From Tubulanus polymorphus (lineage: Eukaryota; Animalia; Nemertea): a stretch of DNA of 64,000 bases. The notes beneath the pieces are model-generated. The model worked only from the letters and a program-made list of their open reading frames with translations, was not told the origin of the DNA and made no database searches. Location of the stretch: positions 13,751,807 to 13,815,806 of the forward strand of contig NC_134031.1 of the NCBI RefSeq assembly GCF_964204645.1, read 5' to 3'. Below, piece after piece: positions 1 to 64,000 of the stretch. The number at the start of each line of letters is the position of its first letter. The stretch's first letter is position 1. The position numbers and the translations under genes were made by a program.

Positions 1-576
1 TAAAATATTTAATATACTAGAATTACATGTTGTATCTTTAGTTGCTTCGAATGTTTTTGTTGGGTCAATAAAATTGCAATAAATATAAAAATGTGTAAAA
101 GGTATTATATTTGAATTACCGTCTACGTTTCCTGTAACAGTTTGTGGTTTAATTCCTAACAGTTTAGCTAAAGGTTTCCTTACCATAAATGCATGTTTGT
201 TTTCATCATCTAACTTTATTTTAATTTTATTAGAACTATCACTTTTTATAAATCTAATTGAAAATTTATCTTCACTTTTAAGTTTTAATCGTGCTCTCCG
301 ATTAATTTCTTGTGCTAATGTATCTAAATTATATAATCCTGGTTTTAAAATTAGTTGAAACCATTTATTTATATTTCTAATATGAATTAAAAAGTCTCTA
401 TGATCAAAACTTTTATCCGATATATTATGAAAAGAATTACATAAACTTATATTAACTAATTTTAAATCTACACAATTCTTAAATTCTCTATCTAATTGTA
501 CTAATAAATTATGAGATTTATAATTTGTAAGTTTTCTAGAATCAACAAATATTCTGTATTCTTTTAATTCCGCCAT
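1..576 (-). CDS. Minor capsid (penton, single jelly-roll)-like protein, truncated by the window edge
   Basis: Not in the ORF track; manual translation from ATG at 576 is open to position 1: MAELKEYRIFVDSRK...PGLYNLDTLAQEIN...LAKLLGI...FYIYCNFID...SSILNIL. The G-x-Y..L..IN, LLG and YIYCN..S.IL pattern resembles Polinton penton proteins. Confidence 0.7.
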   Translation of the reverse strand, partial: MAELKEYRIFVDSRKLTNYKSHNLLVQLDREFKNCVDLKLVNISLCNSFHNISDKSFDHRDFLIHIRNINKWFQLILKPGLYNLDTLAQEINRRARLKLKSEDKFSIRFIKSDSSNKIKIKLDDENKHAFMVRKPLAKLLGIKPQTVTGNVDGNSNIIPFTHFYIYCNFIDPTKTFEATKDTTCNSSILNIL

Positions 577-593
577 TTATTTTACATATTTTC

Positions 594-935
594 TCATTCG
601 AAATCTATTTCATGGTGCCCTTTTTCATTCTTACCTTTGTATACGAAATAGAAATCTCCAGAACATAATTCTTCTAGATCTTCACTTGATAATCTATGAA
701 ATCTATCTGGTAAATAAGTTCTGAATTTATGTATATTTCCTTTTAATCCTTCATATTCTAAATGAATTACTAATTTATCTCCATATTTGTTAGTAACTGT
801 AACAATGTTAGTAATTAAATATTTCTTGTGAATTGTTAACTCAGTTAGTTTTTTGAATTTATGATCTACAGATTTTACATTTGTGGTATCTTTAATTCTA
901 TCTAAGAATTCATTGTGTACTTGTTTACTCTCCAT
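594..935 (-). CDS. Small Polinton hypothetical protein, possibly OB-fold/ssDNA-binding
   Basis: Intact 113-aa ORF between PolB and the penton-like ORF, same strand and composition, with TAAATG start context; function is a guess from beta-rich motifs (KYG..LVIHL, YLPDRF, FVYKG). Confidence 0.65.
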   Translation of the reverse strand: MESKQVHNEFLDRIKDTTNVKSVDHKFKKLTELTIHKKYLITNIVTVTNKYGDKLVIHLEYEGLKGNIHKFRTYLPDRFHRLSSEDLEELCSGDFYFVYKGKNEKGHHEIDFE

Positions 936-963
936 TTATTATACAAATTTTTATTGAAATTGA

Positions 964-3900
964 TTAACACGCTAGAATCCTTTTCATAATCTCATTTTCT
1001 TTTGTTTCTTCTCTTTTGAATTTTATATATTCATCTAAATTGCAACCATAGGCGACTGTGTGGATTCCATCATCTAAAATATATCTTTTATCATCAAATG
1101 GGTTTAGACTTATCTTCTCTATCTCTTCAATATACATTTCATGATCTTCAGATCTTAAACATTTCATCTTATGTTTTCTAACTTCTTCATTAAATATACA
1201 ATTGATGTAATCTTTGAAATGAATATTCTTTTCAACAACGCTTTTGGTAATTCCTTTTAACTTTTTAGCTTCATGTTCTTTAGTTTTATATGAATACATT
1301 TTAGATCTAATACCAATGAACTCTATCATTTCTTCACCACCTAATTCATCCTTAAACTTCCCAGGAACTTTTTTATTATCATTGCTAAACAATTCATGAT
1401 TTTTAGGATAATTACTAAAATCAAAATGGTGTTTTAATGTTTTTAAATCATCTGTTATGTTATCAGTTTTTATCTTTAATATGTAATTGTTGGTATCAAA
1501 GTATAGAATTTCTATGTGTTTTTCTCCAAAATGAGGTTGTAATATGTTATAATAAAATTGATACATTAATAACTTTGAAATTTCTAGAACTGATGCACCA
1601 ACATAAATAGGTTTATTGAACTTCATTGAAGTTCTTTTCATTTTAACTGCTGCTAAATTTTCATCAAATATTCTGTTACCTATAAACTTAGGATATGATT
1701 GTAAATGTCTAATTCTTTTACCATTACTAACTAACTCAATATCATTTCTATTTCTAATATTTTCACAAGTCTTACCATAGAATGCATTATTCATTAACTT
1801 GAAGAAATCTTTTTCAAAATCAGTTTTAGATTTAGTTCTCTGTGTAGTATTAAAATCTATATATTTTTCTAACCATTTAGATTGATTAAATGAAATATAT
1901 CTATGTACTTTTTTTATAATCATTCCTTGATTCAAATAAAACTTCAACATTCTATAATGCACAACGTAATTATATTTATCTTCTTGAGTTACCATTAACT
2001 TTTCAGTATGAATATGATTATCAGGTTTAATTCTTTTTTGATAATTTGATAATTCTTCATGTTTAACAGTTTTATGTTCGGGACAATATGCTAGATTTCT
2101 AGATTTGAATTTAATATTTTCGGGGTATTCCAAGTCTACAACAAAGAAGTAACCAGTATCTGAATCATCTGCAATATCTAGGATTCTTTTCTTCCAATCA
2201 AATTTATCAATTTGTAAAACTTCAGTTATTTCAAACATCCCATAAGGTTGTGGTTCCATCATTGCCCAACCATAAAGATTATTTGCATCTATGTATAATA
2301 ATTTATATCCAGGATTATCATTTACATTGAAATATCTATCACCCAATACACCTGAAACACCTCCTCTTATAGATTTTTCAAATAATAGTAATTGATCTAT
2401 ATTTGTTAACAAATCCATTTTTATATCTGTAAATTTTAATCCACAATCCCATGTTAATCCTGGTGATGAATAACAATGACAAGGATCAATATTGAAATAT
2501 TTTAGGTTTACATCTCTAAACCTTTCGAATATATCGGTTAATAATAATACATCTGATTTTAAATATAAATCTACTAATTGCCCATGATTTTCTATTTTGA
2601 AATGATTCCAAATATTCAATGTTCTATTATATACTTCATCTTTAACATATTCATTTTTTAATTCATCATAGAATTGTTCTTTCAATAATTCAGTTATTTT
2701 AAAATCATTATGATTTTTATAGAAAGAATATGGAATCGCTCCTTTAAATCTCATTAATTGGAAATCATCATTATTTGGGTAATATTCTTTTAATATTTTT
2801 AATTCATCATCAACTAATGATTTTGATAAGTTATCTAATGAACTATTTAAAAATCTATATGAATCTATAAATCTTAGACAACCAAATTGGAATGATATAT
2901 AATTCTCAGATGTTTTAGCTAACATTCTAAATTTATAAGTTGGTATTTTATCTTTTGGTCTATTTGAATTTAATATTTCTATTTCATTATTGATTTCTTC
3001 TATTTTATGACATAACTGTTTGATAAATAAATGTGCATCATACCCTGATAGATTATGAAATATAACTGGTACAAAGTTAATTTTCTTAGCTTGTAAGTTA
3101 CAATTCTCATGCGCTGCGCCTCTAAACTTTCCATTCAAATGATCATGATCTCTTACTTTTTTATCTTTATAATTAAATATCTTTTCACAATAATAACATT
3201 TATCTGCAAACTCAAATTCTTCTTTATCTTCTTCTGTCATTATAATTTCTATATTTTTATTTAACTTTTCATTAAATTTTATTTCATATTCAATTAATAA
3301 GTCACAAAAATGATTGATAACATTTTCATTTCTATAATTATAATATTCACTTTCGATTAGTTCTGGATAATCAGATTTAATATATAACCCGAAAGCTGCA
3401 GCTGATTGATGAATCTTTTTAATAGTATTTGTTATTGGTGGTTCATCTGAATAATCACTTTCATTAGAATTTAATTTCTTTCTTTTATAATATATATCTT
3501 TTCTATCTTTATCTGTTAATTCTTTATTTAATGATTCAAAATCTCCATATATTACAAATGGTACTTTATTTTTGTAATCATATTTTTTGAATTCTAATAT
3601 TTTATCCTTTTCATTTGGTAAAACTAATTTACAATAATCATGATTATCACATAGTTGTTTATGATTTAATAATGTACTTTCATTACTAAATCTATGTAAA
3701 CATTTTCTACATAGATATATTTTATTATGGTGATCACTTTCTGTTCTAAAAAATAAATCTATTTGTTTAATCCACATATAATGATTCTCATAATATAATA
3801 TATCTATAACATCGTTTGAATCATAATCTTTTGATAGGTATAAAGGTTCTAATGTATAATGTTTAATATTATTTCCTTTTGTATTTGGTAATTTGATTAA

Positions 3901-4995
3901 ATCAAATACATTTATTTTAAGATTATTATCTCTTTCTATTTTGGGGATGTTTTTAATTCTAACAGGATACTTATCTATCTTATAATTATTTTCAAATGGT
4001 TTATAATGAGTTAATCTAAAACTATGTGTAATATCTTCTGTTGGATGTAAACAACTTATTATAGCCCATAGAAAACATTTATCATCTTCATTTTGTATAT
4101 TTATTACAGCATTAGTTTTAAATGGTAGTTTAATATAACTTGTTCCATTTATACTATCATCTTTATAATATGATAAATTATTTTCATCAATTGGTTTTGA
4201 TTTAGTTAACTTATTATATTTTGTGTTATAAACATGTAAAGTTATAAATATTATCTCATCAAATATTAAACCAGATCCTTCAAAATATTTTTCTTCTATT
4301 TTAGTTTTTATTTCATTATAACATTTTTCTAATTTATCATCTATATGTTGTTTAGATATAATATGTTGTGAATGAGAATTTATATTATATATTGGTTTAT
4401 CTTCAGATTTTATAAACTTTACTTTAACTGATATACTAATTTTAGGATATTCAACATCTGTAATTATTTTTATTATTTCTTTCATATTTTCTAAATGTTT
4501 TTTATTTTCTTCTAATGTTTTACCTTTATGAAATTTAAACTCGATAGCTGCTGGACCAATATCACTTTTAAATGCTTCGGTTATCTCTATATCTTTTTTA
4601 TTATCTAATGAATTAATATAATTTCTTACATCTTCCATATATGGTCTTTTATTGTTTAATTTATTTTTTATTCTTTTAATTGTCTTCTGTTTCTTATCGT
4701 TATCATTATCAAAATAATCTTCACCTAAAATATCATTATTCTTATTTCTAATATGACTTATAGATTTTAAATGTTCTTTATAATATCTTTTATCACTGAA
4801 TGATTGATTACATGTATCACATTTATATGTTTCTTTTTCATTCTTTAATTCTTCTAATTTAGTTTCTAATATATCATCTTCATATTCTAATTTCAATTTA
4901 TTCTCTAAATGTGTTAAAGTTTTATTGTGTCTTGCTTTTTGGGATTTATCTATACTTATCTTACATGTTGGGCAGTAGTATTTATTTGCTTCCAT
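964..4995 (-). CDS. polB: Protein-primed family B DNA polymerase with N-terminal C2H2 fingers, OTU-like protease region and endonuclease VII-like insertion; motif C altered (DTNN)
   Basis: 1343 aa; ExoI YGDFES, ExoII FHNLSGYD, ExoIII YLKSDV, motif A YIDANNLYGWAM, motif B KLMNNAFYGK, motif C YFDTNN, C-terminal KMYSY..KLKG and FDDKRY; NEDDKCFLWAI..HY (OTU-like); CxxC..DHDHLNGKFRGAAHENCN (EndoVII-like). Confidence 0.95.
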   Translation of the reverse strand: MEANKYYCPTCKISIDKSQKARHNKTLTHLENKLKLEYEDDILETKLEELKNEKETYKCDTCNQSFSDKRYYKEHLKSISHIRNKNNDILGEDYFDNDNDKKQKTIKRIKNKLNNKRPYMEDVRNYINSLDNKKDIEITEAFKSDIGPAAIEFKFHKGKTLEENKKHLENMKEIIKIITDVEYPKISISVKVKFIKSEDKPIYNINSHSQHIISKQHIDDKLEKCYNEIKTKIEEKYFEGSGLIFDEIIFITLHVYNTKYNKLTKSKPIDENNLSYYKDDSINGTSYIKLPFKTNAVINIQNEDDKCFLWAIISCLHPTEDITHSFRLTHYKPFENNYKIDKYPVRIKNIPKIERDNNLKINVFDLIKLPNTKGNNIKHYTLEPLYLSKDYDSNDVIDILYYENHYMWIKQIDLFFRTESDHHNKIYLCRKCLHRFSNESTLLNHKQLCDNHDYCKLVLPNEKDKILEFKKYDYKNKVPFVIYGDFESLNKELTDKDRKDIYYKRKKLNSNESDYSDEPPITNTIKKIHQSAAAFGLYIKSDYPELIESEYYNYRNENVINHFCDLLIEYEIKFNEKLNKNIEIIMTEEDKEEFEFADKCYYCEKIFNYKDKKVRDHDHLNGKFRGAAHENCNLQAKKINFVPVIFHNLSGYDAHLFIKQLCHKIEEINNEIEILNSNRPKDKIPTYKFRMLAKTSENYISFQFGCLRFIDSYRFLNSSLDNLSKSLVDDELKILKEYYPNNDDFQLMRFKGAIPYSFYKNHNDFKITELLKEQFYDELKNEYVKDEVYNRTLNIWNHFKIENHGQLVDLYLKSDVLLLTDIFERFRDVNLKYFNIDPCHCYSSPGLTWDCGLKFTDIKMDLLTNIDQLLLFEKSIRGGVSGVLGDRYFNVNDNPGYKLLYIDANNLYGWAMMEPQPYGMFEITEVLQIDKFDWKKRILDIADDSDTGYFFVVDLEYPENIKFKSRNLAYCPEHKTVKHEELSNYQKRIKPDNHIHTEKLMVTQEDKYNYVVHYRMLKFYLNQGMIIKKVHRYISFNQSKWLEKYIDFNTTQRTKSKTDFEKDFFKLMNNAFYGKTCENIRNRNDIELVSNGKRIRHLQSYPKFIGNRIFDENLAAVKMKRTSMKFNKPIYVGASVLEISKLLMYQFYYNILQPHFGEKHIEILYFDTNNYILKIKTDNITDDLKTLKHHFDFSNYPKNHELFSNDNKKVPGKFKDELGGEEMIEFIGIRSKMYSYKTKEHEAKKLKGITKSVVEKNIHFKDYINCIFNEEVRKHKMKCLRSEDHEMYIEEIEKISLNPFDDKRYILDDGIHTVAYGCNLDEYIKFKREETKENEIMKRILAC

Positions 4996-5075
4996 TTTAA
5001 TACTATATTTTTTATTAAAATTGATTTTAGAAGTTCAATGATTTAAATGTTATTCATTTATGTGAATATTTTAAG

Positions 5076-5262
5076 AGTAATAGGGATAATAGGCTTTCGT
5101 ATCAAAGGTTGAAGGGGCGAGTGAGTAAAAAAATGAAAATAATAATAATTTACAGTTGAATTAGGAGTGTGCGCGACTAATTCAACTGTAAATTATTATT
5201 TTCATTTTTTTACGAGCTCGACCCTTCGACCTTTGGTATGAAAGCCTATTATCCCTATTACT
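5076..5262. repeat. 187-bp near-perfect palindrome (hairpin) with a 12-nt loop
   Basis: agtaatagggataataggctttc...gttgaattag [gagtgtgcgcga] ctaattcaac...gaaagcctattatccctattact. Confidence 0.95.
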
Positions 5263-5945
5263 TCCAGTACTGGTACCAATAAGATTTTTTGATCCAAATA
5301 ATCAGCATAGGAACATATATGTTATAGCAGTCACAAAGTAAACATTAAAAAAACGAAACCATTTTATAATCTTTCATATCATTTAATTCTAAAAGATAAA
5401 CCACATTCTTCGCTTATAACAACAATGTAGACACACAACACGCATGAACAATCCTAAGCCAGAATGAAATATACATAATGTCTATTTATTTTCGTCTGAC
5501 ATCGATCCAGTTCCACAGTTGTGAGTTAACTCTGAGTTACTTAGAATTAATTCATTTCCAATGTTTTAAATCCAGAGACCAGAGTCAAATCTTAACTCGG
5601 AAGTGAGTCCTTGAGAATGACCCATGGCGTCATCACAAATCCTACGTTTACGTACCATCGATTTGTATTCCTTCAGTTAATGCAGCGATACTCTGTATCA
5701 CTGAATTCGCAAAGCACGTATTGCCTAGGTTCTCCATTATTTGGAACAGTATCGTTAAGTTGTTGACTGGCGATATAATAGATTATCAAATACTAATTCC
5801 CGGTGTTGAAAACCTGGGTCCGGTGCCCTGTCCGATAGTGGGTATCCCCGTGGGATAACCCGTATAGTATTTATAGTAAAAATGAAGAAATTCCGCGTTT
5901 TTGGAAAATTCCGCAATTCCGTCTTTCCGCGATATGACAACACCG

Positions 5946-7340
5946 ATAGTCCAGGGTGTATTAGCCACTATTCTTTTATATCCGACTAAATGCACCTTTT
6001 TTATTTTTAGATTCAGGCTTAGAATGTGCAAATTTTTTGAGATACTGAGAAATCAGATGGCACCAGTAAACTTCAACTGCGAAATTTGCAGCAGGATAGC
6101 TGAACGACACAATTTTTAAAAATAAAATGACTATTCGAATGCTATTTCAATAATAACTTGATTCAACCAGAGAGAAATAAGTCAATTGCGGATGTACAGT
6201 ACACCCACTTTTCTTCCCTGTTTCCTGGTACCAAATTTTTAGTCTTAAGCTAAGCGATATTCTAAGGTATGCTAGTGGATTTCATTAGAATATGAAGCAA
6301 TGGAACCAGAATTCTAGCCAGAGTTAAGCGAACTATTGATTCTGATATAATATAAGAACTGATTTCCTTTGTGTATTCTTGCAGAATGTGTTATGTATTG
6401 TTTCAAGCTGTTAAATAATATAGTTAGACAAATGTCCTATTATTGGATCTTTCTTGTTGACTCGTTTAATTTTGTGAGTTAAGAGTTCCAGTCAATCCAC
6501 AATGTGCAGTGCCTAGCCTTCATCTACACTAAAGCCAAGCCTGTGTATGGGAAAAAGATATCGTTCGACTCCTATAGGCCAGACAAATCAAAGCATGCAA
6601 TCCATTGCAGATAGTAGTCTCCGGCAAGACGAAAGATAAAGTAAACCAGGTTTTACCCCGTACCCTACCCGGGAACAAAGACACTTAAAGATTCCTTCCT
6701 CCTTGTAGACATTGTAGAAATATGGCACCCAATCGTAGCAATGCTAAGTACAGTATACTATGACGGTTGAACCTTTATTAACGAATTTCAATGACACCGA
6801 AAATAGAATCAAAATATTCATTAGTTCCATGCTAGCACTTAATTTGGGTTATCGGGTTCAGCCTAACTGTACTTTCATTCAGCAACTACTTGCATGAGAC
6901 TTGGCAATGATAAGTTGCAAGAAATCACCAAACATAAGAAAAAATATTGTGAATTAATATTACTGTAATTAAGAATTTATTCAAATGAAGTGATAACTTC
7001 ATTGTTAGATCGTACCGGTATATGCACATAAAACTATGGCAAAAAACACATCTAACAATCCACGCAATCCGCAATCGATCAAGTCGATCATGACGACGAC
7101 CTTAAGGCATGTCTCTGTAACCGAAGGTAGAGCATAAAACACGGTTCAGGACTCGTCAGCGGACACCGGCCCGGAAAACATTTCAAAACGTGTATTGTCG
7201 GTACCTAGCACGATTTCAGCGTTTTTCGGGAATTCCCTGAAATTTCGGCGTTTTTCGGAAATTCCCTGAAATTTCAGCGTTTTTATTTCAGCGTTTCAGC
7301 TTTTCAGTGTTTCAGCTTTTTCAGCGAAATTCAGGAACCG
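5946..7340 (-). mobile_element. Truncated second copy of the MULE-like element at 13415-15746, inverted
   Basis: Reverse complement matches 13415-14779 almost base for base; keeps one TIR ending ...ttcaggaaccg at 7340. Confidence 0.9.
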
Positions 7341-8219
7341 CTTGGAACCTGCGTGACAGGGATAATCCAGCTAGCCGAAAATTATATTTGTTTGCTGAAC
7401 GAAATAAAGCTATATTCGTAACGGAAGAAGAGTTTGTGTGTTACTGACAGATCTTGAAGTGCTGATCATCTACGTCATATGGAGATATAAGTAACAGTAA
7501 TAGTTATAGGAAAATACTGTTGCTAAACTTTCTATGAGAGCCGGTGTATGTTTGTATATTTTTGGCCATGTTCGAACCCTCTGGCGAGTCCCCAACCTTT
7601 CACCCTCGTTGTTTTCAGCCGGCATAATCGTTTCGTGTATATGCAGAAAATATATTATATGTTTTTTCAATATTATTCCAGGTGCGTAGCGAGTGTGGCT
7701 AAGTCTTATTTTAGCTGAACTAACTTAGATAGTGCTGTCTGCTTTAGATTTTATTTGTGGGTTTCATCTTGCGATGTATTATTCTAAGAGATCATTATTG
7801 TAACGGTTTATTTCATTGAGTTCAGAACCACTGTCATGTAAACAAAAGTTTTAGGATAGCCAGTCAAGTTATTAAAGAGACCTCGAACAGTTTGTTCATT
7901 GTGTTACAGAATTTTAAGGTAGATGGGAAAGGTGATTGGATGAAATGATTTCTTTTGTCTTGTATTATGCAACCGATTATGTAGTTTGATATATTAAGTG
8001 TCTGCGGTTCCTGTCAGCTCTCTCGTCGCGGGTCTCTTAGCTGCCCGTTTACATGGCTTTTGTCATGTTGGCTAGGGGTTGGCCGGGCGGTCCTTTTTTC
8101 TCTATGCATTTCGGTTATGAAGATTTGGCCCCGCTTGTACGGTGCATTGGCAGTTAATCTATAGCCCATTAGATTCGTATATGATAGTCTAGAGGGATCG
8201 CCTTTTCAACCCCTAGTGA

Positions 8220-12122
<3,903 letters not shown>

Positions 12123-12124
12123 CA

Positions 12125-13140
12125 TTACCGATAAAACGAAAGTGATGATATTCGGAAAGAAGCTCAAAGCGTTACCCAATTTTTTACATAGACGGAAATG
12201 AAATAGAACTGTTAAGATTTTCGATACCTAGGGATAATACTCAACTACACTGGGTCGTTTAGCAAGTGAAAGGAAAGTATTTGTGAACATGCCAAGAAGA
12301 GTCTATTTTTGTACTTAAAAGGTGAAAGAACCGTTACTGGATCTGAATGTAGTTATTTGACTCAATTGCACCAATTCTAACTTTTTGGGCTCAGGTTTGG
12401 GTTTTCGAGGATGTACAATGTATTGAAAGAAAGAGTCCATCCCCTTTTTTGCAAGTGTGTACTCAAACTCAAGCGGTCAACTCCAAATGGTATGACTAGG
12501 TTGTTTCCCCCTTTGAAATAATAATCAAGGTCAGGTTAATACATTCTGGGGGAATCTAATAGTCGCAAGACAAGAGACGGTGTTTTGGTAAACTGTATCA
12601 AGTTTTATCAAATAACATTAACATTTTATTAAATAATATGAATTCTAAATGGATGACTTTTGCCAAATCTATTCGCAAAAATTGCGGCTTTGGTGAATTC
12701 TGGTTCTATCAAAATTTCCCTAGTGTCAAATACCTTGGTCAAATAGTTAAGCAAGACTGCAAGTCCAATTTATTATTTATTCAAAAATGGCAAACCGACA
12801 ACTCATTCAAATGGTCGATATATAGGAATATTAAACTAGATTGGGGCCGAGTATTTTTCTTTTTTATCTACACAAAATTTCATTCCCATCCGTAAATTTA
12901 GATACTCAAACCTCAAGCTCCCAATCGAAATTGGTCGCTATGACAAAATAACCGGGAAGATCGAATTTGCAACTAATGTTATAGAAACAAACTGGGTGAC
13001 GAGTATCATTTTATTTTCCAGTGCGACTTTTATAACCAAATTAGACAACGTTATCTTCCTGGCTACTTCTTAAACAGACTAAGCTTATAAGCTTTGCAAA
13101 CAATTTTCAGTGTGACGAAATGTGTATTCGGGTTATCAGT
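12125..13140 (+). mobile_element. Older, 5'-truncated RTE-X-like fragment
   Basis: Remnants GFGEFW, KFRYSNLKLPIEIGRY and GDEYHFIFQC spread over several frames. Confidence 0.7.
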
Positions 13141-13414
13141 CTATATTAGACCAACCGGTATATGTGAAACCACTTATCAGCAAATACGGCAAATCACTCC
13201 TCTTGATAAACTCAGATGATCTCAAGGTTCATGCTGGTTTTTAAGGTGGTTTTTACTGATCACCATTCAAAGAACTTATATGGATAGATTTTAATTGAAT
13301 ATGAGAATAAATCCGGGAGTTGTTGTCTGAGTGCACACTTGCGAACCTGGTGAATCCTCGCTTGCAACAAGTGGAATCCTCGATTGCCACAGTCGAACGT
13401 AGAGTCCTCATTAC

Positions 13415-15746
13415 CGGTTCCTGAACTTCGCTGAAAAAGCTGAAACACTGAAAAGCTGAAACGCTGAAATAAAAACGCTGAAATTTCAGGGAATTTCCGA
13501 AAAACGCCGAAATTTCAGGGAATTCCCGAAAAACGCTGAAATCGTGCTAGGTACCGACAATACACGTTTTGAAATGTTTTCCGGGCCGGTGTCCGCTGAC
13601 GAGTCCTGAACCGTGTTTTATGCTCTACCTTCGGTTACAGAGACATGCCCGAAGGTCGTCGTCATGATCGATTGCGGATTGCGTGGATTGTTAGATGTGT
13701 TTTTTGCCATAGTTTTATGTGCATATACCGGTACGATCTAACAATGAAGTTATCACTTCATTTGAATAAATTCTTAATCACAGTAATATTAATTCACAAT
13801 ATTTTTTCTTATGTTTGGTGATTTCTTGCAACTTATCATTGCCAAGTCTCATACAAGTAGTAGCTGAATGAAAGTACAGTTGAAAGTACAGTTGGGTTAT
13901 CAGGCTGAACCTGATAACCCAAATTAAGTGCTAGCATGGAACTAATGATTATTTTGATTCTATTTTCGGTGTCATTGAAATTCGTTAAAGGTTCAACCGT
14001 CATAGTATACTGTACTTAGCATTGCTACAATTGGGTGCCATATTTCTACAATTTCTACAAGGAGGAAGGAATCTTTAAGTGTCTTTGTTCCCGGGTAGGG
14101 TACGGGGTAAAACCTGGTTTACTTTCTCTTTCGACTTGCCGGAGACTACTATCTGCAATGTATTGCATGCTTTGATGTGTCTGGCCTATAGGAGTCGAAC
14201 GATATTTTTTTCCCATACACAGGCATGGCTTTAGTGTAGATGAAGGCTAGGCACTGCACATTGTGGATTGACTGGAACTCTTAACTCACAAAATTAAACG
14301 AGTCAACAAGAAAGATCCAATAATTGGACATTTGTCTAACTATATTATTTAACAGCTTGAAATAATACATAACACATTCTGCAAGAGTATACAAAGGAAA
14401 TCAGTTCTTACATTATATCAGAATCAATAGTTCGCTTAACTAGAATTCTAGTATACCTTAGAATATCGCTTAGCTTAAGACTAAAAATTTGGTACCAGGA
14501 AACAGGGAAGAAAAGTGGGTGTACTGTACATCCGCAATTGACTTATTTCTCTCTGGTTGAATCAAGTTATAATTGAAATAGCATTCGAATAGCCATTTTA
14601 TTTTTAAAAATTGTGTCATTCAGCTATCCTGCTGCAAATTTCGCAGTTGAAGTTTACTGGTGCCATCTGATTTCTCAGTATCTCAAAAAATTTGCACATT
14701 CTAAGCCTGAATCTAAAAATAGAAAAAGGTGCATTTTAGTCGGATATAAAAGAATAGTGGCTAATACACCCTGGACTATATAGCCTATGGGGTGGGCCTA
14801 GTTTGAAAGCACTGAGGTCCGAGAGAACAGCACTTAGTAAATAAATACTGAAATTAAACTTACAAAACACCCAGTACTTGAGATGATGTACTTGACAAGA
14901 AGTGTCACCAGCTAAGCAAATCAACTTTGTCTATGACTCCTCCTTTTATAGATTCAGTAGTAGTCTAAAAATAAGAATCGGTACATTTTTCTAACAGTTG
15001 GTATGTCATTTCTTCAAAAAAACTAATTATTATCACGCCACAGCAAATAAATTATTCACAGTTGTTGAATGGTTAGCCCGATTTAGATTAATTGGTTGAC
15101 GCTAATCAGTATGACCCATACGTAGGGGCCTACTGCATGCCATTGGCGTCAATCCATTCCATTCCATTGTGAATTAAAAAGAAATTTAGTTAGATCCCTT
15201 TTGTCCAAAAGCTGCATCATTTATATAACTAGCTGTCAAATTTAATTTACCTCCTTCAGAGAATACCATAGTGACATAGTCCGTCGCCCATCAACGTGTT
15301 GACAAAAGAAAAGTTGCTCCATGTTTTATACATGAACGTTCAAATAAGATATTTTGCGTCTTGCAGGGAATATTGAGCATAGTGTTTAAGTTGGCTTGCA
15401 CGGATTGTGAATGGGTTTTCCTCATTATGCTGCCTGTATGCATTAAAAATCCGGATTTCAAGCGAATTAATTTGTCCAACAAGTGGCCCTCTAAAAGTAT
15501 ACTCCACACATACTGTCCATGCGTGTCTCTGTAACCGAAGGTAGAGACTAAAACACGGTTCAGGACTCGGCAGCGGACACCGGCCCGGAAAATATTTCAA
15601 AACGTGTATTGTTGGTACCTAGCACGATTTCAGCTTTTTTCGGGAATTCCCTGAAATTTCGGCGTTTTTCGGAAATTCCCTGAAATTTCAGCGTTTTTAT
15701 TTCAGCGTTTCAGTGATTCAGCTTTTTCAGCGAAGTTCAGGAACCG
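13415..15746. mobile_element. Non-autonomous Mutator/MULE-like DNA transposon (2,332 bp)
   Basis: ~230-bp TIRs (cggttcctgaacttcgctgaaaaagc...gctttttcagcgaagttcaggaaccg) flanked by perfect 9-bp TSD CCTCATTAC (13406-13414 and 15747-15755); no transposase ORF. Confidence 0.9.
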
Positions 15747-17467
15747 CCTCATTACTACGTAAATCGATTTTCTGTTATATGTCATAAAAATACCTGAATC
15801 TTTTTTCTTTCTCTTAAAATGCATAAATCAGAAAGGAATCTTTTTTCTCAGGGCGCTTCCGTACTAATCATCAGACGCAATCCTCGAAAGTTTTACTGTA
15901 TGTTTAAAATTATGAGAGTGGTTTTATATAAGGAAAATAGTAACGCAACGTTTGCTAATAACTTGAAATAAATCGACAAATCAATTTGAGAACGTAATTT
16001 CACCCGGGTAAAGCATTGGTTAACGGGAAAATACTTTTGATTCGTTCGAAATCAATGTGTGCTGAAACAACAGAGCTTTGGACATAACTGGTGTCCGTGT
16101 ACCGTCTTGATTTATTGCCAGTTTGAGTTTGCCTGATGAAAGCATACGTTTATATTGAGATTTGATGGCTGCAAAGAACATAAGCCGCGAAGAAGGGTGT
16201 ACACAACAATATTGATCCACAGCTAGATTTTCGTAGTATTTGAAAATGTTTCGTAGTATTTAGAAATGTTCTTAATGTTGTTTCCGTATGCGTGGGGGTT
16301 ACGTTAAAGCCGTCAGACAAGAACGTACTAGTAGTAAGAATTACGAAAGTTCTTGTTTGATGCTTTCATCTACCAACGCAAACCATAAATCAGTCTATAA
16401 ACAACAATTCTTTCTCGGTTCTTCTGCTGTGAGATCTGGCAAACATTCAGAAAATCTTTATATAAAACTTTTAAATAGTTCGAACCATATTTGGTTGGGT
16501 CGGAACAATGGAGTGTATTTATAATGAGGCTCGTGAAGGGATCACGCTGATACTTGATGATATTCCCGGCTACTTTCCGTAAAAGGAAAAACCGGAAACT
16601 AGGAAGATGTGGTTGTTTTGCTTATCCTATATTAAAATAGAATTAGTTAAATTGTAGATAGAATAATTAGTATAAGTATTTCAAATAATTTAAGAATTGA
16701 TAATCAATCACAATGTATTCCGAATCGTAGTTAATTATAATAATTAAAAAAGAAACAATGAATTTGTACTGTAATTAGAAAAGAAAACAAAGTTTTGAAA
16801 AGATATTTAATTTGAGTAATCTAGATGTTGTTTAAGAACAAATTGTTAATAATCGCTAATGTTTTAGAAAAATTAATTTGTGTTAAATGTTAAAACTAGC
16901 TGTCTGAAGTTCTGTTGTCTGTATGCGCTCGTTGGTAATTCACAGACAATAGCTGCTCTCTCAACAACGACTAGCAAGGAGTGAGTAAATCACAACGCGT
17001 CATGACAGGAGGGTTGGAAGAAAAAGTTTATATCAGCAAATCAGTTTCTAAAAAACCTTTAGATCAGCAAATCAGTAGGGCTAAATTTTCCGTAACTAAA
17101 AACGGTCATGACAGTTGGGTAGCTGCTCCTTGCCAAAAAGCGGAAGACCCTGCGTGGGAGAATCGGAATTCTGAGAATGCCGGTTCTTTCTACAAAAGGG
17201 GGCCGCTATCGAGAGAGAGGAGAGAATCTGTACCTTAGTAAGACGAGTGTCGACAGCAGGACAGGAGAAGCTTCGGAACGATAGGGATTCATATACAATA
17301 GGGATTAGGAAAATCATTCTTTGTTCCAGGTAAATAAAATATATTATCTTCAATATTATCATCCGGTATTTCAATTTATTCATTCGGATTTGTGCACGGA
17401 CACGTTCTCTCGCCAGGGCCTTACTCAAGTATTTTATAGATAACGATTAAAGAGAGGATTGTGACCG

Positions 17468-18622
17468 GTGTATCAATATGACGAATGGTCTGTTCGGTTC
17501 TATATCAATGTCTTCGTACTGCCGCCGATTATGGCAGCGGGTTGGGCGATGAACTGTCTCGTAGTCGCCACCTTAATTCGGCTGAAATCTACTCACCCGT
17601 CGATTCGTTTGGCTGATGCAGATATGGGTGATCTATTTGGACATTTTCTTGCCGATACTTTACGATATGTGTTGTTTTATATTTACTATGGTGATTTCGT
17701 ATTCATCGACCCCTTCCACATTTACCCTAAAATGTACATCTATGGCACAATTCAAATTCGCAATGGATTTATGAATATTCGTAACTGGTTGACAGTTTTT
17801 ATACAATTTGAACGATTCATAACGATTTTAGGCTAAAAAAAATTGATACCTTGTTTCTCCGCTCTGCTGAGCTTAAATGTTGACCCGGCCGGCCGCCTAT
17901 CTACCCTGTACATTACTTTTTTAAAAATCGTGATCAATTTTACCATAACAGACCCGGCCGCTATAGAAATGAACTGTTTACAAATTGTATCATATTTTAC
18001 AAAAATGACCCGGCCGCTGCGAAACAAGGTATCATTTTTGTTTAGCCTTATTTCCACTAAAGGCGGGTCGATTTTGGACTAAAACTCGTATGAATCGCAT
18101 AATTTTCTCTTATTCTTCGTGTGCCTTTTTGTGGTATATTTACTATCCTATAACTTTAGAGGTAGAAAATTACATGGACCCTTGTCATGGGTTGAACAAT
18201 CGACTTGTGAGAAGATATCCCAAGGAATATGTTACATTGAACAAACTGTTAGATCCTATCATCAGACTGGTTGTTCCTGCTTTGCTAATTCTTATTGTAA
18301 ATACATGTCTTATTTTGACTCTTTATATCAAATTCAAACAGCGGAATGAATTATCGACCACACAAAAACAAGTGAGTGTCGGTGACTCTAAGGCAACGCG
18401 TATGGTGATAGCTATGAGCATAATCTTTCTGATTATGGAACTGCCTGGGACATTTTCGAAGCTGAGGTCATACATTAGCCCAAATTCTGTAATATGGGAG
18501 AAAGCAATGGATATTGCTTACGTAACAAGTGACTTAAATTCATGTTTTAATTTATTCTTTATTGTGCAGTTAATAAACAATTTTTACAGACTTTACGACG
18601 AATTTTGATCGCCTGTACTTGA
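17468..18622 (+). pseudogene. Intronless class A GPCR pseudogene (peptide/FMRFamide-receptor-like chemoreceptor type)
   Basis: TM1 GWAMN; TM3 ERFITIL|FPL split by a MITE; TM5 VVPALLILIVN; TM6 KATRMVIAMSIIFLIMELP; TM7 NSCFN followed by a frameshift (other frame gives YCAVNKQFLQTLRRIL); shortened TM2; no clean start. Confidence 0.85.
17831..18047. mobile_element. MITE with TTA TSD (Zator- or PIF/Harbinger-like) inside the GPCR CDS
   Basis: TIRs ggctaaaaaaaattgataccttgtttc / gaaacaaggtatcatttttgtttagcc; TTA on both sides. Confidence 0.9.
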
Positions 18623-19139
18623 ATCGAAGCTTTTTTGCTTATTCTGCAATTTATATGGTTTCAGATCAGACCTAGACCCATAGTAATGTCAAATCAATTG
18701 GTTTACCTCAGAGTTAGGGTCGTGAAACCGAGTCACAGATTAAAGTAGTTAAGTTGAAGATTAATTATTATCAAAACTATCAAATAATCGGTCCTATTAA
18801 TAAGACATGTACTTATCCAGCAATTTGCTGACATAATAAACCAGTCTAAGTCTTTAGTCGCTAAAAAGTATAACAACATAACAGCTTAAGAGTAAGCTTA
18901 TCATCCACAGCATAACTCGACTGGAAGTTCTGTAAAAACTAATTCTCAGTTTTTTGAAAATTTAGACAAACATGAATTTCCACCCACAGCTATGTTTCTA
19001 TTTCATTATATGATTTTTATCAAAGACAGTCTGCTTATTGAGATGCAACATTTTCCACAGGAGGCATGTCGAAAATCTAAAATTAATACGACGGTACATC
19101 CGGCCGGTACCGGCGTAGCCCTAAACGTGGTACCGTAGC

Positions 19140-19983
19140 CAGGGGCGGATCCAGACCGTATTAGCCGTATTGCCCAATACGGTCTAGAATTTTTAAGTGC
19201 CCATCGAAATTTCACCGGCAATATTTTTGACGGCATTATTTCAGCAACCGCTAATTCCGTGTCCGTAATCCGGGCATAATTATAAAATTAATCGGTAACA
19301 TACTGCTGCCGAGAAAGTGAGGAGAGATAATCATATTTGTAAAGCCTTTAATCATGATAAATTAAATAGGGCACTCTCCTTTTGCAAGGGGCACTCATGC
19401 TTTAGATGAGGGCACCTTGTCCTTGCCTTTTCAGGGAGGGCTAAAGGGGCACTCGTACTTTAGAAGAGGGCACTATACGCGGAAAATCTTGAAGAAAAGG
19501 GCACTTTTTTGCCTAATTTTTAAAATTTTAGGGGCACTTTTGGTTTGAAAGATGGCACACGACATGAGGATAAATGTGAAGACGAGGCAATTTTTGCCGA
19601 TTGTTAACAATGAAGGGGCACTTAGCCGTATTCTGTATAATTGTTAAGGGGCATTTTTAAAGATTATAGGGGCACTAGGCGAAGTTGGCGACAACCATTC
19701 TTTCATGGGTTCGCCAGCTTCATTTTTTATCCGCATCTGTTGAAATCTTGTCTCGAATTCGTTTATTCTGGATTGCTCTGCTAGCCTCTAGAAGCCCTCT
19801 TAAAGCCTTTAAATGGTACCATATTTTCAAAATTTTCTGGGGGTGGGCCCCCACACCCCCCTTTAAGAACTTCGCGCCTTCGGCGCTCGCTTTGACCTGG
19901 ATACTGGGTGTGCCCTAAGATCAGAAAGGTGCCCTTCAATTTCCTTCCAATACTGTCTACCCATCCCCCTGGATCCGCCCCTG
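19140..19983. mobile_element. Non-autonomous hAT-like element with 5-bp TSD
   Basis: 15-bp TIR caggggcggatccag; TSD GTAGC (19135-19139 and 19984-19988); many internal gggcac motifs. Confidence 0.8.
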
Positions 19984-21063
19984 GTAGCAGGGTGGATGTC
20001 GGCATCACTGGAAATCAAATGAATACTGGTTGAACTGTGACAACAGTACGGTACCGACCGTAGAATCATTTATCCTGATTCTGTGCGTAGACTAGTGACA
20101 TCCCGCCCAGCGGGCCGGTACAGAAGAGAGCGGACCACGGTGCCAGTGGGGGGACAAAAATCTCACGAGACTTTCCGAGCCGGCCAACGCCGTTGGGGTA
20201 GTAATCTAATATCTAGCCGTTCTTCCTCAAACAAGGGGAGTAACAACGTGTTGTTATAGGGGACCGCAGTAGTTTTAGGGAGGCGGGTGATGCGGGCTCG
20301 GCGTGCCTTGGCCAATTCTGCGGGTGGCTAACTAAACAGTCAGGAACACTTTCCAAAAACGGCTTATTCTGCCAATTTCGGCATTTTCCGCCAATAACGG
20401 CGGAATCAGCCATTTATGGATTACTCAGTTTTAAACTGCTTCTGCCAATTTAGCCGAAATCGACGTTTTCTGCCATTTTTGGCTTGTTCTTAAAAAACGC
20501 CATTTCCGCCGTTTTCAGCTGTTACAGTTTTTAAAACTACATCGCCAGAAATGGCGTTTTAGCTTAGATAGTTTTACAGGTGCTATTTATAGTGCTTAGT
20601 TCGATTGAAGTCCCTATTATGACATCATCGCTTTTCTGCTGGCATACATTTGTATATTTGCGCCGAAAAATTAATCTCATTGATCCATTCCAGGCTTCAA
20701 GAAAGAATTAAATATAAATGTACGGGTTTTCGATGGCAAATGTATTTGAATTCTGTTCTTTCTGTATACCTGTATTCTATGTTATAAATATATACATACA
20801 TGTATCCCAAATTGTTTCGAAAATGTTTGTTTTATTTTGAAATGAATCTAGATACAGCTGTATTGATTTTGAGTGATGTAACGTCATCGGCCACCAATTC
20901 AATCAATCACTACCCATCACAAGTCCAATTAGCTGGGAGGCATCGAAGATGTTAATTACCTTCAATTAACCAACATCATATGTAGTCCAATATATCCCTC
21001 AACCATTCTATGCTTTATTAGGCAAGGTAAGACCATGGGCAAAACTTAACACTAGATTTTTGA

Positions 21064-21576
21064 TACACTACTGTCTGTCACACCTACTCTCCGTGCGACG
21101 TTTTGGTCCTTAATTTCGTTAATAATCGGTTTATCTACCTTTATTACCATCAATTTGTTCAGTGAGGAATTTGCATTCAGAAAAAAACAACAATTTTCAC
21201 TAAAGTTGTTTTTGTTTTCATTTATCAGCGATAGTTTACTCAGCATACGCTCGCGTAATGCTGAAAAACCCGCTCCGCTGACGCTCGGAAACGTTACAGT
21301 GACGTCATCACCTGCTCATTAGCATATCAAAATACAGTAGGTGGCGCCACGTGACGGGCCATAAAAGCCGTTTTTCAGCATTACGCGAGCGTATGCTGGG
21401 TAAACTATCGCTGATAGATGAAAACACAAACAAATTTATGCCAGTTCATGTTTTATTTCTGAATGCAAATTCCTTACTGAACAAATTGATGCATAATATT
21501 TACAGATCAACCGATTATTAACGCAATTACGGATCAAAACGTCGCACGAAGAGCAGGTGTGACAGACAGTTGTTTA
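21064..21576. mobile_element. Foldback MITE, probably Tc1/mariner-like
   Basis: ~200-bp imperfect inverted arms around a ~90-bp GC-rich core; TA at both ends; right arm is also duplicated from 25182. Confidence 0.7.
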
Positions 21577-24500
21577 TACATCCATGATTGATTTGTCTTA
21601 TGAGAATGATAAGCGCACAGCGAGCGCCGAAGGCGCGAGCTGGAAGCTCCCTAAGTTAATCGCGCGTGTGAGGCAAATTCAAATTTTCTATATTTCTCCA
21701 TACCGTCCTTTTCAAAAAGTGTAGTTTACATCCGGGACACATGGGCATTGGCTAAATCGTGGCAACGAAAATGACGGTCACGGATGGACTTTCGTCGAAA
21801 CTTGCGGGCCGCGTCGCGCGGGTAGTTTAGATACGTGAATGAAGGATAACAAAATGATTAGGTGTAATTTTCAGAATATTTACAAAGAATATTCACAAAA
21901 TAATGTCAAAAAATGTTATTTTTAGATCGTATTTCTCCGTAGAAACCGATTGGAAGACTGGATTCGAATCCCACAAAAAAACAGTCCCTTAGCAACGGGT
22001 CGAATGTTTTAGAATAACAAGCGCGCCGGTTTCACAGCATCACTAAGGGTCGAGTCCCAGAGAAAAACGCGCGCGCGCGGTCCGCGTGTTACAAAGTGAA
22101 CGTCCCGCTCCACACAAGTACTGAATAATTAACTCAAAATTTTGCCAATCCCTGGGAGTAAAATGCCGCACGTTTTTAACATATCGTATCTTTATGTGTT
22201 TTTTACTCCCGTTTTTCAAACGTTATTCCCCTTTTCCGTTTCGAGTAAAATTCGCTATAATCCGTATTTAATATACCGTTGTTCCATTAATTCCGTACCC
22301 ATGCAACCCGTTGTAATACTTAGGAACAAATCTTTAGTGTAAAACATATAAAACTATTGAAGCCATGAGATTTAATGTAGAAATCTGACGTTTTTTAACT
22401 ACAGAAAAATTTATTCTCGTGTAATCGATAAAACAATAGGCTCTCAATATGTAATCAACATTCCCAAACTTCCACGTTATTTTTCGCAGAAAATGATTTT
22501 CTTTTCTTTTTTGATCACGGGTCCCTTAATTCGCTCGAGTCATATGTTGGGTGATTTTTTTTTTGGTCACGCCACCGGGTGCCTTCCTTCAGCAAAACCT
22601 ACATTCTTTACAATGTAGAACTTGGAAACAAATTTCTTGTGTAAAACATAACTGTGAAAGCCATTCGTAGAAGATATCTGACGATACAGAAAGATTTATT
22701 CTCGTATGAAAGATAAAACAAACAAGGCTTTCAATTGTAATCAATACTCTCAAAGCATGTTTTTTTTCGCAAAAAGGAATTCCTTTTCTATACATGTATT
22801 TGATCACGGCGAATCTTCGCTCGAATAGATCTTCGACATTTTGGGTGATTTTCTTTGGCCATACCGAACACGTGCTCCCGCAAAACCTATGTTTTTTTTA
22901 CAACGCAGAATTCTATATAAGTTGCCGAAAGGGCACTCGCCTCTATTTAAATCAATAAAACTCTGGCTGTGCGCTTCACCAAGTTTCGACTTTGACATAT
23001 TAATTATAATGATAATTTTATTTTTATTTTTAACATATAATATTTACACATCCGTTCACCTCAGCAAATTACCGGTAATTATTTTATTCCGAAAAAAAGT
23101 ACCGTGTAGACACTAGGGAAAACTTCTAAGCGGGTGGGGGAATCCTCATATACATGTATAACAAGTGGACTGCCAATAATGGCTTAATAAGCGCACAGCG
23201 AGCGCCGAAGGCGCGAGCTGGAAGCTCCTTAAGTTAATCGCGCGTGTGACGCAAATTCAAATTTTCTATATTTCTCCATACCGTCCTTCTCAAAAAGTGT
23301 AGTTTACATCCGGGACACATGGGCATTGGCTAAATCGTGGCGACGAAAATGACGGTCACGGACGGACTTTCGTCGAAACATGCGGGCCGCGTCGCGCGGG
23401 TAGTTTAAATACGTGAATGAAGGATAACAAAATAATTTTCAGAATATTTACAAAGAATATTCACAAAATATTGTCAAAAAATGTTATTTTAAGTTCGTAT
23501 TTCTCCGTAGAAACCGATTGGAAGACTGGATTCGAATCCCACAAAAAGCACAGTCCATTAGCAACGGGTCGAATTTTTTTAGAATAACAAGAGCGCCGGT
23601 TTCACAGCATCACTAAGGGTCTAGTCCCGGAGAATAACGCGCGCGCGGTCCGCGTGTTACAAAATGAACGTCCCGCTCCACACAAGTACTGAATAATTAA
23701 CTCAAAATTTTGCCAATCCCTGGGAGTAAAATGCCGTGCGTTTTTTAACATATCGTATCTTTATGGGTTTTTTACTCCCGTTTTTCAAACGTTATTCCCC
23801 TATTCCGTTTCGAGTAAAATTCGCTATAATCCGTACTTAAAATACCGTTGTTCCATTAATTCCGTACCCATGCAACCCGTTGTAATACTTAGGAACAAAT
23901 CTTTAGTGTAAAACATATCAAACTATTGAAGCCATGAGATTTAATGTAGAAATCTGACGTTTTTAAACTACAGAAAAATTTATTTTCGTATAATCGATAA
24001 AACAATAGGCTCCACAATATGTAATCAAAATTCCCAAACTCCCACGTTGTTTTTCGCAGAAAATGATTTTTTTCTTTTTTAATCTTCAAATTTCTTGTGT
24101 AAAACATATAAAACTGTTAAAGCCGTTCGTAGAACATATCTGACGATACAGGAAGATTTATTGTCGTAAAACAAACAAGGCTTTCAATTTGTAATCAATA
24201 CTCCCAAAGCATGTTTTTTTTCGCAAAAATGAATTCCTTTTCTATACACGTATTTGATCACGGCGAATCTTCGCTTGAATAGATCTTCGACATTTTGGGT
24301 GATTTTCTTTGCCACGGACCTCGCCGAACACAGGTGCCCCCGCAAAACCTATTTTTTTTACAATGTAGAATTCTGTATAAGTTTGCCGAAAGGGCACTCG
24401 CCTCTATTTATTCATTAAAACTTAAGACTGGCTGTGCGCTTCACCAAGTTTCGACTTCGACATATTAAGCGCACAGCGAGCGCCGAAGGCGCGAGCTGGA

Positions 24501-27500
24501 AGCTCCTTAAGTTAATCGCGCGTATGAGGCAAATTCAAATTTTCTATATTTCTCCATACCGTCCTTCTCAAAAAGTGTAGTTTACATCCGGGACACATGG
24601 GCATTGGCTAAATCGTGGCGACGAAAATGACGGTCACGGACGGACTTTCGTCGAAACTTGCGGGCCGCGTCGCGCGGGTAGTTTAAATACGTGAATGAAG
24701 GATAAAAAAATGATTTCGTGTAATTTTCAGAATATTTACAAAGAATATTCACAAAATAGTGTCAAAAAATATTATTTTTAGTTCGTATTCCTCCGTAGAA
24801 ACCGATTGCAAGACTGGATTCCAATCCCACGAAAAGCACAGTCCCTTAGCAACGGGTCGAATTTTTTAGAATAACAAGCGCGCCGGTTTCACAGCATCAC
24901 TAAGGGTCGAGTCCCGGAGAATAAAGCGCGCGTGCGGTCCGCGTGTTACAAAATGACCGACCCGCCCCACACAAGTACCAAATAATTAACTCAAAATTTT
25001 GCCAATCCCTGGGAGTAAAATGCCTCGATTTTTTAACATATCTTATCTTTATGTGTCTTTTACTCCCGTTTTTCAAACGTTATCCCCTTTTCCGTTTTGA
25101 GTAAAATTCGTATACGCTATAATCCGTATTTAATATACCGTTGTTCCATTAATTCCGTACCCATGCAACCCGTTGTAATACTAAAAGCCGTTTTTCAGCA
25201 TTACGCGAGCGTATGCTGGGTAAACTATCGCTGATAGATGAAAACACAAACAAATTTATGCCAGTTCATGTTTTATTTCTGAATGCAAATTCCTTACTGA
25301 ACAAATTGATGCATAATATTTACAGATCAACCGATTATTAACGCAATTACGGATCAAAACGTCGCACGAAGAGCAGGTGTGACAGACAGTTGTTTATACA
25401 TCCATGATTGATTTGTCTTATGAGAATGATAAGCGCACAGCGAGCGCCGAAGGCGCGAGCTGGAAGCTCCCTAAGTTAATCGCGCGTGTGAGGCAAATTC
25501 AAATTTTCTATATTTCTCCATACCGTCCTTTTCAAAAAGTGTAGTTTACATCCGGGACACATGGGCATTGGCTAAATCGTGGCAACGAAAATGACGGTCA
25601 CGGATGGACTTTCGTCGAAACTTGCGGGCCGCGTCGCGCGGGTAGTTTAGATACGTGAATGAAGGATAACAAAATGATTAGGTGTAATTTTCAGAATATT
25701 TACAAAGAATATTCACAAAATAATGTCAAAAAATGTTATTTTTAGATCGTATTTCTCCGTAGAAACCGATTGGAAGACTGGATTCGAATCCCACAAAAAA
25801 ACAGTCCCTTAGCAACGGGTCGAATGTTTTAGAATAACAAGCGCGCCGGTTTCACAGCATCACTAAGGGTCGAGTCCCAGAGAAAAACGCGCGCGCGCGG
25901 TCCGCGTGTTACAAAGTGAACGTCCCGCTCCACACAAGTACTGAATAATTAACTCAAAATTTTGCCAATCCCTGGGAGTAAAATGCCGCACGTTTTTAAC
26001 ATATCGTATCTTTATGTGTTTTTTACTCCCGTTTTTCAAACGTTATTCCCCTTTTCCGTTTCGAGTAAAATTCGCTATAATCCGTATTTAATATACCGTT
26101 GTTCCATTAATTCCGTACCCATGCAACCCGTTGTAATACTTAGGAACAAATCTTTAGTGTAAAACATATAAAACTATTGAAGCCATGAGATTTAATGTAG
26201 AAATCTGACGTTTTTTAACTACAGAAAAATTTATTCTCGTGTAATCGATAAAACAATAGGCTCTCAATATGTAATCAACATTCCCAAACTTCCACGTTAT
26301 TTTTCGCAGAAAATGATTTTCTTTTCTTTTTTGATCACGGGTCCCTTAATTCGCTCGAGTCATATGTTGGGTGATTTTTTTTTTGGTCACGCCACCGGGT
26401 GCCTTCCTTCAGCAAAACCTACATTCTTTACAATGTAGAACTTGGAAACAAATTTCTTGTGTAAAACATAACTGTGAAAGCCATTCGTAGAAGATATCTG
26501 ACGATACAGAAAGATTTATTCTCGTATGAAAGATAAAACAAACAAGGCTTTCAATTGTAATCAATACTCTCAAAGCATGTTTTTTTTCGCAAAAAGGAAT
26601 TCCTTTTCTATACATGTATTTGATCACGGCGAATCTTCGCTCGAATAGATCTTCGACATTTTGGGTGATTTTCTTTGGCCATACCGAACACGTGCTCCCG
26701 CAAAACCTATGTTTTTTTTACAACGCAGAATTCTATATAAGTTGCCGAAAGGGCACTCGCCTCTATTTAAATCAATAAAACTCTGGCTGTGCGCTTCACC
26801 AAGTTTCGACTTTGACATATTAATTATAATGATAATTTTATTTTTATTTTTAACATATAATATTTACACATCCGTTCACCTCAGCAAATTACCGGTAATT
26901 ATTTTATTCCGAAAAAAAGTACCGTGTAGACACTAGGGAAAACTTCTAAGCGGGTGGGGGAATCCTCATATACATGTATAACAAGTGGACTGCCAATAAT
27001 GGCTTAATAAGCGCACAGCGAGCGCCGAAGGCGCGAGCTGGAAGCTCCTTAAGTTAATCGCGCGTGTGACGCAAATTCAAATTTTCTATATTTCTCCATA
27101 CCGTCCTTCTCAAAAAGTGTAGTTTACATCCGGGACACATGGGCATTGGCTAAATCGTGGCGACGAAAATGACGGTCACGGACGGACTTTCGTCGAAACA
27201 TGCGGGCCGCGTCGCGCGGGTAGTTTAAATACGTGAATGAAGGATAACAAAATAATTTTCAGAATATTTACAAAGAATATTCACAAAATATTGTCAAAAA
27301 ATGTTATTTTAAGTTCGTATTTCTCCGTAGAAACCGATTGGAAGACTGGATTCGAATCCCACAAAAAGCACAGTCCATTAGCAACGGGTCGAATTTTTTT
27401 AGAATAACAAGAGCGCCGGTTTCACAGCATCACTAAGGGTCTAGTCCCGGAGAATAACGCGCGCGCGGTCCGCGTGTTACAAAATGAACGTCCCGCTCCA

Positions 27501-29001
27501 CACAAGTACTGAATAATTAACTCAAAATTTTGCCAATCCCTGGGAGTAAAATGCCGTGCGTTTTTTAACATATCGTATCTTTATGGGTTTTTTACTCCCG
27601 TTTTTCAAACGTTATTCCCCTATTCCGTTTCGAGTAAAATTCGCTATAATCCGTACTTAAAATACCGTTGTTCCATTAATTCCGTACCCATGCAACCCGT
27701 TGTAATACTTAGGAACAAATCTTTAGTGTAAAACATATCAAACTATTGAAGCCATGAGATTTAATGTAGAAATCTGACGTTTTTAAACTACAGAAAAATT
27801 TATTTTCGTATAATCGATAAAACAATAGGCTCCACAATATGTAATCAAAATTCCCAAACTCCCACGTTGTTTTTCGCAGAAAATGATTTTTTTCTTTTTT
27901 AATCTTCAAATTTCTTGTGTAAAACATATAAAACTGTTAAAGCCGTTCGTAGAACATATCTGACGATACAGGAAGATTTATTGTCGTAAAACAAACAAGG
28001 CTTTCAATTTGTAATCAATACTCCCAAAGCATGTTTTTTTTCGCAAAAATGAATTCCTTTTCTATACACGTATTTGATCACGGCGAATCTTCGCTTGAAT
28101 AGATCTTCGACATTTTGGGTGATTTTCTTTGCCACGGACCTCGCCGAACACAGGTGCCCCCGCAAAACCTATTTTTTTACAATGTAGAATTCTGTATAAG
28201 TTTGCCGAAAGGGCACTCGCCTCTATTTATTCATTAAAACTTAAGACTGGCTGTGCGCTTCACCAAGTTTCGACTTCGACATATTAAGCGCACAGCGAGC
28301 GCCGAAGGCGCGAGCTGGAAGCTCCTTAAGTTAATCGCGCGTATGAGGCAAATTCAAATTTTCTATATTTCTCCATACCGTCCTTCTCAAAAAGTGTAGT
28401 TTACATCCGGGACACATGGGCATTGGCTAAATCGTGGCGACGAAAATGACGGTCACGGACGGACTTTCGTCGAAACTTGCGGGCCGCGTCGCGCGGGTAG
28501 TTTAAATACGTGAATGAAGGATAAAAAAATGATTTCGTGTAATTTTCAGAATATTTACAAAGAATATTCACAAAATAGTGTCAAAAAATATTATTTTTAG
28601 TTCGTATTCCTCCGTAGAAACCGATTGCAAGACTGGATTCCAATCCCACGAAAAGCACAGTCCCTTAGCAACGGGTCGAATTTTTTAGAATAACAAGCGC
28701 GCCGGTTTCACAGCATCACTAAGGGTCGAGTCCCGGAGAATAAAGCGCGCGTGCGGTCCGCGTGTTACAAAATGACCGACCCGCCCCACACAAGTACCAA
28801 ATAATTAACTCAAAATTTTGCCAATCCCTGGGAGTAAAATGCCTCGATTTTTTAACATATCTTATCTTTATGTGTCTTTTACTCCCGTTTTTCAAACGTT
28901 ATCCCCTTTTCCGTTTTGAGTAAAATTCGTATACGCTATAATCCGTATTTAATATACCGTTGTTCCATTAATTCCGTACCCATGCAACCCGTTGTAATAC
29001 T
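21362..29001. repeat. Near-exact 3,820-bp tandem duplication (21362-25181 and 25182-29001)
   Basis: Identical ORF-track entries at +3820; the only difference I noticed is one T in a homopolymer (~24351 vs ~28171). Confidence 0.92.
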
Positions 29002-31225
29002 AAGGAAGAAATCATTAGTGTAAAACATATAAAACTATTGAAGCCATGAGATTTAATGTAGAAAACGGACGTTTTTAAACTACAGAAAAATCTATCCTCG
29101 TGTAATCGATAAAACAATAGGCTCTCAATATGTAATCAACGTTCCCAAACATCCACGTTGTTTTTCGCAGAAAATGATTTTTTTCTTTTTTAATCATGGG
29201 TCCCTTAATTCACTCGAAGATTTATCATATTTTGGGTGTTCTTTGGTCACGCCACCGGGTGCCTTCCTTCAGCAAAACCTACATTTTTTGCAATGTAGAA
29301 CTTGGGAACAATTTTTTTGTGTAAAACATATAAAACTATTAAAGCCGTTCGTAAAACATATCAGATAAGTGCATATATAATATCATACAAGATCTATCGT
29401 CGTATGAAAGATAAAACAAACAAGGTTTTCAATTTGTAATCAACACTCCCAAAGCATGTTTTTTTTCCGCAAAAATGAATTCCTTATACATGTATTTGCT
29501 CACGGCGAATTTTCGCTCGAATACGTAGATCTTTGACATTTTGGGTGATTTTCTTTGCCACGGACCACGCCGAACACGTGCCCCCGCAAAACGTATGTTT
29601 TTTACAGTGTAGAATTATGAGTTGGGAAGGGCACTTGCCTCTATTTATTCATTAAAAATTAAGACTGGCTGTGCGCTTCACCAAGTTTCGACTTTGACAT
29701 ATTAAGCGCACAGCGAGCGCCGAAGGCGCGAGCTGGAAGCTCCTTAAGTTAATCGCGCGTATGAGGCAAATTCAAATTTCCTATATTTCTCCATACCGTC
29801 CTTCTCAAAAAGTGTAGTTTACATCCGGGACACATGGGCATTGGCTAAATCGCGGCAACGAAAATGACGGTCACGGACGGACTTTCGTCGAAACTTGCGG
29901 GCCGCGTCGGGCGGGTAGTTTAAATACGTGAATGAAGGATAACAAAATGATTTTGTGTAATTTTCAGATTATTTACAAAGAATATCCTCAAAATATTGTC
30001 AAAAATGTTATTTTTAGTTCGTATTTCTCCGTAGAAACCGATTGGAAGACTGGATTCGAATCCCACAAAAAGCACAGTCCCTTAGCAACGGGTCGAATTA
30101 TTTAGAATAACAAGCGCGCCGGTTTCACAGCATCACTAAGGGTCGAGTCCCGGAGAATAACGCGCGCGCGCGGTCCGCGTGTTACAAAAAGACCGTCCCG
30201 CTACACACAAGAACTGAATAATCAACTCAAAATTTTGCCAATCCCTGGGAGTAAAATGCCGTGCGTTTTTTAACATATCGAATCTTTATGTGTTTATTAC
30301 TCCCGTTTTTCAAACGTTATTCCCCTTTTCCGTTTCGAGTAAGATACGTATATACTATAATCCGTACTTACAATACCGTTGTGCCATTAATTAAGTACCC
30401 ATGCAACCCGTTGTAATACTTACTCTTTAGTGTAAAAAACATAAAACTATTGAAGCCATGAGATTAAATGTAGAAATCTGACGTTTTTTAACTACAGAAA
30501 ATTTTGTTTTCGTGTAATCGATAAAACAATAGGCTCTCAATATGTAATCAACATTCCCAAACTCCCACGTTGTTTTTCGCAGAAAATGATTTCTTTTTCT
30601 TTTTGTAATCACGGGTCCATCGATTCGCTCGAAGATCTATCATATTTTGGGTGATTTTCTTTGGTCCCGCCACCGGGTGCCTTCCTTCAGCATAACCTAC
30701 ATTTTTTACAATGTAGAACTTGGAAACACAGTTCTTGTGTAAAACATATAAAACTATTAAAGCCGTTCGTAAAAAATATCAGATAAGTGCGTATATAATA
30801 TCATATAAGATTTGATAATATCGTCGTATGAAAGATAAAACAAACAAGGCTTTCAATTTGTAATTAACACTCCCAAAGCATGTTTTTTTCGCAAAAATGA
30901 ATTCCTTTTCTATACACGTATTTGATCACGGCGAATCTTCGCTCGAATAGATCTTCGAACACTCCCAAAGCATGTTTTTTTCGCAATAATGAATTCCTTT
31001 TCTATACATGTATTTGATCACGGCGAATCTTCGCTCGAATAGATCTTCGACATTTTGGGTGATTTTCTTTGGCCACGGACCACGTCGAACACAGGTGCCC
31101 CCGCAAAACCTATTTTTTTACAATGTAGAATTCTATTTAAGTTGCCGAAAGGGCACTCGCCTCTATTTATTCATTAAAACTTAAGACTGGCTGTGCGCTT
31201 CACCAAGTTTCGACTTTGACATATT
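21611..31225 (+). mobile_element. Cluster of Helentron/Helitron2-type non-autonomous units (HINE, ~1.3-1.5 kb) starting at 21611, 23189, 24467, 25431, 27009, 28286 and 29704
   Basis: Each starts aagcgcacag plus hairpin gcgcc-gaa-ggcgc and carries the subterminal inverse ctgtgcgctt ~25 bp before the end ...gacatatt; several head-to-tail junctions (catatt|aagcgc); no TSD; internal subrepeats. Confidence 0.8.
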
Positions 31226-31418
31226 AGTTTATGATTATAAAACTAGCTACGCCAAAAACGGCGGAATACGCCAGAAATGGCGAATGTTTTTATGTGTACC
31301 CATGGCAACGTTTAATTGAAAACTTTATAATAGTTTTTAAAACTAGTTCCCAAATTAATTTTTAACAAAAATCATGATTAATAAGCGCACAGCGAGCGCC
31401 GAAGGCGCGAGCTGGAAG

Positions 31419-34400
31419 CATTATGAGAATGCCGGTTTGCTAGCGTATCTATTTAACACCCGTATTGCTCGGGTTAGTTTTACTATCAACGGGTGGCGCT
31501 GTATGTAAATTTCACATAAATCAACGACTTTCGGCACAGTACAAAGATACAGTACGGTGTTTAAGGACATGATTCCATAGGACCCATACCAGAGACATTT
31601 TGTTCAGACAAGGACTATTAGTTAAACACTAATCTTCATTTTCAGCAATTAACGATCTGGTGAATTAATTAGTGATTCGGCCTTTCGGTGGTTCGAGAAA
31701 AAATGCCCGCAAAATAAGAACCTAACGAACCAGGGCTGACCACAAATTACCCAACAGATAAATTTTCGAAACGACACAATCCAATCATGTTTGGTATCAA
31801 ATGTGGCGTGGACCATGGTCTTTTAACTGACCAATGCATGACCAGTACTGACCATATAGTTAATTATTTGTTTGCAAACAATTAAGTTGTTTGGTGTCAA
31901 ATAACTAGATATGATGTGGGCATTAATCTAAGAATTGTTTAACTGACCAATGCTTGACCAGTACAGACCAGTTACCAGTGCTAACCAGAACCCCCATAAG
32001 TAATTTATATGTTTAGTGAATCCTTCGTTAGTACTACTAACTCTTTGTCGCTTGAAAAAGTCTTGTCCGATTTTTGTTGTAGGTAGCGAGCTAACTTTGA
32101 AATTCCGCTAAAATGCATAAGATTTTTACGTAGGGTTTTGAACGAACAACGTTTCCATTTGTAATTGTAACGTGCGCATTTGAGCCTGTAACGTGCACAT
32201 TTCACTCGCGTGAACGTGCGTATCGGTACCAACATGCGAGACTTGTCAAACTTTTACGATCAAGACTTTTAAACTGAACAAAGAAGATATCATATCATAT
32301 TATATATACATGAATAGATGGAATGATAATGTAGTAGTTTGAAATGTTTCGTAGCTGCTGTCCACTGACCACAGATAAAAGCTAATTGCCTGATATGAAA
32401 TATATTTTTGTTATAGAGATGTTGTAGATCAGTGAGAATTCAAACTTATGGTTAATTTTGAGTGATCACAACGCTAACCAATAGAGAAAGCTGTAAGGCC
32501 TAAGAAAGGATGCATTAAGTATAACATATCTTTCAATATAATGATGAAGTATTCAACTGGCCATCACAACAATAGTTTGACTTATCTTATTGAAAAATAC
32601 CGGAGTGTTAATGGGAAAACCTTGAATTCGAAACAATTCCTCACTCAATCGTTTACTTTGAAAACACAATTTGCATTTTGTGTACATGTATTTTTTTCTG
32701 CACCAAAAGCATGAAGTATATTATCTTTGCTTGTAAAAATTTGAAATTTTGGGGAAGATTTTTGGCCTCGTTAACCTGTGAACACGTCCTTCATAAATTT
32801 TCTAAGACCGACCCTTGAAATAATGCTGAGAGTTTCGAGGATAATTTTGGTAGGATGTAAACTTAGGCCGCTTCGTATCCGTGGATGGTTGCTAATTATT
32901 GATTCTATACACAATAATCATAAGTACCATGAGATTCGATAGAATATCGTTTTTCAATCATACGTACACGAATTATCGCGACATAAAGATAAATAATATG
33001 TTCATATACTTTTTACGTCTTATACTGTATATTTCTTTAGTAGTATAAATAAAGAGTGGATCAGCAGGCCACCTGAGACCATTCCACGATCTAAGGTCAG
33101 TTGCCAAAAGTTAGTAAGTTTACCAGTGGATAGTTAACATGTATAATGACAATTAAATTTTCATTGCTAAAATAACTTTGTACTTGTTGACTCAAAAGCA
33201 GAGAATTGAAAATACGATAATACGATACGAAAAATCAGTGTACAAATTCAAAAAGATTATCTCTAGTGAGAGATCGAACGTTGTGTCGTAATTTTCTAAT
33301 GATAAAACATCGTTTGAAATTTGAAATGTGTACATAGTTGATCTTTTTCAGTGTATTTAGTCATGTATCATATTGGATGATGGTTAATTTAAACTATCTT
33401 TTGGGAAACGGGTCCCAGAGCTGTATCCTTTACTCCTGTAATAGAGGATGCAATCTATTTGCGACAAACAGCTAGTGCAAATAGCTAGAAAAGGTAACAA
33501 TAGTGCATTGGCAAACTTACATTGGTTGTTTAGGTTTTTCGAAGGGGAGAATTTGTGGGAAAATTAATCATTACTGAGATATATCCGTGGCGAGCTTTTC
33601 CAGGGATTTAAAAAGTTGAGCTGTACACAAGGAATTTTGTGTAGTCCAATATCCGTGATTACCTCTGGCGTGGAGAGATACAATCTAAAACCAACCCTAG
33701 AGTCAAATATTTTACCACAATTTTTTATGATCAATAAAAAGATTGAGTAATAGACATTCAAACAGTATTATCTAAATTCCACTCCATTTTAAACTCATTC
33801 ATCTCTACACAAACTCCAACTTGTTGAACAGTCCACATTAAAATTAGGGACCACTATTCTTGCTCATCTACACTGGCTACCAATCTAACAAAGGATTAAA
33901 TTTGAGTGTTTGATGTTATAACAATACCAGACTGAATTATGGATTCGGTTTCTACTTTTTAATTGAACATTTATATCACATATTTGGCATCATTTTTAGC
34001 AGTATATGGAATAACCTATCCATATATCATGTTCAATTTTATATAATCTGATTTTTGAGATGTCATTCAATCAATACATTCACATGCGGTCGTTGCTTTC
34101 AATAGCCACCACGGACTGGCTCCTTATTATTTCTTTGGCGATACCATTGGCGGACGATCCCACACGTTTCTTGCTCCAGCCCTAGAATGCTCAATGTTCG
34201 TCATGAACCCCGATTTGAATTTAAATTCAAAATACTCCTAAAACACACCTGTTAACTAGATTACTCTAAAACACCTTTATGTGCAAGAATCAGTGAAATT
34301 GGCGCTTTATCAGTTGTATTCATCATTCGTACCCACGAATCTCGTATCGTATCCTATGAATGTGGAGACCCATCCTCGTAAAGAGAATGAATAGGCTCTG

Positions 34401-37183
34401 TTGCGTTCATATCATTTGATATGAGGCTACGTGTCATCTTCAATCACGTTGTTTTTTTAAAGGGTGGGCGAGAATATATTCTTATGTTTTTGTTTCTCTG
34501 AATGTTGCTATTTAAGAGTTCAATAATTTCAGTCTACCAAACAAAGGATTTTCTGTATGTTTCGTGACATGTTTTTCCATAACCCTAGGAGAGCATTTTA
34601 GGTATTTCTTTGCGGATGACCGAAAGCTGCTGTCCCTTTCTAGTAATTTGATGATATCCGTCGAAATCTAAATTCTAAAAAGGAATCAGGCATATCTTCT
34701 TGTTTGACTAAATATGAACTCAACAACAAGTGACACTCCCTTCAAAGGCGCCGAAGTAAAATCATGTGTCGAGTGGAGATGATATTGTGTCAGAATTTCT
34801 TCAAAATCGGAGAAAATAGAATATTTTGAAAATAATCATTTTACATGTATGTTTAAATCCGTTATAACTGGAGCAATTTTCATGAAAAAATATCTATGTA
34901 ATCAGCGAAATGTAACTAAGAAGAATACTATGTTTAAAAAGTTATCAAAGACATTTGAAAAAAGTTTTCTGAATTCGTCAACTGTTAAACTAGTAACAAC
35001 CAGATGTGTTCCCATTTAACCACCGACCGCGAGCCGAGTCGAAGTGAGATGTGCCCTACACTGAAAATCTCAAGTGCTATACAACCGGTTTTTTTAGGTG
35101 CCTCTGAATGTCGGCCGTTAAAAAACTGAACAATTCCCATTTGGAAAGGGCCTACGTAGTTAGAGAAAATTCAAGATGTGTATATCGTGTGATGCAGGCT
35201 CCATATTTCATGTGCGTTTGGAATTTAACCTTGTTTATAACGAAACACGCATGTATTTATGCTATTTTAGATTTAAAAAGAGCGCACGAAAGTGTTTCAT
35301 GAGACCCGCAAATAACGTCAAGTTATTCATGCATTTTTGATTTATATGAATAAATTTCGCTTCGAAATCTTTAAATTTCTCAGGTGGATTATTCAATAAA
35401 TTCACAACAGTCCATTATGGATTAGTTTGACGCCAATCGTTCTTTTAAAGATCTTTCTTTCTCGAAGAAAGATTTTCTTAAAAACTTTGATTATGGCGAA
35501 TCTTTTATGTGTCCGATAGTTAAACCTTCGGGTATTATACTAGAACACAAATTTTTAAAGATATTCATAACATACTGAAGGATATCACAGTTTATACCCG
35601 AATATATATATAGTTGGATAGATCTTTTTGTTTCGACTCGCATGCGACAGTAAAAACGGTACTTGATATAATAAGTGAACTTCATCATTGATATTTTCAC
35701 TAATCTACTTGAATTCCAAAAAAGAACTGACAATGAAAAAGGGTTACAGCTGTGACTGATATCGCTCCAAATTTCAATTCCTATGAACACTTTTCATATA
35801 AAGAAAACTATTAACGAAACAGTTTTTAGAGGCGAAGAATCCGCGTTACCATCGAATTTTCATAACTTGAAGGAATGGTTATTGCCTCGGTGATCACTGG
35901 TCTAGTACGCGGTTTTCTGAAATGAAAGTGGCCAAGTCTAAAGAACAACTATTGTATCACATGATTTCAAATATTAGGAACCCAAATGCGTTTAATGATT
36001 TAATTGATTGGTATCGCGCAGATTGGTTGAAAGACGGGTGTTAGTCACCTTGTGATTTAATTGTTTTTCATGCATCGATTAATTAATCTTATTATAACTT
36101 ATTTGTAGGCGCTTCCCGCAAACATTTTCTATTCGTTGAGTTTTCAAACGCAGTACTGTTCAGATGATTCGAGTCAAGTAGTAAAAATGTTTATGTATTA
36201 GCATTACTATGCAGTGAAAATAACGCACTGCGGCAAGTGAGGTGCTGTGATCCAGATGTGTAACCCATTTATGGGTAATAAATTTCCATCATGTCAACGC
36301 CATTCAAAAACAGTAGCAAAAATTTCTGCTGGTTTCTAGAAATAGCAATACGACGACAAGCACTTTCGAATTCGACCACGATATTTGAGAAGTTTCACTT
36401 GGGCAGTGGTGGTCAGTGATGGTCAATTTATGAAATTTAATGGCGAATCCTTTCTAGTTTCACACCAAATGCGGTACCGGTACATCGTTCTTTCAAGAAG
36501 TTGCAATTGGTCAGTGGTGGTCAGTGATGGTCAATTTATGAATTTTCAATGGCGAATCCTTTCTAGTTTGACACCATAACGCGGTATATCATTTTCATAT
36601 TCGAGAAGTTTGAATTGGTCATTGGTGGTCAGTGATGAATTTGCAATGATGATTCCTTAGTAGTTTGAAAACAAACATTACATGATAAATTTCCGAAATT
36701 CGAAGTCAAGTGTTCAGACTCGGGGATATCTCAATTGGTCAGTTACTGACCATCATGGTGTCACCATTGTGGTCTATAGCTCAAATGAAACATGTGGAAC
36801 CGACGAAGGGGCCCAAAAGCGTTAAGTCCTTTTCTGGAGTGACGTGATCCAAAAATGCCCTAACTGGAAAAGGCAGTCTCTCAATTGGATGAAACCAAAT
36901 CGGACAGGACAATTAAAATTTGGGAAGGTCACAGGTAGTGGTCTTTCTACGAAGCCCACGCGGTGAGCGTATTATTATGAAATCTTTTTTTAAACCACCA
37001 TGTACCACGAAGTAATAAGCATCGTTGCAAGCACTTGAAACAGCCATTAACCACTTGAAACTGTCAGATCAATCATACCGCATCCCCGCAAAGAGGGGTG
37101 GTTTAGCAAACCGGAGTTTTCATTGGCCTCTCTAGACTACCCCGCCAGTACGGGTAGCCGAGCAAACCGGAAAACTCATAATG
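31419..37183 (+). mobile_element. Unclassified 5.8-kb non-coding TIR element, copy A
   Basis: Ends cattatgag-aatg-ccggtttgct and agcaaaccgg-aaaa-ctcataatg; TGACCA-rich subterminal repeats; interrupts the HINE at ggaag^ctcc. Confidence 0.85.
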
Positions 37184-40100
37184 CTCCTTAAGTTAATCGC
37201 GCGTATGAGGCAAATTCAAATTTTCTATATTTCTCCATACCGTCCTTTTCAAAAAGTGTAGTTTACATCCGGGACACATGGGCATTGGCTAAATCGCGGC
37301 GACGAAAATGACGGTCACGGACGGACTTTCGTCGAAACTTGCGGGCCGCGTCGCGCGGGTAGTTTAAATACGTGAATGAAGGATAACAAAACGATTTTGT
37401 GTAATTTTCAGAATATTTACCAAGAATATCCTCAAAATATTGTCAAAAAATGTTATTTTTAGTTCGTATTTCTCCGTAGAAACCGATTGGAAGACTGGAT
37501 TCGAATCCCACAAAAAGCACAGTCCCTTAGCAACGGCCATTATGAGTTTTCCGGTTTGCTCGGCTACCCGTACTGGCGGGGTAGTCTAGATAGGCAAATG
37601 AAAGCTCCGGTTTGCTGAACTACCCCTCTTTGCGGGGATGCGGTATGATGTTTGATCTGACAGTTTCAAGTGGTTAATGGGTGTTTCAAGTGCTTACAAC
37701 GATGCTTATTACTTAATGTGGTACATGGTGGTTTAAAAAAAGATTTCATAATAATACGCTCAAAGTATCGGCCTACCGCGTGGGCTTCGTAGAAAGACCA
37801 CTGCCTGTGGCCTTCCCAAATTTTAATTGTTCTGTCCGATTTGGTTTCGTCCAATTGAAAGACTGCCTTTTCCAGTTAGGGCATTGTTGGATCACATCAC
37901 TCAGGAAATGACTTACGGTTTTGGGCCCTTTCGTCGGTCCCACGTGTTTCATTTGAGCTATAGACCACATGGTGACACCATGATGGTCAGAAACTGACCA
38001 ATTGAGATATTCCTGAGTCTGAACACCTGACTGCGAATTTCGGAAATTTATCAAGTCATGTTTGTTTTCAAACTACCGAGGTATCATCATTGCAAATTCA
38101 TAAATTGACCATCACTGACCACCACTGACCAATTCAAGCTTCTCGAATATGAGTTCGATATACCGCGTTATGGTGTCAAACTAGAAAGGATTCGCCATAA
38201 ATATTGAGAATTCATAAATTGACCATCACTGACCACCACTGACCAATTCAAACTTCTCGAATATGAGAACGATATACCGCGTTATGGTGTCAAACTAGAA
38301 AGGATTCGCCATTGAAAATTCAGGAATTGACCATCACTGACCACCACTGACCAATTCAAACTTCTCGAATGTAAGAAAGATATACCGGTACCGCATTTGG
38401 TGTGAAACTAGAAAGCATTCCCCATTAGAATTCATAAATTGACCATCACTGACCACCACTGCCCAAGTGAAACTTCTCGAATATCGTCGAATTCGAAAGT
38501 GGTTGTCGTCGTATTGTTATTTCTAGAGACCAGCAGTATGTTTTGCTACTGTTTCTGAATGGCGTTGACATGATGGAAATATATTACTCCTAAATAGGTT
38601 ACACATCTGGATCACAGCACCTCACTTGCCGCAGTGCGTTATTTTGACTGCATAGTAATACTAATACATAAACTTTTTTACTACTTGACTCAAAGCTTGA
38701 CGCGAATCATCTGAACAGTACTGCGTTTGAAAACGAATAGAAAATGTTTGCGAGAAGCACCTGCAAATAAGTTATGATAAGATTAAATCTATGGTTAATC
38801 GATGCTTAAAAAAACAATGAAATCACAGGCAAGATGACTAAGAACCGTCTTTCAACCAATCAGCGCGATACCAATTAATTAAATCATTAAACGCATTAGG
38901 CTCCTAATACTTGTAATCATTTGTCGTTCTTTAAACTTGGCCACTTTTGTTTCAGAAAACCGCGTACTAGACCAGTGGTCACCAAGGCATTAAAAAAGTT
39001 TTGAAAATTCGATGGTAACGATTTGTCCGTCAAAAAACTGTTTCGTTAATATTTCAAGTTTTTTTAAACTCTTGTACAGAATTCACTATATGAAAAGTGT
39101 TCATAGGAATTGAAATTCGGTGTGATATCAGTCACCTGTTACCCCTTTTTCATTATCAGTTCTTTATTGCGCTATCATGCGCTCTTCTAAAATAGAAAAG
39201 AACATGTGTGTTTCGTTATAAACAAGGTTAAATTCCAAACGCACATGAAATATCACACAATATACACATCTAGCATTTTCTCTAACTAGGCCCTTTCCAA
39301 ATGGCAATTGTTTAGTTTTTTAACGGCCGACATTCAGAAGCACCTAAAAACCAGTGGTAGCGCTTGAGATTTTCAGTGTAGGTTAGGCCACATCTCACAT
39401 CGACTCGGCTCGCAGTCGGTTCGTTTAATGGGAACACATCTGGTTGACACTAGTTTCACAGTTGACGAAATCAGAAAACTTTTTTCAAATACCTTTGATA
39501 ACATCTTAAACATAGTATTCTTCTTAATTACATTTCGTTGATTCCATAGATATGTTTTTATGAAAATTGCTCCAGTTATAACGGATTCAAACATACATGT
39601 GAAATCATTATTTTCAAAATATTCAATTTTCTCCGCATTTGAAGAAATTCTGACACAATATCATCTCCACTCGACACATGATTTTACTTCGGCGCCTTTA
39701 AGGGAGTGTCCCTTAAAGTTGAGTTCTTACTTAGTCAAACAAGGAGATATGCCTGATTCCTTTTTAAAATTTAGATTTCGACAGATATCATCAAAATTAC
39801 TAGAAAGGGACAGCAGTGTTCGGTCATCCACGAAAAATACCTAAAATGCAGTCCTAGGGTTATGGAAAAACAGGACACGAAACATACAGAAAAATCCTTT
39901 GTTTGGTTGACTGAAATTATTATTGAACTCTTAAAAAGCGACATTCAGAGAAACAAAAACATAAGAATATAATCTCGCCCACCCGTTAAAAAACATAACG
40001 TAATGATATGAGGCCATGTGTCATCTTTAATTGAAATCACATTATATTCATTCTCATGCGAGGATGGGTCTCCAAATTCGTAAGATAAGGAGAATAATGG

Positions 40101-40248
40101 TTTGAATGATGAATACAACTGATAAACGCCAATTTCACTGATTCTTGCATATAAATGCTCAAAGGCGCTTTACAGTAATCGAGTAAACAGGTGCGTTTTT
40201 AGGAGTCTTTTGAATTTGAATTCAAATCGGGTGTTCATGACGACTATA

Positions 40249-40653
40249 GGCGCTTTTACGAAACTGAATCTTTGTAAATCGATTTAAGTTTCACGTTTAC
40301 GGCACGCGGTTTAGTGAATCCGATGTGGTAAATCAACTCGTTTATGGACGCGGTTTAGTAAATTGATTTATTAAATCGACTAACTTGCTCGGCGAGCAAG
40401 TTAGTGGCGATTTAGTCAGTGAAATCCAACATGGCGTCCTCTTCGACCGCGGGCTAAAGACATCTATTGCAGACCATCATCTATCAATAATTCGGTCACC
40501 ATTGACGCCCATTTTCTTTCGAATCGCGACCTTTCAATTGATAAATTGATTCGACTCATTTACGAAAAACGATTCGATTTACTAATCCTTTCGTTTTCCA
40601 ACATCGAATCGGATTTAGCTAAACCGAATCAGATTCAATTTCGTAAAAGTGCC
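40249..40653. mobile_element. PIF/Harbinger-like MITE nested in copy B
   Basis: TIRs ggcgcttttacgaaactgaatct / agattcaatttcgtaaaagtgcc; absent from copy A; TSD imperfect. Confidence 0.7.
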
Positions 40654-40667
40654 TTATAATTGAGCAT

Positions 40668-41144
40668 ACCTCAGAAATGCTGTTGCTAAATTACGGACGT
40701 CTACTCACAGCTTAATTATTGAAAAAGGTAGACACCGCGGTATAGAAAAGGAAAATCGTTTGTGCAATATTTGTAATGTGTTGGACGATGAATGTCACTT
40801 TTTGTTCCATTGTAAAAGAGTTGCCAATCTGAGAAAGGAATTAAATATAGCTATCTTAGACGTTAATAGTTTAATCTCCACTTTCGACAACCTAAACCCT
40901 ACAACCAGCATTGTTCAGCTAGCCAAATTTATTAAACTCGGTCTGGCATTGTCCTAATATTTCTTCGATTAATGTTCTGTATATTTTCAATTATGTTTTA
41001 ACTCATCTGTAATTAGTGTTAATTATGCTTCATTTTATTATTTGTTTATCTCCTATTATGTATATACTTGATTTTACCGAATTTGTATCAGTTGCAAACA
41101 ATGTTTCATTAATGTTTATGCTGAATAAAGATTGAATTGAATTG
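40668..41144 (+). mobile_element. 5'-truncated RTE-X-like 3' end nested in copy B
   Basis: KLRTSTHSLIIEKGRH..LCNICNVLDDECHFLFHC; aataaa and an (attga)n tail; absent from copy A. Confidence 0.8.
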
Positions 41145-44100
41145 AATTCTAGGGCTGGAGCAAGAAACGTGTGGGATCGTCCGCTAAGGTATCGCTAAGG
41201 AGTCAGTCCGTGGTGGCTTTTGAAAGCGACGACCGCATATGAATGCATTGATTGAATGACATCTCAAAAGTCAGATTATATAAAATTAAACATGATATAC
41301 AGATAGGTTCTTCCAATTAGGCCTATACTGGTAAAAATGAAATGACCCAATATGTGATATAAATGTTCAATCAAAAAGTAGAAAGTGAATCCGTAATTCA
41401 GTATGGTAGGCCTATTGTTACAACATCAAACACTCAAATTCAATCCTTTGTTAAATTGGTAGCCAGTGTAGATGAGCAAGTATCGTGGTCCCTGATTTTA
41501 GTTATCGTAATAATTCAAGCCACGCGATTTTGAACTGTTCAACAAGTTGGAGTTTGTGTAAAGATGAATGAGTTTGAAATGGAGTGGACTTCAGATATTA
41601 CTGTTTGCATGCCTCTGTCTATTAGGCTACTTAATCTTTTTACTAATCATAGAAAATTGTGGTAACGGTTGGTTTTAGATTGTATCTCTCCAAGCCAGAG
41701 GTAATCACGGATATCGGACTACAAAAAAATTCCTTGTGTAAAGCTCAACTTTGTAAATTCCTGGAAAAGCTCGCCTCGGATATTTCAATAATGATTAAAC
41801 ATTATTTTTCCCAACGAAAAACCTAAACAACCAATGTACGCTTGCTTTAAGTTTACCAATGCACTATCGTTGCTTTTTCTAGCTATTTGTACTGTTTGCC
41901 GCAAAAAGATTGCATCCTCTATTACAGGATTTAAGGATACAACTCTAAAACCAGTTAGTTTAAATTAACCATTATACAATATGATACATGACCAAATACA
42001 CTGTTAATATGAAAAAGATCCACTATGTACACATTTCAAATCTCAAACCAAGTTTTATCATAAAAAAATCACGACACAACGTTCGATCGTTCACTAGAGA
42101 TCATCTTTTTGAATTTGTACACAGTGAATTTTAGTATCGTATTATGGTATTATCAATTCTCCGCATTTGAGTGTGACTATTCTACAAATACAAAGTTATT
42201 TTTAGCAATGAAGTTTTAATTGTCATTTTAAATGTTAACTATCCACTGGTATGTAAACTTACTAACTTTTGGCAACTGACCTCAAATCGTGGAATGGGCT
42301 CAGGTAGCCTGCTGATCCACTCTTTATTAATACTACTAAAGAAATATTCAGTATAAGAAGTAAAAAGTATATTAAAGTACTATTTATCTTTATATCGCAA
42401 TAATTTGTGTACGTATGATTGAAAAACGATATTCTATGGAGTCTCATGTTGCGTACTTATGATTATTGTGTATAAGATCAATAATTAGCAACCTTCCACG
42501 GATACGAAGCGGCCTAAGTTTACATCCTACCATAATTTTCTCTAAACTCTCAGCATTATATCAAGATCAGTCTTAGAAAATATATGAAGGACGTGTTCAC
42601 AGGTTAACGAGGCCAAAAATCTTCCTCAAAATTTCAAATTTTTACGAGCAAAGATAATATACTTCATGCTTTTGGTGCAGAAATAATGGATGCCCACAAA
42701 CTGCAAATTTTGTGTTTTCAAAGTAAACGATCCGAGTGTGGAATTGTTTCGAATTCAGGGTTCTCCCATTTACTCTCCGGTATTTTACAATGTTTCAATA
42801 AGATACGTAAGTCGCACTTTTGTTGTGATACAGCTTTCTCTATCGGTCAGCGTTGTGATCACTTAAAATTACCCATAAGTTTGAATTCTCACTGAACTAC
42901 TACATCCCTTATAACGAATATATATTTCATATGAGGCGATTAACTTTGATGATCTGCGGTCAGTGGACAGCAGTTACAAAACATTCAAAACTACTACATT
43001 ATCTTCCATCTATTCATTATTCATATATATATGATATGATATGATATGATATCTCCTTTAGTGTTCAGTTTAAACGTCTTGAACGCAAATGTTTGACAAG
43101 TCTCGCATATTGATACCGATACGCACGTTCACACTAGTGAAATGTGCACGTTACAGGCTCAAATGCGCACGTTACAATTACAAATCGAAACGTTGTTCGT
43201 TCAAAACCCGATGTGAAAATCTTTTGCATTTAGTGGGAAATTTCAAAGTTAGCTCGCTTCCTACAATAAAAATTGGACAAGACTTTTAAAACGACACATT
43301 TAATAAGGGTAGTACTGACGAAGGATTCAGGCAATACCCCGTGTTATTTCTAAAAACATTTAACCGGTAATTAGACAGTACTGGTGTAGCTTGTACAGGT
43401 AAAAGAGTTGTTATATTTACGTTCAGACCGAATGAAATTATTTGATACGAGACACGACTAAGTTGTGTCCGAAACAGATAAATATAGCTATGTGGTCAGT
43501 ATTGGTCAAGATTTGGTCACTTGAATAGTTGTTAAATGAAAGCCCACACCATTTCTAATTATTTGACACCAAACACGACTGTGTTGCTTCTAGAATAAAC
43601 AAATTGCTTTAAGGTCAGTATTGGGAAAATATTGGTCAGTTAAATAGTTGTTAGATCATAGCCCGCACCGTATCTAGTAGCTCGACGCCCAAACACGATT
43701 TTATTGCTTTACTAAACATAAAAATTACATATGGTGGGTTCTAGTTAGTGGTAACTGGTCAGTACTGGTCAAGCATTGGTCAGTTAAACAATTTTTAGTT
43801 TAATGTCCACATTATATCTAGTTATTTGACACCAAACAACTTAATTGTTTGCAAACAGATAATTTACTATATAGCCAGTACTGGTCATGCATTGGTCAGT
43901 TGATAGACCAAGGTCCACGCCACGAGTTATTTGATACTAAACATGATTGTGTCGTTTCCGAAAATTTATCTGTTGGGCAATTTGTGGTCAGCCCTGGTTC
44001 GTTGGTTCTTATTTTGCGGGCATTTTATCTCGAACCACCGAAAGACTGAATTACTAATTAATTCAACAGATCATTAATTAATGGAAATGAAGATCAGTGT

Positions 44101-44772
44101 TAACTAAGTCCTTAGTCTGAATACAATGTATGTGGTATTATATGGGTGCTATGGTGCTGTGTACACCGAACTGTAACTTTTTATTTTCACTACTACCGTA
44201 ATTGACTATGATGTTTTCAAGTGGTCTTAAGTACCGCTAATAGCCGAAAGTCGTTGATTTATGTGAAATTTACACACAGCGCCACCCGTTGGTAGTAAAA
44301 TTCACCCGAGCAATACGGGTGTTAAATAGATACGCTAGCAAACCGGCATTCTCATAATGCGGTCGAATTTTTTAGAATAACAAGTGCGCCGGTTTCACAG
44401 CATCACTAAGGGTCGAGTCCCGGAGAATAACGCGCGCGCGCGGTCTGCGTGTTACAAAATGACCGTCCCGCTCCACACAAGTACCCAGTCCGTTGGAAAG
44501 AGTGCTGACTGCTAAAACCGGAGAACCCCATCAGTAATGCCTGGTAGGTTATGTTTGATTTTTTAGTTAGCAGGTTCGTTAAATCTGCTAGTTTCAAACA
44601 TAAAAAAGTAATTAGATTAGGGCATCGTATACGGAATATATTGCCGGCTCTGGTGTCGAACGGCCGCCGATATTTGCATTCAATGGATTGAATTGAGTCC
44701 GATTCCGCATAAACAAGCCCAATCCGGACATTAGTGTCCCGTCTCGGCCTAACCCTGGCCCTAGCGACGAAC

Positions 44773-46092
44773 GCAAAAGGTAGAAAGTTTCTTTTGTCCA
44801 ATGTCGTATAGCGCCGCTGCGGTCGAAAATCGAACTAATCTGTCAAGTCGATAATTTTCTAAGTGAGAAGACGCCGCGTTCAGTTCGCGGTACACTGTAC
44901 GTACAGTTTTTCGATGCTGTTCAACAAATTTGTTTTGAAGTTGAAGTTCACAGCGCGCTATTCAGTTTTCAGAAGTAGAGGGCTAAAATAACATCATTCG
45001 TAAGATCTCAGATTGAATATTTTCATCAGATTCAGAGCTCAGTTCATTGTATAAAATGTGTTATTTCATGTATTAGACAGTTACTTCTATTACTCTGACA
45101 GGAGTTTTTATGTCATAATTTTTTTACCTCATGTGTAACTCAATTATAGCAGAGTTGATAGTTTAATTACCAATTATTAATTTATAAATAAATTAGTATT
45201 ATTAATCTAATTATTGGATTGATTATTATTAAGAGATATGACATTATAAACATATATATAATGCACAGATATGGATGTTATATATAATGCAAAGATAATG
45301 ATAATGTATTTCTACTCGCATAGAAATGAGACTAAAGTTTTCCTGTTTGGATATTCTAAAAGCTTATAAGTCCTTTTCCAAGGATATGAATGGTTTGTGA
45401 TGATATTATGTTAACTAAATTCATTTGTTGGTTGAACGATTTCATAATATCGCAATATTTAGCATTCGTGATATAATTAATATGATAGAGATATGGCCAT
45501 TTGTCTATTGTTTATGTTAGCAAAAGATTGCATTTGATATAGAAGGCTTTAAAATGTTTTGATGTATGGTTGAGATTTTCAAAATAAATGTTATGCTTAC
45601 ATGAGATAATTGGAACTAGATGTTTTATTTCATTTTTATCAAGTATCGATGGATGAGAAGTCTTTCGACGATGTGCAGTTAGCCCATTAGAGTTTGCCTT
45701 AAAATACTTTACTCTCAGTCTAAGCTGAATTTAATTCATACCGCCGTTACAGTACCATAAAATTCACACAAAATCTTTAGCGTCATTGGAATAGGACGTC
45801 CCCTGTTTCACATCCGGCAGGTGTGTTGACGGTGGGTAAGTTTAATAAGGTACACCAAATCTATTAAAACGATCGCTATTTTAAAATCAAATCATCCCGA
45901 AGAAATTGGGGATTCGAACCTATCGGATATATACTGGTACTCGGCGTCTTTCCACTTAACAAAACATCGTCAATAACATTAGTTCTTATTATTGCTAAGT
46001 AGCGGCGCTACCGGTGGAAATGGTTGGAGTGTAAATAAATCGTAATCGTAATCGTAATCGTAATCGGACATTAGTAACTTTCTACCTTTTGC
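44773..46092. mobile_element. Non-autonomous MULE-like element
   Basis: TIR gcaaaaggtagaaagtt; perfect 9-bp TSD GCGACGAAC (44764-44772 and 46093-46101); (aatcgt)n next to the right TIR. Confidence 0.85.
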
Positions 46093-46323
46093 GCGACGAA
46101 CAGCGTTCAAGATGGCGTATCCTGCAGCGGCACCGGTTTCAACAGATGACATAAATTCCGCCCTGGTCGATCCATCTCCAGAAACACAGGTCGTTTATTC
46201 ACTCATCTAGATATACAAGATGTTAATTAACTTTTTAACCCTGAATATTCATTTGCTACCTGTCAGTCCTCGAACAGTGAATAAACAAACATTAAACAAG
46301 TTCAAAGATCAGTACTGAGTTAG

Positions 46324-46871
46324 CTAATGTCTATTTATTAATGGATGAGACCTGTTTTTCTGGGATATTTTGCTTACTTTTTGGGATACATACCTCATTT
46401 ATGTCTTAACAGAATGCCAAAAATCGCGGACAACAACTGAATATCCGATATATTTCCAGTTCTGTACCAATTAGATGCATTGGCAAAAAGACTCCTTAAG
46501 TCCAATTGAATGAGAGAGAAAATCCTCCATTTTGTGAAATTTCTTGAATTTTTACATTGTCACCATGCCTACGAAATGAAGTTATTTTTCTTGTGGGGTC
46601 TCAACAACTAAATCAGGGTGGCGTAGGCATGGTAACAATGTTCAAATCCAAGAAATTTGACAAAATGGAGGATTTTCTCTCTCATTCAATTGGACTTAAG
46701 GAGTCTTTTTGCCAATCCATCTAATTGGTACAGAACTGGAAATATATCGGATATTCAGTTGTTGTCCGCGATTTTTGGCATTCTGTTAAGACATAAATGA
46801 GGTATGTACCCCAAAAAGTAAGCAAAATATCCCAGAAAAACAGGTCTCATCAATTAATAAATATACATTAG
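46324..46871. repeat. Near-perfect foldback (about 250-bp arms, about 50-bp loop), probable MITE
   Basis: ctaatgtctatttattaatggatgagacctg...catgcctacg / cgtaggcatg...caggtctcatcaattaataaatatacattag. Confidence 0.88.
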
Positions 46872-48944
46872 ATATATATATCTTTCAGCTTTCGAATTTG
46901 AATTTTTTATGGATATAGCTACCATAAAAAATTCAAATAGCTCCAATCTTATTGAAAAAAAGCTTGTTGGAATGGGGAGGGCTCAAATAACAATATGCTT
47001 TTTGAATTATCTTCAGTAGTTTTCGAGATACCGCAAATTGAAGTTTGAAAATTTGAGCGAAAAGTGTGTTCATGTTTCAATACACAAAAACTGTGATAAG
47101 AAGGCAATATTTCATGTAAACAAACTTCAATATCTCTTAAACTAAAAGAGATAGACTAGAAATTTAAAGAGCAATACACTCATAGCACTTTCAGGTGACA
47201 GTTTAAAAACCCAAAATTTTTATCTGATTCCAAATGCCTATGGTTTCCATGGAAACCAGCCGAAAAATGGTAAAGTAATGAAAATATTGATGTTAGATCA
47301 AAAGTTATGATGTCGAAAGGGGATAGAATAACTAATAGTTATTATTAGTTATCAATAGTTTATGTTTGCCCTAAGTTTATCTAGGAATATCTATTATTAT
47401 ATAGATTATTATTTTTAGGTTTCCATGGTAACGGCAACAAAAAAAATGTGAAATAGTGAGAAATATTGATATGATTTCAGATGAAATAATTTTTTCACTA
47501 CATAATTTTTGAAATGAATAAACATGATTATCAAGGCCTGTCAGTTAGGTCTATAGCCATAGGGCTCCTATTGCAAATTGATTTACATAGGCCTATAAAA
47601 ATTTTATATATTATTTGCTAAATGAACTTTTAGTTAAGAAAAGCAGAAAATTAGGCTTGGCCTAGCTCAAAACGCTGAAATTTGAAATATATTCATGATA
47701 TCATAATAAAATCAATCGGTTCAGAAACATAAACCAAGCAATAGTAATAATACTACTAATAGTAACTAAATAATAATCCATTTGTTTTGTTTTGCGCTAA
47801 ATTTCAACAATATTTTATATATATTTCAATTTTGCTGCTTTTGGAAAATCCCCTCGGGAGCCTCATTGTCCCATCACGTGCCTCTATTCTTGCCCGTCAC
47901 AAGCCTCAATTCATCCCATTAGTCGCCTCCCTCTTTCAACAGCCACTTTACCGACGGGAGCGTAGTGGCGATCCGCGCCCTCGTTTGTAAAAATCGGTTT
48001 AAAAATTTCTGGTCGAAAGCGCCGTTTGTTTTCAGAAATCATGGTCATATATACTCCCAGGCTGGTGCGGTACAGACGGATTTTGCCGATTTTTGTCGGA
48101 TTAATCGAACGATTTAACAATCTCAAAGGCACTAAAATCTTTCTCAAGCCACCCAGTCTAACGCAGAAATTTGCTATCTTTAAGAATAATCTTACTTGAA
48201 GCGGATTGGTTTATCAATAACGAAGTTACGAACTGTTGAAGTGACATACCTATCGACCGATCTGACAGAGAGTTGGCTCCCTTGTTTTTTTATATATAGT
48301 ACCTAGGATACTGGGGTCAAAATTTTTTGTCAGGTCCCTGTGGCTCATATAAGGTTGATTTTCGTCCCTCATTTTGAGGGATGAGGCTTTGAGCGTCTAT
48401 TTCACCCCTTCAAACACCACAACTTACCTCAAACTGACTGTTCTGTAATCAGATGGAAGTTAACTATTGTTTGTGCATAAATTTGTAATCCTAAGTAGCT
48501 TTTGACGATCGTAGTAGCTCAAAACTTTTGACTAGTCGCCTCAAAAAACAGTTGAAGTGAAGCAACATAACAAATATGGCGGCTTTTCGTGGTGCATGAT
48601 GGGAGTGTAAATTACGGATTCGGGCTTAAACTTGGACCGACATTGATGCCAATGCAGATATTATTCTTGTTTCAAATTCTTAAGGTTAAAATTGACCAAA
48701 ATTTATGCGTTTTATCAACAAGAAATAACATTTAGAGTAATTTTAGAGAGACATATTGAATTTTCACATTTCATTAATTTAGTCCATTATAGCATTAAAT
48801 AGTTCCAGCAGAGACTTATCACATTGGACTGGTATTTGGAATTAATCCGCCAATGGACTGATTGAATCTTACGACATTACGCCATAGGACGTGCGGCTCA
48901 ACTCCAGAACAGGTAAAAGTAGAGATCTATCAATCCTAAATGTC

Positions 48945-50083
48945 GGCCGATTCTTCTCGTCGACAATGTCTACAACCCCGATTGTCGTCCGATTCTACTC
49001 GTCGACAATGTCTACAACCCCGATTGTTGTCCGATTCTACTCGTCGACAATGTCTACAACCCCGATTGTCGACCGATTCTACTCGTCGACAATGTCTGCA
49101 ATCCTGATTGCCGACCGATTTTACTCGTCGACAATGTCTACAACCCCGATTGTCGACCGATTTTACTCGTCGACAATGTCTACAATCATGTGTATGCAAT
49201 CTTATATAGAGTGGCTGGGATCGAGGGGCTGCGTATGTGCGTGGATTACGCTTATATAGAGTGGCCGGGATCGAGGGGCTGCGTGTGTGCGTGGATTACC
49301 CTTATATAGAGTGGCTGGGATCGAGGGGCCGCGTGTGTGAGTGGATCACCCTTATATAGAGTGGCTGGGATCGAGGGGCCACGTGTGTGCGTGGATTACC
49401 CTTATATAAAGTGGCTGGGATCGAGGGGTGGTGTGTGCGTGGATTACCCTTATATTGAGTGGCTGGGATTCAGGGGCCGTGTGTGTGCGTGGATCACCCT
49501 TATATTGAGTGGCTGCTATCGAGGGGCTGCGTGTTTGCGTGGATGACCCTTTATAATGAGTGGCCAGGATCGAGGGGCTGCGTGTGTGCGTGGATCACCC
49601 ATATTTAAAGTGGCTGGGATCGAGGGGCTGCGTGTGTGCGTGGATTATCCTTATATAGAGGGGCTGCGTGTGTGCGTGGATTACCCTTATAATGAGTGGC
49701 CGGGATCGAGGGGCTGCGTGTGTGCATGGATTACCCTTACATAGAGTGGCTGGGATCGAGGAGCTGCGTGCTTCCGTCAGTTGCTTTTCACAATCAGGAT
49801 TGTAGACATGGTCGACGAGTAGAATCGGTCGACAATCGGGGTTGTAGACATTGTCGACGAGTAGAATCAGTCGACAATCAGGATTGTAGACATTGTCGAC
49901 GAGTAGAATTGGTCGACAATCGGGGTTGTAGACATTGTTGACGAGTAGAATCAATCGACAATCAGCATTGTAGACATTGTCGACGAGTAGAATTGGTCGA
50001 CAATCGGGGTTGTAGACATTGTCGACAAGTAGAATCAGTCGACAATCAGGGTTGTAGACATTGTCGACGAGTAGAATCGGTCG
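48945..50083. repeat. Inverted arrays of a 42-bp minisatellite flanking a 50-bp minisatellite
   Basis: About 6 copies of tcgtcgacaatgtctacaaccccgattgtcgaccgattctac (48945-49187); about 12 of cttatatagagtggctgggatcgaggggctgcgtgtgtgcgtggattacc (49201-49770); about 7 reverse-complement 42-mers (49791-50083). Confidence 0.92.
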
Positions 50084-50640
50084 CAGCCGAATAACCCCTT
50101 TTCTATAAATGTATCTTTGAGCGGGGAACTATTCCACGCTATACTGGACTTGAACCAACATGATGTTGTCAATGAAACTGGAAAGAAAATCAATCTAATT
50201 GAAATCGTACTGCCGGGGCCAAAAGCATTGAATTAATGAAAGAAATTGAATCAAGTCTAATTTAGTTAAAACTTGGAAAATTTAAAACTAATGCCAGAAT
50301 TAAGGGGTGGCTGGAAAAGAAGATGGAACTGTAACTCTAAGGTTGATTCATTTCTGAAATTTGGGCTTATAAGAAGAAAAAATTATGAGGAAACAGATGA
50401 AATGAAATTAAATTTTCTGCGAGAAAAAAACTTGAAATATGTCTTAATTAGATATAACCTAGGTCTCTTTACCACTGTCTGCTAAAAGATTACTAATTCG
50501 ATTTAAATTAAGTGGATTAAGAATTTTGAGGCCTTCCACGGATTCATCACGACTGCTGAACTATCAATTTATTGCTAATTATTGATAACATTGAATTGAA
50601 TTGCAGTTTCAAATATATATATTACAAGCAGTAGATTTAA

Positions 50641-51308
50641 CCTCTTCGCTACCATGCGTGTTGTATAGGCCCTACTTACGTCACAAATAATGACCTCTCA
50701 CCATGCGTGACGTATATTTACGTCGCAAATATATTCATTGACTACAATTGCTGGTGTGGTGAGTATAGATGTACTAGATGATCGTCTGCTTCAATTTAGT
50801 TACACTATTTACTCTTAGATTGCGAATCAGTGCCTCAAATACTGAACTGAATCGAATTGAATTTATGCTTGAGTGACAACATGCACCACTTTACGCGCGA
50901 AACAAGAAGGCATGAGTGCATGATTTTTTATGTCTGTATTTTTTAGCTGTTTCTTTTATAAAATGTCATCCTGGTCCAAATGTAGTAGACAGTCAATCAC
51001 TACACGATAAGAATACAAAAAACGTGCTGGAAATGGATCATTACAAGTTATTCAATCAAAATCCATTGATCAATCCACAAATCGATCAAAAAATCTATCA
51101 ATAATTATAGGTGATCAATTTCTGATTTAATCGATTTGATTCTAAAAAATACCATCTGATAGCTGAGCACCTTGGCTTTAAAAATATATATGGTTTGTAG
51201 TGGTGATAATTCGTATTTTCTGAGATCTAAATAGAAACACGAAAATATGTCAAAATATGGGAAAATGCTCTGGTGAGGGGCGTTACATTACCTATGGTAT
51301 CGAAGAGG
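50641..51308. mobile_element. Non-autonomous piggyBac-like element
   Basis: TTAA|cctcttcgctaccat ... atggtatcgaagagg|TTAA. Confidence 0.8.
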
Positions 51309-54300
51309 TTAACCGTTTCTTATATGCTTTGGTATTTTTAATATATTTGATTTTGTTTATAAAGTCTATTAGAGTTTAATACATTTTCCGCTTGTAATTT
51401 TGCTAATTTATTTTTCAATTAAAAGTTGTGATCGAACACTCGTGAGAATGTCCTGTGGTCTCTCATTAGAAAATCGATAAAACCATTTAGACAGTTATTC
51501 TAATTGAGGGAACTATTGAAATTTTGAGATGTGCCCTAACCTGGAAACCATAATGTATTCTATGGTGAAACTGAGAGGGATTTGCAAGATAGAAGAATTT
51601 TGACCTGGTAGTTAATTTAGGAATAAGCTCCATTTGAAAATAGAAGGAAGACGAAAATATTACAACGCATTTCTTAAGTATGTACATTCTAAGAGAAAAA
51701 AAATGGAATCGGCCTACACTCGGTTCAATCGGAAAATTATTTTCTGCCAGAAAAAATATCGGATTAGCAGGATACAAATGTCAGTACAAAAATTGATTTC
51801 TCTTGCGAAAAATATGTTTTTAATCCTCCGGAATATAGAGTACCGGGAATCTAAATAAACAGTGCACGTCGCCAGCAGCAGAACCAAATTCCTTATTTGG
51901 TGAAAGGGGCGGAGACTAATGTTTTTGCCGACCGTGATGTTGCTGCTGCTCGGAGCGAGACTGTGCCAATCCTCTGCGCTGCCGTGAAATTTTAAGCGAA
52001 TCATACGATTCTAACGCGACTCTCATCGCAGTTTACGGGTCATGCAATTTGATCAAATAATTACGTATTTCTCCAGGATTCGAACCTGTGGTGCGCAATG
52101 CCGAAGCCGGCGCGTTTGTTATTATGAATTCGCTCCTGTTGCTAAGGGAATTTCAGATATTTTCAACTCGTTCGATCAGTGCGGTTCATTGTTAAACTAT
52201 TCATCGACCCAATCTTGTTCAAAATTTCATGAAATAGCCTAAATAAACTCTGAAATAACCCGATCCATAAATTGCCTTATTTTAGTTAATGGGCTGCAGG
52301 ATTTTAGCGTGACATAATTCTACTTCCGATTTTCCCATGAACTTCAAACCGGACGTACTCTGACATAATTTTTTTTTTGAAAAAAATGATGATTAAGGTC
52401 GACTGCCAGTCCTTTCTGGTCCTATTAAGACCATTATCAGGTATGTACTACCAGAAATGAGTGAGCTAGGCCACCCGGAATGCTCTCAAGTCAGGTTGAA
52501 ATAGACATCAGTACCTAGTAGCTGTTGTTCCCCAAACAACGTCTAGGGCCAAAGTGCACATATAAGGTTAATTTTGAGGGACGAGGCTTTGAGTGTCTAT
52601 TTCACACCACTTCAAACACCATCAACTTACCTCACACTGACTGTTCTGTAAGGGGTCATTCATTTATTACGTACGCAAAATTTGCCGTTTTTTATGAGGT
52701 CCTACCTTGTGTACACACCTGTCACAAATTATCACAATGCTCCTATCCAGCGTATGCTTTCAATTGAAAATCATAGAAATATGCGTACAGCTTTTGTCTA
52801 TCACCAAACTGGTACTGTGTGTGACATTATTCCTCTCGTTTTAGTGCTAGGAAGATTGAAGGCTTAAGAGCTAGAAATATGAAACCATATGGAATGAAAA
52901 TACTGAATAAAACATTGTTAAAATCATGGTTGAGCATTTGAAACCACTTCCCAAGTGGGCATGGTGTCCCTAGACCCCTAGTTTCTGACTTTGTCAGTTA
53001 AGTCAGATTCGGTTAAAAAGACACTTCAAAGTATCCACATAATATACGCGTTTATCAAAGGGGCGCCCGACATCCGTCTATTAGTCTATAGCTTGCATGG
53101 CGAAATTGGGCGTACAGGTCGTAACTAGTGCGTACCTTTAAGGTACCCACTTCCCTAAAATCATGATTTCTTATGGAAATATAGTAGGGGCCTAATACTT
53201 TATTTTCATATGAAATCATGATTTTTACTAGCCTAGTAAGACACGATCGATAATATATGAATGTCTAACATATACATCGTAATCACTTCCGGGGTAGTAA
53301 GTAAAGCAAATCATCCAGCGATATATTCATTTTTTGCTCCAAGCAACTGTATAAAAATACTATCCTAGCCCATCGACAAACCCTTGTGACAGGGACTTGC
53401 ACGATTGGAAGTATCAATGACCAATCCCTGTATAATGAAGTACAGAAAACAAAGAACTCTAGAACCTGGACTAAGATCCTAGTCAGTAACCTGTCTGTGG
53501 TTTAGTTTCACGAGCGGATATTTTCACAAACCTGTCAGGAATGGGAAGGTCATTTTTCAATGAAATTTTCGTGAGTCATTTGACTCACGAGAAATTTGCC
53601 TGGCATTTTCTGGTCTTTTGAGATATCTGTCTAATTTTTGTTGTAATCAACGCACAACAGATTCGTTGTTTGTTTGATACCTATAACACCTCACCTGACG
53701 ATCTTAATCCATGTGCAAATCGGCCGTAAAGTGAGAGTAAATTTCCGTCAATTCAACGGCGGCCATTTTGAAAACTTGTGGAGCGTGCTGGCACCTGTGG
53801 ACTGAGGCCAGGACAACAACACAAACTAAAGAAACGAAATGAAGAAATTGAGAAAATTAAGAAATCAACACTTATTCACATTTCTCTTCAACTAGAATTT
53901 ATTATTTCATTATTCATTATGGAAAAACATGGCGATTTGAAATACATGTTGGAAAACCATCAAAAATAAAAATAGTCGTTTCGTTTTGGAAGTTTTATTG
54001 TAGGTCACCTTGTCTATCATGCCACATGGATGCAATACAAAGAAATGGCGGCCAATGGCAGAATTTGTGGAGAAATTAATTTCTCAGTTGATTAATTGCT
54101 CGAAACATACATGAAATTGGATTATTTCGAAAGGTACTGGAGTTAGTTTGTGAATTAAGCCATCAATTGTGGAGTTAGTTTGTGAATTAAGCCATCAATT
54201 GTGGACTGAAGTCAATAGAAAGTCTATTTTTGAAGTGTTACTTTTTTCAACCGTTTTTTTTCAACCCTTGTCATCCCTAATGTTGGTATAAGCCCATCGA

Positions 54301-54423
54301 TCGGATTATAAAAGCTTACCACCATCGATTAGGTAACTAACTATAAGATCCTAAGTTAGCGCTGTGTTGCTGTATGGTAGAAACCAGTTAAATTTTTCAA
54401 TGACAATTTGTTGAATATTTCAG

Positions 54424-54506
54424 GGCTTCTACTTCCAACAGACTATGATAAGAGTTAAAGATCCGAGGGTTTCTGTAAAATTCTACTCTGAAATTTTGGG
54501 AATGAG
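54424..54506 (+). CDS. GLO1: Glyoxalase I (lactoylglutathione lyase) internal exon, 83 bp; upstream coding exon not located
   Basis: ttcag|GFYFQQTMIRVKDPRVSVKFYSEILGM|gt. Confidence 0.92.
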
Positions 54507-55372
54507 GTATTTATGCCATTATAGGCCGGTACTCGAAAAACGCCTAATGAAAAACAGAATCAGAAAACACATAACGCCTAATTCCTAGAAAATGACCTAA
54601 TTTCGTTACTGTACTCTACTGAGACTCACGATCCAACTCAATTATAATCATCAACGGAACAGTTTGAAAATACATGTGTTTTACGCTTCACGAAATGAGA
54701 CTACTACTCTATAAACTGCATTATAGGATGATGCTAGAATTAATTACATAACCCGAAAACAAACGCCGCGCTTATAAACCAGCTTTCTTGAATTTTGAAA
54801 CCGGAATGCATAAATATGGTACAACCTACGCTCATAGGTACAACACACACAAAGACTGATAAAATAGCCTTTCTCAAAATATCCTCCAAAACGGTTCACA
54901 ACCACGTTTATGTGAACCTAGGCCTACCAAACCAATGAGAGACTAAATAATGTCCAACCCCTGAACTTCCTTGAACAAAAAATGATAAACTATATGTTCC
55001 ATGAAATAAATGTCTTTTATTATCATAATACTCTGTCTTAATATGAAATGATAACATAGATAAGCCTGTGTTTTGGTTGTGTAACAAAACGAGCGTCGAA
55101 ACGATAGTAGAATCAAAGATGGAACAAGCGGGACTCCACGCTCTCCTACGTGAACTATGTAACGTTGCGTACATAGTTCACATAGGGATTTAGGTCAATT
55201 TCTTGGATGTTACTATGAATTAGGCGATATGCGTTTTCCGATGCGGTGTTTTCCGATTGTAGGCACCATATCATTAAGAATTGAACATTTTTACGGTGGA
55301 ACCCGCTTAATTTGATGAAATTCTTCCGGTTTATGAGCAATCTGTTTTAACGCTTTTGCTGCTTAGGCCTAT

Positions 55373-56229
55373 CAGAGATGCTAGTTTTCCAGAAATATCC
55401 GGAATTCCGGAAATTTAGGATCGCCGATGTCAATTCCGGAAATTGGGTGAGAATTCCTCGCGGCGACCAGTAATGGCACGCACCGTAAAAGCGTTCATTT
55501 GCTTGTACTCGTCGTCGCTTCTGTGTTATTTTATCTTGGTCTCTGTTTCTGAGGACGTTCTGCTACAATGTATATATGTGTGCTTGTTGTGGTATCTGTG
55601 CGTGCGTAGGCGGAGCGCCACTGTTGTGACGCCATTTCCAATTAAAAGTCAATTATCTTTACGCGCCGTTGTACATCGTCCTGCTGACGGCCAACAATGT
55701 GAAGATGCACGTGGTAATAATTAAGATGATATCTAATAAATATCATCTTAATTATTACCACGTGCGTGCTATGTCCTGAGGCACGCAGCTTTGTAACTTT
55801 CTTTTTGCCTGCAGCTGTCAAGCGGGACGGTCTGCAAAATGAGCACGCATGGAAAGATTGTCAGTCGGGAGTCGGCCGATATAAGGGCAATTGACAGCGG
55901 TATAAAAAATAAATTTAACTGGCACTGGCTAGAGTGTAAGGACAGTAATGGGGACTACTTATCGAACTACATTCGTAAGTTAGACTTAGCTGGCGTGGCG
56001 TACTGCATCGTTTGTAAAGACCAGGTCAAATACGGTAGTTGCGGGAAAAAAGATATTCTTCGTCACCCGGATAAGCATAAGCAGCAAGGGATGTGAAGCA
56101 CAACGAATGCCTGCCGTCGTATTTTCAGATACCCAGATCGCTCTAGAACGCATTTCCGGCGATGCAAAAACACAAAAAGACCCCCGTTCTAAATTCCGGA
56201 ATGTTGGTACTTTGGCCCTAGCATCTCTG
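55373..56229 (+). mobile_element. Internally deleted hAT-like transposon with 6-bp TSD, in a GLO1 intron
   Basis: 12-bp TIR cagagatgctag; TSD GCCTAT (55367-55372 and 56230-56235); retains transposase N-terminus. Confidence 0.82.
55839..56096 (+). pseudogene. N-terminal zinc-finger fragment of a hAT-type transposase
   Basis: KNKFNWHWLE...GVAYCIVCKDQVKYGSCGKKDILRH (BED/TTF-like pattern) lying inside the TIRs. Confidence 0.7.
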
Positions 56230-56582
56230 GCCTATGGCGTTTTAAAAATATCATGTGAGTGACACCTGATGCTGTGCGTATGACATTTTCAAAATGCCAT
56301 GCATCTATTGAGCTTAAATCTGCACAGAGCAAACAGTTAAAAAATACATTTGAGAATTTTTGAAACGAAAATTCCAAATTTTTCTTTCGGCAAATGCAGT
56401 ACGCACTGGGCAGTGCAGGTAGGGTTAAATGTATTCTACACACATTCATGTATAGGTTGTTCATAAATGATAACGGATTAAACTGATCAGAATCGAGCAG
56501 ATTTGACTGTATCAGCAATTTTTACGATAAGATGGAAATGTTAGTTATCCAGCTACGTATGCCATTTCTATTATGTTTTCAG

Positions 56583-56723
56583 ACTTCTCAAAAGATTGGA
56601 TTTTGATCAAATGAAGTTTAGTCTTTATTTCATGGGCTTTGAAAACGCTGAGGATATTCCTTCTGATGAAAGCGAGAGGACTCAATTCTGTTTCACGAGA
56701 AAAGCAACATTAGAGCTAACTCA
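56583..56723 (+). CDS. GLO1: Glyoxalase I exon, 141 bp
   Basis: ttcag|[20 protein letters not shown]...RKATLELT|gtaagt; phase matches the previous exon. Confidence 0.93.
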
Positions 56724-56739
56724 GTAAGTAATTGTCAGA

Positions 56740-57015
56740 TAGCCTTGGGAGTTGCTTTCCCACCCTAATATCGGAACATTTTTTTTGAAGTTTTAAAAAC
56801 GCTTCTATGGATTGTCTTGATATTTGGTTCATACACGTGTCTACCCTAAACATTTCTGCAGTCCAAAAACTGGCCCAATCAGAATCAAAATTGCCATTTT
56901 CGTCGTTGAAATCCAGCACATTTTTCAAGTTTTCTAGGGGAATTTCGGAAACACTGATCAATTATCTTGATGTTTCATATATATATATATATATAATATA
57001 TATATATATATATTT

Positions 57016-57046
<31 letters not shown>

Positions 57047-57194
57047 TATATATATACATGCATCCCCTTAGGGCCATGAGCATAAGAAAACCTAAGATTG
57101 CCGTCCTGTGATGTTTTGGCGCCCAAACTTTAATATTGAAATTCAGATTTGTCCACTTCCCAATTGGGTATGGTATCCCTGGACCCCTAGTTTA
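56740..57194 (+). mobile_element. Deleted copy of the HINE family at 60203-61394, with internal (TA)n
   Basis: Shares tgtctaccct...caaaaactggcc..tcagaatcaa and the 3' end ccacttcccaa..ggg.atggt.tccctggacccctagtt. Confidence 0.7.
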
Positions 57195-57878
57195 CCTCGA
57201 AACCACGAAAGTTCATCAATCATTTCTAAATTAAACATTATTAATTACGCAGCTACCTAGTTGTCATTTGTCACTGAAAATCCCTGTCTGAACAATTGAA
57301 CATCCGAGGTAAATGTACATTGACAAAGATTGCTTTTGATGAAAAATGTACAATTTGAAGATTCGTAGAGGTTCGCTGTGTTAATCTGGTTTAGAATAAA
57401 TACAACACAAATAGTAGGTTAACGACAGTAGACTCCGCCTGAGTTGGATCTGATTAACTCGGATAACCATTCACCTCGGATGTCTTTTGAAAATTTTTTT
57501 TTTTGACACTAAAATACAAAATACATATCAATGGCCACTCACATATCACTTAAGTCAGGCACATTTTTACTGACCCAAAAGATATGACTTGAGCAAAGTC
57601 TACTACAGTTTATTTGACGTATAAGCTTCCATTACTAGTGCATTGTAGTTTCATCAGGTGATGAGTATAGTCAGTGGAAAAACAACAGTATTTATAGGCA
57701 GATGACACTTATTAGAGACAACTGAGTCATAAACCTGATGTAGGTTCTATACTTTAGTAGCGAAAGCTTGTGCGTCAATTAACAGGTTAACCTGTAAAAG
57801 TAAAATTCGTCTTGTATTCATTCATGTACAATTTGGGAGAACAACTTATATTTTCATGAATTTATACAATTTCTACAG

Positions 57879-57946
57879 CAACTGGGGCACAGAAGACAAA
57901 CTGGAATTTGAATATCACAATGGTAATAAGGATCCTCAGGGATTTG
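57879..57946 (+). CDS. GLO1: Glyoxalase I exon, 68 bp
   Basis: ctacag|(H)NWGTEDKLEFEYHNGNKDPQGF|gtaagt. Confidence 0.95.
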
Positions 57947-57961
57947 GTAAGTGATATTTTA

Positions 57962-58612
57962 GGCCACACCAAAAAAAAATCCTGTTGCTCGGGCGGGGTA
58001 ATCACCAAAATGGGTAGGTCGGTAGGGAATTTTTTTTTCTTTTTATAGAAAAAAAATTTCGAGTATTCTTCTGACAGTGGGTAGGTCGCCGTAAATGATT
58101 TTTTACGGGACCAAATTTCCAGTTAAAAATGTGATTAGCAGCTAGACGACCACAATAATAAAGGGAAGTTGATGTTTTTGTATATATTTCACGCTTGGAA
58201 ACTGTTTATAAAAAGAAAAACATCAAAATCTTGAATAGGTGTATAATATATTGTATACGGAATTCCTGGAATTTTACAATCCAAGGTCGCCATTAATATC
58301 TGATTAGCAACATTGTCTGAGCACACAAGTACCATATCCAGAATAAAATTGTTAAATCCGATGTAATAAGATATTTTTATCATGTCGTCTCGGTGCCGAC
58401 ATCACGCTTTCACGAAAAAGAAATAATATTTACGAGAATGGAGAGCTTTGTAGTCGGTCGGCCACATGTGTATTTTTGAAAATAGTTATTTCATCCACAA
58501 TTTTGAAATAGGGCCGGTAGGCAATTTTATTTTATTTCGAAAATAATTATTTGAAATGACGAAATATCGGGTCGATCGGGCCCGAGAAACAGGGTTTTCT
58601 TTTGGTGTGGCC
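57962..58612. mobile_element. Zator/PIF-like MITE in a GLO1 intron
   Basis: TTA|ggccacaccaaaa ... ttttggtgtggcc|TTA. Confidence 0.85.
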
Positions 58613-58674
58613 TTAGTATAGAATTAGGATCCAAAATTTTAGCACGCTTGTAATTGTGCGTTGGTTTGCTGTAG

Positions 58675-58764
58675 GTCACATCGGAATAGGTGTTCATGAT
58701 ATTGATGCTGCTTGTGAGCGATTTGAAAAACTTGGAGTTACATTCGTCAAAAAACCTAACGATG
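58675..58764 (+). CDS. GLO1: Glyoxalase I exon, 90 bp
   Basis: tgtag|[30 protein letters not shown]|gtaagt. Confidence 0.95.
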
Positions 58765-59149
58765 GTAAGTTACATGCTAAAGCCTAGCACACATCATTGC
58801 TTTGAATCAGCGGAAATAATACTTAAACAATGTTTAATACACGTCATTCTCAGGGTTGTTAGTTTTAAGGAATAAATTCCACTGGCCCAGAGGATTTAAT
58901 TTGATACTGGTCCTCCATCATCTTACTGGCCCCAGTTTTAATACTGCTGTCTTTTTTGGCCCACTCAGGACTTAAGTCCCTGGACCCAATTCCACAGTTC
59001 TGACTCAAGAGAATGAAAAAAATTGAATGAGAGAATAAAAGAGATTGAAAACAAACCAATTTAAACTCAAGAGTTAGGCTTAACTCTAACTCATGACTGA
59101 ATTTCCATGAAGTTCGTTGTAATGAGGTTGTTTAATTTTCTTTTCACAG

Positions 59150-59259
59150 GAAAAATGAAGAATATTGCTTTCCTTCAAGATCCAGATGGCTACTGGATTG
59201 AAATCATTGATGCTCCAAAGATTGTACAAATTGAAAAAGACATGATACAAAAAGCTTAA
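59150..59259 (+). CDS. GLO1: Glyoxalase I last coding exon
   Basis: tcacag|[36 protein letters not shown]; AATAAA signals downstream (~59460, ~59487, ~59843). Confidence 0.95.
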
Positions 59260-60028
59260 GGCTGCATACAAGGAATGATTAAGCTGTGATTCAGTACCAC
59301 CATTTTTAGCCAACACAAGCTAGCAATTGCATTTGCGTTTCAAAATTTTAGAAATTAAAAGCGTTTTCCGAGCACTTAGAGCGATCTTGAACCCATGAGA
59401 ACGATCTTGTTGTAAAGATTTGAATGTAATATCATTACCTTTATGCATGTGTCGGGGGTAATAAATGGATGGTCCAAAATGTGTCCAATAAACATAAGAT
59501 TCCTACTACAGATGATTCGAATCCTGTATTCGGCTTATGGTAGGAAATGACGTTGGTTGTTTCATAGCTTGTTCTGTGATACGTTGTGCGAGATCTTTTG
59601 AATGGTCCGGCATAAAAGTCACAGTGCCTCAGAACTTTCCTTGAGTTAATTAGTTGTAAAACGCTCGATTCGTCTATATGAGCATGATGTTTAGAAGCTA
59701 CGATTTATTTTTTTTTCTTCAACCTTTACAACGAAGTATCGGATACAACAGTTTTTGTTTTGCCCCCAGAACTTTTTAGTAAGGAGGTTTGATTGTACAA
59801 TGTTCCTTCCAGGTGGATAGATTTTGAAATAGCCTGATTTTCAATAAACTTTTTACATTTGCTAGCCGCCATTTTGTCAGGGTGCTTTAGTCCTAGATCG
59901 TTGGGTCATCTTTTTTCTTTGTTAAAAACTATTTATGATGCGTGTTTTATCACATTCAGTCAACCTCGGTTAATCAATCTCCGGTTACACCGTATAAGTA
60001 CTTTTTCCGTATAAATAAAATGGTCCCA

Positions 60029-61906
60029 TTTTAAGCTCCACTGTGACCGAAGGTAAGGGGGTGAGCCGTCGTCGTCTGTCCGTTCGTGCGTCTGTCAACT
60101 TTTTCTTCAAATCACTACTAGTCCTACAGTTTTAATCAGATAAATTCCAAATTTGGTATGAATGTTCTATGGACCTAGGCCTATAGAGTTAGGGAGCCAT
60201 TTTTAGCCCACTTGGGACTTTTATTGCTTTCACTTTTCGTCCGTTGTCCGTCCGTAGACGGAATCCAGTTATTTTGGGAAGTTTTGAAGACGCTTCAATG
60301 TAATGTCTTGATATTTGGGTTACACATGTATCTACCCTAGACACATCTTCAGCCCAAAAACTGGCCCTGTCAGAATCAAGATGGCCGACTGGCAGCCATT
60401 GTTGTTCGCCAAGATCGGCACTTTTTACACATTTTTGAACTTTTTGAGGGAAATTTTGAAGACACTTTGATCAATTACCTTGATGTTTTGTAATATATTT
60501 AATTCCCCCAAGGGCCCATCACCATAAGAAAAATTGGTTTGATCGGACTCAAGATGGTCGTCCTATGACCTTTTTAGTGCCCAAAAATGTCAATTTTGGC
60601 CCATTGCAATTTGTGATGGGTATTCTTTGAAAAGGGATCTTTTATACCTGATTTTTGATCAGCCAATTATGACACAATTGGCGGCCATTTTGGTGTCATC
60701 AGTACTGATTCGTAGGTGGAAGAAAGTTTTTCCACATTAAATTGATACCTTAGCATATTGTGTTACCATAATCAATTGGAAAGTTGTAGCTCATAATGTG
60801 TCCTATGATTGTGGTGAGTTTCAAGTTCATTGGTTTTGTATATGGCCACAAGGGGGCGTTGAATAATACAATAACTTAGTATTTCTATATTATACTTGTA
60901 CCTCTGCATATTTTGTTACCACAATCAATTGCAAAGTTGTAGCTCATGACATCAAATATCATTGTGGTGAGTTTAAAGGACATTAGTTATTCTATATGGT
61001 CACCAGGGGGTGTTGAATAGTAGAATAACTTAGTATTTCTTATTAGATTGGTTCCAAGGCATATTTTGTAACCATGACCGATTGCAAAGTTGTAGTTCAT
61101 GACATGTTCTATGATTGTGGTGAGTTTCAAGATCATTGGGTTTTGCATATGGTCACCAGCGGGCGTTGAATAGTAGAATAACTTAGCATTTCCTTATTAA
61201 ATTAGTAACAAGGCATATTTTGTTATCACAATCAATTACAAAATCGTAGCTGCTGACATGTTCTATTTTGGCGAGTTTCAAGGTCATTGGTTTTTGTATA
61301 TGGTCACCAGGGGGCGTTGAATATTGAAATTGTTAGATTGTTGAGCATTTGAAACCACTTCCCAAGTGGGCATGGTGTCCCTGGACCCCTAGTTTGGATT
61401 TGTCCCCCAGGGGCGCCCCTGGGGATGGAGTTTCTATTTCTTCAAATCGCTACAAGTCCTACAGTTTTAATCAGATCAATTCCAAATTTGGTATGAATGT
61501 TTTATCAACCAAGGCCTATAAAGTTACAGAGCCATTTTTTGGATTCGTCCCCCAGGGGGTGCCATTTCTATTTCTTCAAATCGCTAATTTTCCTAGTTTT
61601 AATCAGATCAATTCCAAATTTGGTATGAATATTCTATGGACCTAGGCCTATAAAGTCACACTGCCAATTTTTGGATTTGTCCCTCAGGGGGCGCTCCTGG
61701 GGGTGGAGTTTTTTATTTCTTCAAATTGCTACTAGTCCTACAGTTTTAATCAGATCAAGTCCAAATTTGGTATGAATGTTCTATGGACCAATACCTACAG
61801 TACAGAGCCCTTTTTGTATTTGGCCAAAAGGGGGCACCCCTAGGTATGCAGCTTCTATTTCTTCAAATCACACAGCGGAGCTATATAAGCCGACAGGCTC
61901 CTTGTT
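60029..61906 (+). mobile_element. HINE (DINE-1-like), outer
   Basis: subTIRs agctccactgtg / cacagcggagct, gtc-rich microsatellite, internal tandem repeats, 3' hairpin ending cttgtt. Confidence 0.8.
60203..61394 (+). mobile_element. HINE of a second family, nested in a T-run of the outer HINE
   Basis: subTIRs gcccacttggga / tcccaagtgggc, (gtcc)n, ~170-bp tandem repeats at 60740-61325; removing it restores gagccattttt-tggattt. Confidence 0.8.
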
Positions 61907-62946
61907 CGGTAACGTTATTCCCTTTAATATTCTCTGTCTAATTCGTACTCCATAATCCGTATTTTCACTTATTCCGTAGACAAATGAATGGTCCCGTTGC
62001 CCAATTTATATGAAAATCCTTATTTGTAATCCGTATCAGCTGTCGGGAACATGCACATGCAAAAATTATAAACATCTGTAATCTAATGAGGTTAATGTGG
62101 CCAGTAGGAAATATGAGAAACTCCAGAAAACACTGAAGTTTATCCATCAATGTCACACCAGGGGGTGTTTTCTTTTCATGTATTAATGATATCAAATGGA
62201 TCTAAGTAATGAACCATCGGATACTATGAACTTTTTATTCCCCCCCTCCAACAGATCGTTACAACGTCATTCTACTGTAGTAGTAATGACTAAACCAGCT
62301 ATTATACGGATTGTGCACATAAATTCAAAGTTTATACGGGTAATAGTTAATTCGTATCAATTACGAATTATCTGTTATCCGTATATCACTTAATCCGTAC
62401 TAAGAAGCTCAGTCCCTAGTGATACGGATTAACCGAGGTTGACTGTATTCCATTGGTCCAGAGATGGATGTCGAGCTTTGGCAACATTCTAATCGTGTAA
62501 ATCAGGGGCAGATTTAGGGGGGTCCAGACTCCTGCCTTCCATTAAGGTTGACCTTTCCATCAAGACGGAAGTTGTGAAAACTGATCAATTTGACACTCAT
62601 CCCGTCTGAAATTGTATCTTTTTGAGTTTGTTTCTTCAAAAATATCTTAATACCGAGAAATTTAAAAAAAAACTGGCCAAATTTGTAAAAACTTAGAAGT
62701 TCCTTATTTCTATAAATAATTTTTGAAGAAATTAAATTAAAACATTTGAGAAACAGTGCGCATAAACGCCCCTTTGAAGCGGAATGTAAAAGATATCTTC
62801 CAAAATTTGTTTTATACGGCTGTTCAACTGCAGCACATATGTTGCCATTCCGAGTTTTAGCACTGTTTTCTATGAGTGTACGTATTTCAGTGTATGTGTA
62901 TTAATTTTTCATTTTGATTGTGCAGATTTACTTCTAGGCCTGATAA

Positions 62947-63611
62947 TGCACCAGTCAGTGAAATGCACCGCCCTGGGGGAGGGAGGTGGGGGGATTAGCA
63001 CTATTTAAGACTCAGTGGCGATCCAGCGACTAAATATCATGGATTCCATGCGGTAACATCCACGCATTAGCACACTCCCCAGGTAGTACCGCATTACACT
63101 GCATTATAAACAATGATTTCATTTTGCAGTGAACTGCTTGCATAAATCGTATAATCAGTGTACCCAGTCCTGGAAGTGGTTGTTTCCCGTGATCTCCATC
63201 GCTCTACCATCCTAGTCTCTGTGATACATCTGACACTAAGGTTCTTGGTGAAACGATCAGTACCGGTAACTCTAAATTAATGTTTTGTGGTTTATGTGAA
63301 GAATTCATACTGTTTTAGTTTATAGTCCTTAGCCGGTTAAGGGCTTATTGGGTACATCTCTTTATCGTCAACTTTGAACATTGCGTATGATTCATAACGC
63401 TCCACTTGGACAATATCCCCGCCATTATGTGTGATCTGTAGTGCAAACCTCCCCGCTTGGAGGGGTGATGCACAGCACAAACATAATATGTACTGAAATT
63501 GTGTCACTGCTAGCAACGCAATGAATACCCGTTGAGCGATCATCTAGTGTCAGCGCTGATCCCCGTTTTCATGCCCCATCCCCCCAGCAGTGTACTTCAC
63601 TCACTGGTGCA
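62947..63611. mobile_element. MITE with apparent TAA TSD
   Basis: TAA|tgcaccagtcagtgaa ... ttcactcactggtgca|TAA, with subterminal G and C runs. Confidence 0.65.
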
Positions 63612-63743
63612 TAATTTACCATTCACTCCCTTTACTACCTGATCTCTGTAACTCCACAGTACCAGACCTATTTTTTGTGATATTTAACGCTACACATATC
63701 TTTGAAGGTGCTAAAGTGTTATCTTGTAAAGAAAACTAATAAA

Positions 63744-64000
63744 CAGTCAACCCCGCATAAGTCGGACATCGAATTAGTCGTATCATCACATCTCTCGTAT
63801 AATTATTTTGGTCCCGATATTTTTCTTCTTTAAACCCAATTATGCTTATAACTCGCGCTCAGTAAGTCGAATTTTCACTTAAGTTGTATCAATTTTGGAA
63901 GCCAAATCTTCTTATTCCATTCAAAATAAAGTAAGTCGTAGCCCGATATGCCGGCAGCAGATAAAAATACCCTACGATATTGTCTATGGAAGTGTTTAGA
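63744..64000. mobile_element. Left end of a pogo/Tc1-like MITE, running off the window
   Basis: cagtcaacccc start and repeated taagtcg motifs; second TIR not visible. Confidence 0.45.

What the first reader, a model, noticed from the sequence alone, without database searches (positions are those of the whole stretch)
31383..44483. Two diverged ~6-kb TIR elements without a clear TSD, inserted in opposite orientation into one Helentron unit
Seen: both copies share bipartite TIRs (CATTATGAG-N4-CCGGTTTGCT), lie 354 bp apart and form a ~13-kb quasi-palindrome. Copy A inserts at ggaag^ctcc; removing CATTATGAG...CTCATAATG restores the host exactly (equivalently a 2-bp GC duplication around ATTATGAG ends). 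Copy B leaves caacggc|cggtcg against consensus caacgggtcg, which is not a clean TSD. A and B differ by many substitutions and several-hundred-bp indels, while the host unit is very similar to its siblings. Inference: two long-diverged members inserted independently and recently at nearly the same spot, which suggests target preference and a working transposase elsewhere. The CATTA end and dense subterminal repeats recall CACTA/CMC elements, but those normally leave 2-3 bp TSDs. I cannot place this family.
Basis: partly seen in the sequence, partly recalled or inferred. Interest (0 to 1): 0.8.

Follow-up and report, generated by a model that had tools for sequence, protein, structure and literature searches.

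The report
Unclassified transposon with one-base duplication
Two diverged copies of a gene-less, roughly 6-kb jumping-DNA family (about 150 copies in this animal genome) landed independently 354 bases apart; the family is unusual because it duplicates one base or none of its target and often lands beside its own copies, and its enzyme was not found.

Summary
Copy A (31419-37183) and copy B (37538-44359, inverted) carry the same 23-bp bipartite end. They are about 86% alike. Both interrupt one unit of a tandem repeat, and seven uninterrupted sister units lie in the window.

They belong to two subfamilies of one family with about 280-340 ends genome-wide. Each is 96-98% identical to copies elsewhere, so these are two independent insertions and not a palindromic duplication.

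"No TSD" needs refining:
- Six filled-versus-empty comparisons show exactly one duplicated base, of any kind.
- 50 of 76 paired ends carry the same base on both sides (chance 24%, P about 2e-14).
- Copy A is a clean zero-duplication insertion. Copy B has three extra bases.
- The terminal C is almost invariant, so the element ends are cut precisely.

The elements are non-coding, even as a consensus. No PIF-type transposase or tyrosine recombinase lies inside any copy. Long copies hold only nested LINEs or Polinton-like elements.

I found no target motif. However, 11 of 52 ends have family DNA within 1.5 kb, often close to a resident end.

CACTA, Spy, Crypton, DIRS and Helitron membership each fail a tested feature. 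I read it as a trans-mobilised cut-and-paste family with a 0/1-bp stagger and an unplaced superfamily.

The parts
31419..37183 (+). Copy A, 5765 bp, A-subfamily; AATG-type end on the left and TTTT-type end on the right; non-coding
   Evidence: TIR hits. It is 96-98% identical to A-like copies elsewhere. No ORF exceeds 100 aa and there are no Pfam hits.
37538..44359 (-). Copy B, 6822 bp, B-subfamily, inverted relative to A; non-coding
   Evidence: TIR hits. It is 96-98% identical to B-like copies elsewhere and 85-89% identical to A, with indels.
31419..31441 (+). 23-bp terminal inverted repeat of A, AATG type
37161..37183 (-). 23-bp terminal inverted repeat of A, TTTT type
37538..37560 (+). 23-bp terminal inverted repeat of B, TTTT type
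44337..44359 (-). 23-bp terminal inverted repeat of B, AATG type
37105..37114 (-). Second, subterminal CCGGTTTGCT motif at the TTTT end of A
37607..37616 (+). Second, subterminal CCGGTTTGCT motif at the TTTT end of B
37184..37537 (.). 354-bp host spacer between the two inner (TTTT) ends; it is part of the interrupted tandem-repeat unit
   Evidence: It is collinear with seven sister units. At least 119 candidate copies of this segment occur genome-wide at 92-99% identity.
21609..31418 (+). Host tandem array: units of about 1.0-1.6 kb with a 3.8-kb higher-order period. It holds the seven uninterrupted sister units that serve as empty sites.
44360..44485 (+). Continuation of the interrupted host unit to the right of B
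36381..36637 (.). Internal 108-bp tandem repeat of copy A (2.4 units)
38088..38484 (.). The same internal tandem repeat in copy B (114 bp, 3.6 units)

Best explanation
A and B are two independently inserted members of different subfamilies of one family of large (5.5-7.4 kb), gene-less, non-autonomous DNA transposons with terminal inverted repeats.

Shown: the family has about 140-170 copies and at least three subfamilies. Its ends are precise: CATTATGAG, a 4-nt spacer (AATG at one end, TTTT at the other), then CCGGTTTGCT. Integration adds either one duplicated target base of any kind (roughly half to two thirds of events) or none (copy A). I found no target consensus beyond slightly GC-richer DNA. 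New copies land unusually often inside or within a few hundred bp of resident copies, frequently near their ends.

Inferred: a transposase encoded elsewhere, or now lost, binds the terminal 9-mer and the CCGGTTTGCT motif. It excises or copies the element exactly at the terminal C. It then joins the two 3' ends to target strands offset by 0 or 1 nucleotide, so gap repair yields a 0- or 1-bp duplication. Transposase bound to resident ends would bias capture of nearby target DNA. That would explain the head-to-head pair in this window.
For: Family and ends:
- There are 341 TIR matches with up to 2 mismatches and 280 exact ones. The reversed-pattern control gives none.
- Flanks are unrelated between copies.
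- There are two main subfamilies plus a third that is about 85% identical to both.

Independent insertion:
- Seven empty sister units lie in the same array.
- A and B are each nearest to copies elsewhere.

Duplication:
- Six empty-site comparisons show +1 base, being C, C, A, C, T and C.
- 50 of 76 paired ends carry the same flanking base, against 24% by chance, P = 2.5e-14. This implies a real duplication in about 55% of insertions (paired by hand).
- Copy A is exactly +0 against seven sister units.
- Only 4 ends lack the terminal C, against 280 that have it.

Non-coding:
- No piece exceeds 100 aa in A or B. The consensus of 5 A-like and of 3 B-like copies has nothing over 99 aa.
- No consistent Pfam signal appears in 115 ORF pieces.
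- Small indels are spread throughout the A/B consensus alignment.

Self-proximity:
- 11 of 52 distinct ends have family DNA within 1.5 kb outside. P is below 1e-8 even if all copies sit in 70 Mb.
- Termini of different copies lie 6, 11, 35, 254, 324, 325, 354 and 629 bp apart.

Conserved ends: about 96-97% between subfamilies, against 85-95% for most of the interior.
Against: - No transposase was found, so the catalytic class is inferred only from the TIR architecture and the tiny duplication.
- One third of the pairs lack the 1-bp repeat. Copy B has +3 bases, which a simple 0/1-bp stagger does not explain without an extra assumption: either one carried base on each side, or a prior 2-bp change at the site.
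- Ectopic recombination between copies could create some of the mismatched flanks.
- I paired the 280 ends by hand from coordinate lists.
- In my searches of open papers I found no eukaryotic cut-and-paste group with a 1-bp duplication, so there is no precedent for the enzyme geometry.
- Self-proximity may partly reflect the general pile-up of repeats in the central regions of the contigs, where most copies lie.
Confidence: 0.6

Rival explanations
1. The family is a non-autonomous branch of the PIF/Harbinger-ISL2EU-Spy (PHIS) superfamily. A PHIS DDE transposase elsewhere in the genome mobilises it, with a target stagger shortened to 0-1 bp.
For: PHIS is the one described superfamily whose duplications already run 0 bp (Spy), 2 bp (ISL2EU) and 3 bp (PIF, Pangu, Nuwa) (PMC4122938, PMC4482050). 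The genome holds hundreds of DDE_Tnp_4 matches: 371 candidates, many with open frames.
Against: None of the 150 scored DDE_Tnp_4 matches lies inside a paired-end interval of the family. The flanks show no AAA|TTT or other AT-rich target; they are slightly GC-rich. According to PMC4482050, PHIS TIRs usually begin GG or AG, not CA.
Confidence: 0.2
2. This is the first reader's lead: a CACTA/Mirage/Chapaev (CMC) element with an aberrant duplication.
For: The terminus begins CA, and one repeated subterminal motif exists. CMC duplications are short, 2-4 bp according to PMC4482050.
Against: The terminus is CATTATGAG, not CACTA/CACTG. The duplication is 0 or 1 bp, never 2-4 bp, in nine junctions. No CMC transposase was sought or found.
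Confidence: 0.07
3. The element moves through a circular intermediate made by a tyrosine or serine recombinase (Crypton- or Tn916-like). The variable junction bases would then be crossover or coupling bases, not a duplication.
For: The junctions are irregular (+0, +1, +3). One locus has abutting ends with a 6-bp spacer. At A, the target dinucleotide G|C equals the joint that a circle would have.
Against: All 53 Phage_integrase candidates in the genome lie outside family copies. The base next to the ends is not fixed: A 62, C 92, G 57, T 69. A core-matching recombinase would need a fixed base there. The +1 base is a copy of the target base in all six tested cases. No internal region matches joined ends.
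Confidence: 0.1
4. The ~13-kb quasi-palindrome arose as one event, either an inverted duplication of a single insertion or an assembly artefact, not as two insertions.
For: The arms are inverted and collinear over their whole length. A large inverted segmental duplication that contains family copies does exist on another contig (C3:14.65-14.69 Mb).
Against: The arms are only about 86% identical, while each is 96-98% identical to copies elsewhere. The 354-bp spacer and both outer flanks are collinear with seven sister units. An artefact would give near-identical arms.
Confidence: 0.02

Closest known systems
Spy transposons (PHIS superfamily; Han et al. 2014, PMC4122938)
   Same: They are TIR-bearing, presumably cut-and-paste elements of invertebrates that integrate without the usual multi-base target duplication. 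Most copies are non-autonomous.
   Different: Spy inserts strictly between AAA and TTT and never duplicates a base. This family has no such motif, sits in slightly GC-richer DNA, and duplicates one base in about half or more of its insertions. No PHIS transposase was found inside any copy.
ISL2EU and Mirage groups (2-bp duplications) and Tc1/mariner (TA)
   Same: They have very short target duplications, which implies closely spaced strand-transfer sites.
   Different: Their duplications are a fixed 2 bp, usually with a sequence preference (TA/AT). Here the duplication is 0 or 1 bp of any base.
CACTA/CMC elements
   Same: The termini begin with CA, there is a subterminal repeated motif, and non-autonomous derivatives can be large.
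   Different: The termini are not CACTA. The duplication is not 2-4 bp. No transposase link was found.
Insertion next to the element's own inverted repeats in bacterial IS30/IS3-type insertion sequences (from my own knowledge, not checked in a paper here)
   Same: New copies land beside or just inside the ends of resident copies. Abutting ends separated by a few bases occur.
   Different: Those are small bacterial elements that encode their own transposase and make 2-4-bp duplications. No homology was tested.

Membership tests
CACTA/CMC superfamily | Termini CACTA/CACTG | tested here: not met
   All 280 exact ends begin CATTATGAG.
CACTA/CMC superfamily | Target duplication of 2-4 bp (usually 3) | tested here: not met
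   Nine junctions compared with empty sites: six +1, two +0, one +3 that is not a clean repeat.
CACTA/CMC superfamily | CMC-type DDE transposase | not tested
   No coding capacity in any copy examined.
Spy (PHIS) | Insertion exactly between AAA and TTT without duplication | tested here: not met
   Flank profile of 53 ends shows no AAA next to the ends. The A site is ggaag|ctcc. Most insertions duplicate one base.
Spy / PIF-Harbinger (PHIS) | DDE_Tnp_4-type transposase between the TIRs of autonomous copies | tested here: inconclusive
   None of the 150 scored matches lies within a paired-end interval, but 221 further candidates were not scored.
Crypton / tyrosine-recombinase elements | Tyrosine recombinase gene; no TIRs | tested here: not met
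   TIRs are present. All 53 Phage_integrase candidates lie outside family copies.
DIRS-like retroelements | Internal complementary region matching the joined termini; RT and recombinase genes | tested here: not met
   No match to joined ends with up to 3 mismatches in the window. No coding capacity.
Helitron / Helentron | No true TIRs; insertion between A|T or T|T; subterminal 3' hairpin | tested here: not met
   Symmetric 23-bp TIRs. The flanking base can be any of the four. Terminal 120 nt fold no better than shuffles, z -0.5 to -0.9.
P superfamily | 7-8-bp target duplication | tested here: not met
   0/1-bp duplication. The likeness of the terminal 9-mer to the Drosophila P terminus is from memory only.
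Generic non-autonomous TIR (class II, cut-and-paste type) transposon | Precise shared TIRs, unrelated flanks, empty paralogous sites, multiple dispersed copies | tested here: met

The most novel reading that the evidence does not exclude
The family represents an undescribed group, possibly a new superfamily, of eukaryotic cut-and-paste transposons. Its transposase would join the element to target strands offset by only 0-1 nucleotide and would be steered to DNA next to resident copies of the same element. If so, it would be the first eukaryotic TIR family with a 1-bp target duplication.
Probability: 0.3. Interest if true: 0.75.

Novelty: new variant of a known kind. Interest (0 to 1): 0.6.

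Why it matters
Duplication length is a main criterion for classifying DNA transposons, because it reports the spacing of the two strand-transfer sites of the enzyme. Spy was published as the only eukaryotic cut-and-paste group that makes no duplication. I found no open paper describing a 1-bp duplication for a TIR element.

This family is a clean, young case with about 150 copies and many paralogous empty sites, and it mixes 0- and 1-bp outcomes. It would therefore fill the gap between Spy (0 bp) and ISL2EU or Tc1 (2 bp). It also gives a handle on how transposase geometry sets the stagger.

Landing beside its own ends is an unusual targeting behaviour for an animal transposon. It can build inverted pairs such as the one here, and such pairs are substrates for rearrangement.

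The practical limit is that the enzyme is unknown.

Tried and rejected
1. Autonomous partner among long copies. All seven long copies I fetched (8-21.6 kb) are ordinary copies with nested inserts:
   - LINEs with endonuclease and reverse transcriptase;
   - 15-17-kb elements with about 410-bp TIRs, related to the Polinton-like element at the window start;
   - a 2.2-kb ORF-less repeat.
2. Ends whose interior differs (L015, L028). These are truncated copies.
3. Hidden coding capacity. I scanned 48 pieces of 55 aa or more from A and B, and 67 pieces of 33-54 aa from A, against Pfam. Each weak hit matched a different, unrelated family. Majority consensus sequences of the A-like and B-like copies were built in scratch only, for this non-viral, non-coding element. 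They also lack ORFs.
4. Rfam over 29-47 kb: nothing.
5. PIF-type transposase and tyrosine recombinase searches of the genome: no hit inside family intervals.
6. Single-strand hairpin ends (HUH-type mechanism): folding is no better than shuffles.
7. DIRS-type internal complementary region: absent.
8. Zero-duplication insertions explained as loss of a terminal base masked by the target. Rejected, because only 4 ends have a non-C first base against 280 with C.
9. One carried base on a single side as the explanation for mismatched pairs. This does not fit four of the five such pairs for which I hold sequence; C3_8k alone is compatible (by inspection).
10. Enrichment in the host repeat. Only C3a and C7:12640571 lie in it besides A and B. 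The second was found with a query taken from this window, so no unbiased claim is possible.
11. Fetching more copies.
12. Earlier-findings look-ups by sequence and by words gave no note on this family.
Full report
**1. The observation**

The bipartite end CATTATGAG-N4-CCGGTTTGCT occurs exactly four times in the window, at 31419 (+), 37183 (-), 37538 (+) and 44359 (-). Shuffled sequence gives 0.01 matches. These ends delimit copy A (31419-37183, 5765 bp) and copy B (37538-44359, 6822 bp).

The two ends of each copy are not equivalent. The 4-nt spacer is AATG at one end and TTTT at the other. A and B are arranged with their TTTT ends facing each other across 354 bp. The arms are collinear inverted repeats. 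A against the reverse complement of B is 85-89% identical in blocks, 97% over the terminal ~117 bp, and B carries several insertions of a few hundred bp.

The host is a tandem array at 21.6-31.4 kb, with units of about 1.0-1.6 kb and a 3.8-kb higher-order period. Deleting A and B in silico gives a sequence that aligns without interruption to seven sister units at 94-98% identity.
- The A junction is exact: ggaag|ctcc in all seven.
- The B junction has three extra bases: caacggc|cggtcg against caacgggtcg in all seven.

The 'dense subterminal repeats' are only one additional CCGGTTTGCT, at the TTTT end. I did not test whether the array is Helentron-derived.

**2. The family**

The window lies on contig 7 of a 268-Mb, 77-contig eukaryotic assembly. 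Earlier notes of this scan name it as the ribbon worm Tubulanus polymorphus. I did not verify that.

The end pattern matches 341 places with up to two mismatches and 280 exactly. The reversed-pattern control gives none. Ends pair up as AATG...TTTT at typical distances of 5.5-7.4 kb, which means about 140-170 copies. They are concentrated in the central 5-10 Mb of the large contigs. Flanks differ from copy to copy.

Copies fall into three groups:
- an A-like subfamily, 96-98% identical to A;
- a B-like subfamily, 96-98% identical to B;
- a third subfamily, about 85% identical to both.

A and B are therefore independent insertions of diverged lineages. They are not an inverted duplication or an assembly artefact.

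**3. Coding capacity**

A and B have no stop-free piece longer than 100 aa. I scanned 48 pieces of 55 aa or more from both copies, and 67 pieces of 33-54 aa from A. The few weak Pfam hits each went to a different, unrelated family. Rfam finds nothing.

Majority consensus sequences of five A-like and three B-like copies were built only in scratch, for this non-viral element. They contain no ORF above 99 aa. The A/B consensus alignment shows 85-98% identity, with small indels throughout and no exon-like islands. The elements are non-coding and must be mobilised in trans.

**4. Long copies are not autonomous**

All seven copies of 8-21.6 kb that I fetched are standard elements with nested inserts.
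- Three carry a 15-17-kb element with about 410-bp TIRs, inserted at three different positions. I only observed these elements.
- Three carry LINEs with endonuclease and reverse-transcriptase domains.
- Two, one of which also carries a LINE, hold part of the same 2.2-kb repeat without ORFs.

A search of the genome for the PIF/Harbinger DDE domain gave 371 candidates, of which 150 were scored. A search for tyrosine recombinases gave 53 candidates, all scored. No hit of either kind lies inside any paired-end interval. No partner enzyme was identified.

**5. The junctions**

- Five insertions (L003/L004, L006/L007, C3b, C3_13k, C2_11k) show exactly one extra base. In each case it is a second copy of the target base next to the cut: C, C, A, C and T.
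- A sixth copy, C7:12640571-12647033, lies in another unit of the same host family as A and B. It shows aaaagC[element]Cacagt against host aaaagcacagt. Its right flank is known only from the BLAST end point and the flanking base.
- Copy A is +0.
- L011/L012 is probably +0, but that rests on a single 92%-identical paralogue.
- Copy B is +3.

To test this genome-wide without fetching more DNA, I searched the end pattern with each of the four possible preceding bases. The counts were A 62, C 92, G 57 and T 69. I then paired opposite ends by hand. Of 76 unambiguous AATG/TTTT pairs no more than 22 kb apart, 50 have the same base on both sides as a direct repeat. Chance is 0.243, and P = 2.5e-14. 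The 15 pairs for which I hold sequence agree with this: 10 of 15.

All four bases occur about equally as the repeated base. Correcting for chance matches, about 55% of insertions carry a real 1-bp duplication.

The remaining third is not explained by loss of the terminal base, because only 4 ends have a non-C first base against 280 with C. A single carried flank base does not fit four of the five mismatched pairs I could read.

The three extra bases at B fit either of two readings:
- a 1-bp duplication of g plus one extra c on each side of the element; or
- a 1-bp duplication of c at a site that already differed by 2 bp.

I cannot tell these apart.

**6. Target choice**

The flank profile of 53 ends shows no motif. 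GC content rises mildly towards the insertion point: 42% within 30 bp, against 37% beyond 300 bp.

The strong signal is proximity to the family itself. 11 of 52 distinct ends (10 events) have family sequence within 1.5 kb outside the element. The expectation is 0.5-2% per end. Examples:
- insertion 136 bp inside the AATG end of a B-like copy;
- insertion 220 bp inside a TTTT end;
- insertions at interior positions about 357 and 5458;
- termini of different copies 6, 11, 35, 254, 324, 325, 354 (this window) and 629 bp apart.

As for the host repeat, at least 119 candidate copies of the 354-bp segment exist. Besides A and B, two other copies lie in this repeat family. One of them is 19 bp from the B-site equivalent and in the same orientation. 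This is suggestive, but the query came from this window, so it is not an unbiased test.

**7. Mechanism**

Shown:
- precise symmetric ends with an invariant terminal C;
- 0- or 1-bp duplication of an arbitrary target base;
- no target motif;
- trans-mobilisation;
- clustering at resident copies;
- terminal ~115 bp conserved between subfamilies above most of the interior.

Inferred: a transposase recognises the terminal 9-mer and the CCGGTTTGCT motif, which is present once at one end and twice at the other. It joins both 3' ends to the target with a stagger of 0 or 1 nucleotide. Enzyme bound at resident ends would bias target capture to nearby DNA.

Evidence against other mechanisms:
- The subterminal palindromes fold no better than shuffled sequence (z -0.5 to -0.9). 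This speaks against a hairpin-guided single-strand mechanism.
- There is no internal copy of joined ends and no recombinase in the copies. This speaks against DIRS- or Crypton-type movement.

**8. Comparison with known groups**

According to the 2014 paper, Spy is the only eukaryotic cut-and-paste group without duplications, and it inserts strictly at AAA|TTT (PMC4122938). The wider PHIS superfamily spans 0, 2 and 3 bp, with TIRs that usually begin GG or AG (PMC4482050). My full-text searches for a 1-bp duplication of a TIR transposon found nothing relevant.

The family meets the generic definition of a non-autonomous TIR transposon. It fails tested defining features of CACTA/CMC, Spy, Crypton, DIRS, Helitron/Helentron and P. 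I therefore file it as a new variant of a known kind: a cut-and-paste-type TIR element with a 0/1-bp duplication and self-proximal insertion. Its superfamily is open.

**9. Limits**

- Only two protein families were searched genome-wide.
- Dfam and Repbase could not be queried.
- The assembly of the inverted pair could not be checked against reads. However, the 14% divergence of the arms makes a collapse or mirror artefact unlikely.

Noticed in passing
L031-L033, L034-L036, L037-L039 (C1:12.62 Mb, C3:17.42 Mb, C3:17.98 Mb): Three of the full-length copies I fetched each carry a nested 15-17-kb element with about 410-bp TIRs beginning AGTAATT. The insertions are at three different positions, and the family sequence overlaps by 6-7 bp at each junction. 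These elements are 75-93% identical in DNA to window 1-4645. Several more 21-kb copies exist by coordinates. I observed them only.
   Followed up: partly
L044:600-5000; L040/L041; L052:1-1435: Non-LTR retrotransposons (endonuclease plus reverse transcriptase; one has a PHD finger and a GDSL esterase upstream) sit 88-102 bp from the AATG end in three different copies. Two of the LINEs are 98% alike and the third is about 75-79% alike. This points to a preferred LINE landing spot, or a LINE-derived stretch, at that position.
   Followed up: partly
G000:C11:339249-343949 and 498186-499770 (coordinates only): A solo AATG-type end preceded by C recurs with a period of 1559-1561 bp, and at about a dozen other places on contig 11. 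One end of the element has apparently been swept into a tandem or dispersed repeat.
   Followed up: no
L047:1398-1540 (C24:117796); L071:1366-1525 (C8:4422028): At the first locus, a 110-bp TTTT-end fragment abuts the AATG end of a full copy across 6 bp (cgtaag). At the second, two AATG ends face each other across 11 bp.
   Followed up: partly
G000:C4:10836860-10837183 and C4:13427284-13427608 (coordinates only): Two separate loci have AATG ends facing each other across 324 and 325 bp, with different flanking bases. This could be the same pair of preferred sites in a repeated host. I could not fetch the sequence.
   Followed up: no
G000:C8:2337769-2342763, 3148756-3155714, 3527795-3534729; C3:17789300-17798236; C6:15837849-15844085: Some elements carry the same end type on both sides (AATG/AATG or TTTT/TTTT). 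The three on contig 8 share the same flanking bases and may be segmental copies.
   Followed up: no
G000:C3:14653757-14690398 (coordinates only): The order and flanking bases of six family ends indicate a large inverted segmental duplication. It contains a head-to-head pair of copies whose TTTT ends are 254 bp apart.
   Followed up: no
window 964-4995 (-): A 1343-aa ORF lies in the AT-rich first 6 kb of the window (24-28% GC). Its only Pfam signal is a sub-threshold Endonuclease_7 match (E 8e-5). An earlier first-reader note calls this region a Polinton-like virus.
   Followed up: partly
window 16209-17480; L046; L042: A repeat of about 1.3 kb without ORFs is shared, at 93-98% identity, by the window and by the inserts nested in two family copies.
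   Followed up: no
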